Of a stretch of 58,438 nt of DNA, positions 1 through 58,438 are shown piece after piece. The stretch is taken from contig LFCP01000007.1 of the NCBI GenBank assembly GCA_001189155.1, forward strand, positions 1-58,438, read 5' to 3'. The translations under genes were made by a program, and so were the position numbers. The stretch is from Parcubacteria bacterium C7867-006. Lineage in GTDB: Bacteria; Patescibacteriota; Minisyncoccia; Phycocordibacterales; DATDWN01. How positions within the stretch are numbered: the first letter of the stretch is position 1; every line of letters begins with the position of its first letter. The notes beneath the pieces were generated by a model. The model saw only the letters and a list, made by a program, of their open reading frames with translations, did no database searches and was not told the origin of the DNA.

Positions 1-20
1 GTTATAATTATCAGTGTTCA

Positions 21-147
21 TTAAAAATCCTTTCTCCTCATAACTTTTTCGGAAACAGAATAATTTTCTGCTGAAAATTTTCTTCGCGCTCGTCTCTTCA
101 CGGACTCCGCGATGTTCCGAAAAAATTATGAGTCAACGGATTTTAAA
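21..147. repeat. Family-1 structured palindromic repeat, copy A (conserved block 31-138); its right arm contains the polA start codon
   Basis: The 108-nt block is ~94% identical to 42505-42612. A 20-bp terminal stem pairs CTCATAACTTTTTCGGAAACA with TGTTCCGAAAAAATTATGAG. An outer stem pairs TTAAAAATCC with GGATTTTAA. There is an inner AGAATAATTTTC/GAAAATTTTCTT hairpin. Confidence 0.85.
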
Positions 148-2509
148 AGATATGGTTAAATCTAAACCTCAAAAAACTTTAGTTCTACTAGATGTGCATG
201 CGATACTGCATAGGGCCTATCACGCGCTCCCAGAGTTTGAATCAAGTAAAGGTGAACCGACAGGCGCTTTGTATGGCCTTGGAACTTTTTTAGTAAAACT
301 AGTTAAAGATTTGAAGCCAGATTATATTATCGCTTGTTATGATTTACCAGAAAAAACACTTCGGCACGAGGTCTATGATGGATACAAAGCAGGTAGAAAG
401 AAAATTGATGATGCTCTCATATCACAACTAGAAAGATCAAAGGATGTTTTCAAAGCTTTAAATATTCCAATGTATTCATCTCCTGGATTTGAAGCTGATG
501 ATATGCTCGGAACTATCGTGGAGAAACTAAAAGGGAATAAAGATGTAGATGTCATTATTGCTTCTGGTGATATGGATACTATGCAACTTATTAACGATGA
601 TAAAGTGCGAGTTTATACTTTAAAAAAGGGAATCAAAGACACCATTATATATAACGAGGATGCAGTGAAAGAAAGATTTGGGTTTGGCCCAGAACATTTA
701 ACTGATTACAAAGGTTTGAGAGGGGATCCATCGGATAATATTATTGGAATAAAAGGTATTGGCGAAAAAACTGCAGAGGAGCTTATTAAAAACTTCGGCT
801 CAATAGAGGAAATCTATAAAAAGTTAAAGAAGGATGAAAACGCTTTTGAGAAAGCTGGAATCAAAAAAAGAATCATTGAGCTATTGAAAGAGGGAGAGGA
901 AGAAGCACTCTTTTCAAAAACTTTAGCTACCATCAGAAGAGATGCTCCAATACATTTTACTATTCCCGAGAAAATCTGGCGTGAAGATGTTGATATGAAA
1001 AAAGTTCAGGACTTGTTTGTAGAGTTTGAGTTTAGAACATTGGCAACAAAAATAGCCGAAGTTCTTTCACTAGATATGCCTGAAGGTGTGTCTGCAACCG
1101 CTAGTCCAGAGGAGGTTAGGGAGGTCGGGTTGCTTTTGTGGGTGGTTGATTCAAACAAAACAAATCCAAATCTAGATGATATTTTGTCTTACACAAGAAC
1201 AAACAATATAACTGACGCAAGAAAGTATTTAGAAAATATAATAAAGGATCAGGATCTGTCTTTTGTTGTAGATAGTATAGAGATGCCACTTTTACCTATC
1301 ACAAAAAGGATGACTGAACTTGGAATAAAAATAGATGTAAAAAGGTTAGAAGAGCTTTCGGTAAAGTATCACAAAGAGTTATCAAGTCTCGAAAAACAAA
1401 TATGGAAAATAGTTGGTGAGGAGTTCAACATTTCTTCACCAAAACAGTTGGGAGAAATGTTGTTTGTAAAAATGGGATTAAAAGCGAAAAACCAAAAGAA
1501 AACTGCTAGTGGGGGATTTTCTACAAAAGAATCAGAGTTAGAGAAACTAAAGGATGAACATCCTATTGCAGGACTTATTTTGGAATACAGAGAGCTAGCA
1601 AAACTTCTAGGAACATATATAGATATAATTCCTAAACTAGTGGACACCAACAATAGATTGCATTCAGAGTTTCTTCAGGCCGGTTCTGCTACCGGTAGAA
1701 TGGCTAGTCAGAATCCAGGAATACAAAATATTCCAAATAAAACAGAGTTAGGTCGTGAAATACGAAAGTCGTTTATAGCAGAAAAGGGTTACAAACTTGT
1801 TACTTTTGACTACTCACAAATAGAGCTTCGTATTGCAGCATTTCTCTCTGGGGATAAAAAACTTATAGAAATTTTCAAAGATGGTTTGGACGTTCACACT
1901 GCAGTTGCTTGTGAAGTGTTCGGGGTTGAACCAAAGGATGTAACAAAAGAAATGAGAGGAAAAGCAAAAACTATTAACTTTGGCGTTATGTATGGGATGG
2001 GAGTTACAGCTTTACAAAAAAATATCGGCACAAACAGGGAGGAAGCACAGCAGTTTCTGGATGGATATTTTAATAAGTTTTCTGGGCTTGCGGAATATTT
2101 AGAGAAAGTAAAAATAGAAACAGCTCAAAAAGGCTACACAGAAACTTTTTTTGGACGACGAAGATATTTTCCTGATATTCACTCTAAACTTCCATTTATG
2201 AAAGCTGCAGCAGAGAGAATGGCTATCAACGCACCTATACAGGGAACAGAGGCAGATATTATAAAAATAGCTATGGTTGAGATAGATAAGTTTTTAGAAA
2301 AGAAAAATTTAAAGGATGATGTCAGAATGTTGCTTCAGGTTCATGATGAGTTGGTTTTTGAGATAAAAGAAAATATAGTTGATTCTGCTGCGCCAGAAAT
2401 AAAAAGAATGATGGAGGGGGTGATAGATGTAAAGAAAACAGCAGGGATTGTTATGTTGACTGAGTGCTCTGCAGGGGATAATTGGGTTGAGACCAAGAAA
2501 GTATTATAA
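128..2509 (+). CDS. polA: DNA polymerase I (5'-3' exonuclease plus family A polymerase; short middle domain)
   Basis: 793-aa ORF. The N-terminus has FEN/5'-nuclease and H3TH motifs (GIKGIGEKTA). The C-terminus has family A motifs DYSQIELR, KAKTINFGVMYG and QVHDELVFE. Confidence 0.95.
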   Translation: MSQRILKDMVKSKPQKTLVLLDVHAILHRAYHALPEFESSKGEPTGALYGLGTFLVKLVKDLKPDYIIACYDLPEKTLRHEVYDGYKAGRKKIDDALISQLERSKDVFKALNIPMYSSPGFEADDMLGTIVEKLKGNKDVDVIIASGDMDTMQLINDDKVRVYTLKKGIKDTIIYNEDAVKERFGFGPEHLTDYKGLRGDPSDNIIGIKGIGEKTAEELIKNFGSIEEIYKKLKKDENAFEKAGIKKRIIELLKEGEEEALFSKTLATIRRDAPIHFTIPEKIWREDVDMKKVQDLFVEFEFRTLATKIAEVLSLDMPEGVSATASPEEVREVGLLLWVVDSNKTNPNLDDILSYTRTNNITDARKYLENIIKDQDLSFVVDSIEMPLLPITKRMTELGIKIDVKRLEELSVKYHKELSSLEKQIWKIVGEEFNISSPKQLGEMLFVKMGLKAKNQKKTASGGFSTKESELEKLKDEHPIAGLILEYRELAKLLGTYIDIIPKLVDTNNRLHSEFLQAGSATGRMASQNPGIQNIPNKTELGREIRKSFIAEKGYKLVTFDYSQIELRIAAFLSGDKKLIEIFKDGLDVHTAVACEVFGVEPKDVTKEMRGKAKTINFGVMYGMGVTALQKNIGTNREEAQQFLDGYFNKFSGLAEYLEKVKIETAQKGYTETFFGRRRYFPDIHSKLPFMKAAAERMAINAPIQGTEADIIKIAMVEIDKFLEKKNLKDDVRMLLQVHDELVFEIKENIVDSAAPEIKRMMEGVIDVKKTAGIVMLTECSAGDNWVETKKVL

Positions 2510-2534
2510 TGAAGAGAATATCTTTTTCGCCACG

Positions 2535-2563
2535 ACTTTTTTGGAAACAGAATAATTTTCTGC
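2535..2563 (+). repeat. Family-1 repeat, partial copy C (left arm only), between polA and the holA-like gene
   Basis: The 29 nt ACTTTTTTGGAAACAGAATAATTTTCTGC are identical to 42518-42546 and differ at 1 position from 44-72. Confidence 0.85.
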
Positions 2564-2579
2564 GATATTTTTAAATTAT

Positions 2580-3293
2580 ATGTTATACGTAATCTACGGA
2601 ACAGATACACACAAAGCTAGAGCAAAACTTCACGATCTTTTGGATTTGGCCAAAAAGAAACGTCCTGAAGCTGAACTCTTTAAAATAACTACAGAAAACT
2701 GGAGCGAGGCTCAGTTTGATGAACTTCTGGTCGCTCAGGGGTTGTTTGAACAAAAATACACAACGGTTTTAGATAACTTGTTTGAAAAGAAAGATATAAA
2801 AAATTATGTAATGGATAGATTGGATGGGATGAAGGAGTCAGAGCAGATATTTTTGATGTTAGAGTCGTCCATTGATGCTGCTAGTTTGAAAAAGTTAGAA
2901 AAGTTTGGAGAGAAGGTCCAGGAGTTTGAGAAAAAGGAAGACAAAAAACCAAACATAAATATTTTTTCTATCACAGATGGACTGGTTCAAAAAGATAAAA
3001 AGAAACTTTGGATTTCATATATTGATTTGCTTGGAAAGGGAGCTGTAGCAGAGGAGATTCACGGAATAATATTTTGGCAGGTGAAAAATATGGTTCTAGC
3101 TAGTAGGGCAGGAAGCGCGGGAGAGACAGGGCTTTCTCCTTTTGTTTATAAAAATGCACTAACGGGGGCGAGGAACTACAAGACAGAAGAGCTCCAAAAA
3201 ATGTCAGGTGAGTTAGTGGATATGACTCATAGAGTGAGACAGGGAAAAGGGGAACTAGAGGTTATGATTGAAAAGTGGGTATTGAATCTTTAG
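2580..3293 (+). CDS. DNA polymerase III delta subunit-like protein (HolA-like), short form
   Basis: 237-aa ORF directly after polA. The N-terminal YGTD...AEL pattern and overall helical, K/E-rich layout resemble the clamp-loader delta subunit. By-eye call only. Confidence 0.4.
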   Translation: MLYVIYGTDTHKARAKLHDLLDLAKKKRPEAELFKITTENWSEAQFDELLVAQGLFEQKYTTVLDNLFEKKDIKNYVMDRLDGMKESEQIFLMLESSIDAASLKKLEKFGEKVQEFEKKEDKKPNINIFSITDGLVQKDKKKLWISYIDLLGKGAVAEEIHGIIFWQVKNMVLASRAGSAGETGLSPFVYKNALTGARNYKTEELQKMSGELVDMTHRVRQGKGELEVMIEKWVLNL

Positions 3294-3415
3294 CGTCTTT
3301 TTCAACAATTTCTGCGTTGCTCGCTCCGGTTGTTCCACGCGCAGTAGGTTTACTACAGCTTGGTCACAAGCCTCACTCGCGCCTTTAAATTCTTGAAAAA
3401 TCCATCTAAAGAGGA
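3294..3415. repeat. Family-2 structured palindromic element, copy D
   Basis: Long imperfect inverted repeat (CTTTTTCAACAATTT ... AAATTCTTGAAAAAT) enclosing the core TCCACGCGCAGTA-N7-TACAGCTTGGTC (3334-3365). The same core is found at 40606-40637. Confidence 0.75.
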
Positions 3416-3470
3416 TTGTAAAATTGGACTTTCAGTTTTTTTCTGGTATATTTTTAAAGTTACTTAAGTT

Positions 3471-3546
3471 GCGCCCGTAGCTCAGTCGGTAGAGCAGCTC
3501 CCTTTTAAGGAGAGGGTCGCAGGTTCGATTCCTGCCGGGCGCACCA
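3471..3546 (+). tRNA. tRNA-Lys (anticodon TTT), CCA encoded
   Basis: Cloverleaf with acceptor GCGCCCG/CGGGCGC, anticodon loop CTTTTAA, T-arm GCAGGTTCGATTCCTGC, and discriminator A followed by CCA. Confidence 0.93.
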
Positions 3547-3547
3547 A

Positions 3548-3568
3548 TAAACCGCGTAAGCGGTTTTT
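3548..3568 (+). terminator. Intrinsic terminator after tRNA-Lys
   Basis: AAACCGC-GTAA-GCGGTTTTT hairpin followed by a T-run. Confidence 0.7.
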
Positions 3569-3689
3569 GTGCACCTCGGAGAAAGACGTGGGTACGTCTT
3601 TCGTCAGGAATCGAAGACCTGTGATAGTTTTTTATGAGCAAAGCGAAATAAAAAACAGAACAGGTGTACTGACTATGTAATGGTCTATA

Positions 3690-3704
3690 TCCTGCCGGGC
3701 GCAC
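3690..3704 (+). repeat. Direct repeat of the 3' end of tRNA-Lys (att-like scar)
   Basis: TCCTGCCGGGCGCAC at 3690-3704 is identical to 3530-3544, which is the T-stem 3' strand plus the acceptor 3' strand of the tRNA. Confidence 0.8.
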
Positions 3705-3709
3705 AATTT

Positions 3710-3740
3710 AAAAAAACCTCGACCAATCGAGGGTTTTTTT
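3710..3740. terminator. Bidirectional intrinsic terminator
   Basis: AAAAAAACCTCGA-CCAA-TCGAGGGTTTTTTT; the A-run and T-run flank a GC stem. Confidence 0.7.
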
Positions 3741-3748
3741 AAATTAAT

Positions 3749-4024
3749 TTATTTACCTTGTTGTTTTCTCAATCCAATGGTTGTTTCTAAAAAGAATATT
3801 TCTTCCGGTATAAATTTTTCACGGTTTTCTTCTAGGTATTGAGATATTTCTTCTCCTGTTTTGCCAGCAGTGTATGCCAAAAGGTTGTTAGGATCTTCTA
3901 TCGCATAAAGTCTTTCTATAGCTTCCATTACAGCTTGTTGTTCTGTGGAAGTTTCTGGTTTCGGTAAAGAAACATCTATACTGTTTATTGGTTCATTTTC
4001 CATATTTTTATAAAGGTAAATCAA
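3749..4024 (-). CDS. Hypothetical small acidic protein (alternative start at 4003)
   Basis: 91-aa ORF with coding-like composition. No recognisable motif. Confidence 0.5.
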   Translation of the reverse strand: MIYLYKNMENEPINSIDVSLPKPETSTEQQAVMEAIERLYAIEDPNNLLAYTAGKTGEEISQYLEENREKFIPEEIFFLETTIGLRKQQGK

Positions 4025-4364
4025 AAGCTATAATACCTGGTCCAGTAACTAGTAGAGATAGAAGTATTACTCCAGCAAAAACATAAATTATCATTTGTTC
4101 TTTTGAAACAGGGGAGACTTTTCGTTTCATCCACCAGTCTATTTTTATTGTGATGATAGATAGAACTGCGACTGCTTGTGTAAACAACCCAACTAGAACC
4201 ATAGTTCCAAAAATAGAGTAGAGAAGTCCGAGCCATTTGTTTGAACTATTTTTATATATATTCCAGCCAGAGTTTATCAAAAACAGTGCCACAGCTAAAC
4301 GGAGAATTGTTGGGGCTAATAATTCAAAAGTGAATAATGATGGGAATAATGAAAGTGTATGCAT
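4008..4364 (-). CDS. Small integral membrane protein (DoxX-like, 3-4 TM helices)
   Basis: 118-aa ORF with hydrophobic segments typical of the DoxX family. Confidence 0.55.
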   Translation of the reverse strand: MHTLSLFPSLFTFELLAPTILRLAVALFLINSGWNIYKNSSNKWLGLLYSIFGTMVLVGLFTQAVAVLSIITIKIDWWMKRKVSPVSKEQMIIYVFAGVILLSLLVTGPGIIAFDLPL

Positions 4365-4428
4365 ATCACAATTATATGGTATATTTCCGGTTATGACAAA
4401 AGTCGCGACAAAGGGTAAGAAAACATAA

Positions 4429-4896
4429 AAAGAAATAGCTGTTTTACTACACGATATTCGTTCAACTCACAATGTTGGGTCTATTTTTCGTACATCAGAT
4501 ACTCTGGGTGTTACAAAAATCTATATATCTGGTTACACCCCAACTCCACTAGATAAGTTTGGAAGAAACAGAAAAGACATAGCCAAAGTGGCTTTGGGAG
4601 CAGAGAAAACTATTGCGTGGGAGTATATTGATGAGCCAAATAAACTTTTGAAAAAGTTATCTAAAGATGGATATCAGATTATCGGAGTAGAGCAGTCAGA
4701 GAAATCTGTGGACTATAAAAAAGTCAAAGTAAAATTTCCAGTTTTGTTTATTGTTGGAAATGAGGTGACAGGAATGGAAAAAGATATGTTAAAACTTTGT
4801 GATGTTGTTGCAGAAATACCACAGAAGGGGGAGAAGGAGTCATTAAATGTTTCTGTGGCTTTTGGTGTTGCTCTTTTTCGAATGCTTAATATTTGA
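4429..4896 (+). CDS. SpoU/TrmH-family RNA 2'-O-methyltransferase; start unresolved, possibly disrupted
   Basis: SpoU motif 1 (NVGSIFRTSD) is encoded at ~4470-4500, upstream of the tracked GTG start at 4588 and in the same frame. The C-terminal motifs IVGNEVTGM and ESLNVSVAFGVALF are present. Between the in-frame TAA (4426-4428) and motif 1 there is no ATG/GTG/TTG. Confidence 0.7.
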   Translation, partial: KEIAVLLHDIRSTHNVGSIFRTSDTLGVTKIYISGYTPTPLDKFGRNRKDIAKVALGAEKTIAWEYIDEPNKLLKKLSKDGYQIIGVEQSEKSVDYKKVKVKFPVLFIVGNEVTGMEKDMLKLCDVVAEIPQKGEKESLNVSVAFGVALFRMLNI

Positions 4897-5785
4897 TTTC
4901 GTCTACTATTTTTCCGTACTCATCTAGCAGTACAACATCTTCTCTAGTATTTTTCCAAAGATGCTCACTTCGTTTCAGGTAGACTCGCCAGTCTTTTTGG
5001 TAGAAGTCTTGGTCGTTTTTGTGGGTATCAACACATGCTGGGTAATTTATTTTTTTGTATATAAAGTCTATACACTCAGCACTCCATTTCTGAGAGCTAG
5101 CTGGTAGAGGGTTTGTTTGAATTCTGCAAGACGGCATTGAGTTTATAAAATCAAAACAAGAGTCGTTATATACAGTTTTGGGTATAGAAGATAGGTTTTC
5201 ATTTCTTGGTGCAGGGCAATAGCCACCAATATACGGTATAAAAGTTTGGAATTGATTTAAGTACCCAGAACATTTATTTACTTTAAAACTCGCTCCGTTT
5301 GGAGAAATACCTGTTATTAAATATAAAGTTTCGTTCGCAGAAAGATATATATCTTGTTCTGAATTTATACTGTTTGCAAAAAATAGGTATGAGGCTTGTG
5401 GTATTTTTACACTTACTCCGCTAGACAGACTCTTTAAGGTCCAACCTGTAATTTTTATAGATGTTGTTGCTGTGCTGTTTACGTGTATTGATATGTATTC
5501 TTTAGATGGATCACTAGAGTGATTTATGAAGTAAAGATCTACTATATTTTTATATCTAGATTGTGTTTTTTTAGCTTCTTCTATAGCAACTTGTTTTTTA
5601 AGTTCATCTACTTTGTATTTTGTATCTGTTATCTGGCGTTGAATGTCTGCTTGCTGTTGTGCTGGAGTTTTTGGAGTAGGAGAAAAAAGACTTCCGCCCT
5701 TGCTTGTGCTTTCAGTTCCACCAACTAGCAAAACAGCTAGTATTATGACTATTATCATAAGGCCAGAATTATTGCTTTTTCCCAT
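4886..5785 (-). CDS. Membrane-anchored extracellular protein with a lamin-tail-like (LTD) domain
   Basis: 299 aa. N-terminal TM anchor, coiled-coil segment, then the pattern IKITGWTLKS...IYLSANETLYLITG that is typical of LTD. Confidence 0.55.
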   Translation of the reverse strand: MGKSNNSGLMIIVIILAVLLVGGTESTSKGGSLFSPTPKTPAQQQADIQRQITDTKYKVDELKKQVAIEEAKKTQSRYKNIVDLYFINHSSDPSKEYISIHVNSTATTSIKITGWTLKSLSSGVSVKIPQASYLFFANSINSEQDIYLSANETLYLITGISPNGASFKVNKCSGYLNQFQTFIPYIGGYCPAPRNENLSSIPKTVYNDSCFDFINSMPSCRIQTNPLPASSQKWSAECIDFIYKKINYPACVDTHKNDQDFYQKDWRVYLKRSEHLWKNTREDVVLLDEYGKIVDEIKY

Positions 5786-5805
5786 ATCTATATTCTACTA
5801 CAAAA

Positions 5806-6705
5806 TTATTTTTGATGCGTGTTGCAAAAATGTGCACTTCTACCACCAATTATTTTTCTTTGTATTACTCCATCACACCCCCTTTTCAAACATTTTTGTT
5901 TTACTCTTCTGTAAACTTTGTGAGCGTTCTGGAAGTTTCCTTTTTCCCCATAAATATTTCTATAGTCAGACATTGAGTCTCCACCCATTTTAATAGAGTG
6001 TTCCAGTATTTCTCCTGTGGCTTTCCATATGTCTTTTATTTCTTTATCCATTAAACTCCCCGGTTTTCTTTCTGGGTGAATGTTTGCGGTCCAGAGTATT
6101 TCGTCAGAATATATGTTTCCAATACCTGCTATTACACTCTGGTCCATTAAAACAGTTTTTATATCCCAGTTTGGTTTGGTCAGAATCTGTTTTTTCAAAG
6201 TTTCTTTTGAAAGGTTATCTAGAGGTTCTGGCCCAAGTCCAACTAGGTCTATGTGAGAGTTCTTTTTATCTGTCTCAAACATTAAAACTTTTGCAAATTT
6301 TCTCATATCTGAAAATGCTAAAGATTTTCCGTTTGATAGGTTGAATATAAGATGGATAAATTTATTGAACGGATCAGATAGGAGAGGAGCATCACTTTTC
6401 CATTTTTTACCATCCCACTCGTATTTACCATACAAAAGGTGCCCGGTCATTTTCATATGAATCAAAACAGTTTTGTTGTTAGTAAAATGTATCAATACAT
6501 TTTTTCCTCTTCTTTCTGCTGACTTAAATTTTTCTCCCATGAGCTCATTTCTGAATTTTCCAAAGTATTTTTTATTTTTTATATTGTCAGTTCTTTTGTT
6601 TGCAGTTTTTATATAGTAATCAGACCACACATCTTTGATGGTAAGTTTTGGCATAACCTCATTAAGTCCATTAACCGTTGTTGTTACTTCTGGTAGCTCA
6701 GGCAT
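5806..6705 (-). CDS. mutM: Formamidopyrimidine-DNA glycosylase / Fpg-Nei family
   Basis: Starts with MPELPEV (catalytic Pro2, Glu3). H2TH region and C-terminal Cys-rich zinc-finger-like segment are present. Confidence 0.9.
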   Translation of the reverse strand: MPELPEVTTTVNGLNEVMPKLTIKDVWSDYYIKTANKRTDNIKNKKYFGKFRNELMGEKFKSAERRGKNVLIHFTNNKTVLIHMKMTGHLLYGKYEWDGKKWKSDAPLLSDPFNKFIHLIFNLSNGKSLAFSDMRKFAKVLMFETDKKNSHIDLVGLGPEPLDNLSKETLKKQILTKPNWDIKTVLMDQSVIAGIGNIYSDEILWTANIHPERKPGSLMDKEIKDIWKATGEILEHSIKMGGDSMSDYRNIYGEKGNFQNAHKVYRRVKQKCLKRGCDGVIQRKIIGGRSAHFCNTHQK

Positions 6706-6773
6706 ATTAGGGGGATTATATATCTATGATAGGGGTATGGGCAAATTATTTTGTTTTTTGGTAATATGTTTGT

Positions 6774-7022
6774 ATGGAAGAATTAAAAGAATCAATGGAT
6801 GTTAGTTATGAAGTCGCTGAAGATTTTGAGTCTTTGTATGAGATGATAAAGGTAGTTAATTCTGACCCAAAGGATCCTACTAACTCAAAGATCGCAGAAG
6901 ATTTGATAATGATGATTGAGGATGTTAGGTCTGGTGAAGGTGCACTTTCAGATGTTCCAGAGACTTTTGGTCTGAGATCTGCAGTAGAAAGATTACTTGA
7001 GTCAGAAACTAAACAATCTTAA
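6774..7022 (+). CDS. Hypothetical small acidic protein
   Basis: 82-aa ORF with no recognisable motif. Confidence 0.45.
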   Translation: MEELKESMDVSYEVAEDFESLYEMIKVVNSDPKDPTNSKIAEDLIMMIEDVRSGEGALSDVPETFGLRSAVERLLESETKQS

Positions 7023-7579
7023 GATAACAGTTTCAAAGCTTTTTTAACTTTGTCTCCAGTGTCTTTTGCATCAACAACTTTTTTCAAAGCTTCTCTAGCT
7101 TCTTTTTCTCCGTACCCAAGAGATTTAAGTGCTTCAAGTGCATCAACATCTCCAGAAACAAAATCAACACCATCAGATGTCCACCCATCAAGTTTGTCTT
7201 TAAGCTCAAGAACTATTTTTTCTGCATTTTTCTTTCCAACACCAGATACTTTTGTCAGATGACTAGTGTCTCCTGTAGATATTGCATGTCGCAGATTTTG
7301 TAGGGTAGCGACAGATAGAATCCCCATTGCAGATTTTGGCCCTATGCCAGATACAGTTAAAAGCAGTTCAAAAAACCCCAGTTCCTCTTTTGTTGTAAAT
7401 CCATATAAATCTAAAGCATTTTCTCTGACAGCAAGATATGTCCAAAATTCAATGTTTTTGCTGTTTTGACTATCCAAAACAGCTGTATTTGTGTGTACTT
7501 TGTACCCAACTCCAGAAACATCCAATATTACTGATTTCAAGTCCTGGTGGATTATGGTGCCTTTTAAGTGTCCTATCAT
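7019..7579 (-). CDS. ruvA: Holliday junction DNA helicase subunit RuvA
   Basis: 186 aa. MIGHLKGTI start, OB fold, two HhH motifs (VSGIGPKSA, VSGVGKKNAEKI) and a C-terminal domain III. Confidence 0.92.
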   Translation of the reverse strand: MIGHLKGTIIHQDLKSVILDVSGVGYKVHTNTAVLDSQNSKNIEFWTYLAVRENALDLYGFTTKEELGFFELLLTVSGIGPKSAMGILSVATLQNLRHAISTGDTSHLTKVSGVGKKNAEKIVLELKDKLDGWTSDGVDFVSGDVDALEALKSLGYGEKEAREALKKVVDAKDTGDKVKKALKLLS

Positions 7580-7650
7580 AGCTATATCATACTGTATTTG
7601 AATAGAAGGGGCTATTGTCTTTTTTAGGAATTTGTTATAGTATGACGCTC

Positions 7651-7914
7651 ATGCCAATAACAAAGTCAGCTAAAAAAGCTCTTCGCGGTTCTGAAAAGAA
7701 ACGACTATTTAACGTAAACAAAAAAGAGCTAATAAACAAAGCAGTAAAGAAAGTTAAAAAACTAGTAGCAGAAAAGAAGGGAAAGGAGGCTCTAGCTCTT
7801 ATGCCTGAAGTTCAAAAAATACTAGATAAGTCAGTAAAGACAGGACTTTTGAAACTAAATGCAGCTTCGAGAAAGAAATCAAGACTAGTTGCGATGATAA
7901 AGAAAGCAAACTAA
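7651..7914 (+). CDS. rpsT: 30S ribosomal protein S20
   Basis: The start MPITKSAKKALRGSEKKR and the basic helical composition fit S20. The tracked ORF begins at a TTG (7615), but the ATG at 7651 fits the S20 N-terminus. Confidence 0.85.
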   Translation: MPITKSAKKALRGSEKKRLFNVNKKELINKAVKKVKKLVAEKKGKEALALMPEVQKILDKSVKTGLLKLNAASRKKSRLVAMIKKAN

Positions 7915-7915
7915 C

Positions 7916-7944
7916 AAAAAACCGCGAATCGCGGTTTTTTGTTT
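7916..7944 (+). terminator. Intrinsic terminator after rpsT
   Basis: AAAAAACCGCG-AAT-CGCGGTTTTTTGTTTT. Confidence 0.8.
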
Positions 7945-7977
7945 TAAAGTTGGTTTTATGCTATTTTTTGTTTTATT

Positions 7978-8049
7978 GCTCTCGTAGTTTAATGGATAGA
8001 ATGTTGGCCTGCGAAGCTGGCGATCCAGGTTCGATTCCTGGCGAGAGCA
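7978..8049 (+). tRNA. tRNA-Arg (anticodon GCG)
   Basis: Acceptor GCTCTCG/CGAGAGC, anticodon loop CTGCGAA, T-arm CCAGGTTCGATTCCTGG. No CCA is encoded. Confidence 0.8.
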
Positions 8050-8056
8050 CAGAAAG

Positions 8057-8518
8057 TTAGAAGCCGAGATACACTAACAGTTTTTCAAGGAATGGTTCAC
8101 TATGCTCTTCTTCTGGCAAGTGTTTTATTAGTAGTGCTCTAACATCAGCTGGTCTAACTTGTGCCTCTTCAATAAAGATAATAATAAGTGGCATAAAAAT
8201 TTTCTTTGATTTCAGTAGTATTCTGTCATTGAACTCTCTTGTCTCAACCCAGAAAGAATCAAGATTTCTATATGGATATAGTATGTTTCCAACTCTTATA
8301 CCCATATCATCTATATCCACTTCAACCTCTGAAGGTTTTTTGGACGCAAACAACATAAGTGTAAAAGATGAAACTATAACTAAAATAGCAAAAATGACAT
8401 TGTTCATTATTATGGAAATGATAGCTATGGAAACAGAAACAATGCTAACAATCCAGTACCAGTCTGCAGTTTTTTCTTGATGTAAATATTCAATTGTGTT
8501 CCAAGATAATTTATCCAT
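8057..8518 (-). CDS. Hypothetical membrane protein (two TM helices plus a soluble domain)
   Basis: 153-aa ORF with a hydrophobic hairpin near the N-terminus. Confidence 0.55.
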   Translation of the reverse strand: MDKLSWNTIEYLHQEKTADWYWIVSIVSVSIAIISIIMNNVIFAILVIVSSFTLMLFASKKPSEVEVDIDDMGIRVGNILYPYRNLDSFWVETREFNDRILLKSKKIFMPLIIIFIEEAQVRPADVRALLIKHLPEEEHSEPFLEKLLVYLGF

Positions 8519-8521
8519 ATA

Positions 8522-8977
8522 TTATGAAAATGTTAATGGTGCAGAATTAATTTTACCAACTGGCGACTCTTTAGTTTCTAGGGAAATATATATATTGAGT
8601 GCACAGGCAATTAGCGCAATGTTTTTTATTATATATTGGCCCTCAAGTGTTGGTACAAACATTTTTTGCCAAACCTCTGCCATAAAAAATAACGGAAGCA
8701 TTGTTGTGACCACATGAAAAGCAAAAAGAGAAAGTGCGATTTTCTCCATTTTTGGAACAAAGAAAAGTATTCCAATTAACATTTCAAATAATCCAAAAAG
8801 TACTATAAAAGATGAGAATGGCATAAATGGGATTATTGGGGTGACTGTTATGTCAAAAAGTTTGTGGACCATCGGGCTGGCGGGTGATAGCCCTACTACT
8901 TTTAATAATCCAAACCAAAAATAAATTATGAATAATGAAAAACGACAAAGAAGAATAGAAAATTGTTTAAGTGACAT
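8522..8977 (-). CDS. Hypothetical integral membrane protein (4 TM helices)
   Basis: 151-aa strongly hydrophobic ORF. Confidence 0.55.
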   Translation of the reverse strand: MSLKQFSILLCRFSLFIIYFWFGLLKVVGLSPASPMVHKLFDITVTPIIPFMPFSSFIVLFGLFEMLIGILFFVPKMEKIALSLFAFHVVTTMLPLFFMAEVWQKMFVPTLEGQYIIKNIALIACALNIYISLETKESPVGKINSAPLTFS

Positions 8978-9072
8978 ATATATAAGTATACTAGATTAGG
9001 AAAAAAGAAAAAATGATTTTGTGGAATAGAAGTCGTACAGACAAAAAACACCTGAACGGTGCTTTTGTTTTG

Positions 9073-9156
9073 CGGAGGTGGTGGGATTCGAACTCACGGT
9101 GCCTTGCGGCACTCTCGTTTTCAAGACGAGCGCACTAGACCACTATGCGACACCTC
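9073..9156 (-). tRNA. tRNA-Ser (anticodon TGA), long variable arm
   Basis: The reverse complement has acceptor GGAGGTG/CACCTCC, anticodon loop CTTGAAA, variable arm GTGCCGCAAGGCAC and T-arm GTGAGTTCGAATCCCAC. Confidence 0.9.
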
Positions 9157-9161
9157 CGTAT

Positions 9162-9401
9162 TTATTTGCTTTCTTCTGTTTCCACTATATATTTTCTAGC
9201 TACGAAATATATATAGAAGATTTCTAGGATACCCAATGTATTAGCTAGAAGTAGTACTACGAACCATTTTTTGTGGGAAAGTCTTGCTGCTTTCCATAGA
9301 GCAACTCCTTTCCAGGGAATTGACCACAAAACTACTACAGCCATTAGCCATATAGGGAAACCATTGTTTAGATTTAACAGTGCGGTATCCATAGGGGACA
9401 T
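9162..9401 (-). CDS. Small membrane protein (2-3 TM helices)
   Basis: 79-aa ORF. The WKGVALWKAARL...NTLGILEIFY pattern recurs in small CPR membrane proteins. Confidence 0.5.
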   Translation of the reverse strand: MSPMDTALLNLNNGFPIWLMAVVVLWSIPWKGVALWKAARLSHKKWFVVLLLANTLGILEIFYIYFVARKYIVETEESK

Positions 9402-9456
9402 AATATCAAAAAACCTTGATAATGCAATCTATTTAAAAGTGCGGTAGAGTAGTTGT

Positions 9457-9840
9457 ATGAAATATTTAGGAATTGATTATGGGCTAAAAAACGTTGGTAT
9501 TGCGATCTCCGATGAGTCATTGAAGTTCGCTTTTCCTTTGGTTGTACTACAGAACTCTGAAATACTGATTTATGATATTGCTAGAATATGTAAGGAAAAT
9601 AATGTTGTGGGTGTGGTGGTTGGAGAGTCAAAGGACTTTGGCCAGAGAGATAATGAGATAATGAAAGAAATAAAACCTTTTGTTGAAAGACTTAAAACTG
9701 AACTAAAGGTTCCTATTATTTTTCATCCAGAGTTTATGACTTCGGTTGAGGCAGAAAGATTGCAAGGTAAAAATAATATGCACGATGCATCTGCTGCAGC
9801 ATTAATATTAAAAAGTTATTTAGATACAAACCATGGATAA
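9457..9840 (+). CDS. ruvX: Putative pre-16S rRNA nuclease / Holliday junction resolvase-like YqgF
   Basis: 127 aa with the RNase H-fold start MKYLGIDYGLKNVGIAISD. Confidence 0.85.
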   Translation: MKYLGIDYGLKNVGIAISDESLKFAFPLVVLQNSEILIYDIARICKENNVVGVVVGESKDFGQRDNEIMKEIKPFVERLKTELKVPIIFHPEFMTSVEAERLQGKNNMHDASAAALILKSYLDTNHG

Positions 9841-10198
9841 TAAAATTGAACATAAACCAACAATAACAATAGATGATTTTCACAAACTAGAAATAAAAAT
9901 CGGACATATTTTGTCTGCTGAAAAAATTCCAGATGCGGATAAACTTTTAAAGTTATCTGTTGATATGGGGGAGGAAAAACCACGGCAAATAGTTTCTGGT
10001 ATTTCTGCATATTTTCCTGAGCCAGAAAAATTAGTTGGTAAAAAATGTGCCTTTGCAGCAAATCTTGAGCCGAGAGTAATTAGGGGTTTAGAAAGTCAGG
10101 GGATGATACTTGCAGTTAGTGGTGTTGATGGAGAAAATAATTTTTTCTCTTTGCTTGAAACTTTAGATAGTGTTGTTCCTGGTTCAACTGTGAAATAA
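9833..10198 (+). CDS. Stand-alone tRNA-binding (EMAP/Trbp111/CsaA-like) domain protein
   Basis: 121 aa. LEIKIGHILSAEKIPDADKLLKLSVDMGEE...QIVSGI...LEPRVIRGLESQGMILA matches the OB-fold domain usually found at the C-terminus of MetRS. Confidence 0.85.
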   Translation: MDNKIEHKPTITIDDFHKLEIKIGHILSAEKIPDADKLLKLSVDMGEEKPRQIVSGISAYFPEPEKLVGKKCAFAANLEPRVIRGLESQGMILAVSGVDGENNFFSLLETLDSVVPGSTVK

Positions 10199-10238
10199 CT
10201 CCTGTTTTTGATTGAGCATTTGTTATATAATTGAACAA

Positions 10239-11219
10239 ATGAAGACTGATAATTTCTTTGGTAAAATTTTTGATGCATTTCCTCCACCAGATTTTCTGAA
10301 TATTCCATTCGCTGGATTGTCTATATCCGACACTTCCATTAGGTCAGTACAGTTTGGTAGAAAAGGCGGAAAACTCTATATACAAAAATATACAGAAAAA
10401 CCAATACCTGAGGGGGTTATTACTTCCGGTGTAATCAACAATCAAGATGAGGTTGTGAAGTTGTTAACAGAGGTAAAAAACGAACTAAAATTAGGATACG
10501 TAAAAATTTCGCTACCAGAGGAGAGAGCGTATCTGTTTACCACAAAACTTCCACCAGTTTCTCAAAAGGAATTACGTAGTGCTATAGAGTCAAAAATGGA
10601 AGAAAATGTTCCAGTTTCTCCTTTGGAATTAACGTTTGATTATAAAATTTTCTATCATAAACAGAGAGATCATTTGGATATATCTGTTTCAGCTTTACCA
10701 ATTAGTCTTATAGATCAGTATGTTGATATGGCGAGTAAATCTGGTCTCTCACTACTTTCTTTGGAAATAGAATCTCAGGCTATAATCAGATCTCTTTTAC
10801 CTTCAAATAATAAAGATACAGTTTTGATTATTCATTTTAGTCCAGGAAAAGTTAGTTTGTATGTTTCTACATATAGAGTGGTTAGGTTTACATCAACTAT
10901 TCCAACAAGAGGTGAGCAGGCAAACAACCCAGGATTTTTGCTACAAGAAATAAAAAAACTCTATACTTATTGGAACACTCTAAAAGAGAATGTAGATAAG
11001 GCCGACAGAAAAATAAGTCAGATTATTGTGTGTGGAGAAAAATTTGAAGACACAATGATTTCTTATCTTTCTTCTCATTTGGACACTCCTATTGTTATGG
11101 GAAATGTTTGGACAAACGTTTTTGATATAAATAGTAGTTTGCCGGAAATATCATTCTCTGATTCTTTGAGATTTTCTGCCTCTGTTGGGCTCGCACTTCC
11201 GGGAGATGTATTAATATAA
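10239..11219 (+). CDS. pilM: Type IV pilus assembly protein PilM (actin-like ATPase fold)
   Basis: ~326 aa. The GLSISDTSIRSVQF start of the actin-like fold is followed by PilN/PilO-like genes. A TTG at 10212 is an alternative start. Confidence 0.75.
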   Translation: MKTDNFFGKIFDAFPPPDFLNIPFAGLSISDTSIRSVQFGRKGGKLYIQKYTEKPIPEGVITSGVINNQDEVVKLLTEVKNELKLGYVKISLPEERAYLFTTKLPPVSQKELRSAIESKMEENVPVSPLELTFDYKIFYHKQRDHLDISVSALPISLIDQYVDMASKSGLSLLSLEIESQAIIRSLLPSNNKDTVLIIHFSPGKVSLYVSTYRVVRFTSTIPTRGEQANNPGFLLQEIKKLYTYWNTLKENVDKADRKISQIIVCGEKFEDTMISYLSSHLDTPIVMGNVWTNVFDINSSLPEISFSDSLRFSASVGLALPGDVLI

Positions 11220-11223
11220 AAAA

Positions 11224-11766
11224 ATGTTTAACCTTTTACCTGAGAACTTAAAAAAGAATATAAAAAAAGAGTACAACCTCAGAAGAGTTATTATTATTTT
11301 GCTGTTTTTTGCTTTTGTTCAAATAAGTTTTATGATTTTTTTACTTCCAACTTGGTTAATGTCTAACTATAAAGAAGAAGATATTAATTTAAGAGGAATA
11401 AATTTAAATAATCATTTGGAGAGTTTAAATATTGCTTCTACTACTGAAAATATAAAATCTTTAAATTCCCAGCTTTCTATAATGGATAAAGCTTTAAGTT
11501 ACCCAGAAATTATTCCTTATTTGGATGCTGTTTTGTCAAAAAGATCTAAAACAATCAATATAAGCGGTATTTCTTATGCAGTAAGTGATAGTAAAAATGC
11601 AGTTTTAACAATTGATGGAACATCTGGAACTAGAGAGGCACTAGTTAGTTTTGTAAAAAATCTACAAGCATTAGGGATGTTTAAAACTGTTGATTTGCCA
11701 ATATCAAACTTAGCTAAGGACAAAGACTTAACATTTTCAATAAAAATAACAATTTCTGAATCATAA
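11224..11766 (+). CDS. pilN: PilN-like pilus assembly protein
   Basis: 180 aa. N-terminal NLLP motif followed by a single TM helix, which is typical of PilN. Confidence 0.7.
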   Translation: MFNLLPENLKKNIKKEYNLRRVIIILLFFAFVQISFMIFLLPTWLMSNYKEEDINLRGINLNNHLESLNIASTTENIKSLNSQLSIMDKALSYPEIIPYLDAVLSKRSKTINISGISYAVSDSKNAVLTIDGTSGTREALVSFVKNLQALGMFKTVDLPISNLAKDKDLTFSIKITISES

Positions 11767-11771
11767 ACAAA

Positions 11772-12332
11772 ATGAGCAATTCAAATTCTTTCAAAAAAAT
11801 AATTGCATTACTTTCAGTCATTGTACTTGTGCTACTTTGTGCGCAGTATTTTTTGTATGTTGAGATTAGTACAAAAAACAAAAAGATTTCAGAAATGGTA
11901 AACAGTCTAGATTTACAGGAAAATCGCCAAGACTATCTGATTTCAATGCAGAATATGTTGAACAGTATGTCTTCTAATGTTGAAGCCATTAATAGCTCAG
12001 TAGTATCAAGTGATGCTGATGTTCAGTTTATTGAGTACCTAGAATCTTTAGCAAAAGAAAACAGAGTGAACTTAAAAATTGATAACTTATCGTTTGAGGA
12101 CAGTGCTATTTTGAAAGATAGTAATGTTACTAATTTTAAAATAAAAGCCAATACTTCTGGTCCTTGGTCTGGTACATATGCTTTTATTTCAAAGTTAGAG
12201 TCTATGCAATATAAAGTAAAAATAAATAAATTTTCTGCAGTTAGCCAGACAACCGACTTGGGTGATCAGGTTACAAAAAGTACAGGGGAGTGGAAAAGTA
12301 ATTTTGAAATGGTTGTATTAAAATACAAATAA
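11772..12332 (+). CDS. pilO: PilO-like pilus assembly protein
   Basis: 186 aa with a TM helix, coiled coil and ferredoxin-like C-terminus. Position after pilN supports the call. Confidence 0.55.
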   Translation: MSNSNSFKKIIALLSVIVLVLLCAQYFLYVEISTKNKKISEMVNSLDLQENRQDYLISMQNMLNSMSSNVEAINSSVVSSDADVQFIEYLESLAKENRVNLKIDNLSFEDSAILKDSNVTNFKIKANTSGPWSGTYAFISKLESMQYKVKINKFSAVSQTTDLGDQVTKSTGEWKSNFEMVVLKYK

Positions 12333-12333
12333 A

Positions 12334-12669
12334 ATGTTAGATAAAATTAAACAAATCAAAGACTGGTTTAAAAAGGTAACCAAAACAAAAAACTCTTATG
12401 AAAAGGGTGAAATAAAACCAACAAGAGATTGGCGAGTTATTTTGACTACAACTTTTTTTGTTTTAGTTATTCTTGGTGGAGTCGCCAGTTTTTTCTATTT
12501 TCAGGTCAGTAATGGGAGTTTGTTTTCAGTATCACCAGATATGAGTGATGGAGAAATTAAAATAAATAGGCCTCTTTTTGATAAAGCTGTTGCTGATATT
12601 AATATTCGAAAAACTGTATTTGAACGTGTAAAAGATGGTAAAAATATTCCATCAGACCCATCTTTATAG
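12334..12669 (+). CDS. Single-pass membrane protein, last gene of the pilMNO cluster
   Basis: 111-aa ORF abutting the pilO-like gene, with one TM helix. Confidence 0.5.
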   Translation: MLDKIKQIKDWFKKVTKTKNSYEKGEIKPTRDWRVILTTTFFVLVILGGVASFFYFQVSNGSLFSVSPDMSDGEIKINRPLFDKAVADINIRKTVFERVKDGKNIPSDPSL

Positions 12670-12715
12670 TTTTTCGATTCTTATCTAGATGCGTGCTTTG
12701 TATAGGTATTTTTTG

Positions 12716-12787
12716 TGCTCTCGGTAAGAATCGAACTTACATCAGCGGCTTAGAAGTCCGCGGTTCTATCCATTGAACTACGAGAGC
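12716..12787 (-). tRNA. tRNA-Arg (anticodon TCT)
   Basis: The reverse complement has acceptor GCTCTCG/CGAGAGC, anticodon loop CTTCTAA and T-arm GTAAGTTCGATTCTTAC. Confidence 0.85.
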
Positions 12788-12789
12788 AT

Positions 12790-12865
12790 TGGTGCGCGAT
12801 ACAGGACTCGAACCTGTGACCTACCCGGTGTAAACGGGTTGCTCTACCAACTGAGCTAACCGCGC
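12790..12865 (-). tRNA. tRNA-Val (anticodon TAC), CCA encoded
   Basis: The reverse complement reads GCGCGGTTAGCTCAGTTGGTAGAGC..., with anticodon loop TTTACAC, T-arm ACAGGTTCGAGTCCTGT and ...ATCGCGCACCA. Confidence 0.9.
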
Positions 12866-12922
12866 GTGAATTCAGAATAACCTAGATTGTCTCTTTTGTA
12901 AAATGAGGGTACAATGTTTTAA

Positions 12923-13597
12923 ATGAAAATACCGAACTGCGTTGGGATTATATTGGATGGGAACAGAACGTGGGCTAAAAACAAAGGACTGCCTAAGTTA
13001 GAGGGGCATCGGGTCGGACTTCAAACACTAAAAGCTACAACTCTTTTTGTCCGTGATGCTGGGGTTAAGCATCTAGTTGTTTATATGTTTTCTACCGAAA
13101 ACTGGGGAAGAGAGCCATTAGAGGTGTCATATCTTCTAGATCTTTTTCGTAGTTCAATAAAAAATGAAATAAGTGAACTTGGAAAGGAAGGGGTGCGGAT
13201 TCGTTTTGTGGGTCAACGAGAAAGATTTAGCAAAGATTTACAGGAAGCAATGGAAAGTACTGAAAAAGATACTGAAAATAATTCGGGTATTACTTTATGG
13301 GCCTGTATGTCGTACGGTGGTAGGGCAGAGATAACACAAGCAGTAAAATCTCTTATTAACTCTGGCGAAGAAATAACAGAAGAAAATATAAGTAAGAATT
13401 TATGGACTTCTGGAATGCCTGATCCGGATATTATCATTCGAACATCTGGTCAAATGAGGCTTTCAGGTTTCCTAGCTTGGCAGAGTATTTATAGTGAGCT
13501 ATTTTTCATAAAAACACTTTGGCCAGATTTTTCTAAAGAAGAATTTGAAAAAATTCTAACAGAGTATAACGATAGAGAGATAAAACTAGGTAAATAA
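12923..13597 (+). CDS. uppS: Undecaprenyl diphosphate synthase (cis-prenyltransferase)
   Basis: 224 aa with GIILDGNRTWAK, FSTENWGR and RTSGQMRLSGFLAWQ motifs. Confidence 0.93.
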   Translation: MKIPNCVGIILDGNRTWAKNKGLPKLEGHRVGLQTLKATTLFVRDAGVKHLVVYMFSTENWGREPLEVSYLLDLFRSSIKNEISELGKEGVRIRFVGQRERFSKDLQEAMESTEKDTENNSGITLWACMSYGGRAEITQAVKSLINSGEEITEENISKNLWTSGMPDPDIIIRTSGQMRLSGFLAWQSIYSELFFIKTLWPDFSKEEFEKILTEYNDREIKLGK

Positions 13598-13598
13598 T

Positions 13599-14318
13599 AT
13601 GGAGCCAACTATTTTATATGAAGACAACAATCTGCTTGCTATAAACAAGCCAGCTGGACTTGTTGTGCATAGTGACGGAAAAACAAAAGAACCAAACTTA
13701 GTTGATTGGCTTGTTTTAAAATATCCAGAAATAAAAACAGTTGGGGAACATGGAAGAGATAGTGAGGGAAAAGAAGTCTTGCGTTCCGGAATAGTTCATC
13801 GTTTAGATAGAGATACTTCTGGTGTTATGCTTGTAGCAAAAACACAGGAAGCTTTTGAAAATCTAAAATCTCAATTTCAAAATCATGAGGTGGAAAAAAC
13901 TTATCATGCTTTTGTTTTGGGTGAAATGAAAACAGAAAAGGGTGTAATAGATAGACCTATCGGCAGAAGTAGTAAAGATTTCCGTATGTGGTCTGCACAG
14001 AGAGGTGCAAGGGGGGAGCTACGAGAGGCAATAACTGAATACAAAGTTTTGGCTAAAAAAGACGGCTATACTTTTGTTGAAGTAAAACCAAAAACAGGCC
14101 GAACCCATCAAATCAGAGTCCATTTTAAGGCTATAAACCACTCATTGGTTGGAGATTCTTTATATGCCCCAACACAGGAAAACAAGCTTGGATTCGCAAG
14201 AACAGCTTTGCATTCATATAGGGTTAATTTTAGTGGTTTAGATGGACAAAGTCATACTATAACAGCCCCGTATCCAGAGGATTTTTCTAGAGCTGTGGCT
14301 CTGTTGCAAAGCGTCTAG
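13599..14318 (+). CDS. RluA-family pseudouridine synthase
   Basis: 239 aa with the catalytic HRLDRDTSGVMLVAK motif and the GRTHQIRVH motif. Confidence 0.9.
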   Translation: MEPTILYEDNNLLAINKPAGLVVHSDGKTKEPNLVDWLVLKYPEIKTVGEHGRDSEGKEVLRSGIVHRLDRDTSGVMLVAKTQEAFENLKSQFQNHEVEKTYHAFVLGEMKTEKGVIDRPIGRSSKDFRMWSAQRGARGELREAITEYKVLAKKDGYTFVEVKPKTGRTHQIRVHFKAINHSLVGDSLYAPTQENKLGFARTALHSYRVNFSGLDGQSHTITAPYPEDFSRAVALLQSV

Positions 14319-14343
14319 TCTTGTGTTAGATTACTAGCTACTT

Positions 14344-14760
14344 ATGGAAATTCAGTCACCAGTAAAAATCGCTGACCGAAAAAACTTTGATATCAGATCA
14401 GGGGATACAGTTCGTGTTTGGCAAAAAATTCAGGAAAAAGACAAAATCAGACTTCAGGCTTTTGAGGGTTTGGTTATAGCTGTTAAGCATGGAAAAGAGG
14501 CTGGAGCTACTTTTACAGTTAGACGAGTAGCATCTGGAGTAGGAGTTGAAAAAATATTCCCACTATACTCTCCAATGATTGATTCTATTGAAACAGTAAA
14601 AAGATCAAAAGTAAGGCGAGCAAAGTTGTATCACGTAAGAGATAAAGCAGCAAAGGAAATTAGACGACAAATGAGAAATATTCGAGCTCTTCCAGACAAT
14701 ACTCCAAGTGAGGAAGAAGTAGTAGAAGAAGCTCCAGCAGAAGAGGCAAAAGCAGAATAA
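14344..14760 (+). CDS. rplS: 50S ribosomal protein L19 with an acidic C-terminal tail
   Basis: 138 aa with FDIRSGDTVRV...RLQAFEGLVIA...GATFTVRR...GVEKIFPLYSP. Confidence 0.92.
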   Translation: MEIQSPVKIADRKNFDIRSGDTVRVWQKIQEKDKIRLQAFEGLVIAVKHGKEAGATFTVRRVASGVGVEKIFPLYSPMIDSIETVKRSKVRRAKLYHVRDKAAKEIRRQMRNIRALPDNTPSEEEVVEEAPAEEAKAE

Positions 14761-14763
14761 TCA

Positions 14764-14787
14764 AAAACTCCCGAAAGGGAGTTTTTG
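14764..14787 (+). terminator. Intrinsic terminator after rplS
   Basis: AAAAACTCCC-GAAA-GGGAGTTTTT. Confidence 0.8.
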
Positions 14788-14826
14788 ATTGAAATAAAAA
14801 TTAAACTCCAATATACTGCTTCTATT

Positions 14827-14911
14827 GCCCAGGTGTTGAAATTGGTAGACAAGCACCCTTGAGGTGGGTGTGCCGTAAGGTGTGGAGGTTCGAGTCCTCT
14901 CCTGGGCACCA
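14827..14911 (+). tRNA. tRNA-Leu (anticodon GAG), long variable arm, CCA encoded
   Basis: Acceptor GCCCAGG/CCTGGGC, anticodon loop TTGAGGT, T-arm GGAGGTTCGAGTCCTCT. Confidence 0.9.
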
Positions 14912-14915
14912 AAAT

Positions 14916-15557
14916 ATGTTTTTACAAATAGAGCAATTACTTTTTTCTGTATCTAACCAGGTTCCTCTTTGGTTCTTTTCTATTACTTCCTCTTTGGTAG
15001 AAGAAATAATCGCTCCAATACCTTCACCTTTGGCTATGACGATTACTGGCTCTATGGCTAAAATTCAGGATGTGAGTTTCTATTATCTTTTGTTTTTGAC
15101 TTTATTGGGTGCAATAGGTAAGACGGTCGGTTCTGTTGTTGTATATTTTTTGGCTGACAAGATTGAGGATGTTTTTTCTGGGATTTTTGAAAAATATTTT
15201 GGTATAAATCATGAACAAATAGAATCTTTTGGTAATAAATTTAACGGTAGTTATAAAGATTATTTTATAATGTTTTTTTTGAGAGCGGTGCCTATTTTAC
15301 CGAGCTCTTTGATTTCTGTTGGTAGTGGAGTTTTAAGAGTTTCTAAGAGAGTTTTTATTATGTCAACTTTTTTAGGTTCTTTAGTTAGGGATTTTATTTA
15401 TATTTACTTTGGTTATGCTGGTGTAGTTGTTTTGGGTGAATTTATAAAAAAAACAGGTGACGTTGAATCTTTAGTTCAAAAGATAGTATTTATAATAATT
15501 TTTGCAACCCTTTCTTTTTTGTTTTTTAAGAAAAATAGTAAAAAAACTAGAGTCTAG
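14916..15557 (+). CDS. DedA/VTT-domain family membrane protein
   Basis: The ATG at 14916 lies just after the tRNA; the tracked start at 14859 lies inside tRNA-Leu. Multi-pass membrane protein with the ...VPILPSSLISVGSG... motif. Confidence 0.7.
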   Translation: MFLQIEQLLFSVSNQVPLWFFSITSSLVEEIIAPIPSPLAMTITGSMAKIQDVSFYYLLFLTLLGAIGKTVGSVVVYFLADKIEDVFSGIFEKYFGINHEQIESFGNKFNGSYKDYFIMFFLRAVPILPSSLISVGSGVLRVSKRVFIMSTFLGSLVRDFIYIYFGYAGVVVLGEFIKKTGDVESLVQKIVFIIIFATLSFLFFKKNSKKTRV

Positions 15558-15610
15558 ATTTGATAACGATTTTGTGTTACAACTTATATACTTTCATTTG
15601 AAAGTTTAAT

Positions 15611-15682
15611 GGTGGCTATGGTGTAGCGGTAGCACAAGAGCTTGTGGAGCTTTTAGTCTGGGTTCAACTCCCAGTAGCCACC
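15611..15682 (+). tRNA. tRNA-His (anticodon GTG) with encoded G-1
   Basis: An extra 5' G pairs with C73. Anticodon loop TTGTGGA, T-arm CTGGGTTCAACTCCCAG. Confidence 0.85.
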
Positions 15683-15800
15683 CAAAAAGGAACATAAATA
15701 TACCTCCTAAAATAACCTTGTGTAGCAAGGTTATTTTAGTGTCAAAAAAGTATAATGGTTCTCGTTAGAGTACTAAGATTCCTTTTGGTATACTTTCTCT

Positions 15801-16436
15801 ATGAATGTTAAATTGCATATATTAAAACAAAGTACTAGATTAAATTCATTTGAAGAGATAATTCGGAAATCATTTGAGGAGGGAATTAATAAAATACAAA
15901 ATAAAATTATTTTACCAAATGTTGATGTCGTTGTTTCAGATAATCCAGGTTCTTCTATTCCAGAGACTGGAGTGGGTGGTTATGCTCCAACAGCCAATTT
16001 AGTTTATATAAATATAAATCCAGAGTTCTCTGATTTAGAAAAGACTCTGTTTGATGAAATACAAAGTACTCTAGCTCATGAGTTGCATCACTGTGCTCGT
16101 ACAGAAAAAATTGGGTATGGTAAAACTCTTCTGGAAGCATTAGTTTCAGAAGGTTTAGCAGATAACTTTGATATTGAGGTTAATAATAAAAAACCCAAAC
16201 CTTGGAGTGTGGCAATAAAAGATGAAGAACTGAAAGATTTAAAAAAGAAAGCAGAGAAAGATTTTAATAACGATAAATATAATCACTCAGCATGGTTTTT
16301 TGGTTCAAGGGATTTAAATATTCCAAGATGGGCAGGATATTCTCTTGGTTTTGATATAGTAAAAGATTATTTGAAAAAAACGGATAAAACTGCTTCTGAA
16401 TTAGTTGTAACTGACGCATCAGAATTTATTAAGTAA
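15801..16436 (+). CDS. Putative Zn-dependent protease (DUF2268-like, HExxH)
   Basis: 211 aa with an AHELHHCAR metal-binding motif. Confidence 0.5.
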   Translation: MNVKLHILKQSTRLNSFEEIIRKSFEEGINKIQNKIILPNVDVVVSDNPGSSIPETGVGGYAPTANLVYININPEFSDLEKTLFDEIQSTLAHELHHCARTEKIGYGKTLLEALVSEGLADNFDIEVNNKKPKPWSVAIKDEELKDLKKKAEKDFNNDKYNHSAWFFGSRDLNIPRWAGYSLGFDIVKDYLKKTDKTASELVVTDASEFIK

Positions 16437-16598
16437 TTTTCTGCAAATCTTTTATAAACTGAAGCCGTGTATAGAGATTCTGCATTTATTCGGTATCAGA
16501 AATCGTCAGTATAATCTTATCAAGACTAAGACCTAAGAAAGTATTTTGTTGTCTGTGCTATAATGTTTTTTTTAATTATTTTATAACCATCAGAACGA

Positions 16599-16994
16599 AT
16601 GTATACAAAAGATAATTTTATAAAGTCACTTAAGAATGAAGTAAGGATAATAAAAAATTTAGCAAAAAAGATACCAGAAGGAACAATGGATTATAGGCCA
16701 ACACCGGTACAGAGAAGCACTTTAGAGCTTCTGCAGTATTTGAGTATATCTGGAGCTGGAACAATGAAAGCTATTTTAACAGGTGATATAAAAGTTTATG
16801 GTGAATATCATACCTTTACACAGGATGTAGATTTCTATGGAATAAAGACAAAAGTAGAGCATTTGATAGATGGAGTTTTAAAAAATTTTGCGGCATATAG
16901 AATGCAGTTATTTCTGTATATGAAATCTAATGGTGCTTATGTTTCTACAATGGATTTGTGGGCTGGTATGGATACTCCTCCAAAACAGAATTAA
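16599..16994 (+). CDS. Hypothetical protein (possibly DinB-like helical bundle)
   Basis: 131-aa ORF with no firm motif. Confidence 0.4.
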   Translation: MYTKDNFIKSLKNEVRIIKNLAKKIPEGTMDYRPTPVQRSTLELLQYLSISGAGTMKAILTGDIKVYGEYHTFTQDVDFYGIKTKVEHLIDGVLKNFAAYRMQLFLYMKSNGAYVSTMDLWAGMDTPPKQN

Positions 16995-17009
16995 ATAAAA
17001 ATAATCCAT

Positions 17010-18752
17010 ATGGATATACTTTGGAAATACTTAAAAAAATATTGGAAGCTTTGTGTAGCTGTTATTTTACTGGCTATAGTAAATCAGGTTTTTTCTCTAT
17101 TTGAACCAATTATTTTCCAGTGGATTGTAGATGAGTATGCATTACGTTTTCATGAAATTAGCTTGACTGTATTTCTTCGTGGTACAGGTTTGCTACTTCT
17201 TGTTTTTATTGGTAATGCTTTTGTCTCTCGTATTGCAAAGAATTTTCAGGACTATTATCTAAATACGGTAAGTCAGCGTTCAGGTGCAGATATGTACAGA
17301 GAAGGAGTAAAGCATTCACTTAGTCTGCCGTATATGGTTTTTGAGGACGAGAGAAGTGGAGAAACACTAGGTAAATTACAGAAGGCAAGACAAGATACTG
17401 AGAAACTTGTTGTAGACACAATAAATGTTGTTTTTATATCTGTTATCATCCTCGCTTTTATTTTAGTTTATACAGCTCTTGTGTATTGGGTTATTCCAGT
17501 GATTTTTGTTGTCATGATTACTGTTGTAAGTACAATTACAATTCTTTTTTCCAAGAAAATTAAAAAGGTTCAACAAACTATTGTTGAGGAAACAACAGCC
17601 TTAGCTGGAGCTACAACTGAGTCATTACGAAATATTGAGTTGGTTAAAGCTCTCGGCCTCGCTAATCAAGAGGTGGAAAGGCTTAACGGAGTAACAGAAA
17701 AAATTCTCGCACTTGAACTAAAAAAACTTCGATATCTTAGAATGCTCGATTTCATACAAGGTACGGCAACAAACTTTATTCGTGCAGGACTTTATTTCTT
17801 CTTGTTTTATCTTATTTTTATAGAAAAAATTACATTTGGACAGTATTTTTCTCTCAATATATATTCTTTCTGGCTGTTTTTTCCAATGGCGCAAATTACA
17901 TCATTTATTAGTACGTATCGTCAGGCCGAAGCCTCTTTGGAAAACTATTCCAAGTTAATGAATACCGAACCTGAGCCTCAAGCTTTAAAACCAAAACATT
18001 TGGGGAAGGTTACAGATCTCTTATTTGAAAATATATCTTTCAAATATAGATCTTCTGAAACAAAAGCACTTTCCGAAATATCTTTTAAAGTATCAACAGG
18101 AGAAACTATTGCTTTTGTTGGGCCATCCGGTTCTGGTAAAACTTCTCTCGTAAAACTTTTGGTAGGTTTGTATGAGCCAAGTGAGGGTAATATTGTTTAT
18201 AACAATATAGTTCAAACAGAAATCGATAAAGAAGAGCTTCGTGGTCAAATTGGTTTTGTGACTCAAGAAACACAACTTTTCTCCGGCACTATTCGTGAAA
18301 ATCTTTTGTTTGTGAATTCAGGAGCAACAGACGAAGAATGTTTGGATGCGTTAAACAAGGCCCAATGTCAAAATCTTTTAGAACGTGGAGGAAAGGGTTT
18401 GGATACTGTCATAGGTGAGGGTGGGGTTAAAGTATCAGGAGGAGAAAAACAGAGGCTATCTATTGCTCGGGCGCTTCTCCGAAATCCAAATATTTTGATT
18501 TTTGATGAGGCAACTAGTGCTTTGGATTCTATTACCGAAGGAGAAATAGAAAAGACAATTAGAGATATTTCAAAGATCCACAATCATATAACTGTTCTTA
18601 TTGCACATAGACTTTCAACTGTAATGCATGCAGATAAAATATATGTTTTGGAAAAAGGTCTGGTGGCTGAAAACGGAACCCACTCAGAACTACTTGAACA
18701 AAAAGGTTTGTATTACGCAATGTGGAGACAGCAGATTGGGGAAAGAGTTTAG
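17010..18752 (+). CDS. ABC exporter, fused permease/ATPase (MsbA/LmrA type)
   Basis: 580 aa. Six TM helices at the N-terminus, then Walker A GPSGSGKTS, signature VSGGEKQRLSIARA and Walker B ILIFDEATSALD. Confidence 0.92.
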   Translation: MDILWKYLKKYWKLCVAVILLAIVNQVFSLFEPIIFQWIVDEYALRFHEISLTVFLRGTGLLLLVFIGNAFVSRIAKNFQDYYLNTVSQRSGADMYREGVKHSLSLPYMVFEDERSGETLGKLQKARQDTEKLVVDTINVVFISVIILAFILVYTALVYWVIPVIFVVMITVVSTITILFSKKIKKVQQTIVEETTALAGATTESLRNIELVKALGLANQEVERLNGVTEKILALELKKLRYLRMLDFIQGTATNFIRAGLYFFLFYLIFIEKITFGQYFSLNIYSFWLFFPMAQITSFISTYRQAEASLENYSKLMNTEPEPQALKPKHLGKVTDLLFENISFKYRSSETKALSEISFKVSTGETIAFVGPSGSGKTSLVKLLVGLYEPSEGNIVYNNIVQTEIDKEELRGQIGFVTQETQLFSGTIRENLLFVNSGATDEECLDALNKAQCQNLLERGGKGLDTVIGEGGVKVSGGEKQRLSIARALLRNPNILIFDEATSALDSITEGEIEKTIRDISKIHNHITVLIAHRLSTVMHADKIYVLEKGLVAENGTHSELLEQKGLYYAMWRQQIGERV

Positions 18753-18770
18753 TTTAGGTATAGTTAATGT

Positions 18771-19646
18771 ATGGATATATTAGTTACAAAAAAATCTAAG
18801 GATTATGAACTTCTAGATAGTGGTGACGGGCAAAAACTTGAGAGATATGGAGAGTACGTTTTATCTAGACCAGATACTCAAGCTATTTGGGGAAAGAAGC
18901 TAGGTTCATCAGAGTGGTCAAAGGCTGATGCAGTTTTTTCTCATGGAGAAAAAACTTTAAAGTGGAATATAAAAAATAAAATTAATGAGTCTTGGAGTAT
19001 TACATTAAATGATATTGTTTTTTCTCTTTCGCTTTTACCGTCAAAACATCTAGGAGTTTTTCCGGAACAATCATCTCAGTGGACATGGATTGCGGAGAAA
19101 ATCGCCTCCTCGGCGATCCGCCGAGGAGGCGGAAAAGTTACAGTGCTTAATTTGTTCGGTTATACTGGTGGAGCAAGTTTGGTTTGTGCAAAAGCGGGTG
19201 CGGAGGTTGTTCATGTTGATGCTTCAAAATTTGCAGTTGATTTAGCTCATAAAAATTTAAAGCTATCTGGGCTTTCTCAAAAACCAGTGCGTTTTATTAT
19301 TAATGATGTTAGAAAGTTTGTTGAAAGAGAGATAAAAAGGGGAAATAAATACGATATCATATTGATGGATCCACCTGTTTATGGAAAGGGGGTAAAGAAA
19401 GAAGTATGGAAAATAGAAACTGATTTAACACCTTTTCTTTTGAGAGTTAAAAAAATAGTTTCAGATAATCCATTGGCTATTGTTTTAAATGGTTACGCTT
19501 CTGTGTATTCTGCGGGTTCTTACAGGAATTTACTTGAATCTATAACAAATGATATGGGCGGGGATCTATCTTGCGGTGAGCTCACGATAGAAGAGTCATC
19601 CGGCCGAATGCTTCCGTGTGGAATATATTCCCGTTGGTCAAAATAA
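18771..19646 (+). CDS. Class I SAM-dependent (RlmI/YwbD-like) methyltransferase
   Basis: 291 aa with LNLFGYTGGASL (SAM motif I), VHVDAS and IILMDPP. Confidence 0.75.
   Translation: MDILVTKKSKDYELLDSGDGQKLERYGEYVLSRPDTQAIWGKKLGSSEWSKADAVFSHGEKTLKWNIKNKINESWSITLNDIVFSLSLLPSKHLGVFPEQSSQWTWIAEKIASSAIRRGGGKVTVLNLFGYTGGASLVCAKAGAEVVHVDASKFAVDLAHKNLKLSGLSQKPVRFIINDVRKFVEREIKRGNKYDIILMDPPVYGKGVKKEVWKIETDLTPFLLRVKKIVSDNPLAIVLNGYASVYSAGSYRNLLESITNDMGGDLSCGELTIEESSGRMLPCGIYSRWSK
19103..19131. repeat. GC-rich perfect palindrome inside the methyltransferase CDS
   Basis: CGCCTCCTCGGCG-ATC-CGCCGAGGAGGCG (13-bp arms) in an otherwise AT-rich gene, flanked by GAAAA on both sides. Confidence 0.85.
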
Positions 19647-19650
19647 TAAT

Positions 19651-20184
19651 ATGAATTTTATAGATACATCTGTTCAAAAATATTTTTCATTGGCTAGAAC
19701 TGCTGGTCTGACAGAGTACATGTATATTATAAGCAATATTTTTGATGTATCTTTTTATTCCTTCATAGTTTTTATTTGTATTACCGCTTTAGTTTATTTG
19801 TTTAGAGGAGTTAGATACGCCATACTTTTTTTCTTAACAATTGTTTCTACTGGAGTTTTGGTTTATCTATTCAAAATATTTTTTAATATTGCACGACCAA
19901 CAGATGGAGTTTTTGTTGCTTTTGGGCAAAGTTTTCCTAGTTATCATGCAACGATGGCTACTGTATTTTTTGTAATACTTATGTATATTTTCGATAACTA
20001 TTTCAGTTCATTTTTAAGAGTAATTTTTAATATTATCTGCCTAACTTTAGTGTTTACAGTATCGTTTTCTAGAATATACCTTGGGGTTCATTGGTTAAGT
20101 GATGTTTTATTCGGGATGATTTTAGGTGTTTTTATTGTTTATTTTTCAGTTTGGGTTTTTAGAAAATCCACAGCTAGTTTGTAA
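19651..20184 (+). CDS. PAP2-family membrane phosphatase (undecaprenyl-diphosphatase-like)
   Basis: PSYHAT and SRIYLGVHWLSDV motifs in a multi-pass membrane protein. ATG at 19651. Confidence 0.8.
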   Translation: MNFIDTSVQKYFSLARTAGLTEYMYIISNIFDVSFYSFIVFICITALVYLFRGVRYAILFFLTIVSTGVLVYLFKIFFNIARPTDGVFVAFGQSFPSYHATMATVFFVILMYIFDNYFSSFLRVIFNIICLTLVFTVSFSRIYLGVHWLSDVLFGMILGVFIVYFSVWVFRKSTASL

Positions 20185-20243
20185 GAAATCAGTGATATAA
20201 TAGTCTATATTGGCGTATCAATTAAAAATTAATAATTTATTAT

Positions 20244-21059
20244 ATGAACGAATTTTTCGATAGTACACAAAAGAGAAGATTTACAAACGCACTGATAGTT
20301 GCAACAATCCTCCTCGCTACTTTTCTTGGAGCCGCTACTTTAAATGCTATAAAGCAAAACTCCTATATAGGTAAAGGTGTTTACCCATCAAATGTTATTG
20401 CGATTTCAGGAACAGGTGAGGTTTATGCTGTTCCAGATATTGCATCTTTTTCTTTTTCAGTTATAGAGGAAGGTAAAACTGTAAAAGATGCTCAGGACAA
20501 GGCAACAAAGAAAATTAACTCAACCATAGATGCTATAAAAGCTTTTGGTATTGATGAAAAAGACATAAAAACTACTGGATATAGTTCTTATCCAAAATAC
20601 GAGTACACAGGTTCTGCTTGTATTAATGGATACTGTCCTCCAGGAAGACAAATACTAACTGGTTATGAGGTTAGCCAGTCGATAACAGTAAAAGTTAGAA
20701 AAACAGATATTGCTGGAGATATTCTAACTAAAGTAGGTGAGCTGGGAGCTTCAAATATTTCTGGCTTGGATTTTGTGGTTGATGATATTGAGTCAGTTAA
20801 AGCACAGGCTAGAGAAAAAGCAGTTGCAGATGCAAAAGCAAAGGCGAAAGTCCTAGCTAAAACTTTGGGAGTCAGATTAAATAAAGTAGTCAATTTCTAT
20901 GAATCTGGAGATTATCCAACACCTATATACTACGCAAAAGATTCAATGATGGGAGCAGGTGGTGTTACAATGAATGCATCAGCTCCAGTTTCACCCTCTC
21001 TTCCAACAGGGGAAAATAAGGTAGTATCAAACGTAACCATAACTTATGAGGTAGAATAG
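20244..21059 (+). CDS. SIMPL/DUF541-family secreted protein
   Basis: 271 aa. N-terminal TM/signal segment, then GYEVSQSITVKV...AKAKAKVLAKTLGV, typical of SIMPL. Confidence 0.75.
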   Translation: MNEFFDSTQKRRFTNALIVATILLATFLGAATLNAIKQNSYIGKGVYPSNVIAISGTGEVYAVPDIASFSFSVIEEGKTVKDAQDKATKKINSTIDAIKAFGIDEKDIKTTGYSSYPKYEYTGSACINGYCPPGRQILTGYEVSQSITVKVRKTDIAGDILTKVGELGASNISGLDFVVDDIESVKAQAREKAVADAKAKAKVLAKTLGVRLNKVVNFYESGDYPTPIYYAKDSMMGAGGVTMNASAPVSPSLPTGENKVVSNVTITYEVE

Positions 21060-21156
21060 TTTAGATATTGACTCTTCTAATATTCTAATATACTATAGTA
21101 AATAACCCCCAGCGGGGTTTTTTACTACCAGAGAAAAATCTCTAATATAAAAAACT

Positions 21157-21336
21157 ATGAGTCTAATTACATATCTAAAAGATACACAAGGAGAGTTAAA
21201 ACACGTAAGTTGGCCATCTAGAGGTCAGGCTATCGGTTTTACTATTGTTGTTGTTATTGTTTCAGTTTTTGTTTCTTTCTACCTAGGATTTTTTGACTAT
21301 TTATTCAAATTGGTTCTTGGTAAGTTTGTAATCTAA
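21157..21336 (+). CDS. secE: Preprotein translocase subunit SecE (59 aa; below the ORF-track cut-off)
   Basis: ATG at 21157. MSLITYLKDTQGELKHVSWPSRGQAIGFTIVVVIVSVFVSFYL... has the KVxWP motif plus a single TM helix, and the gene lies directly upstream of nusG. Confidence 0.85.
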   Translation: MSLITYLKDTQGELKHVSWPSRGQAIGFTIVVVIVSVFVSFYLGFFDYLFKLVLGKFVI

Positions 21337-21348
21337 TTTAAAATAAAT

Positions 21349-21894
21349 ATGTCAAAACAACAGCCACAAGCAGGAAGAAACTGGTACGTTATTCATACAT
21401 ATGCTGGATACGAGAATGCTGTTATGAGAAATCTTAAACAGCGTATCGAGTCTCTTGGAATGGAGGATAAAATTTTTAATGTAATAGTTCCTACTGAAAA
21501 GAAAATAAAAATAAAAGGAGGAAAGAGAGTAGAAGAAGAAGAGAAAATATATCCAGGTTATATTTTGGTAGATATGATCGTAACAGAGGACTCATGGTTC
21601 GTAGTAAGAAACACTCCACGTGTGACAGGTTTTGTTGGTTCTGGTGTTTACCCAGTTCCAATTGATCCAAAAGAAATTGAAGAATTATTTGGACGAATGA
21701 ATGCTCACACTGCAAAACACAAGATAGATTTGTCAGTAAATGACTCTATTATCATTGTTGACGGTCCGTTCAAAGACCTAGAGGGTAAAGTTTCAGAGGT
21801 AGATGAGGAAAGAGGTAAGGTAAAGGTTCTTGTGGCTATGTTTGGCCGTGAGACACCAGTAGAGCTAGACTTCTTGCAGGTACGTAAATCATAG
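21349..21894 (+). CDS. nusG: Transcription termination/antitermination factor NusG
   Basis: 181 aa with the NGN domain start WYVIHTYAGYENAV and a C-terminal KOW motif. Confidence 0.93.
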   Translation: MSKQQPQAGRNWYVIHTYAGYENAVMRNLKQRIESLGMEDKIFNVIVPTEKKIKIKGGKRVEEEEKIYPGYILVDMIVTEDSWFVVRNTPRVTGFVGSGVYPVPIDPKEIEELFGRMNAHTAKHKIDLSVNDSIIIVDGPFKDLEGKVSEVDEERGKVKVLVAMFGRETPVELDFLQVRKS

Positions 21895-21939
21895 GTTGCA
21901 ATTTGGTGTATTTTATATTAATCTATCAGAACTAAAAAC

Positions 21940-22362
21940 ATGGCAAAGAAAATTACAAAAAAGCTTAAATTGGTCATCCCAGCAGGGAAGGCAACACCAG
22001 CTCCTCCAACAGGACCTGCTTTGGGACAGGCTGGAGTTAACATTGGTGAATTCGTAAAACAGTTCAACGATGCTACAGCTAAAATGGCTGGAGATATTGT
22101 TCCAGTTGAGATATCAGTTTATGAGGACCGAACATTCTCTTTTGTATTAAAGACTCCTCCAGCATCATCACTTATCCTAAAAGCTCTTGGAAAGGAGAAG
22201 GGCTCTGGAAAGAACGCAGTTTCAAAAATTGGCTCAATTACAAAGGCACAGCTAAAAGAAATTGCAGAAAAGAAAATGCCAGACTTGAATGCTAATGATA
22301 TTGATGCCGCAATGAAAATTATTGCAGGTTCTGCTCGAAGTATGGGGGTTGATGTGAAATAG
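21940..22362 (+). CDS. rplK: 50S ribosomal protein L11
   Basis: 140 aa with [22 protein letters not shown]. Confidence 0.95.
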
Positions 22363-22380
22363 GTATAAAAATTTAAAACA

Positions 22381-22412
22381 AAAAAAGACACTGATGTAAA
22401 GTGTCTTTTTTT
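22381..22412 (+). terminator. Intrinsic terminator after rplK
   Basis: AAAAAAGACAC-TGATGTAAA-GTGTCTTTTTTT. Confidence 0.8.
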
Positions 22413-22464
22413 GTTATTTCAGATAATACTTTGTTTCAGAACAGTGTTCTTGAAAGGAGATTGA

Positions 22465-23106
22465 ATGGAAGTGAATAAATCGGATTGGACTTTGAAATCC
22501 ATCCTCAAGGCAAAACACGGGGTTACTGAGAAGTACATCCCGAACCTTGATGATCTGAAGAAGATCGTCGAGGCGGCAAAGCAGGGTGGCTACAAGGTCG
22601 GACTTACTCAGGGCGTCTACGACATGTTCCATGTCGGCCATGGACGTTACCTCGAGGAGGCCAGTACTCATGCGGACATCCTCATCGTCGGAGTGGACTC
22701 AGACGAGCTCACACGGTCGATGAAAGGTCCCACTCGACCATTCGACACCTTCGAGGAGAGGATTGAGATTTTGGCGATGCTCTCCTGCGTTCACGTCATC
22801 GTTAAGCGTGATGTCGACCAGCACATGTACGATCTCATCAAGCTCGTCAAGCCTGATGTTCTCGTGATGTCGCAGACGACTCGCACTTTCGGTGATGAGG
22901 ACAAACGTGTTCTGAACGAGTACTGCGGTACCATCAGACATCTCGAAGCCAAAGCAGCAACGTCAACAACGGCGAAATTGCGCCGTCTCAAGATTGAGGG
23001 AATTACACCTTTTTCGATTGCGGTGAAACAGAAAGTCACCGAGTTCGCAGAAGACGTGATCTCTCTCGTCGAGTCTTCGTTGAAAGGGGAAACTGATGGG
23101 CAGTAA
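22465..23106 (+). CDS. Cytidylyltransferase-fold nucleotidyltransferase (TagD / RfaE domain II-like); GC-rich island gene 1
   Basis: 213 aa. GVYDMFHVGHGRYLEEA is the HxGH motif, followed by ILIVGVDSDE and a C-terminal ATSTTAKL that resembles the RTxGISTT motif. Confidence 0.8.
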   Translation: MEVNKSDWTLKSILKAKHGVTEKYIPNLDDLKKIVEAAKQGGYKVGLTQGVYDMFHVGHGRYLEEASTHADILIVGVDSDELTRSMKGPTRPFDTFEERIEILAMLSCVHVIVKRDVDQHMYDLIKLVKPDVLVMSQTTRTFGDEDKRVLNEYCGTIRHLEAKAATSTTAKLRRLKIEGITPFSIAVKQKVTEFAEDVISLVESSLKGETDGQ

Positions 23107-23986
23107 CCTCATCGGTTACATTCCAACTCTGAACCAGCGTCACCTGAGCTGGTTCGAGCGTCACCCTCGGAGTAAGCTTTTTCTTGTCACACAGAAAATG
23201 GCAGAGGAGCTTCTCCCTCGCCTTGCTAGAAATATGGCGGGGGTTCCGACTCAGGCGATGGAAACAATGATCAAGTCGCTTGGGGTGGTGGAAGATGTTT
23301 GTTTGTTTGAGCCTGATGAGGACAGCCCTCGTCTAGTCTCACACAAGCAGAACCATCCTTTTGGTGCATCCGGTTGGAAAAGCTGGGTGTTGCCGGACGA
23401 AGATATCTCACATATCGTCGCTCAGAAATACTTGTACCCGGCGGATAAAACTGCTGAGTTCGAGATGATCTGGGCCCGGTGGGATATGACGGCGGTGCAC
23501 AAAGCACAGCCGATCATTCCTGATGTTGTAGTTTCAAGCTCTCCTCTGGACATCATCAGAATGAGAGCTGCACAGCGGGAAGCAATCAAAAGTCCCGACT
23601 GGTGGAGACAGATAGCAGCTGCTGCGTGGCTCGACGACGAGTGTATCGCAGTTGCTTGCAACACCCACATGCCCAACGAGTACGAAACGTACATCTTCGG
23701 CGACCCACGGCTTAACGTAGACGCGGGTCAACCCGGTAGGTACGTTGCTCTCCATGCTGAGCGAGCGGTAATTGCTCAGTGTGCTAGACGTAAGGGAATC
23801 GGACTCGAGGGTGCATCACTCTATGTTACGACATTTCCGTGCGAAGACTGTGCACGTGAAATTCGCGAGGCTGGAGTGAAGAAAGTGTTCTTTGAATCTG
23901 GTTACTCGGTCCTAAATGCGCAAGATGTTCTACGTTCGCGTGGTATCGAGATCATCCAGGTAGTCAGAACCCCCACCGTCGCGTAA
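23096..23986 (+). CDS. Fusion of an unknown N-terminal domain (~165 aa) with a dCMP/cytidine deaminase zinc-binding domain; island gene 2
   Basis: 296 aa. The C-terminal half has HAERAVI ... TFPCEDCAREI (HAE / PCxxC zinc motifs). The start overlaps the stop of gene 1 by 11 nt. Confidence 0.8.
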   Translation: MGSNLIGYIPTLNQRHLSWFERHPRSKLFLVTQKMAEELLPRLARNMAGVPTQAMETMIKSLGVVEDVCLFEPDEDSPRLVSHKQNHPFGASGWKSWVLPDEDISHIVAQKYLYPADKTAEFEMIWARWDMTAVHKAQPIIPDVVVSSSPLDIIRMRAAQREAIKSPDWWRQIAAAAWLDDECIAVACNTHMPNEYETYIFGDPRLNVDAGQPGRYVALHAERAVIAQCARRKGIGLEGASLYVTTFPCEDCAREIREAGVKKVFFESGYSVLNAQDVLRSRGIEIIQVVRTPTVA

Positions 23987-24006
23987 GCGACGGTGGGGGG
24001 TTTTTA
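23970..24006. terminator. GC-rich bidirectional terminator between the convergent island operons
   Basis: CCCCCACCGTCGC-GTAA-GCGACGGTGGGGG followed by TTTTTA. The loop contains the stop codon of gene 2. Confidence 0.8.
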
Positions 24007-24462
24007 TTTCTTCTTGAAACCGACAGGTGCGACGATGAGGTCCTCGAGTTTGTTCTTCTCGTCGCCAACCTTCTCGCCACCTACGATTACATGAAAGTGC
24101 AAGTGGTCAATGGTAGCTGCAGTGCGACGCATATTGCCTGAGCGCACAAACACCGAGAAACCATCGAGTTCGAATCTGTTCTTGATCCACTCAACGGCTT
24201 CAAAGAGAGCGAGCTTTTCGTGAGTCGAAAGTTCTCGAATCTCCGTGACGTGGCGCTGGGCCACAACGAGGTAGTGATGTTCCGCCCCGTTGTATGGGTA
24301 GTCGTTCGGCTTCACGAACCAGAAAGGATTCTCCCATATTTTGCCTGAAGCTCCTCTGGAAGTGAAGTCGATGCAGAAGAAGCACTCATTCTTCTTCTCT
24401 GCCTCTTGCATCCGGGCGACCTGCTCGGAATGTCTAGCGTTGTCTATCTGCATTTTTGCCAA
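24004..24462 (-). CDS. HIT-family (histidine triad) nucleotide hydrolase/transferase; island gene 3
   Basis: 152 aa with an HLHFHVI triad and an N-terminal CFFC motif. Confidence 0.8.
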   Translation of the reverse strand: MAKMQIDNARHSEQVARMQEAEKKNECFFCIDFTSRGASGKIWENPFWFVKPNDYPYNGAEHHYLVVAQRHVTEIRELSTHEKLALFEAVEWIKNRFELDGFSVFVRSGNMRRTAATIDHLHFHVIVGGEKVGDEKNKLEDLIVAPVGFKKK

Positions 24463-24554
24463 TCGTCACCTCTTCTAGAGCCTTTCTATCATTTTTACAA
24501 AAAAAGACAAGCCGTCCTGGGTTACGCCGGGACGGCTTGGTTGTTGATGTTGGA

Positions 24555-25478
24555 CTATGTCGTGACAGGGATCTTCGGCATCGACGGTCCTGACTGGTAG
24601 TCCTCCAGACGAAGATGTTCAGGCCTGAAATCGAAGAGACTTTCGACCTTTTTGCCTTCTTCTGTGAGATAGACACTCGGGAACCGGTACGACGGTCGCC
24701 TCACGAGTTCTTTCACGTTCTCCAGCTGATCTTCGTAGAAGTGACTGTCGTGGGTTGCATGGATGAGCATGTACGGTTCAAGACCGAGAACATGTGCAAT
24801 CATCACCGTGAGTGCCGCGTACTGGATGGTGTTCGACGGAACGCCGATAGGGAAGTCTGCTGATCTCTGATCCATCCTGAGAGTCAGCTTTCCATCGACG
24901 ACGTACATCTCCACATCTCCATGACATGGAGCGACGATGACTTTCCGTTCCTTGCCAGTGTAGCCGATGGTGTAGTGGGGCAACCAGCTCGTGATCTTGT
25001 GTGTTGTCACATCCGGTCTTTCTTTCATCTGCCTCAGCACCTCCTTGAATTGATTGTAGGTGCTACCGTCTGGCGCGATGTACTGGAAGGCCCCGCCGTA
25101 GGATCCAGGTCCCAGGTCAGGGTATTCCAAACCGAAGTGTGCACACTTATCTTGTGTTGCCCACTGCTTGAGCCACCACTTCACACCCCAGACGTCGGCA
25201 AGAGCCTTGGCGTCACGCACTCCGTTGATGAACGCGAGGAGTTCACCAATCGGCGTCATCCAGAATGCGGAGATGTCCCGTTCCGTCATGACAGGAAAGC
25301 CATGCCGGAGGTTGAAGACCATCGGAGAGAGCGTTTTCACGCTGTATCTTCCGGTCGTCTGAAAGGGGTTTTTGGTCAAAACCCCTGGGCGACGAATCCG
25401 TCGCAGAATCTGATTCATGCGGTTCTTGTACTGAGTGTTGACTGCGCGCTGTTCCAGCGGCAGATATTTCGGATCCAT
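24555..25478 (-). CDS. Thymidylate synthase (ThyA) family enzyme, divergent; island gene 4
   Basis: 307 aa with APCHG (catalytic Cys), DQRSADFPIGVPSNTIQY and DSHFY, all matching ThyA core motifs. Confidence 0.8.
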   Translation of the reverse strand: MDPKYLPLEQRAVNTQYKNRMNQILRRIRRPGVLTKNPFQTTGRYSVKTLSPMVFNLRHGFPVMTERDISAFWMTPIGELLAFINGVRDAKALADVWGVKWWLKQWATQDKCAHFGLEYPDLGPGSYGGAFQYIAPDGSTYNQFKEVLRQMKERPDVTTHKITSWLPHYTIGYTGKERKVIVAPCHGDVEMYVVDGKLTLRMDQRSADFPIGVPSNTIQYAALTVMIAHVLGLEPYMLIHATHDSHFYEDQLENVKELVRRPSYRFPSVYLTEEGKKVESLFDFRPEHLRLEDYQSGPSMPKIPVTT

Positions 25479-25583
25479 TCTTTAGTCCTTTCTAAGGTAC
25501 GAACCTATGCTGATACTACTTACTATGGTATTTCTCGTCAAATGACGAGGCCGCACAGATGTGCGGCCTGACCCAGATGATTT

Positions 25584-26081
25584 TCAGTCTCTGGTATATT
25601 CAACGACAGAGAAGGGGAAGAAATTCTTCTCGTCCACCTCTTGGTTGAAGAGTGTTTCCGCATTCCAGTTTCCTGGCATGGGAGGAAAGAACGTGTCTCC
25701 TTCGATGAGGGAGAATAGGTGGGTGACGATGAGTCTTGATGTGTAGGGCATCATCAAGCGGTAGATTTCTGCACCGCCAATGATGAAGACTTCATCTCGC
25801 AGTTCGGCCAGTCGCAGAACTTCATCGCGATGGTGAAGAACGAGACAGTCTGGTTGGGAGTAGTTTGAATCCCTTGTGAGGATTACATTTTCTCTTTCAG
25901 GAAGGGGTTTGAATCTGGCGGGGATTGAGTCGAAGGTTTTCCGACCCATGACTACAGTCTTATTCATGGTCACTTTCTTGAAGTGGTCCATGTCGGCACG
26001 GAGTTTTCCTGCCCACGGCAGGTTTCCGTTTTTGCCGATTACTCCAAGTCGCGCCATCGCGACGATCATTGTGATTTTCAT
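25584..26081 (-). CDS. folA: Dihydrofolate reductase; island gene 5
   Basis: 165 aa with IVAMARLGVIGKNGNLPW, VVMGRKTFDSI and FIIGGAEIY. Confidence 0.9.
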   Translation of the reverse strand: MKITMIVAMARLGVIGKNGNLPWAGKLRADMDHFKKVTMNKTVVMGRKTFDSIPARFKPLPERENVILTRDSNYSQPDCLVLHHRDEVLRLAELRDEVFIIGGAEIYRLMMPYTSRLIVTHLFSLIEGDTFFPPMPGNWNAETLFNQEVDEKNFFPFSVVEYTRD

Positions 26082-26144
26082 CGTGTCCTCTCTGGGCTCG
26101 ATATTATACTTTATAAACTACTGGGTCAATGCTATTATTTAAAA

Positions 26145-26567
26145 ATGATTTTAAAGGTTAAAAGGCTTGAGTCTGATGCGATTTTACCAAGTTATGCTCA
26201 TCCAGGTGATGCAGGTTTAGATATATATTCTGGTGAAGATTTAACTCTAGCTCCAGGAGAATCAGGAAAAGTAAAAACAGGTGTGTCATTAGAAATTCAA
26301 GATGGTTTCGTCGGTCTTGTTTGGGATAAAAGCGGTCTTTCAATAAATCATGGTATAAAGACATTGGGTGGTGTAGTTGATTCTGGGTACAGAGGAGAAA
26401 TTATGATAGGAGTGATAAATCTTGGTAAAGAGTCATACACGTTTGAAAAAGGTCACAAAGTAGCTCAAATGTTAATTCAAAAAATTGAAAGGGTAGAAGT
26501 CATCGAGTCAGATGAATTAAATGATACAAGTAGAGGAGTTGGAGGTTTTGGTAGTACTGGTAAATAG
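26145..26567 (+). CDS. dut: dUTP diphosphatase (trimeric dUTPase)
   Basis: The ATG at 26145 gives MILKVKRL... with motifs AGLDI, GVVDSGYRGEI and SRGVGGFGSTG. The tracked ORF start at 25983 lies in the GC-rich region antisense to folA. Confidence 0.92.
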   Translation: MILKVKRLESDAILPSYAHPGDAGLDIYSGEDLTLAPGESGKVKTGVSLEIQDGFVGLVWDKSGLSINHGIKTLGGVVDSGYRGEIMIGVINLGKESYTFEKGHKVAQMLIQKIERVEVIESDELNDTSRGVGGFGSTGK

Positions 26568-26580
26568 TTTGAAAAATAAA

Positions 26581-28284
26581 ATGAAAGAAGAAATAATAAA
26601 AAAAATTGAAGAGTTTCTGAAAGAAAAAGGAGTTCAAAATCCTAAAGTTAAATTGGCGCCTTCTGACTATTCAAAATTTTCTGCTGATTATTCGACAAAT
26701 GTCGCAATGGTTTATGCTAAGTTACTAAATATAAAACCCTCTGACTTGGCAATAGAAATTAGGCAATCGATAGAATCTCCCAGTCTTGGTAGAGTGCAAT
26801 CTAGTAATATTGATGGTTTCATCAATTTCTTTTTTGATAAAAAATATTTTGGAGATAATGTTTCAAAAATAATTGAGGAGGGGGGGAGGTTTGGAAAGAA
26901 CGAGAATCTAAAAGGTCAAAAGACTATCATTGAGTACACAGTGTGTAATGTATTAAAACCAATGCACATAGGTCACTTAATGGGTAATGTGATAGGAGAG
27001 TCACTTTCACGAATTATTGAAGCTGAGGGTGCCGAGGTTAAAAGAAACAACTACCAAGGTGATAGTGGGCTACATATTGCAAAAGCAGTATGGGGGATAA
27101 TAAAGTCTGGGGGAAAAATAGAAGGCAGTCTTTCAGAAAAAACAAAGTACATAGGTGATGCATATGCTCTAGGTTCTAATTCATATGATGATGATGAGAA
27201 TGCACAGAAGGAAATAAAAGAGTTGAATGAAAAAATATTTAAAAAAGAAGATGAAAATCTAAATGATATTTATAAGTGGGGAAGACAAGTTTCACTGGAT
27301 CATTTCGAAGAGTTGTATAAAAAGCTGGGCACAAAGTTTGATTATTATTTCTTTGAGAGTGAAGTTGCCGATAGTGCACTCACAATAGTTAGAGAGTTTT
27401 TGTTAAAAGGCGTATTTGAGGAGAGTGATGGCGCTGTTGTCTTCAAGGGTGAGAAGTATGATCCAAAGCTTCACACTAGAGTATTTATAAGCAGTCAGGG
27501 TATTCCTATGTATGAAGCAAAGGATATCGCCCATGCTCTACGAAAATATGAAACATATAAGTTTGATAAATCTATTATTGTTACTGCAAACGAGCAAAGT
27601 CAGTATTTCAAAGTTGTGCTGAGAGCCTTAAAAGAAGTTAACCCTGAAATAGCTGTAAAGACAGAGCACCTAGCGCATGGTATTTTAAAACTTCCAACAG
27701 GAAAGATGTCTTCTCGAAAAGGCAACACTATAACTGGAGAGACTCTGATAAATGATGTTGAGGAGATGGTCAGAGAAAAAATAAAAGATTCTGAATTTTC
27801 TGAATCAGAAAAAGATAACATTGCTGAATTGGTGGCGATAGGAGCGATAAAATATTCAATTCTTCATCAAGCTATCGGAGGGGATATTGTTTTTGATTTT
27901 GATAAGTCTATTTCATTTGAAGGAGACTCTGGTCCATATCTTCAGTACTCTGCTGTACGTGCAAACTCAATTTTGAAAAAAGCAGAGGGGGTGGTAAGTG
28001 TGTCAAAAAATATTCCAGATAGTTGGGAGACGACAAACTTAGAAAGAATTCTTGAGCGATTTCCAGATATTGTTGCTAGAGCAGGAAGTGAATACGCTCC
28101 GCACTACATAGCGACTTATCTTGTTGAACTAGCAGGGGAGTTCAACTCATTTTATGCTAGTCACAAAATAATAGACGAGGGGAATATAACTTCTCCATAT
28201 CGACTTACTCTTACGCAAGCTTTCTATCAAGTAATGCTTTCTGGATTAAATTTGCTCGGAATAAAAGTTCCAGAAAAAATGTAG
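26581..28284 (+). CDS. argS: Arginyl-tRNA synthetase
   Basis: 567 aa from the ATG at 26581. It has an HIGH motif (PMHIGHLMGN), an MSSRKG (KMSKS-like) motif and an Arg-tRNA anticodon-binding C-terminus. Confidence 0.92.
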   Translation: MKEEIIKKIEEFLKEKGVQNPKVKLAPSDYSKFSADYSTNVAMVYAKLLNIKPSDLAIEIRQSIESPSLGRVQSSNIDGFINFFFDKKYFGDNVSKIIEEGGRFGKNENLKGQKTIIEYTVCNVLKPMHIGHLMGNVIGESLSRIIEAEGAEVKRNNYQGDSGLHIAKAVWGIIKSGGKIEGSLSEKTKYIGDAYALGSNSYDDDENAQKEIKELNEKIFKKEDENLNDIYKWGRQVSLDHFEELYKKLGTKFDYYFFESEVADSALTIVREFLLKGVFEESDGAVVFKGEKYDPKLHTRVFISSQGIPMYEAKDIAHALRKYETYKFDKSIIVTANEQSQYFKVVLRALKEVNPEIAVKTEHLAHGILKLPTGKMSSRKGNTITGETLINDVEEMVREKIKDSEFSESEKDNIAELVAIGAIKYSILHQAIGGDIVFDFDKSISFEGDSGPYLQYSAVRANSILKKAEGVVSVSKNIPDSWETTNLERILERFPDIVARAGSEYAPHYIATYLVELAGEFNSFYASHKIIDEGNITSPYRLTLTQAFYQVMLSGLNLLGIKVPEKM

Positions 28285-28299
28285 TTATGCTATAGTATT

Positions 28300-28490
28300 T
28301 TTAGCGATTGAGGGGAATAATCAACCCCGAGCTAACTAGGAAGAAAGCCTGTTGGTGAGTAGAACCTAGCGGGTAAGCCCGTTATAGTTGTAATGAGATC
28401 TGTCGATAAGGCAGAAAACAAGGTGGTACCACGAAGAAATTCGTCCTTGCTTAGGAACAGTATGTTCCTGTGCGAGGACGAATTTTTTAT
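28300..28490 (+). promoter_or_regulatory. T-box leader (tRNA-sensing riboswitch) controlling ileS
   Basis: Conserved T-box core AACAAGGTGGTACCACG (28417-28433, UGGU bulge). It overlaps the 5' arm of a terminator pairing AAATTCGTCCT (28437-28447) with AGGACGAATTT (28475-28485), followed by a T-run. Stem I-like GGTGAGT and AGAAA elements lie at ~28340-28365. A TATAGT -10 box is at 28291. Confidence 0.75.
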
Positions 28491-28545
28491 AAAAATAAAT
28501 ATATTTATTTTTATCATTAAAAAGTAAATTAAAAAATTTATCAAT

Positions 28546-31500
28546 ATGACCGAAGAAAATAAAAAAGGCGAGGTGGCTTTGAAAGAGGAGAAGATCCTTG
28601 AGTTTTGGAATGAAAATAAAATATTTGAAAAAACTTTGGACAAACCTGTTCATGAAAGTTTTCTTTCAAAAATTGGTTTAGGGGGACGAAAAGAGTTTGT
28701 ATTTTTTGAAGGTCCTCCAACAGCAAATGCAAAGCCAGCGCTCCACCACCTCGAGTCTCGAGTTTTTAAAGATATTATTCCTCGTTTCAAAACGATGCAG
28801 GGTTTTCATGTTAGGCGAAAAGCTGGTTGGGATACTCACGGACTTCCAGTTGAGTTGCAGATTGAGAAAAAACTTGGACTGAAATCTAAAAAAGAAATAG
28901 AAGCCTATGGTGTTGAGCAGTTCAATAAAGAGTGTAAAGACAGTGTTTTTACATATATTTCTGATTGGGAAAAGTTCACAGACAGAATAGGATACTGGGT
29001 TGATAAAAAGGATGCCTATTATACTTTTGATACACCATACATCGAGTCTGTTTGGAATATTTTGAAAACTGTAAACGAAAGAGGTTTGTTGTATAAGGAC
29101 TATAAAGTTTTGCCTTGGTGTCCACGATGTGGGACAGCCCTTTCTTCACACGAGTTGGCTCAAGGTTATCAGGATGATAAGGATTTGTCTGTTACTGCAA
29201 AGTTTAAAGTTGTCGGTGAGGATAACACGTATATACTCGCGTGGACTACTACACCTTGGACTTTACCAGGAAATGTTGCTTTAGCAATAGGGAAGGATAT
29301 TGAATATATAAGATATAAACAGAACGGTGAACAACTTATTATTGCAAAAGAATTGGCATCCAAATTTTTTCCAGATTTTGATCCTGAAAACAAAAATCAG
29401 TGGGAAAATATTTTTCAGAGTGAGCTTTTGAAGATGAGATACGAACCTCTCTATCCTTTTATGCAACAAAAGTTTGGAGACAAAAATCCAGAAGCATTTG
29501 CAAAAGCATACAAGGTATATGCTGCAGACTTTGTTACAACAACAGATGGAACTGGTATCGTTCACACAGCTGTTATGTATGGACAGGATGACTTTGTTTT
29601 GGGAAACCAGATCGGTTTACCGAAGTTTCACTTGGTAAAAGATGACGGTCATTATTTAGATGGAATGGATTTTCTTTCTGATAGGTTTGTAAAAGATGAG
29701 GAGGTAGCGGTTGATATTATAAAAGACCTAGCTCACAGAGGTTTGCTTTTCAAAAAAGAAAAGTATGAACACTCATACCCACATTGTTGGAGATGTAAAA
29801 CTCCACTTATCTACTACGCGAGAGACTCTTGGTATATATCAATGTCAAAACTCCGAAATGAATTGGTTGCAGAAAACGAGGGAATTGTTTGGGAACCAGC
29901 TCATATAAAAGAGGGACGTTTTGGCGAGTGGCTTCGCGAGATAAAAGACTGGGCGATTTCCAGAGAGAGGTATTGGGGAACACCACTTCCTATTTGGAAA
30001 AACGAGGAGGGAAAAATAAAAGTTATAGGAAGTGTTGATGAATTGAAAAAATATTCAAAAAAGTCTGGTAATAAGTATTTCATAATACGTCATGGAGAGG
30101 GAGAACATAATGTTGCAAATATAATCAGCTCTAAAAAAGATGATAATTTCCATCTGACAGAAAAGGGTAGAGAGCAGGTAAAAGTTTCTGCAGAGAGCTT
30201 AAAAGAAAAGGGAATTACAAAAATTATTTCATCTCCTTTTGTAAGGACTGTGGAGACCGCTGAAATAGTCAGAGAGATTTTAGGTTTAGAGAAAGATAAA
30301 GTTTCTTTTGATGATAGATTGGGAGAACATAATCTAGGAACATTAAGTGGACAGAGTGTTGATGAGTATCACAAAATAGCAAAGACAGATGAGGGCATAT
30401 ATGAAATGAAAGCTGGTGGAGGAGAGAGTCTTTTTGATGTTAAGGTTCGAACAGGACAGTTTATCTATGAGGCAGACAGAGCAAATCAAAACGAAACGAT
30501 ACTTATAATTGCGCATGAACATACAGCGTGGGCTTTGGAGTCTGCTGCATATGGATATAACAAAAAACAGACTGTTGATTTCGCAAAAGATAAAGAAGAG
30601 TTTATAAAAACTGCAGAGATTCATGAATTAGATTTTGTTCAGTTACCACATAACGCGAGCTACGAGGTTGATTTGCATAAACCATATATAGATGGTGTTG
30701 AGCTTGTAGATGAAGATGGAAACACTCTTACTCGTGTAAAAGAAGTTATGGATGTTTGGTTTGATTCTGGAGCTATGCCTTTTGCTCAAGATCATTATCC
30801 TTGGAACAAAGGAGAGCTTTTGTACCCAGCAGATTTTATTTCAGAAGCAATAGATCAAACAAGAGGCTGGTTTTATACACTTCACGCTATAGGAGTTTTG
30901 ATGGGTAAGGGTAAAGCCTATAAAAATGTTATTTGTTTAGGTCATATTCTAGATTCTGAAGGTAAAAAAATGTCTAAGTCAGTAGGAAATATTATAGACC
31001 CATGGTTAATGATGGATAAATACGGAGTAGATGCTCTGCGTTTATGGATGTACACAGTTAATAGCCCTGGAGATTCAAAAAACTTTGATGAGAAAACAGT
31101 GGATGAAATTGTAAAAAAAGTTTTCAATCCACTTCTAAATATTGTTGCTTTTTATGAGTTGTATAAAGATGAGAGTATTGTTGCACACAATAAAAGCGAA
31201 AATATTTTGGATAAATGGATACTGTCACGACTAAACGAGCTTTTGAAAAATGGAACAACATCACTAGAAAAGTTCCAAGTTTTTGAATCCGCACGTCCTA
31301 TTAGGGATTTCACAAATGATTTTTCAACTTGGTATGTTCGTAGATCAAGAGAAAGATTTAAATCAGATGATGCAAAAGAAAAAAGCGATGCTTTGGGTAC
31401 AACATTGTTTGTGCTTAAAGAGTTAGCAAAATATATGGCGCCATTCACTCCATTTTTTGCCGAGGAAATCTATCAGAAAATTAAGTCACCAGATGATGCA

Positions 31501-32010
31501 GAGAGTATACATCTTTGTGTGTGGCCAGAGGTGGGAGAAGTTAATACTGAAATAATAGATAGTATGAAAAAGGTTCGGGAGGTTGTAACTTCGGCACTAG
31601 AGATAAGACAAAAATCAGGACACAAGGTTCGACAGCCACTAGCAAAACTTTCTATTCCAGAGAATCTTTCACAGGAACTTCTGGATATTATTGCGGATGA
31701 AGTAAATGTAAAACAGGTTGTTATAGAAGGAACTGAAGTGAAGCTGGACACCGAACTAACAGATGGTTTAAAGAAAGAGGGAATAGCTCGAGATATTATT
31801 CGAGCAATTCAGGATGCAAGAAAGAAAGAAAACCTAAACCCAAGTGACGCGATAAAACTAGTAGTAAGTACAGACAAAAAAGAAATAGTAAATGAATATA
31901 TGGAAATGATAAAATCTCCAACTGGGGTGACTGAAATATCATACTCAAACGATGAGCAAAACTACGTTGTTGAGGTTGAAGGTAAGACATCTTTCTCTGT
32001 GATAAAGTAG
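28546..32010 (+). CDS. ileS: Isoleucyl-tRNA synthetase (type 2-like) with an inserted histidine-phosphatase domain
   Basis: 1154 aa with a CP1 editing domain (TTPWTLPGN), WAISRERYWGTPLPIW and KMSKS. Residues ~510-700 (nt 30073-30645) carry RHGEGEHN, SSPFVRTVETA, GEHNLG and IIAHEHT, which is the phosphoglycerate-mutase-like phosphatase signature. Confidence 0.93.
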   Translation: MTEENKKGEVALKEEKILEFWNENKIFEKTLDKPVHESFLSKIGLGGRKEFVFFEGPPTANAKPALHHLESRVFKDIIPRFKTMQGFHVRRKAGWDTHGLPVELQIEKKLGLKSKKEIEAYGVEQFNKECKDSVFTYISDWEKFTDRIGYWVDKKDAYYTFDTPYIESVWNILKTVNERGLLYKDYKVLPWCPRCGTALSSHELAQGYQDDKDLSVTAKFKVVGEDNTYILAWTTTPWTLPGNVALAIGKDIEYIRYKQNGEQLIIAKELASKFFPDFDPENKNQWENIFQSELLKMRYEPLYPFMQQKFGDKNPEAFAKAYKVYAADFVTTTDGTGIVHTAVMYGQDDFVLGNQIGLPKFHLVKDDGHYLDGMDFLSDRFVKDEEVAVDIIKDLAHRGLLFKKEKYEHSYPHCWRCKTPLIYYARDSWYISMSKLRNELVAENEGIVWEPAHIKEGRFGEWLREIKDWAISRERYWGTPLPIWKNEEGKIKVIGSVDELKKYSKKSGNKYFIIRHGEGEHNVANIISSKKDDNFHLTEKGREQVKVSAESLKEKGITKIISSPFVRTVETAEIVREILGLEKDKVSFDDRLGEHNLGTLSGQSVDEYHKIAKTDEGIYEMKAGGGESLFDVKVRTGQFIYEADRANQNETILIIAHEHTAWALESAAYGYNKKQTVDFAKDKEEFIKTAEIHELDFVQLPHNASYEVDLHKPYIDGVELVDEDGNTLTRVKEVMDVWFDSGAMPFAQDHYPWNKGELLYPADFISEAIDQTRGWFYTLHAIGVLMGKGKAYKNVICLGHILDSEGKKMSKSVGNIIDPWLMMDKYGVDALRLWMYTVNSPGDSKNFDEKTVDEIVKKVFNPLLNIVAFYELYKDESIVAHNKSENILDKWILSRLNELLKNGTTSLEKFQVFESARPIRDFTNDFSTWYVRRSRERFKSDDAKEKSDALGTTLFVLKELAKYMAPFTPFFAEEIYQKIKSPDDAESIHLCVWPEVGEVNTEIIDSMKKVREVVTSALEIRQKSGHKVRQPLAKLSIPENLSQELLDIIADEVNVKQVVIEGTEVKLDTELTDGLKKEGIARDIIRAIQDARKKENLNPSDAIKLVVSTDKKEIVNEYMEMIKSPTGVTEISYSNDEQNYVVEVEGKTSFSVIK

Positions 32011-32017
32011 GGTCAAT

Positions 32018-32602
32018 ATGTCCTACCATATATATACTACTGAAGGCATAATTCTAAAAAGGACTTCTTTCGGAGAGGCCAACTTAATTCTATATATTTT
32101 GACTTTTGATTTGGGTCTTATCATTGCTTCTGCTCGCTCTGCTAGATTGGCTGTTTCAAAGCTTCGTCCAGCACTACAGGAATACACTAATGTGACCCTC
32201 TCTTGTGTTAAAGGTAAGGGTGGGTGGAAAGTTACAAATGTTGTAGCACTACAAAACTTTTATTTTGATCATCCAGAATACACTCACAAAACTCTTGCTC
32301 ACATTGTTTCACTTCTTATAAAAATGATGCCAGGGGAGGCAAGCAACCCAGATGTTTTTAAGATTATTAAAGAGGCTTTTACTCATATAAAAAATCTAAA
32401 GGAAGAGAGTGTTGATAATTTTGAGATTCTTGTTGTTTTAAGAGTTTTATTTGAATTAGGATACGTTGATAAAAGTTCTGTCTCAGAAAAATATATCGAC
32501 GCAGAATTAAATTTTGATGATGAGTTCTTGTCCGGTATTTCAACAGATAAAATCAAACTAGTTAGTGTTATAAATAATTCACTCAAAGCTAGTCAGTTAT
32601 AG
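32018..32602 (+). CDS. recO: DNA repair protein RecO (short form)
   Basis: 194 aa. The N-terminal OB fold reads EGIILKRTSFGEANLILYILT...G. Confidence 0.6.
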   Translation: MSYHIYTTEGIILKRTSFGEANLILYILTFDLGLIIASARSARLAVSKLRPALQEYTNVTLSCVKGKGGWKVTNVVALQNFYFDHPEYTHKTLAHIVSLLIKMMPGEASNPDVFKIIKEAFTHIKNLKEESVDNFEILVVLRVLFELGYVDKSSVSEKYIDAELNFDDEFLSGISTDKIKLVSVINNSLKASQL

Positions 32603-32641
32603 TTTTCAAAATGTATTTGGTCTGTGTTATAATTATTTTCT

Positions 32642-34549
32642 ATGGGACCAAACTCCGAAGAAAGTAGTATAGAGCGTTTGAAAAGAAATCTTTATTCTAG
32701 AAATGAAGCTCTTGTTCCAAAAGAGAAGAGAACTCCTGTACCTCCTCATGAGCTGGAGGTAAAAAGTGATTGGGGAGATAATCCATCTTTTAATCTAAAT
32801 ACAGAAGATATGGTAAAGAAAAATAATTCATTTTTTAATAAGTTTTTGATGTATTCAGTAGGTTTTTTTATCCTATCTTTGGCTGTAGCACTCTTCATAT
32901 TTTATGGGGGTTTGAATATGATTTCTTCAAACAATCTAGATATAAACATCATAGCTCCAAGCACTGTGTCTTCTGGAGAGGAGTTGTCTGCCGGTCTTTC
33001 TGTTGTGAATGGTAACCGAACAGACCTAGAAGAGGTGGCTCTATTTATTGATTATCCAGATGGAGCGGCTGCCACTGGAGAAGAGAATAAAATACTAACT
33101 CATGACAAAATTAATCTAGGCACTATTCCTAAAGGTAAATCTGCTGACTATACAATAAATGCAGTTTTGTTTGGAGAAAAAGATGCAGTGAAAACATTTA
33201 TCTTGAAATTGGAATATAAAGTTAAAGGCTCTAACGCTATTTTCTCAAAGGAGAAAACCTTCGATGTTTCTATAGGCTCATCTCCACTCATTATGGATAT
33301 TGATTATCCAAAAGAAGTAAACTCTGGACAGATAATAACCATTAACGTAAGTCTGACATCAAACTCTACTGCTCCAATACAAAACACTCTGGTTAAAGTT
33401 GAATATCCATATGGCTTTACTTATAAAGATTCAAACATAAATCCATACAGAGATAATTCGATATGGAATCTCGGTGATCTAAAAGGTGGAGATAAAAAAG
33501 TTTTAACTATACGTGGAGTTTTGGTTGGACAAAATTTGGAAGATAGGTCTTTCAGGATTTCTGCTGGTTCTCAAAGTTCAGACAATCTAAAAGATTTTGA
33601 AACCCCTTTGGCTACAGGAATATTTACAATGGGTATAAGAAAATCTTTCTATAATCTAACTGTTACAGCTGATAATGACATCGCGTATACCGCAGGTCAG
33701 TATATTCCAGTAACTATAAAATGGCAGAATACTCTTCCAGATAAAATACTAAATAATAAAATAGAGGTTGCGATATCCGGCAACGCTTTTGATAGAAATA
33801 AAGTTACATCAAGTGGAGGAGGCTTTTATCAGTCCATTAATAATATGATAGTTTGGGATAAAAATGGTACAAATAGTCTTTTGTCTATTTTACCTGGAGA
33901 TTCTAATCAAGTTTCATTTACTCTTTCTTCGATTGCAGATCTTACTTCTGGTAGGTTAATTAAAAATCCTCATATAGATTTGCATGTTGTTATGTCGGGA
34001 GATCGTTCAGGCACAGATGCGACAACTATTTTTTCTGAAGAAGACGTGACAATAAAAATTGCATCTAATCTTGGAATAAAAGCTAAAACATTAAGAGACG
34101 TTGGGCCTTTTACAAATACTGGACCTATTCCTCCTCGTGCAGATAATGAAAGTACATATACAGTGACTTGGACTCTTTTAAACTCTACAAACGATGTTAA
34201 AAATACTATTGTTTCAGCTACTTTGCCTGCAGGTATTGTTTGGAAGGGTGAGACTTCTCCGATTAATGAGAAAATAGATTATAATTCAGACAACAGAACT
34301 ATAACTTGGAATGTGGGCGGAGTTTCTGCTGGTGTTGGTTACTCTTTTGCTCCTAGAGAAGTGTCATTTAAAGTTGGTTTGGCTCCAAGCATAAATCAAA
34401 TTGGCTCAGTTCCGTCTTTAACTTCTAACATATCAGCTACAGCTATGGATACATATACAGAAAAATCAATCAGTTCTAGTGCGCAAGCTGTTACTACTCG
34501 TTATTCTGACCCATCATTTGTCCCAGGCAAAGAAATAGTTACAAAATAG
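32642..34549 (+). CDS. Membrane-anchored extracellular protein with repeated Ig/CARDB-like beta domains
   Basis: 635 aa. Cytoplasmic N-terminus, one TM helix (~aa 65-90), then several ~100-aa beta-rich modules (..VSSGEELSAGLSVVNGN.., ..NSGQIITINVSLTSN..). Confidence 0.55.
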   Translation: MGPNSEESSIERLKRNLYSRNEALVPKEKRTPVPPHELEVKSDWGDNPSFNLNTEDMVKKNNSFFNKFLMYSVGFFILSLAVALFIFYGGLNMISSNNLDINIIAPSTVSSGEELSAGLSVVNGNRTDLEEVALFIDYPDGAAATGEENKILTHDKINLGTIPKGKSADYTINAVLFGEKDAVKTFILKLEYKVKGSNAIFSKEKTFDVSIGSSPLIMDIDYPKEVNSGQIITINVSLTSNSTAPIQNTLVKVEYPYGFTYKDSNINPYRDNSIWNLGDLKGGDKKVLTIRGVLVGQNLEDRSFRISAGSQSSDNLKDFETPLATGIFTMGIRKSFYNLTVTADNDIAYTAGQYIPVTIKWQNTLPDKILNNKIEVAISGNAFDRNKVTSSGGGFYQSINNMIVWDKNGTNSLLSILPGDSNQVSFTLSSIADLTSGRLIKNPHIDLHVVMSGDRSGTDATTIFSEEDVTIKIASNLGIKAKTLRDVGPFTNTGPIPPRADNESTYTVTWTLLNSTNDVKNTIVSATLPAGIVWKGETSPINEKIDYNSDNRTITWNVGGVSAGVGYSFAPREVSFKVGLAPSINQIGSVPSLTSNISATAMDTYTEKSISSSAQAVTTRYSDPSFVPGKEIVTK

Positions 34550-34592
34550 AGCCTATCTTGGCTAAAATCTAAAGTCGGGGTAGTATACTCAT

Positions 34593-35924
34593 ATGGCTGA
34601 AAAATCTACAAAAAACAATGAATTAATGGAGAAAATAGTTTCTTTATGTAAGAGACGAGGTTTTATATTTCAAGGTTCTGAGATATATGGAGGTCTAGCC
34701 GGTACTTGGGACTATGGTCCTTATGGTGCAGAGCTTGCTAATAATCTAAAAAATATTTGGTGGAAGAGATTTATTTCTGATAGAGAAGATATGTTTGGTG
34801 TAGATGCTGCAATTTTGATGAACCCAAAGGTGTGGGAGGCATCAGGTCACGTGTCTGGTTTCTCAGATCCACTTGTTGAGTGTGAAAAGTGTCATCACAG
34901 GTTTCGCGCAGACCAACTAGAAGATAAAATAAAATGTCCTGATTGTGGTGGAAAGTTGGGAGAGGAAAGACAGTTCAATATGATGTTTAAAACTCATGTT
35001 GGAGCAACAGAAGACGAGAGTTCTGTTTCTTATTTAAGACCAGAAACTGCTGGTGGAATGTTTGTTAATTTTAAAAATGTTTTGGATTCAATTCATCCAA
35101 AAATTCCTTTTGGTTTAGGTCAGATTGGTAAAGCTTTTAGAAATGAGATAGCTCCAAGAGATTTTGTTTTTCGTTCTAGAGAGTTTCGTCAGATGGAGGT
35201 TGAGTATTTTGTTAAACCAGAGAATTGGAAAGAAGCTTTTGAAGAGTGGAGGGGGGTTGTGCTTGATTGGTGTAAAGAAATCGGACTTGATATGAACCAT
35301 GTTCACGAGCTTGAAGTTGCAGACGAAGACAGAGCCCATTATTCAAAAAGAACAATAGATTTTGAGTTTGATTATCCATTTGGTAGAAAAGAACTTTACG
35401 GTCTAGCTTATAGAACAGATTTTGATTTGAAAAGTCATTCGTCTGCATCTGGTGTAGATATTTCTTATTTTGATGAAGAAACAAAAGAAAGATTTATTCC
35501 ACACGTTATCGAACCTTCATTGGGAGTTGATAGAACAATTCTTGCTGTTTTAAGTGATTCATATAAAGAGGAGGGTGAAGGTGATGATAAAAGAGTGTAT
35601 TTAAAGTTTTCTCCTAAAGTTGCTCCAGTTAAAGTTGCTGTTTTTCCACTACTTAAAAACAAAGAAATTTTGGTTGATAAAGCAAAAGAAGTTTATAAAT
35701 TATTGAAAAAAGAGTTTGGAGCTGTAATGTTTGATGATAACGGAAATATTGGAAAAAGATATAGAAGACAGGATGAGATAGGAACTCCTTGGTGTGTTAC
35801 TGTTGATTTTGACACAGTAGAAAAGGATGCCGGTGTAACAGTTAGAGATAGAGATACTGGGGAACAAAAAAGAATGACGGTTGGAGAGTTTATTGAATTC
35901 GCTCGGAAAGAATTGTCGTTATAA
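34593..35924 (+). CDS. glyQS: Glycyl-tRNA synthetase (class II, dimeric GlyQS type)
   Basis: 443 aa with RRGFIFQGSEIYGG, FRNEIAPR and PHVIEPSLGVDR. Confidence 0.93.
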   Translation: MAEKSTKNNELMEKIVSLCKRRGFIFQGSEIYGGLAGTWDYGPYGAELANNLKNIWWKRFISDREDMFGVDAAILMNPKVWEASGHVSGFSDPLVECEKCHHRFRADQLEDKIKCPDCGGKLGEERQFNMMFKTHVGATEDESSVSYLRPETAGGMFVNFKNVLDSIHPKIPFGLGQIGKAFRNEIAPRDFVFRSREFRQMEVEYFVKPENWKEAFEEWRGVVLDWCKEIGLDMNHVHELEVADEDRAHYSKRTIDFEFDYPFGRKELYGLAYRTDFDLKSHSSASGVDISYFDEETKERFIPHVIEPSLGVDRTILAVLSDSYKEEGEGDDKRVYLKFSPKVAPVKVAVFPLLKNKEILVDKAKEVYKLLKKEFGAVMFDDNGNIGKRYRRQDEIGTPWCVTVDFDTVEKDAGVTVRDRDTGEQKRMTVGEFIEFARKELSL

Positions 35925-35980
35925 AACGTCTCCCTTGTTTGTGTGTTATAATTGACTTAATTATTAGCTAACAAAACTAG

Positions 35981-37045
35981 ATGGAAACTAGAGAACAAAA
36001 TATCACTATTAGTATTGGAACTATCACTAAATCTATAGTAATAGTTCTACTCTTCGCGGCTCTTTTTATATTAAGGGATCTCGTTCTCGTTCTGCTCGTT
36101 TCTATTGTTGTAGCTTCTGCTGTTGAACCGGGGACACAATGGTTTATACAAAGAAAAGTTCCAAGAATTTTTGCAGTTATTTTGATTTATTTGTTTATTG
36201 GAGTTGCTTTGGCTAGTACAGTTTTCTTTTTGCTCATACCTCTACTATCAGAATCCAGTGATTTTTTGAGGAATTTCCCTATATACTTTAATGCAAATAT
36301 AGTTTCTGACACTATAGGTGATACGGGTTTTGTTGCAGGTTTAACAAATAGTTTGAACATTGAGGAAGTAATAATGCATATTAATTCAGCAATAGCTACT
36401 ATATCTACAAATGCATTTGGTACGGTTACTGCATTTTTCGGAGGATTATTGAGCTTCTTTCTTATGGCCATATTGTCTTTCTATCTTGCGGTGGAGGAGG
36501 ATGGAGTTGGAAAGTTTCTTAAAGCGATAACTACTATTAAACATGAGGCATATGTTGTTGATTTGTGGAAAAGATCTCAGAGAAAGATTGGACTGTGGAT
36601 GCAGGGACAGTTGGTTTTGGCGATTATAATCGGTATGTTGGTTTATCTTGGGCTTTTGATTATTAATGTTCCAAACGCACTACTACTTGCTGCTCTGGCT
36701 GCTGCTTTTGAAATTATTCCATTGTTTGGTCCTATCATAGCTTCTATTCCAGCAGTTATGATTGCTTTCGTTAGTGGGGGATTTCCAATGGCTTTGGTTG
36801 TTATTGGACTTTACCTCATTGTTCATCAGTTTGAAAATCAGCTTATTTACCCTCTAGTGGTAAAGAAAGTTGTTGGTGTATCGCCAATAGTTTCTATTAT
36901 AGCTCTTGCTGCTGGATGGCAGTTGGCTGGGTTTGTTGGTTTAATTCTTTCTGTTCCTATAGCTGCTGTAATCATTGAATTCTTTGATGATTTTGAGAAA
37001 AATAAGATAGAAAGTTTGGAAAGAATGAACGCTTCCACCCAGTAG
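35981..37045 (+). CDS. AI-2E/PerM (UPF0118) family transporter
   Basis: 354 aa with ~8 TM helices and the IPLFGPIIASIPAV motif. Confidence 0.8.
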   Translation: METREQNITISIGTITKSIVIVLLFAALFILRDLVLVLLVSIVVASAVEPGTQWFIQRKVPRIFAVILIYLFIGVALASTVFFLLIPLLSESSDFLRNFPIYFNANIVSDTIGDTGFVAGLTNSLNIEEVIMHINSAIATISTNAFGTVTAFFGGLLSFFLMAILSFYLAVEEDGVGKFLKAITTIKHEAYVVDLWKRSQRKIGLWMQGQLVLAIIIGMLVYLGLLIINVPNALLLAALAAAFEIIPLFGPIIASIPAVMIAFVSGGFPMALVVIGLYLIVHQFENQLIYPLVVKKVVGVSPIVSIIALAAGWQLAGFVGLILSVPIAAVIIEFFDDFEKNKIESLERMNASTQ

Positions 37046-37067
37046 AAATTCTGGTATAGTACTGAAT

Positions 37068-38510
37068 ATGGATAAAAATTTTTATATAACAACTACTTTG
37101 CCTTACGTGAATTCTGATCCTCATGTAGGTTTTGCTATGGAGCTTGTACGGGCGGATATAATAGCTAGAAGCAAGAAACTACAAGGTTATAATGTCTTTT
37201 TTAACACAGGCACAGATGAACATGGACAGAAACTTTTTACTGCAGCAAAAGACGCTGGTAGAGACGTAAAGGAATATGTTGATAGTTACGCTGAGGCTTT
37301 CAAGAGTTTACCTAAAGCTCTTGGTGTTTTGGAAGATATACATTTTATACGCACAACAGACAGTCATCACGAGAAAGCAGCACAAGAGTTTTGGAGGCGA
37401 TGTTTTGATAATGGCTACATATATAAAAAGAATTACACAACAAAGTATTGTGTTGGATGTGAGTTAGAAAAAACCGATTCAGAGTTGGTAGATGGAAAAT
37501 GTCCACTTCACCCAAAGCTCGAAATAGAACTGCGAGATGAAGAGAACTATTTTTTCAAGTTTTCTGATTTTGGAGATAAGCTTTTGGAGTTTTATAAATC
37601 AAATCCAAATTTTGTTGTACCAGATTTTCGTTTCAATGAAATAAAAGCTTTTGTTGAAAGGGGGCTTGAAGATTTTTCTATTTCTAGATTAAAAGAAAAA
37701 ATGTCTTGGGGTATTCCTGTTCCAGGAGATGATAACCATGTTATGTATGTTTGGTTTGATGCACTAGTGAACTATATATCAACTCTAGGATGGCCAGAAA
37801 ATATGGATCAGTTTGAAAAGTTCTGGAAGAATGGAGCACCTGTTCAGTATTGTGGAAAGGATAACCTCCGCCAGCAGTCTGCTATGTGGCAGGCAATGCT
37901 AATGGCCGCAGATCTTCCAAACACATCAACGGTTGTTGTGAACGGTTTTCTTACTGGAGACGGAGGAGTAAAAATGTCTAAGTCTTTAGGAAACACTATT
38001 AACCCAATAGATGTTGTAAATGAATATGGAGCTGATGCTTTTAGATTTTTCGTAGCAAAAGAAGTTTCTAACTTTGAAGATAGTCCTTTTACCATGGAGA
38101 GATTTAAAGAATCATACAACTCAGGACTAGCAAATGGCATCGGTAATCTAACAAGTAGAGTAATGAAAATGGCGAGTGCTAATCTCACAGAGCCTGTCAG
38201 TATTTCATTTGATTTGGAGAAATTATCATCTTTTTTTCAACATCTAAACTCTTTTGAGATATTAAAGGCTGTGGATTTGATTTGGTTGAATATTGGAGAG
38301 ATGGATAGTTTTATACAAGAAAATCAACCATTTAAATTAATAAAAACTGATAAAGAGTCTGGAGAAAGAATGATAAGAGAACTAGTCACAAGACTTTATG
38401 GAGTAGCTAAAATGCTAGAAGTTGTTATGCCTGATACATCATCTAGTATTCTAGAATTGATCAAGGAGAATAAAACTCCGGAAACACCTTTGTTTGTTAG
38501 AAAAGACTAA
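37068..38510 (+). CDS. metG: Methionyl-tRNA synthetase, lacking the C-terminal tRNA-binding domain
   Basis: 480 aa with TTTLPYVNSDPHVGF, the zinc knuckle CVGCE...CPLH and KMSKSLGN. Confidence 0.93.
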   Translation: MDKNFYITTTLPYVNSDPHVGFAMELVRADIIARSKKLQGYNVFFNTGTDEHGQKLFTAAKDAGRDVKEYVDSYAEAFKSLPKALGVLEDIHFIRTTDSHHEKAAQEFWRRCFDNGYIYKKNYTTKYCVGCELEKTDSELVDGKCPLHPKLEIELRDEENYFFKFSDFGDKLLEFYKSNPNFVVPDFRFNEIKAFVERGLEDFSISRLKEKMSWGIPVPGDDNHVMYVWFDALVNYISTLGWPENMDQFEKFWKNGAPVQYCGKDNLRQQSAMWQAMLMAADLPNTSTVVVNGFLTGDGGVKMSKSLGNTINPIDVVNEYGADAFRFFVAKEVSNFEDSPFTMERFKESYNSGLANGIGNLTSRVMKMASANLTEPVSISFDLEKLSSFFQHLNSFEILKAVDLIWLNIGEMDSFIQENQPFKLIKTDKESGERMIRELVTRLYGVAKMLEVVMPDTSSSILELIKENKTPETPLFVRKD

Positions 38511-38511
38511 A

Positions 38512-39318
38512 ATGAACTTTGAATATTTTGATATACATTCTCATCTTTATTTCAAAGACTATGATGAAGATAGGGAAGAAGAAATAGAGAAAATGAAGAA
38601 ACATAAAATTGGTACCATAACTATCGGTACTGATTTCGAGTCTTCTAAAATAGCTATTGAAATGGCAGAAAAGCACCAAAACCTTTTTGCTTGTATTGGT
38701 CAGCACCCTGGGGATTTGAATAAAGATTCAGTTTTTGATGAGAGACTTCGTACTCTGGCTGATAACGAAAAAGTGGTGGCTATAGGAGAATGTGGTTTGG
38801 ATTATTTTCGTATGGAAGTGGACGACATTCTTTTGAAATCAATTCAGAAAACTATTTTTGAGTATCATATTGATCTGGCTTTGGAAAAAGATCTACCACT
38901 TATGTTACACATTAGAGCAAGTAAGGGGACAATGGATGCATACAACGATGCACTGAATATACTAGAGCATCACTACAAAATATCTGGTAACAAACTAAAA
39001 GGTAACGCGCATTTTTTTGCTGGCGATATGCAGGTTTTGAAAAGATTTTTAGATATTGGTTTTGCAGTTTCATTTACTGGGGTTATCACTTTTACAAATG
39101 ATTATGATGAGTTTGTTAGAGCTGTGCCATTGGATAGGATAATGTCAGAAACTGATAGTCCTTTTGTTGCTCCAGTGCCACACAGAAAGGGTAGGAATTC
39201 ACCACAGCATGTTCCACTTGTAGTAGAGAAGATCGCAGAGATTCGTGGAGAGCCGGTTCATACCGTAAAAGAGGCTATTTTGGCTAATGTAAAGGCCTAT
39301 TTTCCTCGTATTTCATAA
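38512..39318 (+). CDS. TatD-family metal-dependent hydrolase/DNase
   Basis: FDIHSHL, GECGLDY, LHIR and SETDSPF motifs. ATG at 38512. Confidence 0.88.
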   Translation: MNFEYFDIHSHLYFKDYDEDREEEIEKMKKHKIGTITIGTDFESSKIAIEMAEKHQNLFACIGQHPGDLNKDSVFDERLRTLADNEKVVAIGECGLDYFRMEVDDILLKSIQKTIFEYHIDLALEKDLPLMLHIRASKGTMDAYNDALNILEHHYKISGNKLKGNAHFFAGDMQVLKRFLDIGFAVSFTGVITFTNDYDEFVRAVPLDRIMSETDSPFVAPVPHRKGRNSPQHVPLVVEKIAEIRGEPVHTVKEAILANVKAYFPRIS

Positions 39319-39387
39319 CTATTGCTTACCTTAAGCTATTGTGGTAGTCTTGGGTCTATGGAAGAAATTAACAAAGAAAAGGGTGAT

Positions 39388-39852
39388 ATGTCGACTGTTT
39401 ATGAGGTCTCATATTTACTTCTTCCGTCCCTTGCCGTAGAGCAAGTTCCTGGTAAAGCTTCATCTATAAAAGAGATGATGACTAGACTAGGCGGTACTGT
39501 GATTTCCGATGAGAACCCAGTTCTTATCGATCTCGCTTATCCTATGGTAAAGGTTGTTGGAACTGAAAGACACAAAGCAAACTCAGGTTACTTTGGTTGG
39601 ATTAAGTTCGAAATGACAGCTGGGGACGTAGAAAAAGTAAAAAAGGCTTTGGACGCTGACGTAGACACAGTGCGGTATTTAATTATTAAAACAGTTAGAG
39701 AAAATACACTTCTTAATGGAAAAATGAAATTCCAGAAAGAGGAGAAGTTTATTAAAGATGAAGATGTTCTAGAAGATGTTCCTGTAGAAGCTTTGAAAGA
39801 AGTTGCTCCAGAAGAGTTAGACAAGAGCATTGATGAGATTGTGGTTGAGTAA
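39388..39852 (+). CDS. rpsF: 30S ribosomal protein S6 with an acidic C-terminal extension (alternative starts at 39322 and 39358)
   Basis: STVYEVSYLL... is an S6-like fold start. The position upstream of ssb-rpsR supports the call. Confidence 0.7.
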   Translation: MSTVYEVSYLLLPSLAVEQVPGKASSIKEMMTRLGGTVISDENPVLIDLAYPMVKVVGTERHKANSGYFGWIKFEMTAGDVEKVKKALDADVDTVRYLIIKTVRENTLLNGKMKFQKEEKFIKDEDVLEDVPVEALKEVAPEELDKSIDEIVVE

Positions 39853-39884
39853 ATTAAAACCTTAAGAACTTTATAATCAAATAT

Positions 39885-40331
39885 ATGTACCTAAACAAAG
39901 CGATTATCATAGGAAATCTAACAAGGGATCCAGAGATAAAAGCTCTGCCATCAGGTGTGAAGGTCGCAAGTTTCTCTGTTGCTACAAACCGAGTCTGGAA
40001 AGACAAAAACGGGGTAAAGCAGGAGAATGTGGATTATCACAATGTAGTTGTTTTTGGACGACAGGCGGATATTGTGGGTCAATATATGAAGAAGGGAAGT
40101 TCAATACTGGTTGAAGGAAGAATGCAGACACGAAGTTGGGATGATGCTGGAGGTACAAAGAAGTATCGAACAGAGATCATTGCTGACAGAATCCAGTTTG
40201 GTCCAAGAAAAGAAGGGGGAGCACCTGGAAACTACAATCCTTCATCACCAGCAGATGATGATCACAAGAAGGCGATAGATACTATTGAGTATCCAGAAGA
40301 GGAGATTAATCCGGAGGACATTCCTTTCTAA
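39885..40331 (+). CDS. ssb: Single-stranded DNA-binding protein
   Basis: 148 aa with an OB fold (NKAIIIGNLTRDPE) and a C-terminal acidic DIPF tail. Confidence 0.95.
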   Translation: MYLNKAIIIGNLTRDPEIKALPSGVKVASFSVATNRVWKDKNGVKQENVDYHNVVVFGRQADIVGQYMKKGSSILVEGRMQTRSWDDAGGTKKYRTEIIADRIQFGPRKEGGAPGNYNPSSPADDDHKKAIDTIEYPEEEINPEDIPF

Positions 40332-40351
40332 ATTAAAAATAAATTATTAAA

Positions 40352-40561
40352 ATGAATTCAAATAAACAAGATTATTTCAACGAGAACAATATAAAATATA
40401 TTGATTTCAAGGATGTAGATCTTCTAAAGAAGTTTCTAAATCCTCATGCTAGAATCATTTCTCGAAAGAGGACTGGTATAACAGCAAAGAACCAGAGAAA
40501 TATAGCTAATGCAGTTAAACGAGCTCGATTTATGGGGTTATTGCCGTATGTTTCTCGATAA
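40352..40561 (+). CDS. rpsR: 30S ribosomal protein S18
   Basis: 69 aa with ISRKRTGITAKNQRNIANAVKRARFMGLLPY. Confidence 0.93.
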   Translation: MNSNKQDYFNENNIKYIDFKDVDLLKKFLNPHARIISRKRTGITAKNQRNIANAVKRARFMGLLPYVSR

Positions 40562-40690
40562 AACTTCCAAATCTGGCGAATTTCTTTGTTCTCGATTTTA
40601 CTTTCTCCACGCGCAGTACTAAATGTACAGCTTGGTCGAAAGTAAAATCTGCGAACTTCGAACTTCACTCAGATTATGAAAGTTTGGAAT
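40562..40690. repeat. Family-2 structured palindromic element, copy E
   Basis: Perfect 12-bp stem GATTTTACTTTC/GAAAGTAAAATC enclosing the core TCCACGCGCAGTA-N7-TACAGCTTGGTC (40606-40637). Outer imperfect arms pair CTTCCAAATCTG with CAGATT..TTTGGAA. Confidence 0.75.
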
Positions 40691-40693
40691 AAC

Positions 40694-40725
40694 AAAAAAC
40701 CTCTGGGATATCCCAGAGGTTTTTT
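40694..40725. terminator. Bidirectional terminator between rpsR and efp
   Basis: AAAAAACCTCTGGGA-TA-TCCCAGAGGTTTTTT. Confidence 0.85.
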
Positions 40726-40737
40726 GTTAAGAGGTGA

Positions 40738-41316
40738 TTAAAATCCTGCAGAAGCTCGTTCAGTGTACTCTCCAGTCTCAGTATTTACTTTGATGATTTC
40801 TCCTTCTTTTATGAACATCGGTACGTTTATCTCTGCACCTGTTTCAAGTTTAACTACTTTTGTTGCGCCTTGGGCAGTGTTACCTTTAACAGCTTCGTGC
40901 GCTTCTGTAACTTTTAGTTCTACTTTAATAGGCATATCAATACCAATAGTTGTGTCTCCAAACTTTAAAACTTTTATAACAGTATTAGGTTTTAGAAACT
41001 TTCCTCTGTTGCCAAGTATTTCTGCAGAAATTTGAAATCTATTACTAGGGTCAGTTGGATCACAGAACCAGAATTCTCCACGATTAACATATAAATACTT
41101 TGCATCAATCTTATCAATTTCTGCTTCTTCAACTTTTTCTGATACGTGGAAAGACTGCTCTGTTACTTTTCCAGTTATTAAGTTTTTCATTTTCACAGCA
41201 TTAACCGGTTTTCTCTGCTGTTTTCGGAATACGTGAGAAGTGATGATTTCCCAAGGTTCACCGTTGAAAACGATATATTTTCGCTCTGTTATTTCACTAT
41301 AATCTAGCATTGCCAT
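40738..41316 (-). CDS. efp: Translation elongation factor P
   Basis: 192 aa with the EF-P three-domain pattern and a KPVNAVKMKNLITGK loop region. Confidence 0.92.
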   Translation of the reverse strand: MAMLDYSEITERKYIVFNGEPWEIITSHVFRKQQRKPVNAVKMKNLITGKVTEQSFHVSEKVEEAEIDKIDAKYLYVNRGEFWFCDPTDPSNRFQISAEILGNRGKFLKPNTVIKVLKFGDTTIGIDMPIKVELKVTEAHEAVKGNTAQGATKVVKLETGAEINVPMFIKEGEIIKVNTETGEYTERASAGF

Positions 41317-41389
41317 AAATTTGTTTGGTTAATTAGAGTAAAAATATAGCCTATTTATGAGCATAAATCAACTCTTTGTTAAATTATTT

Positions 41390-42478
41390 TTATTCTTCAG
41401 AGCTAGGGGATTCGCCACCACTAACAGCCACTACAGACCCACCATTTTTTGCCAAACCAGAACGAATATCTTTTAGGATACTATCTGCGATTTTTTTGTT
41501 TGCTTTATCTTTTAGGAACTGGCGAGTAGCATCATAGCCACGGCCTAGTTTCTCCTCACCATATGAGTATGAAGTCCCAGACTTTGTGATAACCCCCATC
41601 TTTTCACCAAGAGCGATAAGTTCACCCTCGCGAGAGATGCCTTCGTTGTACATTAGATCAAACTCTGTTTGTTTGAATGGAGCAGCAACTTTGTTTTTTA
41701 CAACTTTTACTCTGATACGTCCTCCCATAATCTCTTCACCCTTCTTTATCTGGGCTATTCGGCGGATATCGATACGTACAGAAGTGTAGAACTTTAGAGC
41801 TTTTCCTCCGGGAGTTGTTTCTGGGTTGCCAAACATAACACCAATCTGCATTCTGATTTGGTTGATGAATATAACTATAGTTTTTGATCTAGCCACAATA
41901 GCTGTTAATTTTCTTAAGGCCTGTGACATTAGTCTAGCCTGCTTTCCAACGTGGTGTGCTCCCATATCTCCCTCAATTTCATCCTTTGGGGTTAGTGCTG
42001 CAACAGAGTCGATAACAATAACATCTAGTTTTCCAGAGCGGACAAGGGAATCGACTATCTCGAGTGCTTGCTCACCATTATCTGGTTGAGAGATAAGTAG
42101 TTGATCTATGTTTACTCCAAGTCGTTTAGCGTATTCAGGATCCATTGAGTGTTCTGCGTCAATGAATGCACAGATACCGCCTTTTTTCTGTGCTTCTGCA
42201 ATAACATGAAGAGTGAGAGTTGTTTTTCCAGATGACTCTGGGCCAAACACTTCTATTATTCTTCCACGAGGAAGTCCACCAACACCGAGTGCAGCATCTA
42301 GTCCGATTGAGCCAGTTGATATTGAATCAACATCAACGTGAGGCTTGTCGCCAAGCATCATAATAGAGTCATCGCCAAATTTAGTTCGTATCTCGCGAAG
42401 AGTATTTTCTACTGCCGCAGCTCCACCTTTGCTGTCCACAGGATCTCTCTTAGGTTCTTTTTCTGTTTTTTTCTTCAT
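41390..42478 (-). CDS. recA: Recombinase RecA
   Basis: 362 aa with [10 protein letters not shown] (Walker A), IVIDSVAAL, and [22 protein letters not shown]. Confidence 0.97.
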
Positions 42479-42494
42479 TTTTATTATTTTGTTA

Positions 42495-42620
42495 AGAAAT
42501 TTCTTTTCTCCTCATAACTTTTTTGGAAACAGAATAATTTTCTGCTGAAAATTTTCTTCGCGCTCGTGTCTTCATGCACTCCGCGATGTTCCAAAAAAGT
42601 TATGAGTCAACGAAATTTCT
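42495..42620. repeat. Family-1 structured palindromic repeat, copy B, immediately upstream of recA in the opposite orientation
   Basis: The 108-nt block 42505-42612 matches 31-138 with ~6 mismatches. The terminal stem is a perfect 20 bp with one bulge. The outer stem is formed by the self-complementary AGAAATTTCT on both sides. Confidence 0.85.
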
Positions 42621-42625
42621 AATTG

Positions 42626-42979
42626 TTAATACTCTTTTAATATAATTTCCAACCTTTTTTCCGTATAATTCTTGAACTTATCGCGAGCATCTAGTTTAAT
42701 TATATTATAGCCAGGGGATAGGAGCAATTTCTCAGAAAAGTATCCATTTTTATCTGTGAAAATGGGTCTATCGTTTAGGTTTAGATAGGCAATATTACGA
42801 GCTCGACCCTCTATTTCTATTAATGTTTGGTTGTATGTAGCTCCGTTTTCGGGGGTATATATGTCTATAACAGGGCCTCTAATCAGTTTTTGGGCTTGGA
42901 ATAGGGAATATCCAGCAATTACTATGACCAGTAGAGAAATAAGGCTGGTCCTGAGAATTGATATAGCGTTCCTGTTCAT
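42626..42979 (-). CDS. Membrane-anchored small Ig-like protein (hypothetical)
   Basis: 117 aa with an N-terminal TM helix and a beta-rich domain. Confidence 0.5.
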   Translation of the reverse strand: MNRNAISILRTSLISLLVIVIAGYSLFQAQKLIRGPVIDIYTPENGATYNQTLIEIEGRARNIAYLNLNDRPIFTDKNGYFSEKLLLSPGYNIIKLDARDKFKNYTEKRLEIILKEY

Positions 42980-42981
42980 AC

Positions 42982-45195
42982 TTATTCTGTAAATTCTGGA
43001 GCTGGTGTTTCTACATCAGAGGATCCTCCTATTAGTATTTCTCGAGGTTTTGCTCCAGAACCTGGCCCTATAACTCCACGTTCTTCTAGTATATCTATAA
43101 GTCTTGCTGCTCTAGCATAGCCAACACCAAGTTTTCTTTGAAGATATGATGTTGACGCTTTACCAGCTTCAATTACTGTTTGTTTTGCTTCTTCATACAA
43201 ATCATCATCTTCTTCCATTTTTTCATCATCAATAGTTGCTTCAAATATATTATTTTTCTGATTATCACCAGATAGGTTTATCTCACTAGGGATTTCATTT
43301 GCGTAACTATCTACCAGATATTTAACAACAGATTTTGTTTCATCTTCTGATATGAAAGCAGACTGTATACGTTGTGGTTGAGACATTTTTCCAGATAGGT
43401 ATAGCATATCTCCAGCTCCAAGTAGTTTTTCTGCTCCAGCCATATCAAGAATAGTTCTTGAGTCGATTTGGCTTGCTACTTGTAGTGCAAGTCTTGTTGG
43501 GATGTTGGCTTTGATAAGACCAGTAATAACATTAACAGAAGGCCTCTGTGTTGAAAGTATGAGGTGTATACCGACAGCTCTAGACATTTGAGCTAGTCTG
43601 ACAATACCAGCTTCCAACTCTCTTGGATAAGACTGCATAATATCTGCAAGCTCATCAATAATCACTACTATATAAGGCATTGTCTCAATCGGTTTTTCAT
43701 CTGTCTCCGAACTGTTCTTGCTGTTTTTACGTCTCTTTATTTCAGGTTCAACTACATTTTTGTGGTATGAGGAAATATTTTGCAGAGAGTGTTCCTGAAG
43801 AACATCATATCTACGATCCATTTCTTTTGCTGCCCATTTTAGAGCTAGTATAGCTTTCTTTGCATCTGTTATAACAGGAGTAAGTAGGTGTGGAATTTTA
43901 TTATATAGTGTGAGCTCAACTCTTTTTGGGTCAACCATAATGAATTTCAGGTTGTCTGGTGAGTTTTTATATAGAAGGGAAGTAATAATAGTATGTATGG
44001 TTACTGACTTACCAGCACCGGTTGCACCAGCTACGAGCATATGAGGAGCAGAAGCTAGGTTATCAAAATATGACATTCCTGATATTCCTTTACCAAGACA
44101 GATCATAAGTGGTTTATCTGAATTCTGGAATTCAGGTGAGCCTAATAGTGATCCAAGACCAACAGTTGTTTTTGTGCTGTTTGGAACCTCTATTCCAACA
44201 AGAGATTTTCCTGGGATTGGAGCTTCGATACGGATTGGGTGAGCTGCTAGGGCAAGAGACAAGTCCTGCTGATAGGCAACGATTTTTGAAAGTTTAACTC
44301 CCTCAGCTGGTTTTAGCGCATAACGAGTAATGGATGGTCCGATAGATATCTCATCCATTTCTACAGTAATACCAAAGTTCTGCAAAGTTCTTTTTATAAT
44401 ATTTGAGTTCGCCTTTATGTCTCCAACTCCAGGTTTTCCTCTATCTTTTTCAAGTAATGAAAGTGGTGGTGGAACAAACTCTTTTCCATTCAAAAGTAAT
44501 GGGCTGATACCAAACTCATCCTTTTTATCGTCTCCTAGAAGTTTTTTAAGTACACCAGTTTTATCTTCCTCCTGAGTTGAAGTCTGTGCTACAGGTTTTA
44601 TTTCAGGTTCTAGTTGCTCTGCGTTGGCAATAATAAGTTCTGATTCGCCATCTTCTGTTTCAATTTCTTTTTTCTTGAATAGGGAAGTAATAAAAGTAAA
44701 TCGTAGGGGAGCATCAAATATAGTTAGAATAGATACAACAAGCAATGCCAGTAGTATTAGCACACTCGCATATGTATCAAACATTCCTATTAATGGTCCA
44801 GATATAAATCCCCCAACAACTCCCCCACGTCCAGGCAAAGAAATATTTACCAAAGAAAGGGAAGAAACGAAAAATAAAATTCCACCAATGCTGTGGGTGA
44901 GGGCTAGTCTTTTGTGTAGTGTTCTGAAAAATGAAACACAAAGAATAAAGAAAATAGTAGGCATTAAATAGTAGCCAATACCGAACAAATATGAGAACAG
45001 TTCAAAAGCTTTTTCACCAACAAATCCACCTTTATTAAAAGCTGACATTAATAGGAATACTGATATAACAAAAAACGCTACTGCTACTATTGCCCTAACT
45101 GTTTCTTCTTTTAAATAGCTTTCTTTTTCTATTGATTCGTCTAGATCTTTTTTACCTTTTTCTTTCTTATCTTCCTTAGATTTTTTTCGTGCCAT
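42982..45195 (-). CDS. ftsK: DNA translocase FtsK/SpoIIIE
   Basis: 737 aa. N-terminal TM helices, the motor domain (GATGAGKSV Walker A, VVIIDELADIM Walker B) and a C-terminal gamma wHTH. Confidence 0.95.
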   Translation of the reverse strand: MARKKSKEDKKEKGKKDLDESIEKESYLKEETVRAIVAVAFFVISVFLLMSAFNKGGFVGEKAFELFSYLFGIGYYLMPTIFFILCVSFFRTLHKRLALTHSIGGILFFVSSLSLVNISLPGRGGVVGGFISGPLIGMFDTYASVLILLALLVVSILTIFDAPLRFTFITSLFKKKEIETEDGESELIIANAEQLEPEIKPVAQTSTQEEDKTGVLKKLLGDDKKDEFGISPLLLNGKEFVPPPLSLLEKDRGKPGVGDIKANSNIIKRTLQNFGITVEMDEISIGPSITRYALKPAEGVKLSKIVAYQQDLSLALAAHPIRIEAPIPGKSLVGIEVPNSTKTTVGLGSLLGSPEFQNSDKPLMICLGKGISGMSYFDNLASAPHMLVAGATGAGKSVTIHTIITSLLYKNSPDNLKFIMVDPKRVELTLYNKIPHLLTPVITDAKKAILALKWAAKEMDRRYDVLQEHSLQNISSYHKNVVEPEIKRRKNSKNSSETDEKPIETMPYIVVIIDELADIMQSYPRELEAGIVRLAQMSRAVGIHLILSTQRPSVNVITGLIKANIPTRLALQVASQIDSRTILDMAGAEKLLGAGDMLYLSGKMSQPQRIQSAFISEDETKSVVKYLVDSYANEIPSEINLSGDNQKNNIFEATIDDEKMEEDDDLYEEAKQTVIEAGKASTSYLQRKLGVGYARAARLIDILEERGVIGPGSGAKPREILIGGSSDVETPAPEFTE

Positions 45196-45346
45196 GATAC
45201 CTATATTTTAACAGATAAAACTGTGAATACAAAAATATTTCATAGTTTTGTGGCTAGGATTCAAGATCTTTTTTAAACAATTGGAAACTTAATTTTTTAC
45301 TTGTTTTGACTGGTATCTTTAGGTGTTGTCTGTAGCCTAAAATAGC

Positions 45347-45423
45347 ACTAAAAGACTTGCACCAAAGTCTTTTAGTGGAGTATAATAGACACACTTGACG
45401 GCATTAAAGACATCTGGTATTAT
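45347..45423 (+). promoter_or_regulatory. Tandem sigma70-like promoters with an overlapping 12-bp inverted-repeat operator
   Basis: CACTAAAAGACT (45347-45358) pairs with AGTCTTTTAGTG (45366-45377), spanning TTGCAC-N18-TATAAT (-10 at 45381-45386). A second promoter reads TTGACG (45395-45400)-N17-TATTAT (45418-45423). Confidence 0.55.
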
Positions 45424-45492
45424 ATAGGACATACATAAGACACCAATAAGGACAGTATCAGACATATCTAAAGTACAGTTAAAAATAAGGCT

Positions 45493-46260
45493 ATGGAAGC
45501 AGATAAAATAAACACAACAGAATTAGCTCATAAAAACCAAGAACCTATTAGTTATTTTGAAAAAGATGCAGGTTTTGTTTTTGCGTACAAAAAGACAGAA
45601 AAGCTCGCTTCAGCTGTTTATATGATAACCAATCTTTTTTCTGATAATGAGCCAATGAAATGGACTCTTAGAAAGAAGGTTTCTGATCTAGTGTCTTTTA
45701 TTCTTGAATACAAAGATGTAAAAGACTCAAGTGTTAATGACTTCGCATATAACGTTAAATCAAAAATTCTTGAGTTAGTTTCTATGCTAGAAATATCTTA
45801 TCGAGCAGGGCTGATATCTCAGATGAATTTTACTATCATAAAGCAAGAGTTTAATAACTTATCAGAGGTGTTCAGTTCTCATTTTTCAGCTGTAAAACAA
45901 CCCGTTCATGAAAGCTTCTCAAAAGGTTTCTTTAGTGTTCCTGATAACAGAGTTGCAGTTCATGAAGGACATCAAAATCACGTGTATTCGACATCAATGA
46001 GTTCACATGATCACACACACGTTTCTCACATTAAAGACAAAGAACCTGCATCTGATAAAGACGGTTTTAAAAGATCTAATCGCCAGAATATTATTTTAGG
46101 TCTACTAAAGAAAAAGAAAGAGTTAACTATAAAAGACATAGCTCAGGTTATAAAAGATTGTAGTGAAAAAACCATACAAAGAGAGTTGATTTCTTTTATA
46201 GATGCTGGTGTCTTAAAGAGAACTGGAGAAAGACGATGGAGTAAGTACTCACTAGTTTAA
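45493..46260 (+). CDS. Putative transcriptional regulator with a C-terminal DeoR-like winged HTH
   Basis: 255 aa. The C-terminus RQNIILGLLKKKKELTIKDIAQVIKDCSEKTIQRELISFIDAGVLKR is a wHTH. The N-terminal domain is unknown. Confidence 0.6.
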   Translation: MEADKINTTELAHKNQEPISYFEKDAGFVFAYKKTEKLASAVYMITNLFSDNEPMKWTLRKKVSDLVSFILEYKDVKDSSVNDFAYNVKSKILELVSMLEISYRAGLISQMNFTIIKQEFNNLSEVFSSHFSAVKQPVHESFSKGFFSVPDNRVAVHEGHQNHVYSTSMSSHDHTHVSHIKDKEPASDKDGFKRSNRQNIILGLLKKKKELTIKDIAQVIKDCSEKTIQRELISFIDAGVLKRTGERRWSKYSLV

Positions 46261-46826
46261 AGGACAGATATTTTGTCCTAGACGATTAATTTTTTGGTTT
46301 GCGATTTTGTCTTAAAATCTTACAATTTTTGTCCGTTTTTGGTTTGAATTTATAAACCAAATTTGGCCCATATAAGTTTGACTTTTGAGTTATTTTTTGG
46401 AATAATGGCTTGGTGCGGGTTTGCCGGTTTTTCAGCGCCCAATCGACAGAAAAGGGCTTAAAAATTGGAGTTATCCACACGGTCAGATTTGAAAGTGGGG
46501 GTGGTAAAATATATAATATGTTTTACGTATAGAGTCTTTGACTTTATACGTAAGATACTGATATTTTCCACGTCTATTCAGAATTGTAAGTCCCTTGACA
46601 TTAATACTTAAAATATTAAGAAATTAATATTTAGGTCAATATGGATTTCAATTTAAAGCGCGATTTTTATCGTGCCTTCTGCCGTACAGAATAATCCTTA
46701 ATTTTCTGAAACTCTAGAAACTCAGTCTAAACATCACCATCTAGTCTCTTGTTTTGTGTCGAAACATTCGGCTCCGCCACCATGTGGAGATATGAATGAA
46801 ATATGGAGCAAGAGATTTAGTATGAA

Positions 46827-46893
46827 GATGTGGCTGTGGAAAATGTTTGCAAATATTGTAAAAAATGTTTGCAAACATAAACACAGCCACATC
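46827..46893 (+). promoter_or_regulatory. Hairpin enclosing two 22-bp-spaced TTTGCAAA boxes, ~100 nt upstream of the giant surface protein gene
   Basis: The 12-bp perfect arms GATGTGGCTGTG and CACAGCCACATC flank AAAATGTTTGCAAA twice (46840-46853 and 46862-46875). The second copy is part of the 14-bp palindrome ATGTTTGCAAACAT. Confidence 0.6.
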
Positions 46894-46988
46894 GGAAAAT
46901 TATTAAGTAGTTAATCGTTTCCAACAACTCAATCTAAAATTTTATTAATAATAATAGAAAGAGTTGTTTCATTATTAAAAACATATAT

Positions 46989-49900
46989 ATGAATTTAACA
47001 AAATCACGAACTGCAAAGTTGGCTGCTGGTTTTGTAGGTTTTGCTATGGCTTTGAGCATTGTTGCTCCAACTCTAGCAAGTGCTGATACAGCATCTGACC
47101 TACAAGCACAGATCAACAGCTTGCTAGCAACGATTTCATCATTGCAAGCACAACTTTCAGCGACAACAGGTAGCTCATCAGTTTCAACTGGCTACACGTT
47201 CAACACAAACTTAACAGTAGGTAGTACTGGTGCTGATGTTATGAATCTACAAAAGGTTCTAAACATGAGTGCTGATACAAAAGTAGCTAACTCAGGAAAT
47301 GGTTCACCAGGAATGGAGACATCATACTTTGGTCCAGCTACAAAGGCTGCTGTTATCAAATTCCAGACTAAGTATGGAATTTCACCAGCTGCTGGTTATG
47401 TAGGAGCAATCACTCGAGCTAAACTTAACTCAATGGGTGGTTCAACAGTTCCTCCAGTAGTAACTCCAGGTAATCCACAAGGTGGATCACTTTCAGTTTC
47501 AGCTGGTTCACAACCTGCAAATTCTCTTGCACCAACAAATGCAGCGAGATTACCTTTCACAACAGTTGTCCTAACAGCAGGATCATCTGATGTGACAGTA
47601 AACTCTATAACAGTAGAGCGATCAGGTTTGGCACAAGATGCTATGTTCTCAGGAGTTGTTCTCTTGGACAGTAACGGAATGCAGATTGGTATCGCAAAAA
47701 CACTTAACTCAAACCACCAGGCAATGGTAGGTGAGCCTTTCGTTGTTAAAGCCGGTACTTCAAAGACAGTTACAGTCGCTGGAAACATAGGTACAATTTC
47801 ATCAACTTATGCTGGACAAGTTGCATCTCTAAACGTTGTTGCAGTTAATACTTCAGCATCAGTTTCAGGATCAATGCCTATAACAGGAGCTCAGCATACA
47901 GCAAACGGTACGCTTACGCTCGGTACAGCTACAATGTCTGAGTCTTCATATGACCCAGATACATCAGCTAATAAAGAAATCGGAACAACAAACTACAAGT
48001 TTGCTGGAGTTCGAGTTACAGCTGGTTCAGCTGAACAAGTTAGACTATGGTCTATCCGATGGAACCAGACAGGTTCTGCTTCATCACAAGATCTTGCTAA
48101 CATAAAAGTTTATGTAGATGGTACTGCATATGACACAACAGTGTCATCAGACGGTAAGTACTATTCAGCTAGCTTCTCAGGAGGTCTATTGATTGACAAG
48201 GGTAACTCAAAGGATGTTTACATCCAGGGAGATATTGTTGGATCAAGTGCTTCTGGAAGAACAATAGAGTTTGATATCTATAAAGCAACTGATATCTATG
48301 TATCAGGTGTGACTTATGGATATGGAATTACTCCAACACAAAGTGCTAATGGAACAGCGAATGTGGCAACTTCTGAATTTACTTCAGGAACACCATTCTT
48401 CTCTGGTTCTCAAGTAACAGTTACAGGAGGTTCAGCTACATCAATCCAGAAGGCAACTTCAGTTGCTGCTCAGAACGTAGCAGTTAATGTTCCTAACCAA
48501 GTACTTGGAGGATTCCAGACTGATATTAAGGGTGAGCCTATCTCTGTACAGAGTATGGTATACAACTTTAATTACAGTTCAGGAGTAGCAGCTTCTTCAT
48601 ACCTTTTGACTAACGTATCACTCGTTGATGAGAACGGTGCGATAGTTGCAGGTCCAGTAGATGCTGTAAACGTAGGTGGTGTTGCACAAAAAGTAACATT
48701 CACAGACACAGTTACACTTCCAGTTGGAGTTAAGACTTATACATTGAAGGGTAAATTGCCTTCAGGTCTTTCTAATGGAACAACAATTGTGGCTTCAACT
48801 ACACCTTCATCTGATTGGTCAAACATAACTGGTCAGACAACAGGTAACACAATTACATTGTCAAACGGTGTATTCTCAATGAACACAATGACAGTTAAGG
48901 CAGCAGCTCTAGCTATTACAGTTTCAGCTACTCCTTCAGCTCAGTCAGTTGTTCCTGGAACACAAGGATTTACATTTGCTAACTATCAGTTTGATGCTTC
49001 ACAGTCAGGAGAGGATGTTAGATTCTCATCTGTACCTCTTTACTACAACGGAGCTTCAAATGCAGCAGCAGCAGATGAGTCTAAGTTGACATCATGTCAG
49101 TTGTTTGATGGTTCTACAGCTTTGAACACAGGTTCAAACGTAGTTAATCCTTCAACAGCTACAGCAACATCAACACCTTATGAACCTACATTTACATTTG
49201 ATCAGCAGTTTACAATTCCAAAGGGAACAGTTAAAACTCTTGCTCTAAAATGTAATCTTGCAAGTTCAATGGATAACAGTTCTGTTGTTCAGTGGGGTAT
49301 AAAAACAGCAGCTTCTATAACAGTTACAGGAGTTACATCAGGTAACGATGTTACAGAAACAGTTACAGCTTCTAATGGTCAGGCGATGACAGTCAGTGCA
49401 GCTTACCTAACAGTAACTACTGATTCTAATTCACCTTCATATGCACTTGCTGCAGCTGGTACTTCAGGAAATGAAATTGGAAGATTCAAGATTACAGCTG
49501 CAAATGAAACTGTAAACTTGAACAAGATTGGATTGAAACTTACAAACTCAGCATCATCTTCAGCATCTGACCTAATCGCAGTGTCAATCTGGGATGGAGC
49601 TACACAAGTAGGTTCAGCTATCTTCACAGGTGCAAACACAGTTGCAACATCAACATTCACTTCACCTGTAGTTCTTACAAAGGATGTAGCTAAGGTTCTT
49701 ACAATCAAGGCTGACTTTGCAGCTATCGGAACATCACAACCTGGTACACAGGGTCACTTGATTGCAATTGATGTAAACGGTTCTGACACAACAGGTACAG
49801 AAGGTACAGGTGCTGGTTCTGGTTCTACAATCAACCTTGCAACATCAGGTTCAACAGCTTCAACAGCAGTGGCAGGAGTGAGACTATTCAGATCATTCCC

Positions 49901-50507
49901 TACATTCGCTAAAGTTTCAGTTCCTACAAACACTCTAAACAATGGTGAACAATCATTGCTAAGATTTAAGGTAACTGCTAACGCAGCTGGTGATGTCGGT
50001 ATCTACAAGTTTACAGTTCGAGTTGCTACAACAACTGCTACTGTAACTGGTATCAACATCCGAGCTTACACTGATTCAGGATTCTCAACACCAGTTTCTG
50101 GTTTGTCATCTGATGGATCATTGTTAGCAACAGCTCTTACTGGTACAGCTTGGGGTTCATCTTCAACTGATCTAGAAGTATTCGCTCAGACATCTGCAGC
50201 AGCTTCTACAACAGTTCAGGTCCCAGCTGGTGCTACAAGATACTTTGATGTTATCGGTACAGTTGCTAGTGCCTCAACAGGTGCTTCTGTACAGACACAA
50301 CTTCAAGGAGATGCAGCTTATCCACAGCTTTCAAGCTTCATGGGTACAGCTCTTCAGATCAACAACGATGCAGGATCAAATAACGATCTTATCTGGTCAC
50401 CAAATGCAACTTCTACATCAGTTAATGCATCTAACGACTGGACAAACGGTTACGGTATCGTTGGTCTACCATCAAGCAACATGTCAGCTGAAGTATTGTC
50501 AAAATAA
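46989..50507 (+). CDS. Giant secreted/cell-surface protein: signal peptide, coiled coil, peptidoglycan-binding domain, then repeated beta modules (S-layer-like)
   Basis: 1172 aa. N-terminal signal/anchor, DLQAQINSLLATISSLQAQL, PG_binding_1-like segment (GADVMNLQKVLN...GPATKAAVIKFQTKYGI), then >900 aa rich in T/S/A/G/V with recurring ..FKVTA..V.L..I..-type modules. Confidence 0.75.
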   Translation: MNLTKSRTAKLAAGFVGFAMALSIVAPTLASADTASDLQAQINSLLATISSLQAQLSATTGSSSVSTGYTFNTNLTVGSTGADVMNLQKVLNMSADTKVANSGNGSPGMETSYFGPATKAAVIKFQTKYGISPAAGYVGAITRAKLNSMGGSTVPPVVTPGNPQGGSLSVSAGSQPANSLAPTNAARLPFTTVVLTAGSSDVTVNSITVERSGLAQDAMFSGVVLLDSNGMQIGIAKTLNSNHQAMVGEPFVVKAGTSKTVTVAGNIGTISSTYAGQVASLNVVAVNTSASVSGSMPITGAQHTANGTLTLGTATMSESSYDPDTSANKEIGTTNYKFAGVRVTAGSAEQVRLWSIRWNQTGSASSQDLANIKVYVDGTAYDTTVSSDGKYYSASFSGGLLIDKGNSKDVYIQGDIVGSSASGRTIEFDIYKATDIYVSGVTYGYGITPTQSANGTANVATSEFTSGTPFFSGSQVTVTGGSATSIQKATSVAAQNVAVNVPNQVLGGFQTDIKGEPISVQSMVYNFNYSSGVAASSYLLTNVSLVDENGAIVAGPVDAVNVGGVAQKVTFTDTVTLPVGVKTYTLKGKLPSGLSNGTTIVASTTPSSDWSNITGQTTGNTITLSNGVFSMNTMTVKAAALAITVSATPSAQSVVPGTQGFTFANYQFDASQSGEDVRFSSVPLYYNGASNAAAADESKLTSCQLFDGSTALNTGSNVVNPSTATATSTPYEPTFTFDQQFTIPKGTVKTLALKCNLASSMDNSSVVQWGIKTAASITVTGVTSGNDVTETVTASNGQAMTVSAAYLTVTTDSNSPSYALAAAGTSGNEIGRFKITAANETVNLNKIGLKLTNSASSSASDLIAVSIWDGATQVGSAIFTGANTVATSTFTSPVVLTKDVAKVLTIKADFAAIGTSQPGTQGHLIAIDVNGSDTTGTEGTGAGSGSTINLATSGSTASTAVAGVRLFRSFPTFAKVSVPTNTLNNGEQSLLRFKVTANAAGDVGIYKFTVRVATTTATVTGINIRAYTDSGFSTPVSGLSSDGSLLATALTGTAWGSSSTDLEVFAQTSAAASTTVQVPAGATRYFDVIGTVASASTGASVQTQLQGDAAYPQLSSFMGTALQINNDAGSNNDLIWSPNATSTSVNASNDWTNGYGIVGLPSSNMSAEVLSK

Positions 50508-50551
50508 TCTAACGATTACTAGATATACCAAGCTAGCATAGCTAGATAGGC

Positions 50552-50582
50552 AAAAAACCACTTCGAAAGAGGTGGTTTTTTG
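50552..50582 (+). terminator. Intrinsic terminator after the surface protein gene
   Basis: AAAAAACCACTTC-GAAA-GAGGTGGTTTTTT. Confidence 0.85.
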
Positions 50583-50664
50583 TTGTTAAAAACTAAAATT
50601 TGGCAAAACTATTATTTAAAATTTAGTTTTTAATAAATCAATAGTTATGGTAGCATGGTTAACT

Positions 50665-51378
50665 ATGGAGATATCAAAAACAAACAAAATCATTATAATA
50701 TTCGGGTTCATTATTATTGTGGTTGTGCTAGGTTTTTTACTGTATAAAAAAACAAAAACTTTGACTAATGCATCTGATGGTGTATTAAATGTTTCTACCA
50801 CCACTACCACTCAAAACGGTTTACAAATAAGTTCAGAAGGAACAGGTGACTATAAAATTGAGCAAGTACCAGTAAATGAAGGAAGGGAAGTTTTGCCACA
50901 ACCAGTACCTGATTTAAATAGAAAATTAGTTTTTTTATCTTCTCTAAACTTAACTCAAGAAGCGAAAGATATTATTACCTCTAAGGTTAAAGATCTTCAA
51001 TCTCAACTTAAAAAAGATGCGACATTTGTTACTGGTTGGATTGATTTAGGTATTTATCAAAAGATGGCGGGGGATTATGATGGCGCTGCTATTTCTTGGA
51101 CTTATGTAACTAAACTTGTTCCAAGTGATTATATTTCATTCGGCAACCTAGGTGATTTGTATGCTTATTACCTTAAAAATAATGCATTATCTGAAACAAG
51201 TTACAAGAAAGCTATTTCAAATGCTCCGAAACAAGCTTACCTCTATATTCAACTTGCTGGTGTTTATAAGGATGTTTTTAAAGATATGGACAAGGCAAGA
51301 GCTATAATAGATCAAGGCTTAAAAAACTTGCCTGATGATAAGGGTTTATTGGAGTGGAAGACTAATAACTTGAAATAA
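50665..51378 (+). CDS. Membrane-anchored TPR-repeat protein (alternative start at 50647)
   Basis: An N-terminal TM helix is followed by TPR-like helices (GDYDGAAISWTYVTKLVP..., AYLYIQLAGVY...). Confidence 0.65.
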   Translation: MEISKTNKIIIIFGFIIIVVVLGFLLYKKTKTLTNASDGVLNVSTTTTTQNGLQISSEGTGDYKIEQVPVNEGREVLPQPVPDLNRKLVFLSSLNLTQEAKDIITSKVKDLQSQLKKDATFVTGWIDLGIYQKMAGDYDGAAISWTYVTKLVPSDYISFGNLGDLYAYYLKNNALSETSYKKAISNAPKQAYLYIQLAGVYKDVFKDMDKARAIIDQGLKNLPDDKGLLEWKTNNLK

Positions 51379-51417
51379 CCAATCAAAAACACTCCATATG
51401 GAGTGTTTTTGATTGGT
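51379..51417 (+). terminator. Long-stem intrinsic terminator
   Basis: CCAATCAAAAACACTCC-ATAT-GGAGTGTTTTTGATTGG. Confidence 0.75.
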
Positions 51418-51433
51418 TTGGTATAATTTTGTT

Positions 51434-51595
51434 ATGTCACAGTATTTCGATAAAGATTTTTTTAAATTTTTCTTGCGATTTGCTGCTATTCTATCTGTCA
51501 GTATTATTATCATAATTGCTGCTAGGTTATATCAAACTCAGTCTTCATTGGCGGAAGACAATACATCTGCTGTTATAAAAACGATTAATAAATAG
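51434..51595 (+). CDS. Small membrane protein (53 aa)
   Basis: The ATG at 51434 lies downstream of a TGGTATAAT extended -10 box. One TM helix. Confidence 0.4.
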   Translation: MSQYFDKDFFKFFLRFAAILSVSIIIIIAARLYQTQSSLAEDNTSAVIKTINK

Positions 51596-51602
51596 AAAAC
51601 AT

Positions 51603-52907
51603 ATGTTGAGGCGATTGCTTCTAATAGTTTTATTACTTTCGTTCAATACTGCTTATGCAGAAGTTAGTCAGTTTGTTTTTATTACAGAACCTCAAATAAT
51701 ACCAGTTAACACAAACTCTGAAACCATTACTATTCAGTCTCAGAATTCAGATGGTATCTCCGAAAATATAACAGAGACAAATGATTTGGTGTTTTCATCC
51801 ACTTCCGGAACAGGGGAGTTTCTAAGCACTTCTGGCAATCCTGTTACAACAACAATGTCAAAAAATACAGCTAATAAGAATTTTCTGTATAAAGACTCTA
51901 CTCCTGGTACTTACACAATTACAGTTACAGCAACAGGTAGGACAAATTTGAAAACTTTTTCTGCAAGCCAACAGATTGTTGTTGGATCTTCTGCCTCTGG
52001 TAACACAGATACAGCAACAACAACACAAGAGGAGGTGACTTCGACTTCCCCACCGCAGACAAATAATTATTCGGCACATTCATCACCTGCTCCACTTAGT
52101 ACAACTGAAAATAAAATAGATTTTGAAATATCGGCTGGTCGGGACAGACTAACATCTGTTGGTAATCAAGTTGTTTTAAAAGCCGTAGCAACAAAGACTC
52201 AAAATGTTTCAGAACAAAACATCTCCTACGCTTGGTCGTTTGGGGATGGAACTGTTGGTTTGGGTAGCACAGTTAGTCACTCATATAGGTTTCCTGGAAA
52301 TTATAATGTGGTTCTGAATGGCTCATATTCTGATAAACAAGCTGTAAGCAGAATATCTATTAAAGTTGTTTTGTCAGAGCTAACAATATCAAGGCTTGTT
52401 GGTGGATATGAGGTTACAAATAAGTCAAAATCTGAGATTAATTTGGGTGACTGGAGTCTGGTAAGTGACAAAAAATCTTTTGTTTTTCCCGCAGATACTC
52501 TTATTCCATCTGGAGAGAAAATAGTTTTTGCTGACGAGATAACTGGTTTAATGGATGGGGAAGTAAAACTTTTAAATCCTTTAGGGAAGTCTTTTGCAGT
52601 CTATACGAGCAATATTGGTTTAGTTGCTGGAGCAAATATTAGCAATACTGAAGTTATTGATGTTGAGAAAATTCAGGCTAAAATAGATGAAGTGAAAAAT
52701 ACAGTCTCTCAAATCTCAACTCAAATTAACCCAAAACCTTCGGTAAAAGTTGCAACAGAAAAAGCTCCAGAGACTCCTAAAAATGAGGACCAGTTAGCTA
52801 ATGTTGTTCAGGTTTTTGAAGCTCCACAGAGAAATGGTCTTTCTGCACAGATAATGTCTTGGCCGGTTAGGGGTTTTAGTTTTATAAAACACCTATTTGT
52901 TGAATAA
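51603..52907 (+). CDS. Secreted protein with PKD-like and lamin-tail (LTD) domains
   Basis: 434 aa. Signal peptide, PKD signature YAWSFGDGTVGLGSTVSHSYRFPGNYNV, and LTD-like LGDWSLVSDKKSFVFPADTLIPSGEKIVF. Confidence 0.7.
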   Translation: MLRRLLLIVLLLSFNTAYAEVSQFVFITEPQIIPVNTNSETITIQSQNSDGISENITETNDLVFSSTSGTGEFLSTSGNPVTTTMSKNTANKNFLYKDSTPGTYTITVTATGRTNLKTFSASQQIVVGSSASGNTDTATTTQEEVTSTSPPQTNNYSAHSSPAPLSTTENKIDFEISAGRDRLTSVGNQVVLKAVATKTQNVSEQNISYAWSFGDGTVGLGSTVSHSYRFPGNYNVVLNGSYSDKQAVSRISIKVVLSELTISRLVGGYEVTNKSKSEINLGDWSLVSDKKSFVFPADTLIPSGEKIVFADEITGLMDGEVKLLNPLGKSFAVYTSNIGLVAGANISNTEVIDVEKIQAKIDEVKNTVSQISTQINPKPSVKVATEKAPETPKNEDQLANVVQVFEAPQRNGLSAQIMSWPVRGFSFIKHLFVE

Positions 52908-52913
52908 TTTCAT

Positions 52914-53073
52914 TTGACTTCATTGTGGTTTTTCTGTATTGTTATGCCTGTAAGGTCAAAGACAGGTGGTGGGTTTTAACCCTTAATTTCCGCCCGAGAC
53001 TCACAAAAGACAATAGTCACTTGTGAAATTTCTCGACCTTAGGTCGGTTTTTTATTTATCAAAAAATACAATT
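52914..53073 (+). promoter_or_regulatory. rplJ promoter plus structured leader with a terminator-like hairpin (putative L10 leader/attenuator)
   Basis: TTGACT (52914-52919)-N17-TATTGT, then CCTGTAAGGTCAAAGACAGG and other stems, then CTCGACC-TTA-GGTCGGTTTTTT ending ~20 nt before the rplJ ATG. Confidence 0.5.
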
Positions 53074-53571
53074 ATGGCAATTACAAAAGCAAAGAAAGGA
53101 GAAATTCTTGAAAAACTAAAAGGTATAGTAAAGGATTCTTCATCAATTGTATTTATAAACTTTCACGCTCTTCCAGTAACTGAAAGTTCTGAGATTCGAA
53201 AGACTCTTAGAACTAAAGGTGTGGGATATACTATTGCAAAAAAATCTCTAACAAAGAAAGCTTTAAACGAAGCTGGATTTGAGGGAACTCTACCAGATAT
53301 GCCTGGAGAAACAGGAATAGTATATAGTGCAGATCCATTGGACTCTGCTAGAGAGATTTATACATTCCAAAAGAAGTTTGATGGAAAAATTAAAATTCTT
53401 GGAGGAGTGTTTGATGGTAAGTTTATGGATATGGAGGCAATGGTTTCTGTGGCTCAAATCCCAGGACTAAAAACTCTACAAGCTCAGTTCGTCAACCTTA
53501 TCAATTCACCTATACAGGGATTTGTTATGGCGCTAAGTGAGATAGCAAAAAGTAAAGAAGCAAACAGTTAA
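53074..53571 (+). CDS. rplJ: 50S ribosomal protein L10
   Basis: MAITKAKKGEILEKLKG... from the ATG at 53074, followed by rplL. Confidence 0.9.
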   Translation: MAITKAKKGEILEKLKGIVKDSSSIVFINFHALPVTESSEIRKTLRTKGVGYTIAKKSLTKKALNEAGFEGTLPDMPGETGIVYSADPLDSAREIYTFQKKFDGKIKILGGVFDGKFMDMEAMVSVAQIPGLKTLQAQFVNLINSPIQGFVMALSEIAKSKEANS

Positions 53572-53588
53572 TAATTAATTAAAATAAT

Positions 53589-53990
53589 ATGGAAGAAACA
53601 ACAAAAGCAGTAGTAGAAACTCCAGCAAAATTCAAGGCTGTAGTTGAAGCTATAGAAAAAATGTCAGTACTAGATCTACACGAGCTAGTAAAGCACCTAG
53701 AAGAGAAGTTCGGTGTTTCAGCAGCAGCAGTTGCAGTAGCAGCTCCAGTAGCTGGAGGTGCAGCAGCGGCAGAAGAGAAGTCAACAGTTAATGTTGAACT
53801 AACAGATGGCGGTGCAACAAAGATTGCAGTTATCAAGATTGTTAAAGAAGCTCTAGGTCTTGGTTTGAAAGAGGCTAAAGATCTAGTTGATGCAGCTCCA
53901 AGTAAACTAAAGGATGGAATGAAGAAGGAGGATGCAGAGGCTTTGAAGAAATCTCTAGAAGAAGCTGGGGCTAAAGTAACACTGAAATAA
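53589..53990 (+). CDS. rplL: 50S ribosomal protein L7/L12
   Basis: 133 aa with an Ala-rich hinge ([19 protein letters not shown]) and a C-terminal domain ([24 protein letters not shown]). Confidence 0.95.
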
Positions 53991-54145
53991 TTATTAAATT
54001 ATTTCAGGTTACTTTAGAGCCGCAGGCGCGAAGCCGATTGCAGTAGCAATCGCAGCCGAGGCGGGGTCGCAGAATTTTCCTTGCGTCGGCAAGGAAAATA
54101 TCTGTGACAAAGTGACACTAAAATAATCACTTTATTTAAAGTTTT

Positions 54146-54180
54146 AACGAAAAACCGAACAATTTGTTCGGTTTTTCGTT
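54146..54180 (+). terminator. Intrinsic terminator downstream of rplL
   Basis: AACGAAAAACCGAAC-AATT-TGTTCGGTTTTTCGTT. Confidence 0.75.
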
Positions 54181-54250
54181 ATTTTTCTGTAATTTATCAA
54201 AAAAAAGTCAATTATCGCTTTTATTAAAAGAGCTGTTATAATCAAAAACT

Positions 54251-54832
54251 ATGGAAACATTAGGGAAGTTATTCGGATCCGAGGCAAAGGTAAAAATAAT
54301 GAGACTTTTTCTGTTTAATCCAGAGACTGTTTTTGATACAGGAGAAATATCAGATAGAGCAAAAGTTGAACCACCGAAGGTTAGAAGAGAGATGTCCAAC
54401 CTGGAAAAAATGGGTTTGGTTAAAAGAAGATCTTCAGCTAAAAAAAGAGGGGGGCATGGTTTTGTTTTGGAGACACAGTTTCCTTATTTATTACAGTTAC
54501 AAAATTTTCTAATAAATATTGAGCCATTACAACCAAAAGAGATTATAAGAAAGGTTTCTAAGGTTGGAAGTATAAAACTTATAATCATTGCTGGTGTGTT
54601 TCTTCAAGAGGCAGAGAGTAGAGCAGATTTGCTTATTGTTGGAGATGGGATTAAAAAAGCTAGTTTAGAAAATCTAATAAAAACTCTTGAGGCAGAAATA
54701 GGTAAGGAATTGAGGTATGCCCACTTTACTACAGATGATTTTAAATATCGTATCAGTATGTTTGATAAATTGATTAGAGATATATTAGATTATCCTCACA
54801 AGAAGATTTTAAATAAGCTAAATATAGACTAA
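54251..54832 (+). CDS. Winged-helix (ArsR/MarR-like N-terminus) protein of unknown function
   Basis: 193 aa. The N-terminal KVKIMRLFLFNPETVFDTGEISDRAKVEPPKVRREMSNLEKMGLVKRR is wHTH-like. Confidence 0.5.
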   Translation: METLGKLFGSEAKVKIMRLFLFNPETVFDTGEISDRAKVEPPKVRREMSNLEKMGLVKRRSSAKKRGGHGFVLETQFPYLLQLQNFLINIEPLQPKEIIRKVSKVGSIKLIIIAGVFLQEAESRADLLIVGDGIKKASLENLIKTLEAEIGKELRYAHFTTDDFKYRISMFDKLIRDILDYPHKKILNKLNID

Positions 54833-54942
54833 TTTAAAGTTTTATTAGCCCGCTTTTCTTATTCACATATGTCTCTTGAGGGGTAGAAAATAGAAAATAG
54901 CCTATGTTATAATAAAGGTATTATTCATTTAATATAAGTTTT

Positions 54943-55629
54943 ATGGTTTTACAAACATGGGTAGATGTTTTGAAGTATTCCTTCGCTAATCTATGGACAG
55001 GTATAATTATGTTTATACCTAAATTGGTAGTTGCGTTGGTTATATTGTGCATTGGTTGGGCTGTTGGAGCTGCTATCTCAAAAGCAATTTCTCACTTTAT
55101 GAAAATGATAAAGTTTGATGAGGCTTTGAAGAAAGCTGGTTTTGAAGATCTAACAAAGAAAGCTGGTCTAGAGCTAAACTCAGGACACTTCTTGGGTTCT
55201 TTAGTAAAATACTTCGTCATCGTTGTATTTCTAATCGCAAGCTTTGATGTTCTAGGTCTTAATGAAGTAACAAGTTTCCTAAAGGGAGTTGTTGTTGATT
55301 ATCTTCCACACGTAATAGTTGCTGCACTAGTTCTTTTGGTTGGAGGTGTAGTAGGGGATATAATCGCTCGAATTGTTTCAGCTTCTGCAAAATCAGCAGG
55401 TCTAACATCTGCTGGATTTGTAAGTACAGTTTCAAAATGGGCAGTTTGGGTTTTTGCTATTCTAGTTGCTCTATCACAGATGGGCATTGCTGGAGCGTTT
55501 ATCCAGACTCTATTTACAGGTTTTGTTGTAGCAGTGTCACTTGCTCTAGGTCTATCTTTCGGACTTGGAGGACAGGAGGCTGCAGCTAAAACTATTGATA
55601 AGGTAAAGCAAAGCATTTCACACAACTAA
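54943..55629 (+). CDS. Membrane protein with conserved TM-helix repeats (mechanosensitive-channel-associated type)
   Basis: 228 aa with internally repeated helices (..LVVALVILCIGWAVGAAISKAI.. and ..VIVAALVLLVGGVVGDIIARIV..). Confidence 0.55.
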   Translation: MVLQTWVDVLKYSFANLWTGIIMFIPKLVVALVILCIGWAVGAAISKAISHFMKMIKFDEALKKAGFEDLTKKAGLELNSGHFLGSLVKYFVIVVFLIASFDVLGLNEVTSFLKGVVVDYLPHVIVAALVLLVGGVVGDIIARIVSASAKSAGLTSAGFVSTVSKWAVWVFAILVALSQMGIAGAFIQTLFTGFVVAVSLALGLSFGLGGQEAAAKTIDKVKQSISHN

Positions 55630-55653
55630 GTTTGTAAACAGACTTAACAAAAT

Positions 55654-55675
55654 ACTCCCGAAAGGGTGTTTTTTG
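55654..55675 (+). terminator. Intrinsic terminator
   Basis: ACTCCC-GAAA-GGGTGTTTTTTG. Confidence 0.7.
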
Positions 55676-56149
55676 TTACTCAAAATATGGCTTTATAAAT
55701 AGGTCTTTTGGGGGTTATTGATTATTTGACACTATATATGCACTAGTATATACTGTCCCTTATCTCAGATATGTTAATAAATCACTTAATTTCAAAGCGG
55801 TATAGGTAATACTCTTTTTTGAGTGTTGTCCGAAAAACTGCTTTAAAAGAAGCAGTTTTTCTTAACAAGGATCTGAAAGTAACTTGAAAATATTCCCAAG
55901 GGTTTGACGGAGTCCTACCCAAGGGTTCATGCCATCACACTTTTTAGAATTCGTGCCAGTACTGCAAAGTATTAGGTGCGGGGTCTTTTCGGAGATGTAG
56001 ATGGAAGTAAAAGTAAAAAATAGTTTTGTATTCTGATTGTAGGAATACAAAACAAAACTGTTATATGTTTAATTATATGTAACAGGACAAAGTAAAGACT
56101 TGGAATTGCGAGTGGTCGTGATTTCAAGTTTGTGGTTTTTAAATTTCCT

Positions 56150-58438
<2,289 letters not shown>

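Follow-up and report, generated by a model that had tools for sequence, protein, structure and literature searches.

A branched palindromic repeat of about 127 bp in Parcubacteria intergenic spacers, with one copy between the polA promoter and the polA start codon

Copies of the element and the polA start codon

The window, by which we mean the whole 58,438-nucleotide stretch of Parcubacteria bacterium C7867-006 DNA analysed here, begins within the spacer between tsaE and polA. Its first eight positions (1–8, +) carry an extended −10 promoter for polA, (T)GTTATAAT, with TATAAT at 3–8 and the T of the TG immediately preceding position 1; TGnTATAAT is conserved in eight of nine relatives, where it follows or overlaps the tsaE stop. 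Between this promoter and the polA start lies a full copy of a structured element, copy A (21–147, +), which scores 159.7 bits against a covariance model built from 19 copies of the family. Copy A consists of an outer stem, P0 (24–30/138–144), an internal loop with unequal strands (TTTCTC at 31–36 and TCAAC at 133–137) and a second stem, P1 (37–54/115–132), which encloses two hairpins: P2 (57–83), an AT-rich dyad with a bulged T at 61 and a TGCT loop at 69–72, and the GC-rich P3 (84–112). The polA gene itself (152–2509, +) encodes a DNA polymerase I of 785 aa, and its ATG is unpaired, 7 nt past the last pair of P0.

A second full copy, copy B (42495–42621, +; 158.7 bits), is flanked by two minus-strand genes, recA (41390–42478; PF00154), whose start is 16 nt away, and a gene for a 117-aa protein, orf117 (42626–42979), whose stop is 4 nt away. 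Copy A is sense to tsaE–polA, and copy B is antisense to the gene string ftsK–orf117–recA–efp. Positions 23–144 and 42497–42618 are 91% identical, and the block at 31–138, described in a preliminary description of this DNA as recurring at 42505–42612 with about six mismatches, does so with exactly six. That description knew of two copies only; a third, internally deleted one, copy C (2516–2569, +), occupies the spacer between polA and a holA-like gene (2580–3293, +; DNA polymerase III delta, C-terminal domain, PF21694). Positions 2512–2563 match the element over its 5′ half, with a stretch of 30 identical nucleotides. Copy C keeps the 5′ arm of P0 (GAATATC, 2516–2522), the 5′ loop, the 5′ arm of P1 and that of P2 as far as TGC (2563), and also retains a 3′ arm of P0 (GATATT, 2564–2569); the 3′ arm of P2, all of P3, the 3′ arm of P1 and the 3′ loop have been lost, folding is gone, and the model score is 21 bits (E 0.34). 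One further weak match to the model, at 51646–51798 (−; E 0.88), falls inside a PKD-domain ORF and was taken as chance.

An additional ATG in the polA frame, at 128–130 (+), lies within the 3′ arm of P1 and pairs with 39–41. This much had been proposed earlier, but the accompanying ideas that polA starts at this codon and that the hairpin donated the start do not hold, because the conserved start is ATG 152, which lies outside the hairpin. All relatives, whether they have the element or not, share an N-terminus M-[VA]-K-x-K that aligns with the one beginning at ATG 152; close homologues are mostly 784–785 aa long, and nearly all start at the equivalent of ATG 152; and the 785-aa product is on record, whereas the 793-aa product from ATG 128 is not. 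The element's ATG is in the polA frame by chance and is not conserved in the family, reading TTG, ATA, ACA or ACG elsewhere (ACG in L029; such numbers denote the related loci compared here). A small peptide beginning at this codon (MSQR...) was also rejected: the ATG is unconserved, and in copy B and in L031 an in-frame TAA closes the frame after six codons.

From the usual spacing of 7 ± 1 nt, polA transcription would start near position 15, so that copy A would be transcribed as the polA 5′ leader. At empty sites that keep the promoter (L036, L037 and L033), the promoter ends 6 nt before the start codon, a usual spacing that implies a leaderless polA mRNA in these genomes. The conserved promoter upstream, together with the start at ATG 152, thus points to insertion of copy A into a formerly leaderless polA mRNA. 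Copy A gives polA a predicted structured leader of about 135 nt that ends 7 nt before AUG 152. It is plausible that such a leader alters polA expression; an effect on polA expression cannot be the reason for the existence of the element. More generally, a TAnnnT −10 box that ends 7–8 nt before the ATG precedes many genes of the window (uppS, cysS, ssb, ruvA, ruvX and others; the gene starts examined include 12923, 37068, 39885, 7579(−) and 9457), and Shine–Dalgarno-like motifs are rare, a combination that suggests widespread leaderless transcription in this genome. For the same two reasons, sequestration of a Shine–Dalgarno sequence by the hairpin was rejected as an explanation.

Fold, covariation and strand behaviour

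Copies A and B form the same branched hairpin, in which the outer stem P0 and the asymmetric loop lead into P1, and P1 encloses P2 and P3. The calculated RNA folding energies are −39.4 kcal/mol for copy A and −44.9 kcal/mol for copy B (z −6.9 and −9.5), and none of 200 shuffles folds as well, which bears out the long hairpin with an internal dyad and a GC-rich segment that was originally described. The opposite strand folds equally significantly, and either strand treated as single-stranded DNA gives z between −7.0 and −10.5. Four of the six differences between copies A and B make up two compensatory pairs, 50:119 (C:G to T:A) and 94:103 (C:G to G:C); of the other two, the A-to-G change at 125 closes a bulge and the change at 101 lies in the P3 loop, with the result that no difference breaks a pair. 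The covariation is stronger than first claimed, when the C:G to T:A exchange, now confirmed as 50:119, was the one pair exchange noticed within the block. The outer stem is indeed complementary in both copies, but its extensions are not the unrelated sequences they had been taken for: across 32 copies P0 has the consensus AAAAUYUC/GARAUUUU, and only its outermost 2–6 bp are specific to a copy.

Four helices are common to all copies in A4, an alignment of 32 full copies fitted to the covariance model. Standard pairs occupy 94.8% of the paired cells of A4, compared with 76% after shuffling and 41–57% when partners are slid, and 36 of the 42 pairs have changed on both sides; RNAalifold, applied to an independent MAFFT alignment, gave 22 of the 42. 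The P2 stem appeared invariant in the first set of copies, an artefact of the search patterns. In divergent copies, AAUUUUC/GAAAAUU is replaced by ACCCGCC/GGCGGGU, AAAUCGU/ACGAUUU or AAAUCAC/GUGAUUU, and the bulged pyrimidine and a UNNU loop are kept throughout. The asymmetric internal loop is conserved (5′ UCUUUCUC, 3′ UCAACGA), as are unpaired nucleotides of the loop and junction in the family. Together, the P0 and P1 arms constitute an imperfect inverted repeat some 25–30 bp long, complementary in all copies, with ends that covary rather than being invariant. The tip of P3 is variable and contains insertions of 55–75 nt in L003, L010, L013, L009 and L038. The 75-nt insertion of L003 (5995–6070) holds a 19-mer, ATGCTCAAGGTCTTGCGGA, a variant of which, ATGCTCAAGACTTGCGGA, occurs about 110 nt downstream (6150–6175), outside the element; this 19-mer may be another small nested repeat.

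A very stable fold with strong covariation, conserved unpaired loop and junction nucleotides, conservation above that of adjoining coding DNA, and the position of copy A inside the polA leader, 3′ of a conserved promoter, would all be expected of a functional structured RNA. Such an RNA could act as a leader that regulates in cis, as a module for processing or as the product of a small RNA gene, with the three-way junction selected as RNA and polA initiation occluded. We regard this explanation as quite unlikely, because the element does not behave as a transcript of one strand. Between co-directional genes, 12 copies are sense and 10 are antisense, and copies are not consistently sense and upstream of one coherent set of genes, as riboswitch-type features would be. 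Moreover, in functional RNAs G·U is normally accepted much more readily than A·C, whereas the element has 24 G·U and 23 A·C overall, and even on the transcribed strand the ratios are 8:8 for sense and 7:7 for antisense copies. These counts are small, at about 15 in each class of oriented copies, and show no RNA-type excess of G·U over A·C; a 3:1 bias towards G·U would be hard to reconcile with them.

Signals for separate transcription are likewise missing from the regions scanned. Upstream of the element, −10-like hexamers number 19 against 15, with no enrichment and no positional peak that would indicate a dedicated promoter, and scans for sigma-70 promoters and for terminators, run around copies A, B and C, gave no hit within the elements and no intrinsic terminator. 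The polA leaders of L036, L037, L033 and L038 are without the element, and that of L041 has it inverted. Copy C has decayed, the neighbouring genes are unrelated, the element matches no Rfam family, and the codon that the hairpin would occlude, ATG 128, is not the polA start. We conclude that the element is unlikely to be a strand-specific RNA. The earlier suggestion of a dedicated translational or transcriptional control element for polA is not supported, on the same points: unrelated neighbours, equal numbers of sense and antisense copies, absence from close relatives and the lack of a G·U signature.

Distribution of the family and turnover at orthologous spacers

Copies were first gathered with exact 21–25-mers, as a result of which one subfamily is over-represented. 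The covariance model added divergent copies, some in the 8-kb pieces that these had recovered and some in loci anchored on polA, and several short contigs proved to hold two copies. This brings the family to more than 30 copies, spread over about 20 contigs of Patescibacteria/Parcubacteria. When metagenome contigs were scanned for exact matches to the 21-mer GGAAACAGAATAATTTTCTGC, six further loci came to light. A P2-hairpin pattern matched 23 genome contigs, 15 of which contain the complete element and all of these are Patescibacteria MAGs; the remaining eight matches lie outside Patescibacteria (L011, L015, L019, L023–L025, L027 and L030; Paenibacillus, Bacteroidales and others) and were attributed to chance, as the rest of the element is missing. 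The neighbours are unrelated housekeeping genes (recA, polA, topA, ruvB, rnc, ftsA, scpAB, mreB, adk/map, rpoD, glyA and others), and the element almost wholly occupies the spacer in which it resides, leaving 0–50 nt to the adjoining ORFs. With two full copies and one deleted copy in 58 kb of the window, and about two in 65 kb of polA-anchored loci, the density extrapolates to roughly one per 20–30 kb.

Judged by its PolA homologues, the window belongs among Parcubacteria/Paceibacterota/Minisyncoccia, near Zambryskibacteria (78% identity). Copy B and its L029 ortholog are 94% identical, compared with nucleotide identities of 86% for the flanking recA and 80% for orf117; L029 comes from a MAG labelled 'Saccharibacteria', and a recA this close to that of the window means that the submitters' 'Saccharibacteria' labels must be taken loosely. 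Searches of other collections gave no match to the element, whether in viral contigs and phage and plasmid collections or by blastn (word 11) against 5,426 complete E. coli genomes. In Rfam 15 nothing reached the gathering threshold, and the best hit of a permissive search (E up to 10) scored 16.7 bits against a threshold of 76. The literature searched describes no CPR repeat of this kind, and a large MITE survey makes no mention of Patescibacteria (PMC11602168).

This distribution bears directly on the idea that the polA 5′ region was recently duplicated within this genome. Seen from the window alone, with just two near-identical full copies, a local duplication is a natural reading. It is refuted, and we give it virtually no weight, by the recovery of more than 30 copies from about 20 contigs of many MAGs and metagenomes, next to unrelated genes; the N-terminal coding sequence of polA, which lies outside the repeat, also argues against it.

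Gain and loss are seen at spacers that can be compared among relatives. Gene order around polA is kept in these genomes. The tsaE–polA spacer contains the element in the same orientation in the window, in L039/L040 (PolA 93%) and in L031 (91%), and in reverse orientation in L041 (92%); it is without the element in L036 (92%), L037 (90%), L033 (85%) and L038 (86%), where the genes overlap or are separated by 7 or 22 nt. In the Zambryskibacteria-like L034/L035 (PolA 78%), this spacer holds at 9850–10000 another long palindrome, AT-rich and about 130 nt in length, AATTTTCAATTTACAATTTTTAATTTTCAA...TTGAGAATTAGAAATTAGAAATT, a second family of hairpins at this hot spot. The pattern of filled and empty sites is patchy on the PolA tree, in which the filled L031 and the empty L037 are sisters. 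L039 shares the outer stems and flanks of the window, including the unusual ...ATCC/GGAT... base of P0, and has the inner core of another subfamily, suggesting core replacement or gene conversion in place. In a similar way, L041 and L031 share the P0 sequence AACTTC/GAAGTT in orientations inverted relative to each other, suggesting inversion in place.

Other spacers behave alike. The polA–holA spacer is 2–5 nt long in L036, L037, L039 and L033, contains a full 183-nt element in L038 and has copy C in the window; in the nusB–rnc spacer, the element points one way in L016 and the other way in L022; and the ruvB–yebC spacer is filled in L017 and 9 nt long in the window's own genome. About 20 copies show no consistent direct repeat outside P0, and filled and empty sites have diverged to only about 80–86% nucleotide identity in their flanks, so that junctions cannot be placed exactly and a target-site duplication is not readable. 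A pre-existing palindromic target as the source of the outer stem was rejected, since the empty sites (L036, L037, L033 and L039) are 2–7 nt long and without a palindrome, and since the family consensus of P0 also contradicts it. In L031, a LOG-family gene (lysine-decarboxylase-like, PF03641) is found between polA and holA at 12367–12945, an insertion that marks the polA–holA junction as a general insertion hot spot. The ruvB–yebC spacers of L031 (4914–5252) and L033 (3720–4104), where the minus-strand gene order is ruvB to yebC, carry GC-rich non-coding inserts of 340–385 nt in otherwise AT-rich genomes; these inserts have no Rfam match.

The patchiness of occupancy among close relatives also weighs on a different kind of host function, namely that the element is a domesticated DNA site, a cruciform or hairpin that is bound by a chromosome-organising, replication or recombination protein and kept because it benefits the host. 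Precedents exist in REP/BIME elements, which are bound by gyrase, IHF and Pol I. A site of this type would explain why pairing is strictly Watson–Crick and orientation irrelevant, and why the element is conserved above its coding flanks. It would also suit the DNA-metabolism genes among the neighbours (polA, recA, ruvB, topA, holA/holB, scpAB and smc), although CPR genomes are rich in these anyway, and adk/map, glyA, mreB, ftsA and uppP are neighbours too. Given the patchy occupancy, the one decayed copy and the fact that no candidate binding protein was found, we consider a domesticated DNA site very unlikely.

Comparison with known repeats and a proposed mode of turnover

Several families of short bacterial repeats share features with the element. 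ERIC/IRU elements (enterobacterial repetitive intergenic consensus, RU-1) are imperfect palindromes of ~127 bp, confined to transcribed intergenic spacers in either orientation and conserved in many species. They vary through the loss of internal sequence or the gain of ~70 nt at set internal positions; we know of no transposase for them. The element resembles these repeats, to which RU-2/YPAL and the RU-3 'small mobile sequences' are related, in its length of ~127 bp, its placement in transcribed intergenic spacers in either orientation, its conservation over many species and its internal variants, with insertions in P3 (L003, L010, L013 and L009) and the deletion in copy C. It differs from them in lacking sequence similarity, in its CPR/Patescibacteria host and in its branched interior, with two unlike hairpins and an asymmetric loop, where ERIC is a simple long hairpin.

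In REPINs, the hairpin is kept by compensatory changes, and folding has been proposed to occur in 'ssDNA or mRNA' (PMC3116915). Like REPINs, which are mobilised by RAYT (TnpA-REP), the element is an intergenic, non-autonomous hairpin of the ~100-nt class with invariant blocks and a compensated stem, and it shows both persistence and conservation above neutral DNA. By contrast, P2 and P3 are unrelated in sequence, so that there is no REP doublet and only the outer arms are inverted repeats, and filled and empty sites turn over fast among close relatives. The RAYT (Y1 HUH transposase) gene, which in that system is single-copy and flanked by the repeats, was not found in the 58-kb window or the annotated flanks. 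Similarities to MITEs such as Correia/NEMIS of Neisseria and RUP of Streptococcus pneumoniae include small size, lack of coding capacity, terminal inverted repeats, multiple intergenic copies, co-transcription that adds hairpins to mRNAs, and presence/absence polymorphism; MITE ends are fixed, however, whereas the terminal stem of the element covaries between copies.

The end hairpins of IS200/IS605 elements (HUH) and the attC sites of integrons (IntI) are further points of comparison: they work through a folded single strand and not through sequence, and their conserved extrahelical base recalls the bulged T/C of P2. Here too there are differences, since no transposase, TnpB or integrase lies near the element and no cassette array is present. 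The R″/R′ core of attC (RYYYAAC/GTTRRRY) is not conserved, and the stem positions vary (CATAAC, CAAAAC, CATGAA, TGTAAC and TGTGAC). We treat this resemblance as a lead only. More broadly, neither a transposase nor a recombinase turned up in the window or in about 465 kb of related loci, and no integrase in the window or the annotated flanks. Nor did a search for an autonomous version, such as a parental IS with the same ends, in which the two halves would be split apart, find a candidate: throughout the 465 kb, each 5′ half is accompanied within 260 nt by a 3′ half, the exceptions being copy C and copies of a divergent subfamily that the model had already called full.

Copy A thus belongs to a family of ~127-bp palindromic intergenic repeats in CPR bacteria of the Parcubacteria/Paceibacteria type. 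Taking these comparisons together with the distribution, we think it probable that the family is mobile and non-autonomous, similar in kind to ERIC, REPIN and MITE elements. By sequence or by defining features, the element is none of the three. To our knowledge, and as far as the literature was searched, it is a new family within a known class of bacterial repeats, a class not previously described in the CPR phylum. The MITE-like mobile hairpin envisaged in the preliminary description is supported by the dispersed copies in many genomes, both orientations, presence or absence at orthologous sites and a decayed copy. That description reserved the term plain MITE for copies that were numerous, randomly located and free of compensatory substitutions; the copies are numerous and dispersed, and compensatory substitutions are abundant.

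How might such an element move and be maintained? We propose that it enters very short intergenic spacers in either orientation and then turns over fast, through gain, loss, inversion in place, core replacement and internal deletion. The strict Watson–Crick complementarity, with no excess of wobble pairs, suggests that the fold matters in single-stranded DNA. Folded single-stranded DNA could be the substrate of a trans-acting enzyme encoded elsewhere, in the manner of REPIN/RAYT or IS200/IS605-type recognition. Alternatively or in addition, complementarity could be restored by hairpin-templated repair; Watson–Crick strictness, strand symmetry and the conserved P2 bulge point to either a single-stranded DNA fold or such repair. 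Once inserted, the element would be co-transcribed with its neighbours, and in the window it appears to have landed between the extended −10 promoter and the start of polA, where it would form a structured leader.

Conservation of the core above recA coding DNA, together with conserved unpaired nucleotides, could equally reflect a host function. One broader alternative, which we consider unlikely, is that the element is a CPR-wide structured module under purifying selection, either as the branched single-stranded DNA hairpin substrate of an undescribed transposition or recombination system or as a domesticated module for insertion tolerance. In the domesticated version, streamlined, largely leaderless and Shine–Dalgarno-poor genomes would tolerate or exploit insertions between promoter and start; for example, a double-strand-specific RNase could process the stem in either orientation.

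As a mobile repeat, the element has several implications. The genomes of CPR/Patescibacteria, tiny and streamlined, are believed to contain little mobile DNA, and a 127-nt repeat would offer a handle on how they change. This repeat stands out in being better conserved than recA coding DNA and in repeatedly inserting between a promoter and a leaderless start. For annotation, it supplies spurious in-frame ATGs, as in the 793-aa versus the 785-aa version of PolA. It can also break assemblies and mimic regulatory RNAs in covariation screens, and the covariance model could serve to mask it or to count its copies. Should a dedicated enzyme be found, hairpin-dependent transposition through single-stranded DNA would be extended to a new phylum.

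The window contains other hairpins, a tRNA gene with a short repeat and an rRNA gene. A near-perfect hairpin with 26-nt arms, a 3-nt loop and a T-run at its end lies at 28434–28488, in the gap between an argS-like gene and a gene for a 1154-aa tRNA synthetase. Terminator-like hairpins flanked by an A-tract and a T-tract, AAAAACTCCCGAAAGGGAGTTTTT, form a small family at 14758–14786, 51380–51408 and 55645–55673, and could act as bidirectional terminators. ARAGORN calls the tRNA at 3471–3546 (+) 'Stop, anticodon tta', with the loop CTTTTAA following a GCTCC stem; in the standard register U33-UUU-A37 it looks like an ordinary tRNA-Lys(UUU), and the suppressor call like a one-base ambiguity of register. 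The last 15 nt of this tRNA, TCCTGCCGGGCGCAC, recur 160 nt downstream at 3690–3704, resembling an att-type remnant of integration at a tRNA gene. Finally, a 23S rRNA gene begins at 56150 (+) and occupies the window to its last position, 58438, running past the 3′ end.

Follow-up and report, generated by a model that had tools for sequence, protein, structure and literature searches.

The thyA-folA pair, extended to a ThyA-FolA-GlyA cycle, makes up the classical thymidylate pathway; true thymidylate synthases alone draw their reducing equivalents from tetrahydrofolate (THF), hence their need for dihydrofolate reductase (DHFR), and in Gram-positive bacteria and eukaryotes the dUMP comes from dCMP deaminase and dUTPase. 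The same enzyme families are clustered in phage nucleotide modules, such as the T4-like cd, td and frd genes, and cyanophage S-TIM5 encodes a dCMP deaminase. Ethanolamine-phosphate cytidylyltransferase (ECT) consists of an active cytidylyltransferase (CT) domain plus a second, degenerate CT domain. GC-atypical genomic islands, finally, show a sharp break in GC content, codon use and tetranucleotide composition that is limited to a block of genes. The locus described here resembles each of these in part. In Patescibacteria, thyA belongs to the minimal gene repertoire (PMC12455944), and folA is common and functional in CPR bacteria, complementing an E. coli delta-folA strain (PMC11974145), so that such a module is not, as the first-pass annotation had supposed, unexpected in a salvage-dependent group.

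The window, by which we mean the whole 58,438-nt stretch of DNA that was analysed, belongs to a CPR bacterium, as had been recognised earlier. Its positions 22465-26081 hold a block of five genes between rplK and dut. We consider it probable, at roughly 65%, that this block is an ancient, essentially vertically inherited Parcubacteria-type CPR cassette that makes thymidylate from salvaged deoxypyrimidines, and that its GC excess is maintained rather than recently acquired. The five family assignments of the first-pass annotation are correct by Pfam, and with them its description of the gene content as a dCMP-to-dUMP-to-dTMP module plus nucleotidyl-transfer and HIT enzymes. The features of the locus are as follows.

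21940-22362, plus strand: rplK (ribosomal protein L11), Pfam Ribosomal_L11_N and Ribosomal_L11; AT-rich, GC3 0.29; conserved upstream neighbour
22377-22415, no strand assigned: nusG-rplK terminator, an AT-rich hairpin between an A-run and a T-run (sequence and terminator-like scan)
22422-22450, plus strand: candidate promoter -10 GATAATACT (22422-22430), then palindrome AGAACAGTGTTCT (22438-22450), from sequence
22465-23106, plus strand: cytidylyltransferase-family nucleotidyltransferase (NTase), 213 aa; Pfam CTP_transf_like 4e-13; GC3 0.63
23096-23500, plus strand: N-terminal domain (N-domain) of the fusion protein, residues 1-135; family-private, Rossmann-like alpha/beta
23561-23986, plus strand: dCMP deaminase domain of the fusion protein, residues 156-296; Pfam dCMP_cyt_deam_1 4e-14
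23753-23761 (HAE) and 23837-23851 (PCxxC), plus strand: deaminase zinc site, both motifs invariant in 26 sequences
23970-23999, plus strand: perfect 13-bp GC hairpin and T-run, terminator of the NTase-deaminase operon (sequence and terminator scan)
24004-24462, minus strand: HIT-family protein, 149 aa (ATG 24453) or 152 aa (TTG 24462); Pfam DcpS_C and HIT
24508-24539, minus strand: GC hairpin followed by a minus-strand T-run, terminator after the ThyA gene (spacer sequence)
24555-25478, minus strand: ThyA-family enzyme, 307 aa; Pfam Thymidylat_synt 1e-48
25513-25568, minus strand: ThyA-DHFR spacer with promoter-like TTGACG-17-TAGTAT (25541 to 25513) and a GC hairpin (25549-25568) after the DHFR gene; consensus matches only
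25584-26081, minus strand: dihydrofolate reductase (FolA), 165 aa; Pfam DHFR_1 5e-50, full length
26101-26138, divergent: promoter-like sites for DHFR (minus) and dut (plus), matched in the sequence
26145-26567, plus strand: dUTPase (dut); Pfam dUTPase 2e-30, NCBIfam dut; AT-rich, GC3 0.18

The abrupt GC-rich block reported at first pass is real and highly significant. GC content is ~0.51 within the five genes and 0.35 outside them; in 1-kb windows it stands at 0.45-0.52 between 22 and 26 kb against 0.29-0.41 over most of the window, where the only other rises are a gene at 47-50 kb (0.41-0.43) and the 23S rRNA from 56 kb. Followed in 100-nt steps, GC climbs at ~22500, just inside the first gene, and falls at ~26090, at the DHFR start, back to the level of the AT-rich, 63-nt DHFR-dut spacer. 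The five genes have a GC3 of 0.54-0.66, compared with 0.257 ± 0.045 (maximum 0.382) for 50 other ORFs, which corresponds to z = 6.3-8.8 for the four retained in the ORF set and to ~7 SD above the same background for DHFR (0.578). The tetranucleotide distance of the block (0.57) is the largest in the window (0.18 ± 0.06), and base use at its fourfold sites is nearly uniform, like that of a 50% GC genome. A chimeric assembly does not account for this, as a separately assembled Logan contig of 4967 bp from run SRR2043728 crosses both junctions and is 100% identical to window positions 22190-27156; the rplK/NTase and DHFR/dut junctions are also found again in other genomes.

Such a profile could be the un-ameliorated signature of a phage or higher-GC donor from which the window genome recently acquired the whole five-gene island, and this was the first-pass interpretation. 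The sharp edges at the outer gene ends, the GC3 z scores of 6-9, the near-uniform fourfold base use, a cassette-to-flank GC3 offset (+0.35) that is the largest among the sampled genomes, and a published case of thyA transfer into Patescibacteria (PMC12455944) are all in keeping with it. Nonetheless, the hypothesis is largely refuted, and we regard it as very improbable. The core, in which NTase and deaminase genes converge on HIT and ThyA genes, occurs at no fewer than 75 non-redundant loci/species among the sampled Patescibacteria, and the fusion deaminase in 143 GTDB species, with all loci listed being patescibacterial. It usually lies directly 3' of nusG-rplK and ahead of argS-ileS-recO: within 6 kb of the core, L11 is found in 56, NusG in 51, ArgRS in 40 and DHFR, whose position relative to the core varies, in 50 of the 75 loci. 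Dozens of patescibacterial species carry the same cassette in the same slot, with proteins 32-78% identical to those of the window. Searches with NTase, deaminase and ThyA among 5.8 billion proteins gave Patescibacteria as the source of every nearest homologue; none exceeds 78% identity, and the close relatives sit in AT-rich flanks.

The cassette proteins fall among CPR homologues of vertical descent. No phage homologue, ThyA included, is more than 33% identical, the N-domain was not found among phage deaminases, no phage carries the fusion architecture, and only one contig labelled 'viral' carries the family. Unlike the phage modules, the cassette is chromosomal and fixed beside ribosomal genes across a class-level lineage; unlike genomic islands, it has no mobility genes and no tRNA or repeat boundaries, keeps its position across species and co-diverges with its flanks. 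Nor does it occupy a displaced rplA slot, as had been proposed. While the window and most related loci lack rplA, the loss of uL1 in a subgroup of Parcubacteria has been published (PMC9297842), and four loci that keep rplA (L061, L071, L082, L086) have it between rplK and the cassette. The direct adjacency of the cassette to rplK therefore reflects loss of rplA in the lineage rather than an insertion.

Sequence divergence points the same way. The distance matrices of HIT and ThyA track those of NusG and L11 (Spearman 0.60-0.72), and normalised residual fourfold identity in cassette and flanks is 0.117 versus 0.118 between the window and L005, 0.096 versus 0.092 between the window and L013, and 0.327 versus 0.330 between L025 and L026. 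Residual synonymous similarity that is equal in cassette and flanks indicates vertical inheritance and speaks against recent import of the whole island. So does the breadth of the GC excess, since in the AT-rich clade all 24 species have a higher GC3 in the cassette than in the flanks (by +0.005 to +0.35, with little or no excess in L032, L036 and L037).

A further explanation is that the cassette, or parts of it, has been swapped repeatedly among Parcubacteria by in-place replacement through the conserved flanks. Its composition would then be that of a shared gene pool, and the window copy would have come in fairly recently from a GC-richer relative outside the sample. The cassette-minus-flank difference in GC3 falls as flank GC3 rises (r = -0.73) and is ~0 or negative in the GC-rich lineages, so that cassette GC3 is drawn to 0.45-0.6 whatever the host GC, as exchange would allow; in composition the five genes belong together and stand apart from dut and SHMT, and nearest neighbours differ gene by gene. 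The NTase falls into two deep types whose distribution runs against the flank phylogeny and is at odds with all other genes. The window has type A (65% identical to that of L013), whereas L005 and L027, to which it is closest in HIT, ThyA and L11, have type B (38%). Judged by these comparisons, a limited lateral component does exist, with the NTase the only gene to show a swap. Exchange of the cassette at large is nevertheless unlikely, given that HIT and ThyA track NusG and L11 and that in several pairs cassette and flanks share the same normalised synonymous similarity, among them L025-L026, the closest, in which the offset is still +0.23 to +0.25. In addition, at ~70% protein identity between lineages the flanks have diverged too far to recombine readily by homology, and no GC-rich donor with similar proteins was found among the sampled lineages, the GC-rich ones being 32-46% identical. 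In view of the NTase conflict, and of ArgRS distances that correlate poorly with those of NusG and L11, the vertical signal comes mainly from HIT, ThyA, NusG, L11 and the fourfold sites.

Under vertical inheritance of an ancient cassette, the GC excess calls for an explanation of another kind; unusually, this cassette has stayed GC-rich in AT-rich genomes. Between the window and every relative, fourfold sites are close to saturated, and the anomaly of an acquired island should not persist through synonymous saturation; an excess that survives near-complete synonymous turnover must be actively maintained. Two forces may be responsible: gene conversion biased towards GC, if the locus is prone to recombination, or selection acting on the coding sequence. 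Selection tied to pathway function fits poorly, because the functionally related neighbours dut and SHMT lack the excess.

The most likely function of the cassette, as read from its sequences, is conversion of dCMP and dUTP through dUMP to dTMP while the folate cofactor is recycled. In the fusion protein, the C-terminal domain is a predicted zinc enzyme that would deaminate dCMP to dUMP. Its best sequence match in the PDB is the S-TIM5 dCMP deaminase (7e-11), every top Foldseek hit is a dCMP deaminase (E 6.5e-9), and in sequence and fold it is closest to the short, non-allosteric type found in that phage. Further dUMP would come from dUTP through the neighbouring Dut, functionally linked, host-like in composition and adjoining the core in 15 of 75 loci, which would give the same two sources as in Gram-positive bacteria and eukaryotes. 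The ThyA-family enzyme would then methylate dUMP to dTMP, yielding dihydrofolate from which DHFR would restore THF. SHMT, not found in the 58-kb window, lies within 8 kb of the core in 23 of 75 loci, and in those relatives would close the folate cycle.

Methylation of dUMP by the ThyA-family enzyme is expected since all catalytic residues and the dUMP-specifying Asn are kept. E58, W80, Y94, C146, H147, Q165, D169 and Y209 are invariant in 76 orthologues, R166, S167 and N177 (the Asn at the dUMP-specificity position) are retained in 75 of 76, a C-terminal tail of the IP(V/T) type is still present, the score against NCBIfam TIGR03284 (129 bits) passes the cutoff of 108, and PDB hits reach E-values of at most 5e-32. 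Unlike the ThyA of the classical pair, however, it comes from a divergent subfamily restricted to CPR bacteria, with two family-specific insertions and an altered phosphate clamp. E. coli R21, R126 and R127 correspond to F, T and T in the window; among the orthologues, R127 is replaced by T in 70 of 76 and R21 by H, F or P, and R126 is lost in the window's subclade. With two to three of the four canonical dUMP-phosphate clamp arginines missing, the substrate of this subfamily could differ.

This raises the prospect that the product of the cassette is a modified pyrimidine nucleotide such as 5-hydroxymethyl-dUMP or a conjugate, the ThyA-like enzyme being a hydroxymethylase or acting on a 5'-substituted substrate while NTase and HIT protein build and remove the conjugate. 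Besides the clamp and the insertions, the family-private extra domain of the deaminase favours such a product, as does linkage to NTase and HIT that is tighter than to DHFR or dut. We find it improbable, given the DHFR and SHMT genes near so many cores, the conserved thymidylate synthase residues and tail, the NCBIfam cutoff passed, and the chance that this enzyme is the cell's only dTMP source.

Compared with the classical thyA-folA pair, the partners that never vary here (the NTase, the HIT protein and the extra-domain deaminase) lie outside the known pathway, and DHFR and dut are linked more loosely. Within a thymidylate-producing cassette, the NTase is a likely partner of the deaminase, to which it is translationally coupled. 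The 11-nt overlap of the two genes noted at first pass is correct (23096-23106), and the overlap is 4 or 11 nt in relatives. The NTase keeps its HxGH (FHVGH) and TSTTAK(L)R motifs, as do 30 orthologues; it matches NCBIfam rfaE_dom_II at 1e-28, under the cutoff, and its top PDB matches are 5x9q ('Putative cytidylyltransferase') and ethanolamine-phosphate cytidylyltransferase. It resembles ECT (PDB 3elb) and HldC-type cytidylyltransferases, and, reminiscent of the ECT arrangement, an NTase predicted to be active is here coupled to a protein that starts with a Rossmann domain bearing an HxGH-like remnant (HxGY or NQRH); it may pair with that domain. Unlike in ECT, each domain has a polypeptide of its own, the second one shares its chain with a deaminase, and kinship between N-domain and CT domain lacks statistical support (hhalign aligns N-domain and NTase in register at a non-significant E = 0.1).

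The N-domain, with conserved motifs YIPTLNQRH, LPRLxRNM, LPDEDVSH and WARWDM, is confined to ~320 representative clusters among 1.84 billion proteins, and nearly all full-length hits are of 270-310 aa with the domain N-terminal. Its AF2 model (pLDDT 84, pTM 0.77) has no significant match in the PDB or BFVD, the best hits by TM being HUP-class NTases, and it is possibly a degenerate nucleotidyltransferase-like fold. It may substitute for the dCTP/dTTP allosteric site missing from the short deaminase type. The HIT protein, which has weak PDB matches to HIT proteins and Ap4A phosphorylase, retains its CxxC and His-triad catalytic histidines (C24, C27, H117 and H119 100% conserved, n = 76 orthologues) and its likely substrate would be a nucleotide conjugate by which the pathway is fed or controlled.

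The two strands differ in their apparent organisation. DHFR, ThyA and HIT had been described as a single minus-strand operon, but spacers of 92 and 105 nt, each with a GC hairpin, and promoter-like sites upstream of ThyA and of DHFR make this improbable. The post-ThyA hairpin passes the terminator scan, which finds the same 24508-24539 stem and reports it on the plus strand. Of the bidirectional terminator proposed at 23970, the GC hairpin is present and serves the plus strand, with the deaminase stop codon in its loop; a minus-strand role is less evident, as the T-run is on the plus strand only. Upstream of the NTase, the RBS-to-ATG spacer measures 5 nt, not 7 as first given. The palindrome reported at 22438-22450 is present and is a candidate operator; not found beyond the nearest relatives among the loci compared, AGAAC-N3-GTTCT recurs at the same position in L005, with degenerate palindromes in L013, L014, L016 and L026. 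An element like the 22377-22415 hairpin is also present in close relatives.

The GC-rich block at window 22465-26081 comprises five genes, a content proposed in the first-pass annotation and borne out by the ORF listing and Pfam:

22465-23106, plus strand: NTase, a cytidylyltransferase-family nucleotidyltransferase (CTP_transf_like)
23096-23986, plus strand: a 296-aa fusion protein (Deam), with dCMP deaminase at residues 156-296
24004-24462, minus strand: HIT protein
24555-25478, minus strand: ThyA-family enzyme
25584-26081, minus strand: DHFR

This cassette is neighboured by nusG-rplK upstream and by dut-argS-ileS-recO downstream. The Deam ORF overlaps that of the NTase by 11 nt. In the public protein collection the deaminase is entered as a 262-aa product (P0001) that starts 34 codons late (window 23096-23197). 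We regard the 296-aa ORF overlapping the NTase as the real protein, because its first 34 residues hold YIPTLNQRH, the most conserved motif of the family.

A palindrome (22438-22450), a ribosome-binding site and a GC hairpin had been annotated at first pass and are all found in the sequence, the hairpin with 13 bp at 23970-23999. The spacer between ribosome-binding site and ATG measures 5 nt rather than the 7 nt stated, and, as only one flank of the hairpin carries a T-run, it is not clearly the bidirectional terminator described. The proposed division into two convergent operons is only partly right: the two sets of genes do converge, but the minus-strand genes lie 92 and 105 nt apart with a GC hairpin in each spacer. 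The hairpin after ThyA passes a terminator scan, and promoter-like sites are found ahead of ThyA and DHFR. The palindrome is a candidate operator. We considered LexA and NrdR as its ligands and rejected both: the LexA box is GAAC-N4-GTTC, which the GAAC-N3-GTTC spacing misfits, and the palindrome is kept only in the nearest relatives. A search for riboswitches and other structured RNA control elements (THF, ZTP and others) gave nothing above noise.

The switch in composition noted at first pass is real and statistically strong. GC content is 0.29-0.41 in nearly all 1-kb bins of the window and 0.45-0.52 in the bins at 22-26 kb. At 100-nt resolution the rplK-NTase spacer reads 0.25-0.31, values over 0.5 are reached by ~22500, and GC drops under 0.4 again at ~26090, just beyond the DHFR start codon. 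GC3 is 0.54-0.66 in the five cassette genes against 0.257 +/- 0.045 (maximum 0.382) in 50 other ORFs of the window, giving z = 6.3-8.8 for the four cassette genes kept in the ORF set, with a similar GC3 (0.578) for DHFR. The cassette also shows the largest tetranucleotide distance in the window, and its amino acids lean towards GARP, with R/(R+K) of 0.49 versus 0.29. Its fourfold-degenerate sites are near uniform (A.20, C.29, G.25, T.26), compared with A.40, C.06, G.09 and T.44 in the flanks. GC3 is host-like in dut and in serine hydroxymethyltransferase (SHMT), neighbours of related function. The internal spacers, whose GC is raised only mildly and chiefly through GC-rich terminator stems, give no decisive support for a regional enrichment that extends to non-coding DNA. 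Elsewhere in the window, a 1172-aa ORF with a peptidoglycan-binding domain (46989-50507; GC 0.41-0.43) is the second strongest tetranucleotide outlier after the cassette, and the rise in GC over the last 2 kb reflects the 23S rRNA gene, which starts at 56150 and runs off the window end (56150-58438).

Composition atypical of the host is one feature of a genomic island, and it could also arise from a chimeric assembly. Within the limits of this analysis the latter can be excluded: a Logan contig of 4,967 bp, separately assembled from run SRR2043728, is identical to window 22190-27156 and spans both junctions, and the same junctions recur in other genomes.

The other island features examined are largely lacking. 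More than 190 full-length homologues of the fusion deaminase were found, the best non-self match being 67% identical, and all that are named belong to Patescibacteria (Minisyncoccia, Parcubacteria, Paceibacterota, Zambryskibacteria). The contigs of three homologues (67%, 65% and 51% identity) carry the five genes in identical order and orientation, between secE-nusG-rplK and dut/argS-ileS-recO. Scanning one genome per GTDB species, we found the family encoded in 143 species, and 80 loci, fetched through the deaminase, were retrieved and the window proteins mapped onto all of them. A four-gene core of NTase and Deam on the plus strand and HIT and ThyA on the minus strand is almost invariant, and 75 non-redundant loci have it. 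L11 lies within 6 kb of it in 56/75, NusG in 51/75 and ArgRS in 40/75; DHFR is nearby in 50/75, where it occupies one of three positions, 23/75 have SHMT at a distance of up to 8 kb, and only 15/75 have dut close by. These loci span GC contents of 0.34-0.63 and lineages including Kaiser-, Adler-, Sung-, Lipton-, Nomura-, Nealson- and Zambryskibacteria. Presence is thus not patchy among these deaminase-fetched loci, with the core in 75/75 of them and mostly in the same position. The nearest homologues of all three proteins searched are from Patescibacteria, those of the ThyA-like enzyme (at most 78% identical) and the NTase (at most 66%) with the exception of one contig of 4.5 kb that bears the label Thermoplasmatota and has probably been mis-binned. 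Neither an integrase nor a transposase ORF was found within or beside the block (ORF listing, Pfam), no tRNA gene lies within 6 kb of it, and its boundaries are an ordinary terminator and promoter spacer. A literature search brought up no earlier account of this four-gene core, its compositional behaviour or the domain fused to the deaminase.

The block had also been taken to occupy the slot of rplA. With an E. coli L1 probe, validated by matches of E = 1e-51 to 1e-69, tblastn detected rplA neither in the window nor in most of the loci. In four loci (L061, L071, L082 and L086), however, rplA is present between rplK and the cassette. The rplJ-rplL pair is 31 kb from the cassette region in the window, and there is no rplA beside it either. 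Loss of uL1 from a subgroup of Parcubacteria has been published (Tsurumaki et al. 2022, PMC9297842, citing Brown et al. 2015). Together with the four loci, this loss makes the position of the cassette beside nusG-rplK(-rplA) ancestral: the lineage lost an rplA that stood between rplK and the cassette, rather than having it displaced by the cassette. In this genome the classical nusG-rplKAJL-rpoBC cluster is dispersed, with rplJ-rplL (53023-53990) ~31 kb from nusG-rplK (21349-22362) and a PKD-domain protein replacing rplA upstream of rplJ-rplL.

Distances between loci follow those of the flanks most clearly for HIT and ThyA. Concatenated cassette distances correlate with flank distances across 33 loci (Spearman 0.63). 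Among 20 members of the AT-rich clade, HIT and ThyA distances agree with NusG and L11 distances (correlations of 0.60-0.72) and with one another (0.72), Deam and DHFR are intermediate, and the NTase is uncorrelated with every other gene (at most 0.20). As ArgRS distances also correlate poorly with NusG and L11, such discordance is not peculiar to the cassette. The NTase comes in two deep types, A (56-65% identical to that of the window) and B (36-45%, with two insertions), whose distribution contradicts the other genes. The window has type A, as do the related loci L013 and L029, while its closest relatives by HIT (L005, 78%), ThyA (L027, 78%; L005, 75%) and L11 have type B. From these sequence comparisons, the NTase appears to have been exchanged at least once as a single gene within the cassette; it alone among the cassette genes conflicts with the flank history.

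The most telling comparison of synonymous divergence uses identity at the fourfold sites of conserved codons, with (observed - expected)/(1 - expected) as the normalised measure. For the window and the relatives sampled nearest to it, raw identity at these sites is 0.28-0.34 for the cassette, where saturation would give 0.25, and 0.42-0.46 for the flanks, where it would give 0.34-0.37; being so close to the saturation expectation, synonymous sites have turned over almost completely. Normalised similarity in cassette and flanks is 0.117 and 0.118 for window-L005, 0.096 and 0.092 for window-L013, 0.118 and 0.092 for L010-L027, and 0.327 and 0.330 for the closest pair, L025-L026. This agreement shows that cassette and flanks diverged together.

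A phage source is rejected on a tblastn search of 50,697 phage records, in which the best match to ThyA is 33% identical and the deaminase is matched over its C-terminal domain only (~31%). A scan of IMG/VR returned a single contig with the fusion deaminase (L089; IMGVR_UViG_3300037483_001116; 158 kb, locus GC 0.62), where NTase and Deam are present and no HIT, ThyA, DHFR or flank genes were detectable within 10 kb; this contig may come from a CPR genome and be mis-classified, or may represent a real variant context. With Patescibacteria homologues, co-divergence with the flanks and a conserved position, the recent acquisition from a phage or high-GC donor favoured at first pass is not supported, and the block belongs to an ancient variant form of the thymidylate-synthesis gene cluster that is specific to CPR bacteria. 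Genome scans should take this as a clear caution: genes with GC3 up to 9 SD over their genome, and with sharp edges, form an ancestral syntenic cassette and no recent island. Composition alone would lead to a false call of horizontal transfer or chimerism in every AT-rich Parcubacteria genome that carries the cassette.

The excess of GC is shared across the lineage. We compared cassette-minus-flank GC3 over 45 loci, including an AT-rich clade of 24 species (deaminase at least 43% identical to that of the window, flank GC3 0.21-0.47). The offset is positive in 24/24 of these species (+0.005 to +0.35), reaching +0.35 in the window, +0.32 in L013 and L014, +0.26 in L015 and ~+0.24 in L021, L025 and L029; in some of the clade members (L032, L036, L037) it has nearly gone. 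GC-rich lineages have offsets of about zero or below (lowest -0.16), and offset and flank GC3 correlate at -0.73 over the 45 loci. Codon positions 1+2 behave similarly, with GC of 0.45-0.48 in the cassette versus ~0.41 in the flanks of AT-rich hosts, and equal values in GC-rich hosts. A single ancient transfer that was never ameliorated cannot explain the shared excess, since synonymous sites are near saturation, and wholesale recent re-import is unlikely because synonymous divergence is equal in cassette and flanks. The explanation that remains is a persistent force acting on the block. At fourfold sites C and G gain alike and A and T lose alike, a symmetry that does not support sense-strand U-avoidance, a selection on mRNA composition tied to C->U/T metabolism. 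GC-biased gene conversion is compatible with the symmetric gain, and the NTase swap is at least evidence for recombination at the locus; selection on codon or mRNA properties is likewise compatible. A GC3 excess of +0.1 to +0.35 carried through synonymous saturation in a vertically inherited block is unusual, and makes the cassette a natural test case for biased gene conversion versus base-composition selection in bacteria.

This long-maintained GC excess is one of two points of interest, the other being three uncharacterised partners and a remodelled phosphate site in the ThyA-like enzyme. By sequence the enzyme belongs to the ThyA family (EC 2.1.1.45): it matches PF00303 at 1.1e-48 (166 bits, cutoff 24.3) and TIGR03284 at 129 bits (cutoff 108.35), while scoring far below the cutoffs of the five equivalog models NF002495-NF002499 and of NF010393. 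In ThyA, Cys146 is the nucleophile and Asn177 specifies dUMP over dCMP. C146, E58, Y94, H147, D169 and Y209 are invariant in 76 orthologues and N177 is kept in 75/76, with all tested catalytic residues present in the window protein; W80, Q165, R166, S167 and a PV/PT-type C-terminal tail are also retained, and there are two insertions. The dUMP 5'-phosphate is clamped in ThyA by four arginines (R21, R166, R126' and R127'), of which R166 alone is conserved here. R127 is replaced by T in 70/76 and R21 by H, F, P or Y (the alignment around R21 is less certain), and R126, kept in 55/76, is replaced in the subclade of the window and is T in the window protein. Production of dTMP and dihydrofolate from dUMP and 5,10-methylene-THF is putative, with indirect support from the linkage to DHFR in 50/75 loci. 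The DHFR itself is a FolA protein, matching PF00186 at 4.8e-50 over profile positions 1-159 of 159.

The deaminase has invariant HAE and PCxxC zinc motifs and matches PF00383 at 4e-14. In an AF2 model (pLDDT 81), the top 15 Foldseek matches are dCMP or dCMP/dCTP deaminases (E 6.5e-9 to 7e-7), led by the dCMP deaminases of S-TIM5, S. mutans, human and T4. An NCBIfam model of an anti-phage dCTP deaminase also matches the C-terminal 63 residues. With dCMP enzymes as best matches, dCMP is the predicted substrate, as against dCTP, CMP, cytidine or nucleic acid. The N-terminal domain (residues 1-135) is strongly conserved. Residues 1-150 have no match in Pfam, NCBIfam or PHROGs, and a PDB sequence search gave none for the domain. 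In fold searches with the full-length model the deaminase domain dominates the matches. Modelled alone (pLDDT 84, pTM 0.77), the N-domain is five-stranded and Rossmann-like, with no significant match in PDB or BFVD. Its best matches by TM, all non-significant, are HUP-class nucleotidyltransferases: a cytidylyltransferase-like protein (E 0.018, TM 0.51), citrate lyase ligase, NMNAT (TM 0.55) and pantothenate synthetase (TM 0.46). Profile-profile alignment by hhalign places its HxGY/NQRH in register with the HxGH of the NTase, but at E = 0.1. The modelled resemblance to the HUP fold is no more than suggestive. An exhaustive profile search of 1.84 billion representatives found the domain in only ~320 clusters, nearly all full-length matches being ~270-310 aa with the domain N-terminal; it is thus private to this deaminase family.

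The NTase belongs to the cytidylyltransferase family (PF01467, 4e-13; TagD/CCT/ECT/HldC type) and resembles the HldC- and ECT-type enzymes. Across 30 orthologues its FHVGH motif retains H56 in at least 90%, G58 nearly invariantly and H59 invariantly, and TSTTAK/RxR (the STT-R motif) is conserved. It scores 99.8 bits against TIGR02199, the model for heptose 1-phosphate adenylyltransferase (RfaE domain II/HldC), whose cutoff is 181.5, so the automatic name 'heptose adenylyltransferase' on its homologues is unreliable. The HIT protein belongs to its superfamily by the motif DHLHFHVI in the window and by matches to PF01230 (9e-7) and PF11969 (1.3e-7); the catalytic histidines H117 and H119, together with C24 and C27 of the CxxC zinc motif that marks the Hint branch, are 100% conserved in 76 orthologues.

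Read from sequence, the simplest function for the block, with DHFR and often SHMT beside it, would be a thymidylate cycle supplied by deamination of dCMP and hydrolysis of dUTP. Consistent with this, thyA has been placed in the minimal Patescibacteria repertoire (PMC12455944), and folA is reported to be common in CPR bacteria and to complement E. coli delta-folA (PMC11974145). The cluster, conserved in at least 143 species, would centre on the one deoxynucleotide that these reduced organisms apparently make for themselves. Linkage to ThyA is, however, tighter for the NTase, HIT and N-domain than for DHFR or dut. The cluster thus has three tightly linked partners from outside the classical pathway, namely a cytidylyltransferase-family enzyme, a HIT protein and the family-private domain carried by the dCMP deaminase, next to a ThyA subfamily whose phosphate site is remodelled. 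From the translational coupling and a possible pseudo-dimer, we take as a working inference that NTase and deaminase pair physically, alongside a nucleotide-conjugate or regulatory role.

A more far-reaching joint reading, to which we give a probability of roughly one in ten, is that the core is a new pyrimidine-processing machine in which dTMP is made on, or gated by, a nucleotide conjugate, and that cassette GC is actively held high. The active NTase and the degenerate, NTase-like N-domain would form an ECT-like pseudo-dimer that binds or forms a (d)CMP conjugate. This conjugate would be the substrate or the controller of the deaminase and of the ThyA-like enzyme, whose remodelled phosphate clamp would permit it, and the HIT enzyme would release the mononucleotide. 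GC in the cassette would at the same time be actively kept high in AT-rich hosts. If true, the cassette would be one of the rare vertically inherited gene blocks that keep a compositional equilibrium of their own.

Several minor observations concern the surroundings of the cassette. In close relatives, SHMT (glyA) lies inside the locus in L003 and L005 and a nucleoside 2-deoxyribosyltransferase follows dut in L003 (L003, 8584-10786; L005, 13425-14612), both without counterpart in the window; these extra pathway genes have host-like GC3, in contrast to the five cassette genes. L003, the closest relative, also carries a diversity-generating-retroelement-like pair between argS and ileS (13844-15298; GCA_049298975.1), consisting of a bAvd accessory protein and an RVT_1 reverse transcriptase, which is absent from the window. 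Six tRNA genes lie in the window, at 3471, 7978, 9073, 12716, 12793 and 15612. Taken at its longest, the ArgRS ORF shares 47 nt (26521-26567) with the end of dut, and the true start of argS is probably further downstream; in relatives argS begins 1-160 nt after the preceding gene. Finally, the IleRS (1154 aa; 28546-32010) has a histidine-phosphatase domain (His_Phos_1, phosphoglycerate-mutase-like) inserted inside the synthetase core. The same insertion appears in the precomputed Pfam matches of three related loci (L003, L005 and L007), and it looks like a lineage-conserved domain insertion.

Follow-up and report, generated by a model that had tools for sequence, protein, structure and literature searches.

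The thyA-like open reading frame (ORF) described here, which lies in a 58,438-nucleotide stretch of contig LFCP01000007.1 of Parcubacteria bacterium C7867-006 (the window, i.e., the whole stretch analysed), is probably the functional thymidylate synthase (TS) of this organism, converting dUMP and CH2-THF into dTMP and DHF with a rebuilt 5'-phosphate clamp. The four-arginine phosphate clamp of TS is a textbook invariant and a model for charge networks that bind substrates, and the enzyme is a drug target. On sequence grounds, we file the ORF as a member of a variant clade of ThyA and not as a canonical member, because among the clamp arginines (Arg21, Arg166, and Arg126' and Arg127' from the partner subunit) only Arg166 (R205 in the ORF) stands at its canonical position. 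A literature search returned no paper on the biochemistry of CPR ThyA. The features discussed below are listed in the table.

Features of the ThyA gene, its protein and its cassette (positions within the window; residues in ORF numbering unless marked)
Feature	Position	Strand	Support
CPR-type ThyA (thymidylate synthase) CDS, 307 aa	24555..25478	-	PF00303, TIGR03284, AF2, Foldseek
R11 in the clade-specific N-terminal extension, absent from canonical TS	25446..25448	-	
F39 in place of E. coli Arg21	25362..25364	-	ungapped phmmer alignment
R44 codon (loop Arg aligned to E. coli Thr26), proposed Arg126' replacement	25347..25349	-	
T158-T159-H160-K161 at E. coli Arg126-Arg127-Ile128-Ile129	24996..25007	-	codons checked
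W165-C185 segment with clade-specific 7-residue Lys/Arg-rich insertion (LPHYTIGYTGKERKVIVAP)	24927..24983	-	
Catalytic C185-H186 (= Cys146-His147)	24921..24926	-	invariant in 120/120 homologues, codons checked
Q204-R205-S206-A207-D208 (= E. coli Q165-R166-S167-C168-D169), retained phosphate and catalytic block	24855..24869	-	
S215-N216 (N216 = uracil-specifying Asn177; S215 replaces folate-pocket Phe176)	24831..24836	-	
folA, dihydrofolate reductase, directly upstream of thyA	25584..26081	-	PF00186, E 4.8e-50
HIT-family protein, downstream of thyA	24004..24462	-	PF01230, PF11969
Two-domain deaminase: 150-aa alpha/beta N-terminal domain and dCMP-deaminase domain	23096..23986	+	PF00383
Cytidylyltransferase-like nucleotidyltransferase (NTase), HVGH motif	22465..23106	+	PF01467
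dut (dUTPase), native-GC neighbour, possible dUMP supplier	26145..26567	+	PF00692; TIGR00576, 147 bits
GC-rich hairpin (13 bp) where the deaminase and HIT genes converge	23970..23999	.	
GC-rich block (~52% vs ~35%), coextensive exactly with the five-gene cassette	22450..26100	.	

By both profile and structure, the ORF belongs to the ThyA fold. It matches PF00303 with E 1.1e-48 (166 bits, against a cut-off of 24.3) and passes the cut-off of the TIGR03284 thymidylate synthase equivalog (129 bits; cut-off 108.35), the PDB sequences that match it best are thymidylate synthases, most of them from eukaryotes (E 5e-32), and 4/4 PHROG matches are annotated as thymidylate synthase. The AF2 model reached pLDDT 96.4 and pTM 0.94, and a Foldseek search with this model gave only TS among the top 50 PDB matches (TM 0.8–0.9, E ~1e-22). 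The profile search and structure prediction had both been proposed in a preliminary description of the gene made from the sequence by eye.

Residues were mapped by phmmer alignments to solved TS and by MAFFT alignment to E. coli ThyA (reference sequence identical to PDB 1AOB); the two agree on the positions, and the residue codons of the ORF were checked. The catalytic Cys, Arg166/Asp169, Asn177 and Glu58, read by eye as conserved, are indeed kept (C185, R205/D208, N216 and E79, respectively), as is Tyr94 (Y127), and the set formed by Cys146, His147, Glu58, Tyr94 and Asp169 is invariant in 119–120/120 homologues. Overall, E58, W80, Y94, C146, H147, Q165, R166 and D169 (E. coli numbering) are invariant and W83, S167, N177 and Y209 nearly so, and the Q204–D208 block varies little or not at all among the first 120 homologues; Arg166 is kept in 142/143 clade members. 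The ligands of the 3'-OH are also present (H207 = H246, Y209 = Y248), position 177 is Asn in 119/120 homologues, and folate-site W80 and W83 are both found in the ORF and conserved in 119/120. The C-terminus, KIPVTT, aligns with KAPVAI of E. coli at equal length. The folate pocket carries the clade substitutions F176S, I79W and K48R; position 176 is Ser in 108/120 homologues, and with Ser in place of Phe176 the PABA pocket of the ORF differs from that of canonical TS.

Three of the four clamp arginines had been reported as missing, and the phmmer and MAFFT alignments bear this out, with Arg21, Arg126 and Arg127 replaced by F39, T158 and T159, respectively. The placement of F39 is supported by an ungapped phmmer alignment (KNPFQTTGRYS against R-DDRTGTGTIS). 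Across the clade, position 127 is Thr in 140/143 members and Ser in the other 3/143, His128 occurs in 143/143, and Arg21 is retained only in a 'TRQGP' subgroup (34/143); thus, the remodelled phosphate pocket noticed in this one protein is a conserved clade-wide trait. Arg21 (Arg23 in L. casei) reportedly tolerates substitution. The clamp is characteristic of ThyA without being strictly defining, because both the Arg179 (= position 127) mutants of L. casei TS and the natural R127G enzyme VpTS are active (PMC6005164). Mutants of Arg126 in E. coli are impaired in catalysis (PMC6005164).

Phylogenetic placement, another of the checks proposed at the outset, put the ORF in a monophyletic ThyA clade of the Patescibacteria, the ultra-small CPR bacteria, apart from canonical ThyA (SH-aLRT 100), and all clade counts given here refer to its 143 full-length members. 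The clade comprises ~45 clusters at 50% identity, whose members keep one to three clamp arginines; close members share 45–78% identity, and catalytic residues are conserved over hundreds of sequences. R44, the 'GR' Arg of QTTGRY, covaries perfectly with the loss of Arg126 across the clade. Arg or Lys126 without the loop Arg is found in 113/143 members and the loop Arg without Arg126 in 29/143, none has both, and a single member has neither. At least 4–6 independent switches between Arg126 and the loop Arg were counted on the tree; when the trait columns were masked, the tree gave 6 changes, the 4 supported pairs that are independent were all reciprocal, and a single origin of the toggle was rejected by an AU test (p 1e-114). 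Given this 113/29/0 split, the repeated switches and the AU rejection, the sequences most likely record a clamp arginine that has moved, so that the phosphate grip would have been rebuilt instead of lost. The preliminary description had named arginines at shifted positions as grounds for giving up its claim; such a shift is found for Arg126' (R44), while the losses of Arg21 and Arg127 stand.

It should be noted that the ThyA tree is incongruent with taxonomy. This mismatch suggests that the gene may have been swapped in place.

The clade also has two additions of its own. The span from W133 to C146 measures 21 residues in 132/143 members versus 14 in E. coli, and this span holds ~3 basic residues on average. 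At the other end, an N-terminal extension of 13 residues has a conserved Y5 and R11, the latter present in 92% of the clade, whereas canonical TS mostly have a gap there; the first 10 residues of the AF2 model have a pLDDT of 94.

The gene is the fourth of a five-gene cassette in the order nucleotidyltransferase, domain-X-dCMP deaminase, HIT, ThyA, DHFR, which is conserved across CPR classes and located between rplK and dut/argS. The NTase and HIT genes, pointed out earlier as neighbours, are conserved partners, being present in every cassette examined in several CPR classes; folA occurs in nearly all copies examined, and in many relatives dut is a neighbour of the cassette. According to PMC11974145, folA genes from CPR bacteria complement E. 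coli dfolA. The NTase scores E 1e-28 with TIGR02199 (rfaE domain II), under the cut-off, and its nearest PDB entry is 5X9Q, a putative cytidylyltransferase; its gene shares its last 11 nt with the start of the deaminase gene. Foldseek with the AF2 model of the deaminase pairs the C-terminal half with dCMP deaminases, and the full model gave deaminase matches only. The N-terminal domain of this protein had no Pfam or PDB match, even with a 30-sequence profile, and the idea that it is a degenerate copy of the NTase was discarded (hhalign probability 0.3%). The HIT protein has an intact HLHFH motif plus a CxxC, and its nearest PDB sequences are 6AF2 (a HIT-domain protein) and 3ANO (an Ap-4-A phosphorylase), both at E 2–3e-4. 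A concatenated-query search for a fused NTase-deaminase-HIT protein found none; it returned 470-aa proteins made of an unknown N-terminal region and an NTase domain, and nothing else. The hairpin between the deaminase and HIT genes is probably their shared terminator. The raised GC content of the cassette is also seen in relatives, and we discarded the view of it as an oddity of recent horizontal transfer: 13 relatives, and distant CPR classes too, have the cassette at the same site.

In this genome, which is 98% complete, the ORF is the sole ThyA or ThyX and thus the only possible source of thymidylate. We found no recognisable thymidylate kinase (Tmk), no P-loop ORF resembling a thymidine or deoxynucleoside kinase, and neither SHMT nor the formate-THF ligase (FTHFS) which would reload THF. 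About half of the congeners lack a ThyA of the clade type, and those without the cassette carry ThyX and Tmk (with or without SHMT) at the same rplK-argS locus. A recognisable Tmk occurs in 0/14 cassette-bearing relatives, whereas 14/15 genomes that have ThyX or a canonical ThyA possess one (Fisher p 2e-7); in a sample of the phylum, Tmk is absent from 7/12 cassette genomes versus 104/389 others. That the cassette simply replaces Tmk is weakened by three genomes which have the full cassette and a tmk as well, directly upstream of thyA and co-directional in G087 and G111 and ~8 kb from thyA in G121; family f54 shows a co-directional Tmk-ThyA-DHFR-HIT arrangement, the tmk and thyA matches lying ~160 bp apart. 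Two other ideas were dropped. A second ADK-family kinase, considered for the role of the absent dTMP kinase, has an ortholog in 1/40 relatives, and its occurrence does not follow that of the cassette; the weak PF02223 matches in cassette genomes trace to the usual Adk-like kinase or to a dNK-like protein. An anticorrelation of SHMT with the cassette fails, SHMT being present in 6/14 cassette genomes and often adjacent.

Support for the favoured reading, dUMP-to-dTMP catalysis, is indirect and comes from the DHFR linkage, the sole-TS status, the alternation with thyX-tmk and the tmk genes upstream of thyA elsewhere. Under this reading, dUMP would be supplied by the adjacent dUTPase and the dCMP-type deaminase of the cassette, and DHF would be recycled by the adjacent DHFR. 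R44 may reach, from its own subunit, the phosphate site served in canonical TS by Arg126' of the partner subunit, and the rest of the site would be furnished by H160 and K161, together with or in place of the basic 7-residue insertion and R11. The proximity of R44, H160 and R11 to the phosphate is inferred from covariation and strand-start positions only. As the preliminary description had argued from the co-transcribed folA, reductive methylation is favoured over hydroxymethylation, since folA is linked and the residues of the folate site and C-terminus are intact. Several observations count against the dUMP-to-dTMP reading: a single canonical clamp arginine is left, the folate pocket is altered at the three positions named above, the NTase, the extra-domain deaminase and the HIT protein are always present though superfluous to the canonical route, Tmk is missing in cassette relatives, and SHMT and formate-THF ligase are missing here.

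The missing arginines had at first been taken to suggest a substrate other than dUMP, which we now regard as a minority reading. In its most developed form, which we consider unlikely, ThyA would methylate a deoxyuridine extended at its 5'-phosphate and carried as dUDP-X, a dinucleoside diphosphate or dUDP/dUTP. The NTase would load a deoxycytidylyl group, the two-domain deaminase and ThyA would act on the conjugate, and a HIT protein resembling Ap4A phosphorylase would free dTMP, dTDP or dTTP, making thymidylate kinase unneeded. The persistence of the five genes together across CPR classes, the overlap of the NTase and deaminase genes, and the absence of Tmk from all 14 cassette relatives and from a larger share of cassette genomes in the phylum sample all agree with such a scheme; so do the small residues at 126' and 127' and the basic insertion by the catalytic Cys, which could make room for a longer 5' pocket and line it, and the fact that one of the nearest solved HIT relatives transfers NMP to phosphate. 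However, the Arg126/R44 toggle implies selection for a fixed phosphate-site arginine, as expected for an ordinary monoester, and position 127 tolerates substitution. Moreover, the genomes with both tmk and a full cassette, the dut gene (the maker of free dUMP) beside or inside the cluster, the interchangeability of the module with thyX-tmk at one locus and the position of the ORF as sole TS all speak for free dUMP. Neither NTase similarity in the deaminase N-terminal domain nor a fusion of the three proteins was detected. It is similarly unlikely that the cassette serves a hitherto undescribed way of making thymidine nucleotides with no kinase, in which the NTase loads the deoxypyrimidine as a 5'-nucleotidylated or otherwise 5'-extended conjugate, the deaminase and ThyA act on this conjugate, and HIT frees dTDP or dTTP by phosphorolysis or pyrophosphorolysis; if true, this would explain the missing thymidylate kinase in the cassette genomes of this order.

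Two further readings are highly improbable. A pyrimidine hydroxymethylase or other non-reductive C5 transferase (of the T4 gp42, SPO1 or MilA type), acting for a modified base or nucleoside product, would suit a divergent ThyA-fold clade with F176S and I79W in its folate pocket, but Asn177 is kept where cytosine-specific enzymes have Asp, the C-terminal closing segment is intact, a DHFR, needed only if DHF is made, is linked throughout, the PHROG annotations and the lack of another thymidylate source in the genome favour a synthase, and the cassette has no glycosyltransferase, kinase or other base-modification gene. CPR bacteria are nucleotide scavengers, and a weak or inactive ThyA relic with another role (regulation or nucleotide binding), the thymidine nucleotides coming from a host, would fit this habit, the congeners that do without such a ThyA, and the absence of Tmk, SHMT and FTHFS; against it stand the conservation of all catalytic residues, the repeated selection of a compensating arginine relocation, and co-conservation with a type of DHFR whose function in CPR bacteria has been shown.

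In terms of sequence, the clade would thus have repeatedly moved a clamp arginine from the partner subunit to its own N-terminal loop, and the toggle offers a natural experiment on how an active site is rewired across the subunit boundary of a dimer. The clade likewise points to a partnership of NTase, two-domain deaminase and HIT protein that is conserved in Patescibacteria thymidylate synthesis. The route from dUMP to dTTP in this genome, with no Tmk, SHMT or thymidine kinase, is a gap in CPR metabolism that might reveal new nucleotide chemistry.

Among known systems, canonical ThyA (E. coli, L. casei and human enzymes; EC 2.1.1.45) has in common with the ORF the fold, the catalytic and folate residues, the C-terminal length and the coupling to DHFR. 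In contrast to it, the CPR clade is separate and monophyletic at ~30% identity, always has Thr or Ser for Arg127', has usually lost Arg21, has an invariant His128, can exchange Arg126' for an Arg at the Thr26 site, adds the basic insertion between Trp133 and Cys146 and the N-terminal extension with its Tyr and Arg, and, besides F176S, I79W and K48R, reads GPGSYG for GPVYG. The ThyX and Tmk (and SHMT) module occupies the same rplK-argS locus in congeners, leads to the same end product and is a functional alternative to the cassette; ThyX, however, is an unrelated flavin-dependent enzyme for which DHFR is unneeded, and this module has a thymidylate kinase whereas the cassette of this order has none. 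The ThyA-fold hydroxymethylases (T4 gp42, the dUMP type and MilA; PMC5175136) share the fold, the Cys-dependent C5 chemistry and the divergence, but the cytosine-specific ones carry Asp at 177, where the ORF has Asn (N216), and they release THF, are uncoupled from DHFR and lie in phage or antibiotic clusters, whereas the ORF is the sole TS at a housekeeping rplK-argS locus; it has neither Asp177 nor DHFR independence in a phage or natural-product context.

The closest precedent for the loss of a clamp arginine is VpTS of Vibrio parahaemolyticus, of the VAAP clade, an active TS with a natural R127G change and a raised Km for dUMP, presented by its authors as the first case of a clamp arginine lost in nature (PMC6005164). 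The ORF is not of the VAAP type, having Thr at 127, replacements of both Arg21 and Arg126, and a place in a Patescibacteria instead of a gammaproteobacterial clade. VpTS loses Arg127' alone, to Gly, and keeps Arg21, Arg126' and Arg166, whereas the CPR clade loses two to three clamp arginines and relocates one; the CPR ThyA clade is also far larger and more diverse than the VAAP clade.

The ThyA encoded in the window is most likely a thymidylate synthase (TS). This was borne out by profile search and structure prediction: the protein matches the Pfam family (table below) and scores 129 bits against NCBIfam TIGR03284 (cut-off 108.35), and a Foldseek search of the PDB with its AlphaFold2 model, built with 112 homologues (pLDDT 96.4, pTM 0.94), gave thymidylate synthases for all of the top 50 matches, with TM scores on the target of 0.8-0.9. 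Thymidylate synthases, mainly eukaryotic, were also the top matches of a PDB sequence search (E 5e-32, ~30% identity).

Using the E. coli ThyA sequence (identical to PDB 1AOB) as alignment reference, we found that the window protein keeps E79 (E. coli Glu58), Y127 (Tyr94), C185-H186 (Cys146-His147), Q204-R205-S206 (Gln165-Arg166-Ser167), D208 (Asp169), N216 (Asn177), H246 (His207) and Y248 (Tyr209), as well as Trp80 and Trp83, and that its C-terminus is of canonical length. Of the arginines that grip the dUMP phosphate in canonical ThyA, only R205 (Arg166) is left; Arg21, Arg126 and Arg127 are replaced by F39, T158 and T159. These replacements, together with the conserved catalytic set, indicate that the preliminary description was correct in reporting the loss of three of the four clamp arginines alongside a retained catalytic Cys, Arg166/Asp169, Asn177 and Glu58. 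The replacement-set mutagenesis of Kawase 2000 reportedly found L. casei Arg23, equivalent to Arg21, tolerant of substitution.

With a cut-off of E <= 1e-10, a homologue search gave 796 relatives, of which the nearest are annotated as Minisyncoccia, Patescibacteria and Saccharimonadia, and an exhaustive representative search placed 47 clusters (50% identity, E <= 1e-30) ahead of the first canonical TS. Maximum-likelihood phylogeny groups the 143 full-length members into a single clade apart from canonical TS (SH-aLRT 100). The window ThyA thus belongs to a distinct CPR clade in which the textbook four-arginine clamp is replaced by a different arrangement, and the missing arginines are a trait of the clade: 39 members have three canonical clamp arginines, 63 two, 41 one and none four. 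Arg166 is kept in 142/143 and His128 is invariant, while position 127 is Thr (140) or Ser (3). Further signatures are a Lys/Arg-rich 7-residue insertion between Trp133 and Cys146 (132/143), K48R, I79W, F176S, GPGSYG replacing GPVYG, and an N-terminal extension of 13 residues in which Tyr5 and Arg11 are conserved. Our literature search found no paper describing this clade or its cassette. The arginine at position 127 is known to be dispensable: Arg179' mutants of L. casei TS are still active, and so is the natural R127G TS of Vibrio parahaemolyticus, though its Km is raised (PMC6005164).

One clamp arginine has apparently moved, from 126' to the N-terminal loop. Across the clade alignment, this loop reads Q-x-x-G-R whenever position 126 is neither Arg nor Lys, and the loop position is Thr or Ala whenever Arg126 is present; the loop arginine of the window protein, R44, pairs with E. 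coli Thr26 without gaps. Arg/Lys126 only was observed in 113 of the 143 members, the loop Arg only in 29, both in none and neither in one (Fisher p 2e-29). On a maximum-likelihood tree computed with both columns masked, each trait changed six times, and in all four independent pairs that fall on well-supported branches the changes were reciprocal; constraining the 29 loop-Arg sequences to a single clade cost 226 log-likelihood units (AU p 1e-114). Such repeated reciprocal exchange is expected if both side chains act at one site. In the AlphaFold2 model, R44 and T158/T159 lie at the N-terminal starts of beta-strands E44-47 and E159-162, whose equivalents we take to lie in the TS dimer-interface sheet. 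The possibility, raised in the preliminary description, that the arginines are present at shifted positions therefore holds for one of them, as judged by covariation: R44 would substitute for Arg126, and we infer that it reaches the dUMP phosphate.

Features of the ThyA locus in the window
Feature	Coordinates	Strand	Remarks
GC-rich block	22450-26100		sharp edges, ~52% GC vs ~35%; exactly five genes
NTase	22465-23106	+	cassette member; cytidylyltransferase-like
Deaminase	23096-23986	+	cassette member; two-domain, dCMP-type
Deaminase N-terminal domain	23096-23560	+	150 aa
HIT protein	24004-24462	-	cassette member
Hairpin	24508-24539		13-bp stem immediately 3' of thyA stop
ThyA	24555-25478	-	307 aa; Pfam Thymidylat_synt, E 1.1e-48
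folA-thyA spacer	25479-25583		hairpin, then promoter-like TTGACG-17-TAGTAT
DHFR	25584-26081	-	cassette member
dut	starts 26145		directly beyond cassette

Thirteen relatives, spread over several families of the order, have the same five genes between rplK and dut/argS, and the cassette is found in distant CPR lineages too. The ThyA tree disagrees with taxonomy (e.g., the congener G002 is placed with another family, f54), and cassette GC exceeds that of the flanks in most relatives (0.45-0.54 vs 0.35-0.40; the window block, loci L014-L026 and L038-L039), which suggests that the cassette was exchanged in place. A ThyX-Tmk module in the same interval of two genomes (G008 and G018) is likewise GC-rich (0.48-0.54). 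Apparently, the rplK-argS interval is a fixed site into which thymidylate modules of different sources are swapped. GC-rich hairpins flank thyA, that of the folA-thyA spacer being GGCCGCACATCTGTGCGGCC; this arrangement may give thyA transcription or regulation of its own, separate from folA and HIT.

The 674-kb genome of which the window is contig C4 (98% complete, Patescibacteria) encodes no other ThyA, no ThyX and, by Walker-A scan, no Tdk- or dNK-like ORF. Cassette-less congeners carry a 450-aa ThyX and Tmk (+ SHMT) at the same locus, Pfam-confirmed, so the two modules serve as alternative routes to thymidylate. In two genomes (G087 and G111), Tmk, ThyA, DHFR and HIT are co-directional, with tmk and thyA matches ~160 bp apart, which implies dTMP as the ThyA product. 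Moreover, CPR folA genes complement E. coli dfolA (PMC11974145). Together, the sole TS, the cassette locus, the alternation with thyX-tmk, the tmk-thyA run and folA complementation make an ordinary dUMP to dTMP function the best-supported prediction. In the ~450-aa ThyX of the cassette-less congeners G008 and G001 (L032:2172-3536, L033:149-1492), the Thy1 domain covers residues 55-250, and the C-terminal ~200 aa have no Pfam match.

Among 41 relatives searched, Tmk above the Pfam cut-off was found in none of the 14 cassette genomes vs 14 of the 15 with ThyX or canonical-type ThyA (p 2e-7); weak matches in cassette genomes are either the general kinase of Adk type or a dNK-like protein. Across a phylum sample of 401 genomes, Tmk was present in 5/12 cassette genomes vs 285/389 others (p 0.02). 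No Tmk or Tdk/dNK/Gmk/Cmk-like P-loop kinase was detected in the whole genome of the window, whose two kinases found are ADK-family only; the second paralogue, being strain-specific, was ruled out as filler of the Tmk gap. SHMT and formate-THF ligase were not detected in this genome, and a FolD-like gene is present (C1:149382-150107). In a JGI metagenome, a distant cassette (L027, contig of P0109; ThyA 45% identical to the window's) is immediately preceded by a T4-type dNMP kinase (PF21448) and a NUDIX gene (2634-3398, 5151-5921), which may be lineage-specific answers to the phosphorylation and dNTP-to-dNMP steps.

The preliminary description had also proposed a substrate other than dUMP. A 5'-extended deoxyuridine conjugate stays under consideration because the conserved NTase, two-domain deaminase and HIT are superfluous to the textbook route; however, the Arg126/loop-Arg toggle, tmk-thyA adjacency in other lineages, the neighbouring dut and the interchangeability with thyX-tmk all speak against it, and we regard it as quite unlikely. 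The NTase retains HxGH, is closest in sequence to 5X9Q (a putative cytidylyltransferase) and ethanolamine-phosphate cytidylyltransferase, and matches the rfaE domain II heptose-1-phosphate adenylyltransferase model under its cut-off. Two 470-aa proteins from other metagenomes (P0404, P0413) join a close NTase homologue to a 300-aa N-terminal region without Pfam match; this HldE-like architecture (kinase plus adenylyltransferase) may hint at the acceptor substrate. The window HIT retains HxHxH, and its nearest solved relatives, by weak sequence matches, are the HIT-domain protein 6AF2 and the Ap-4-A phosphorylase 3ANO, presumably the mycobacterial Rv2613c enzyme. The third motif His varies among cassette HIT proteins (HxHxH, HxHxQ or HxHxN; loci L022, L026, L043), HxHxQ being typical of the GalT branch of transferases/phosphorylases. 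The C-terminal half of the deaminase structurally matches dCMP deaminases; its N-terminal alpha/beta domain, confidently predicted, has no Pfam or PDB relative and ten invariant residues (Y8, P10, N13, W19, R45, E102, S105, R128, D130 and M131). The public gene call for the deaminase gives 262 aa; judged by its homologues of 280-290 aa, the start is set 34 codons too far downstream.

Membership of the hydroxymethylases is unsupported, given the retained Asn177, constant DHFR linkage and intact C-terminus of the window ThyA, in agreement with the reductive methylation favoured at the outset. The nearest precedent is the TS of the VAAP-clade Vibrio, which its authors described as the first natural TS to have lost a clamp arginine (PMC6005164), and where the loss is limited to Arg127'.

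Follow-up and report, generated by a model that had tools for sequence, protein, structure and literature searches.

Few enzymes are as conserved and as well studied as the aminoacyl-tRNA synthetases, which in bacteria, to our knowledge, rarely bear extra catalytic domains. An isoleucyl-tRNA synthetase (IleRS) gene of Parcubacteria bacterium C7867-006 appears to contain such a domain, a histidine phosphatase, in its interior. The questions raised by this locus are whether the inserted domain is genuine and intact, where it came from, and whether its chemistry is connected with the charging of tRNA-Ile. They are addressed here using the whole 58,438-nucleotide stretch of DNA in which the gene lies (contig LFCP01000007.1, referred to below as the window), together with related loci from public genomes and metagenomes.

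The synthetase that carries the insert

The gene is a single open reading frame (ORF), exactly as given in a preliminary description of the locus made from the sequence alone. Its synthetase portions, aligned with IleRS2 of Priestia megaterium (PmIleRS2), are as follows.

28546..32010, + strand: whole ORF, type-2 IleRS with internal histidine phosphatase; 1154 aa, the end including the stop codon
28546..30057, + strand: IleRS N-terminal part, aa 1-504, aligned to PmIleRS2 residues 35-478
28738..28749, + strand: A-L-H-H, aa 65-68, class I HIGH motif in its non-canonical G/AXHH version (from sequence)
30646..32007, + strand: IleRS C-terminal part, aa 701-1154, aligned to PmIleRS2 residues 479-984
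30967..30981, + strand: KMSKS signature, aa 808-812 (from sequence)

The N-terminal part comprises the first Rossmann/HUP half, the CP1/editing domain and the connective peptide as far as the hairpin that was once a zinc knuckle; the C-terminal part holds the rest of that hairpin, the second Rossmann half, KMSKS, the anticodon-binding domain and the type-2 C-terminal domain. The ORF scores 862.6 bits against the TIGR00392 ileS equivalog (cutoff 621.4), the match falling into two stretches on either side of the insert, and its next-best NCBIfam matches are the MupA and MupB models. Pfam matches were obtained to tRNA-synt_1 (split around His_Phos_1), Anticodon_1 (aa 889-1032) and DUF5915 (aa 1041-1147), and aa 207-413 correspond to the editing-domain chains 1wk8 and 1wny (E 7e-26). 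With the class signatures ALHH and KMSKS, the CP1 editing domain and the type-2 C-terminal domain all present, the ORF is an IleRS2 as judged by profile, motifs and domains, and isoleucylation and editing of Val are predicted for it. The ALHH motif, regarded as unusual in the preliminary description, is not odd, since G/AXHH is the published IleRS2 signature and is tied to mupirocin hyper-resistance (PMC10485003). Among 81 orthologues the HIGH position is occupied by GIHH in 40, HYGH in 21 and ALHH in 8; in KMSKS, K808, M809 and K811 are each found in 81/81 and S810 in 80/81.

A full-length AF2 model (pLDDT 86.9, pTM 0.79; mostly >90 across the insert and at its two junctions) gave Foldseek TM scores, normalised to target length, of 0.82 to 8c8v and 0.91 to 1ile, and the predicted IleRS body superposes on IleRS2 lacking an insert. 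The best match in both sequence and fold is PmIleRS2 itself (8c8u/8c8v/8c8w; 772 bits, TM 0.82; Brkić et al. 2023, PMC10485003), with which the window enzyme shares the domain order HUP core, CP1/editing, CP2, anticodon-binding and type-2 C-terminal domain. PmIleRS2, however, runs straight from residue 478 to 479, a point at which the window enzyme carries 196 extra residues; it retains zinc-knuckle cysteines that the window enzyme is without; and it has no associated phosphatase, whereas that of the window IleRS is internal.

The inserted phosphatase

The insert and its catalytic motifs lie at the following positions.

30058..30645, + strand: inserted domain and linkers, aa 505-700; no counterpart in solved IleRS2 structures
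30079..30582, + strand: Pfam His_Phos_1 (PF00300), aa 512-679; E 5.2e-28 in context, 1.3e-29 alone
30088..30111, + strand: RHGEGEHN, aa 515-522, with catalytic Arg515, nucleophile His516 and Asn522 (sequence and orthologue conservation)
30229..30261, + strand: SSPFVRTVETA, aa 562-572, with the second phosphate-binding Arg567 (sequence and orthologue conservation)
30319..30339, + strand: LGEHNLG, aa 592-598, with general acid Glu594 (sequence and orthologue conservation)
30505..30525, + strand: IIAHEHT, aa 654-660, with the second catalytic His657 (sequence and orthologue conservation)

Borders were taken from a HMMER alignment to 8c8w, the closest solved IleRS2, in which query residue 504 pairs with chain residue 478 and query 701 with chain 479. 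The end of the insert is that of the preliminary description (30073-30645), but the start falls 15 nt earlier, at 30058. The placement within IleRS likewise held, but not the assignment to the catalytic body: the site is in the connective-peptide region CP2/CP3 and not in the Rossmann core strands. The scan with Pfam and IleRS profiles that had been proposed as a check defined the domain borders (His_Phos_1 at aa 512-679) and bore out the PGAM-like histidine-phosphatase domain, with tRNA-synt_1 split around the match; all four of the catalytic motifs quoted there are present. The His_Phos_1 score was 98.5 bits in context and 103.7 bits for the insert alone, against a gathering score of 21.7. 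An AF2 model of the insert alone (pLDDT 92.4, pTM 0.90) has the predicted alpha/beta fold of the superfamily, with Foldseek matches to 4ij6, 4qih and 1h2e (TM 0.76-0.82, probability 1.00). The insert thus reads as a complete branch-1 histidine phosphatase with the full catalytic set, apparently active. It has no marked basic character, and no pointers to tRNA or protein substrates were seen in its sequence.

Conservation and distribution of the fusion

When IleRS orthologues were surveyed by genome scan, as the preliminary description had also proposed, the same insertion turned up in no fewer than 80 GTDB species from the Paceibacteria/Parcubacteria; the names that these relatives bear agree with a CPR origin. 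In some 80 orthologues from independent assemblies, body, insert and body follow one another in one uninterrupted frame. At E<=1e-30, 273 protein clusters (50% identity) were recovered, the best 150 of which are all fusions. A word-indexed protein search with the insert alone had given three fusions, far fewer than the exhaustive search and genome scan. In public data, the fused proteins are labelled as plain IleRS or 'class I tRNA ligase family protein'. The architecture had been called undescribed, and no paper on a histidine phosphatase in IleRS or any other aminoacyl-tRNA synthetase, or on a phosphatase-ileS operon, was found in the literature; it is not rare, however, being that of a large family in public data.

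Within the insert, R515, H516, R567 and H657 are invariant (81/81 orthologues); E594 is found in 80/81, with Asp in the remaining one, and N522 in 79/81. The dN/dS of the insert was 0.07-0.10, and that of the IleRS body 0.05-0.09, values usable for the two closest pairs only, in which dS already exceeds 1, remoter pairs being saturated. The insert is under purifying selection.

These data bear on the readings of the insert as a mis-assembly, a mobile selfish element, an intein or a degenerate domain that merely stabilises a zinc-less hairpin. Two features might suggest them: the Cys4 knuckle, which in other IleRS2 flanks the insertion site, has been lost from the window protein, and an HN dipeptide (H702-N703) lies at the C-terminal junction, where the preliminary description had reported none. 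Its conclusion that the insert is not an intein nevertheless stands, as no Hint/intein domain was detected by Pfam at E<=0.01; H702-N703 is followed by Ala and aligned to IleRS residues, and the modelled fold of the insert is that of a His phosphatase. The two junctions show no repeats, sharing no words >=8 nt, and composition matches that of the host gene, as previously noted (GC 0.350 for the insert and 0.366 for the IleRS body, GC3 likewise alike). An assembly chimera, already discounted in the preliminary description, or a pseudogene is contradicted by the single frame in about 80 independent genome assemblies and by the same architecture in many metagenomes. A filler is at odds with the invariant catalytic residues and the purifying selection, and with the 20 of 81 orthologues that hold both knuckle cysteines and insert. 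By virtue of the common frame, the invariant residues and the selection on the insert, these readings are effectively refuted.

The phosphatase as a neighbouring gene

The strongest clue to function comes from relatives whose IleRS has no insert: there the most similar free-standing phosphatase is encoded by the upstream neighbour of ileS, in most cases 12-40 nt from it. Among 80 metagenomic loci, the phosphatase was free-standing only in 46, fused only in 34 and present in both forms in none. These loci hold 47 free-standing phosphatase ORFs, 41 of which lie upstream of a same-strand IleRS (30 within 300 nt), the IleRS identity of the downstream genes having been verified; likewise, no free copy was found within 6 kb of 80 fused GTDB loci. 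At one locus (L086), 17 nt separate the end of the closest free-standing homologue from a downstream IleRS without insert, and at another (L091) the order ArgRS - phosphatase - AOX - insert-less IleRS - RecO reproduces the synteny of the window. The adjacency of phosphatase and ileS spans the divergent IleRS2 subtypes GIHH, GVHH and HYGH. The R, H and N of RHGEGEHN are retained in 46/46 free-standing neighbours, and no active-site residues peculiar to the fused copies were seen.

Similar free-standing phosphatases also occur elsewhere, in other gene contexts (e.g. L089 and L095), and in one case a Hanks-type kinase gene is found near a close free-standing homologue.

Repeated recruitment

The phosphatase domain has entered IleRS at at least three different loops, the insertion sites being designated A, A2, B and C. 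Up to three copies are found per IleRS (the triple-copy protein is that of L154), including tandem copies, and the domain is also fused in some ValRS. In protein P0261, a GNAT domain and His_Phos are inserted together at site B, and one family member shows weak matches to P-loop kinase-like domain families (AAA_18/AAA_33) that do not reach the Pfam cutoffs. The catalytic set is kept in almost all complete copies, the exceptions being one copy in P0118 (Asn to Ala) and that of P0261 (Glu to Asn). By sequence score, a site-C-only IleRS (846 bits to the window IleRS body) is closer to that body than are HYGH-type site-A fusions (600-794 bits); the insert-less PmIleRS2 scores 772. A neighbour-joining tree of the phosphatase copies, which carries no support values, hints at separate clusters for A, B(+C), A2 and ValRS. 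The phosphatase has been internalised repeatedly and independently.

Among the fused proteins surveyed, no N-terminal read-through fusions of the upstream phosphatase gene to IleRS were found, which is contrary to a simple neutral fusion. The either-fused-or-adjacent pattern, taken with repeated internalisation, points strongly, on comparative-genomics grounds, to a functional link. Given that pattern and the entry at several loops, the phosphatase is best read as a dedicated partner of IleRS and not as a passenger.

Leader and gene neighbourhood

Two features upstream of the fused gene are relevant to its regulation and its context.

26521..28284, + strand: ArgRS gene, anchoring the conserved block on its upstream side (Pfam tRNA-synt_1d, DALR_1, Arg_tRNA_synt_N)
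28298..28451, + strand: T-box-like leader with much shortened Stem I (Rfam RF00230)

The leader matches the full span of RF00230, although only 5 of the 72 Stem I positions remain; it scores 55.9 bits (E 9.5e-12), short of the gathering score (93), and is followed by a terminator-like hairpin and T-run extending to ~28490. The T-box core GGTGGTACCRCG was found upstream of 23/69 orthologous fused ileS genes. Control of the fused gene by sensing of tRNA-Ile is probable on this sequence evidence. The conserved block, seen at L001, L086 and L091, runs ArgRS - (free phosphatase in some relatives) - IleRS - RecO - DUF11/CLIPPER protein. The 261-nt ArgRS-IleRS spacer of the window contains the T-box-like leader, and no remnant of a free phosphatase was found in it. 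Co-regulation of the free phosphatase gene by an ileS T-box was also considered but is not supported: no T-box core was found upstream of the tightly linked phosphatase genes in a search with a simple motif and one mismatch allowed, which diverged leaders would escape. In seven loosely linked loci (phosphatase ~0.7-1.3 kb upstream), the T-box lies between the phosphatase gene and ileS, so that the two are not obviously co-regulated there.

Assignment of the phosphatase family

A phosphoglycerate mutase (dPGM) was rejected on scores of 88 against a cutoff of 225 (NF038349) and 30.9 against 81.7 (TIGR01258), all other models giving <60 bits against cutoffs >260, and on fold neighbours that are phosphatases. 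Compared with dPGM, the internal domain is without a free C-terminal tail. Specific equivalogs were also missed: CobC (68.6 against 162.9), PspA (58.8 against 350), SixA (38.5 against 74.5) and GpmB (59.5 against 261). The nearest solved relatives by profile and fold are PspA, GpgP, HFP, PhoE and CobC, and the modelled fold resembles small phosphatases (PspA, GpgP, PhoE), not mutases.

The small branch-1 histidine phosphatases of broad specificity, PhoE (1EBB/1H2E), PspA (4IJ5), Rv2419c (4PZ9/4QIH), HFP (9MMH) and CobC, have the same fold as the insert (TM 0.76-0.82, rmsd 2.2-2.8 Å), the same Arg-His-Asn/Arg/Glu/His set, and a similar size and small cap. Identity to them is 20-29%, however, and the insert lies below the cutoff of every specific NCBIfam equivalog. 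They are, moreover, free-standing and mostly dimeric metabolic enzymes, whereas the insert is tied to IleRS, internally or as the upstream gene. Rv2419c is a glucosyl-3-phosphoglycerate phosphatase, PspA a phosphoserine phosphatase and HFP a riboflavin-pathway enzyme.

Possible role of the phosphatase

The account that we favour, and hold to be probable if by no means secure, is that a housekeeping type-2 IleRS of the Paceibacteria (CPR) absorbed its own partner phosphatase, the two activities now forming one unit. It takes as its starting points the fold, the intact catalytic set, the purifying selection, the intact IleRS body, the either-fused-or-adjacent pattern and the repeated internalisation described above. 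A small PhoE/PspA-like histidine phosphatase, encoded upstream of ileS in relatives, would have been taken into IleRS and seated in what was the zinc knuckle, a surface hairpin of the connective peptide (CP2/CP3) that follows the editing domain and precedes the second Rossmann half. The IleRS half would charge tRNA-Ile as usual; the phosphatase half, held beside the synthetic site, would form a phospho-His516 intermediate and hydrolyse a phosphomonoester on something entering or leaving that site. As candidate substrates, we give first place to a nucleotide-type phosphomonoester, which could be a small ligand or the tRNA-Ile 3'-terminal nucleotide, and second place to a phosphorylated residue on IleRS itself. 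In a more far-reaching form, which is offered tentatively and may well be wrong, the phosphatase would be an obligatory accessory subunit of IleRS (sometimes ValRS) in much of the CPR, performing a new aminoacylation-coupled step. That step might be the unblocking of the tRNA-Ile 3' end, the reversal of a kinase shut-off or the destruction of a phosphorylated active-site inhibitor.

Several results count against a coupled unit: the nearest solved relatives, by profile and fold alike, are ordinary small-molecule metabolic phosphatases; the fused copies have no active-site residues beyond those of free-standing ones, the conserved residues being the generic family set; the T-box leaves the loosely linked free gene uncovered; and no precedent was found in the literature for branch-1 histidine phosphatases acting on RNA ends. 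All but the last of these, along with the similar free-standing enzymes in other contexts, would suit an uncoupled housekeeping phosphatase, acting on sugar phosphates, phosphoserine or nucleotides, which was internalised as a neighbour of ileS neutrally or by dosage; the fusion would then only secure co-expression in a tiny genome, its chemistry being unrelated to isoleucylation. This is rather unlikely in view of the adjacency across divergent IleRS2 subtypes, the strict mutual exclusion of free and fused forms, the three to four or more separate insertion sites with multiple catalytically intact copies per protein, the parallel association with ValRS and the absence of N-terminal read-through fusions despite a gene directly upstream.

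Two further proposals give the coupled enzyme a specific macromolecular substrate, which is hard to reconcile with several copies per protein if that substrate is a single docked one. Toxins that block tRNA 3' ends exist, and the phosphatase might heal damaged or toxin-modified tRNA-Ile, removing a 3'-phosphate, 2',3'-cyclic phosphate or 3'-pyrophosphate to enable charging. The P-loop kinase-like domain of one member, although below cutoffs, recalls kinase-phosphatase end-healing enzymes, and the insertion site lies in the connective-peptide region, which moves to admit the CCA end (PMC11685878). End healing is nonetheless improbable: it has the missing precedent against it, the insert is not notably basic, general repair would not be expected to pair specifically with IleRS, and where three copies occupy different loops, a single 3' end is beyond the reach of at least some of them. 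Copies at several catalytic-domain loops could, on the other hand, each serve nearby sites if the enzyme were a self-directed protein phosphatase, stripping inhibitory phosphate from IleRS (e.g. from the KMSKS loop) and so resisting kinase shut-off. HipA-type toxin kinases hit the KMSKS loop of other synthetases, and the histidine phosphatase superfamily includes the protein phosphatases SixA and Sts. PGAM5 is a further protein phosphatase of the superfamily (PMC6429109), and the Hanks-type kinase gene near one close free-standing homologue would fit as well. The cap is, however, like that of small-molecule enzymes, the best matches are not protein phosphatases (the SixA model among those missed), and no conserved kinase was found near the module in the loci examined; a self-directed enzyme is accordingly very improbable. 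A literature search on HipA and KMSKS phosphorylation returned an unrelated paper only.

Relation to other systems

Other fusions offer partial parallels. NF040702 (ileS_w_GNAT) is likewise a curated IleRS with an extra enzyme domain, but the added enzyme is a GNAT; the window protein, at 320.5 bits against a cutoff of 1999, is not a member, and no paper on GNAT-containing IleRS was found. In the RNase H/acid phosphatase proteins (Rv2228c type; NF005567), a CobC/PhoE-like phosphatase is also fused to a nucleic-acid enzyme, and the insert matches their phosphatase half at 66.8 bits, where the cutoff, 326, is far higher; there the phosphatase is joined end to end with RNase H, whereas in the window it is inserted, and in IleRS. 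The leucine-specific domain of LeuRS, the CP2/CP3 modules and the INS subdomain of IleRS2 are similarly surface-loop modules, placed in the catalytic or the anticodon-binding domain, and can tune tRNA handling (preprint 10.64898/2026.02.03.703510). These lineage-specific class Ia insertion modules are small and non-enzymatic, whereas the window insert is a complete enzyme that is a separate gene in relatives.

A second enzyme is thus bound to IleRS across a whole CPR class, a link that is undescribed as far as could be found. A mechanistic link, if true, would add to tRNA charging either a novel accessory step or a novel form of protection, and would explain some of what is peculiar in the biology of these ultra-small symbionts; an obligatory accessory subunit would amount to a 'two-enzyme' aminoacylation system repeatedly hard-wired into a single polypeptide. 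Even if co-expression alone is served, the separate gene and three insertion sites provide a natural series for the study of domain insertion in an essential enzyme.

Additional observations

Broken gene calls were encountered at L001, L003 and L176, in noisy assemblies with TAA for TCA, an A-run frameshift and fragmented neighbouring genes. In the window, ARAGORN reported a 'tRNA-Stop (tta)' at 3471-3546, which was considered as a suppressor tRNA and rejected: the anticodon loop is CUUUUAA, it is read as tRNA-Lys(UUU), and its arms look to us like those of a standard bacterial tRNA-Lys.

The fused ileS gene and its domain borders

28546..32010, + strand: fused ileS, a single ORF of 1154 aa
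30058-30645, + strand: the insert (aa 505-700), 196 residues

The window protein scored 862.6 bits against the NCBIfam equivalog TIGR00392 (cutoff 621.4), and the next-best NCBIfam models were MupA and MupB, the mupirocin-resistant type-2 enzymes. The Pfam domains tRNA-synt_1, Anticodon_1 and DUF5915 (type-2 C-terminal) were identified. The preliminary description had placed a phosphatase domain inside this isoleucyl-tRNA synthetase (IleRS), and the Pfam scan bears this out: His_Phos_1 was found at aa 512-679, nested in the tRNA-synt_1 match (E 5e-28 in context, 1.3e-29 for the insert alone). The four phosphatase motifs quoted there were all found where it had put them.

The closest solved structure is that of the type-2 IleRS (IleRS2) of Priestia megaterium, PmIleRS2 (8c8w, 772 bits). 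The alignment passes directly from query residue 504 (chain residue 478) to query residue 701 (chain residue 479), so that nothing in a normal IleRS2 corresponds to the 196 residues between them. Since the HUP catalytic core of PmIleRS2 consists of residues 40-168 and 513-632 (PMC10485003), the insertion point lies in the connective peptide (CP2/CP3) after the editing domain; it is about 35 residues ahead of the second Rossmann half. In PmIleRS2 and several relatives the hairpin concerned is a Cys4 zinc knuckle. The window IleRS lacks the knuckle cysteines flanking the insertion site (aa 483-492, nt 29992-30021; aa 720-729, nt 30703-30732). They are kept beside the insert in 20 of the 81 aligned fused orthologues, and the insert is therefore no simple replacement of the zinc site.

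The HIGH signature of the protein, ALHH at aa 65-68, had been considered unusual. It is in fact the A/GXHH signature, which is widespread in IleRS2 and confers mupirocin hyper-resistance (Brkić et al., PMC10485003). GIHH was present in 40 of the 81 orthologues, ALHH in 8 and the canonical HYGH in 21.

Predicted structure and phosphatase type

An AlphaFold2 model of the full-length protein, built on a 68-sequence alignment, had a pLDDT of 86.9 and a pTM of 0.79. Values for the insert and both junctions were mostly >90, and the model thus suggests a docked domain rather than a floppy tether. The body superposed on insert-less IleRS2 with TM-scores, normalised to target length, of 0.82 (8c8v) and 0.91 (1ILE).

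Modelled alone, the insert had a pLDDT of 92.4. Its best fold matches were the phosphoserine phosphatase PspA (rmsd 2.2 Å), the glucosyl-3-phosphoglycerate phosphatase Rv2419c (TM about 0.8), a riboflavin-pathway HFP and PhoE. A sequence-profile search agreed, returning PhoE (1e-51), then PspA, CobC and GpgP, and the dPGM and other equivalog models were all far below their cutoffs. On sequence profile and predicted fold, then, the insert is a PhoE/PspA-like phosphatase outside every characterised specific subfamily. A phosphoglycerate mutase was rejected, given the dPGM scores and the small phosphatases that are the fold neighbours of the insert.

Conservation of the fusion

The GTDB genomes, one per species, were scanned with a profile of the junction region, and 442 relatives were found. 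In the best 80 of these, flank, insert and flank were all matched contiguously, and by tblastn nearly all presented one uninterrupted frame across the 1154-aa query, at 41-85% identity. The records carry the names Zambryski-, Nomura-, Vogel-, Campbell-, Wolfe- and Kaiserbacteria, Paceibacterota, Minisyncoccia and 'Patescibacteria group'; many of the relatives' records bear the automatic label 'uncultured Candidatus Saccharibacteria'. HMMER was run exhaustively against 1.84 billion representatives and yielded 273 clusters (50% identity) at E<=1e-30; the 150 best-scoring of these were all fusions. A full-length search gave 120 matches of 57-100% identity, every one containing PF00300.

R515, H516, R567 and H657 never vary among the 81 aligned orthologues; E594 is present in 80 and N522 in 79. 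The insert is the faster-evolving part (mean identity 45% vs 55-60% for the body). For the two closest pairs, dN/dS was 0.07-0.10 for the insert and 0.05-0.09 for the body, rough values given that dS is >1. No junction repeats, Pfam intein domain or composition break were found at the insert of the window gene, in agreement with the earlier statements that it resembles the host gene in composition and is neither an intein nor an assembly artefact. An artefact, an intein and a decaying passenger are excluded by the contiguous fusion in relatives, the conserved catalytic set, the selection and the clean junctions. The fusion is real, old and under selection.

One syntenic fused IleRS gene (L001, GCA_034680565.1) is broken by an in-frame TAA at 7932, in place of the Ser codon (TCA) of the window, and by a frameshift in an A-run at about 8891. 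These interruptions are probably assembly noise, but may reflect recent pseudogenisation.

Neither domain is new as a family, class Ia synthetases are known to carry additional modules, and an IleRS-with-GNAT model is already curated by NCBI. The novelty lies in a second, complete enzyme that, across a large CPR clade, either shares an operon with IleRS or is embedded in it. The preliminary description had judged the architecture undescribed. This holds for the literature, in which no description of a phosphatase-IleRS fusion or operon was found, a recent preprint on IleRS domain evolution included; the sequences themselves form a large public family, annotated simply as IleRS. The fusion is of high interest for the biology of both aminoacyl-tRNA synthetases and CPR bacteria.

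Repeated insertion and multiple copies

Mapping among the protein representatives located the phosphatase at no fewer than four positions in IleRS:

Site A (that of the window): first loop of the connective-peptide hairpin
Site A2: second loop of the same hairpin
Site B: second Rossmann half, WFDSG to DQTRGWF interval
Site C: interval between stem-contact fold and anticodon-binding domain

The combinations A+A2, A+B, A+C and B+C were seen, and a 1655-aa IleRS (L154, 3556-8520) carries three copies, one each at A, B and C. L154, P0125, P0144, P0150, P0155, P0132, P0134 and P0184 are all IleRS proteins with either two or three His_Phos domains whose catalytic residues are intact. The full catalytic set is present in almost every complete copy, the exceptions being one copy in P0118 (Asn to Ala) and P0261 (acid Glu to Asn).

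A protein with the insert at site C only (P0242) scored 846 bits against the window IleRS body, compared with 600-794 bits for HYGH-type site-A fusions; insert-less PmIleRS2 scored 772 bits against the window IleRS. In a crude NJ tree, too, the copies from A, B(+C), A2 and ValRS fall apart from one another. Several independent insertions are the simplest reading of the sequences. An N-terminal phosphatase-IleRS fusion was not seen, though the free gene lies directly upstream.

ValRS fusions (P0118, P0394-P0398 and L176, 5369-9188) carry one to four internal His_Phos domains and look rarer than the IleRS ones; all are fragments or from noisy assemblies. In P0261 a GNAT acetyltransferase accompanies the phosphatase in the IleRS loop (aa 606-690 and 723-891). 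P0208, with its phosphatase at site A, has a weak P-loop kinase-like domain at site B (aa 737-869; AAA_18/AAA_33/Zeta_toxin, all below Pfam cutoffs). The B+C double-phosphatase IleRS P0150 lies in locus L085 (contig ctg43262, ERZ25074195; relatives on contigs up to 1.06 Mb), beside genes for adenylosuccinate synthase, DAHP synthase, SufBD and an SLH-domain protein. As this gene content is atypical of CPR, the phosphatase-IleRS association may extend beyond CPR.

Free-standing phosphatase genes beside ileS

Among free-standing homologues, the one closest to the insert (P0004, 40% identity) is found downstream of ArgRS in locus L086 and ends 17 nt ahead of an insert-less IleRS with an intact zinc knuckle. 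In L091 the order is ArgRS, small ORF, phosphatase (P0016), AOX, insert-less IleRS, RecO and CLIPPER-like protein. The window shares this synteny (ArgRS, IleRS, RecO, DUF11 protein), except for the separate phosphatase gene in L091. The AOX (alternative oxidase) gene at L091 5564-6343, between phosphatase and ileS, is surprising in a CPR bacterium that is presumed to ferment.

A scan of metagenomes, with the free-standing phosphatase genes as seeds, returned 80 loci, with 36 fused and 47 free-standing phosphatase ORFs. Of the latter, 41 are upstream of a same-strand IleRS gene, 30 of the 41 within 300 nt and typically at a spacing of 12-40 nt. The remaining six have no IleRS in the locus, five of them with short flanks. 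Six downstream genes were checked and all encode IleRS (TIGR00392, 723-985 bits); the neighbouring IleRS genes span several HIGH-motif subtypes. Catalytic residues are kept in 46/46 free-standing genes. Free genes only were found in 46 of the 80 metagenomic loci, fused only in 34 and both in none, and no free copy was found within 6 kb of 80 fused GTDB loci. The fused and adjacent states make a Rosetta-stone pattern, joined here to a conserved neighbourhood; together these are the standard comparative-genomic signature of functional partnership.

The free-standing relative P0062 (L092-L094) belongs to a tight three-gene cassette of a 390-aa protein, His_Phos and Abi_2 (abortive infection), and an AbiEii-like gene (L086, 3324-3878) lies between ArgRS and the phosphatase. 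Such neighbours might point to a connection with defence or toxin systems.

Possible function

It is established that the IleRS2 and the histidine-phosphatase active site are both intact and under selection, and that the two are paired in a conserved way; evolution has repeatedly made the pairing physical. A mechanistic partnership between the two enzymes is, in our judgement, rather probable: the phosphatase would act with IleRS on a candidate phosphomonoester tied to the charging reaction. By analogy with the fold neighbours of the model, a small ligand is the favoured substrate class. A tRNA 3' nucleotide is conceivable, since the insert adjoins the CP region, which is mobile and admits the CCA end (PMC11685878); no precedent for RNA-end activity in this histidine phosphatase family was found in the literature. 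The domain could possibly be a self-directed protein phosphatase acting on IleRS.

The strongest competing explanation is a metabolic phosphatase that has no coupling to IleRS and stays with ileS solely to be co-expressed. The breadth of the phosphatase-ileS adjacency, the mutual exclusion of free and fused states, the existence of several insertion sites and the parallel in ValRS all speak against such an arrangement, which we regard as rather unlikely.

Other features of the window

28298-28490, + strand: T-box-like leader, in the spacer upstream of fused ileS
3471-3546, + strand: tRNA gene
56150-58438, + strand: 23S rRNA gene, cut by the window end

The leader was missed by the default Rfam scan, its RF00230 score (55.9 bits, E 9.5e-12) being below the gathering score of 93. 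Its Stem I is reduced from 72 to 5 model positions, and a terminator-like hairpin and T-run follow. The T-box core motif precedes the fused ileS gene in 23 of 69 orthologues.

ARAGORN reported the tRNA as 'tRNA-Stop' with anticodon TTA. A suppressor tRNA was rejected, as the anticodon loop CUUUUAA fits tRNA-Lys(UUU); with arms that we take to be those of a standard bacterial tRNA-Lys, the gene is read as tRNA-Lys(UUU), the ARAGORN register being off by one.

The 2289 nt of the 23S rRNA gene align to model positions 1-2054, about 235 nt extra relative to the model. Insertions and introns have been reported in CPR rRNAs, and the additional sequence may be either.
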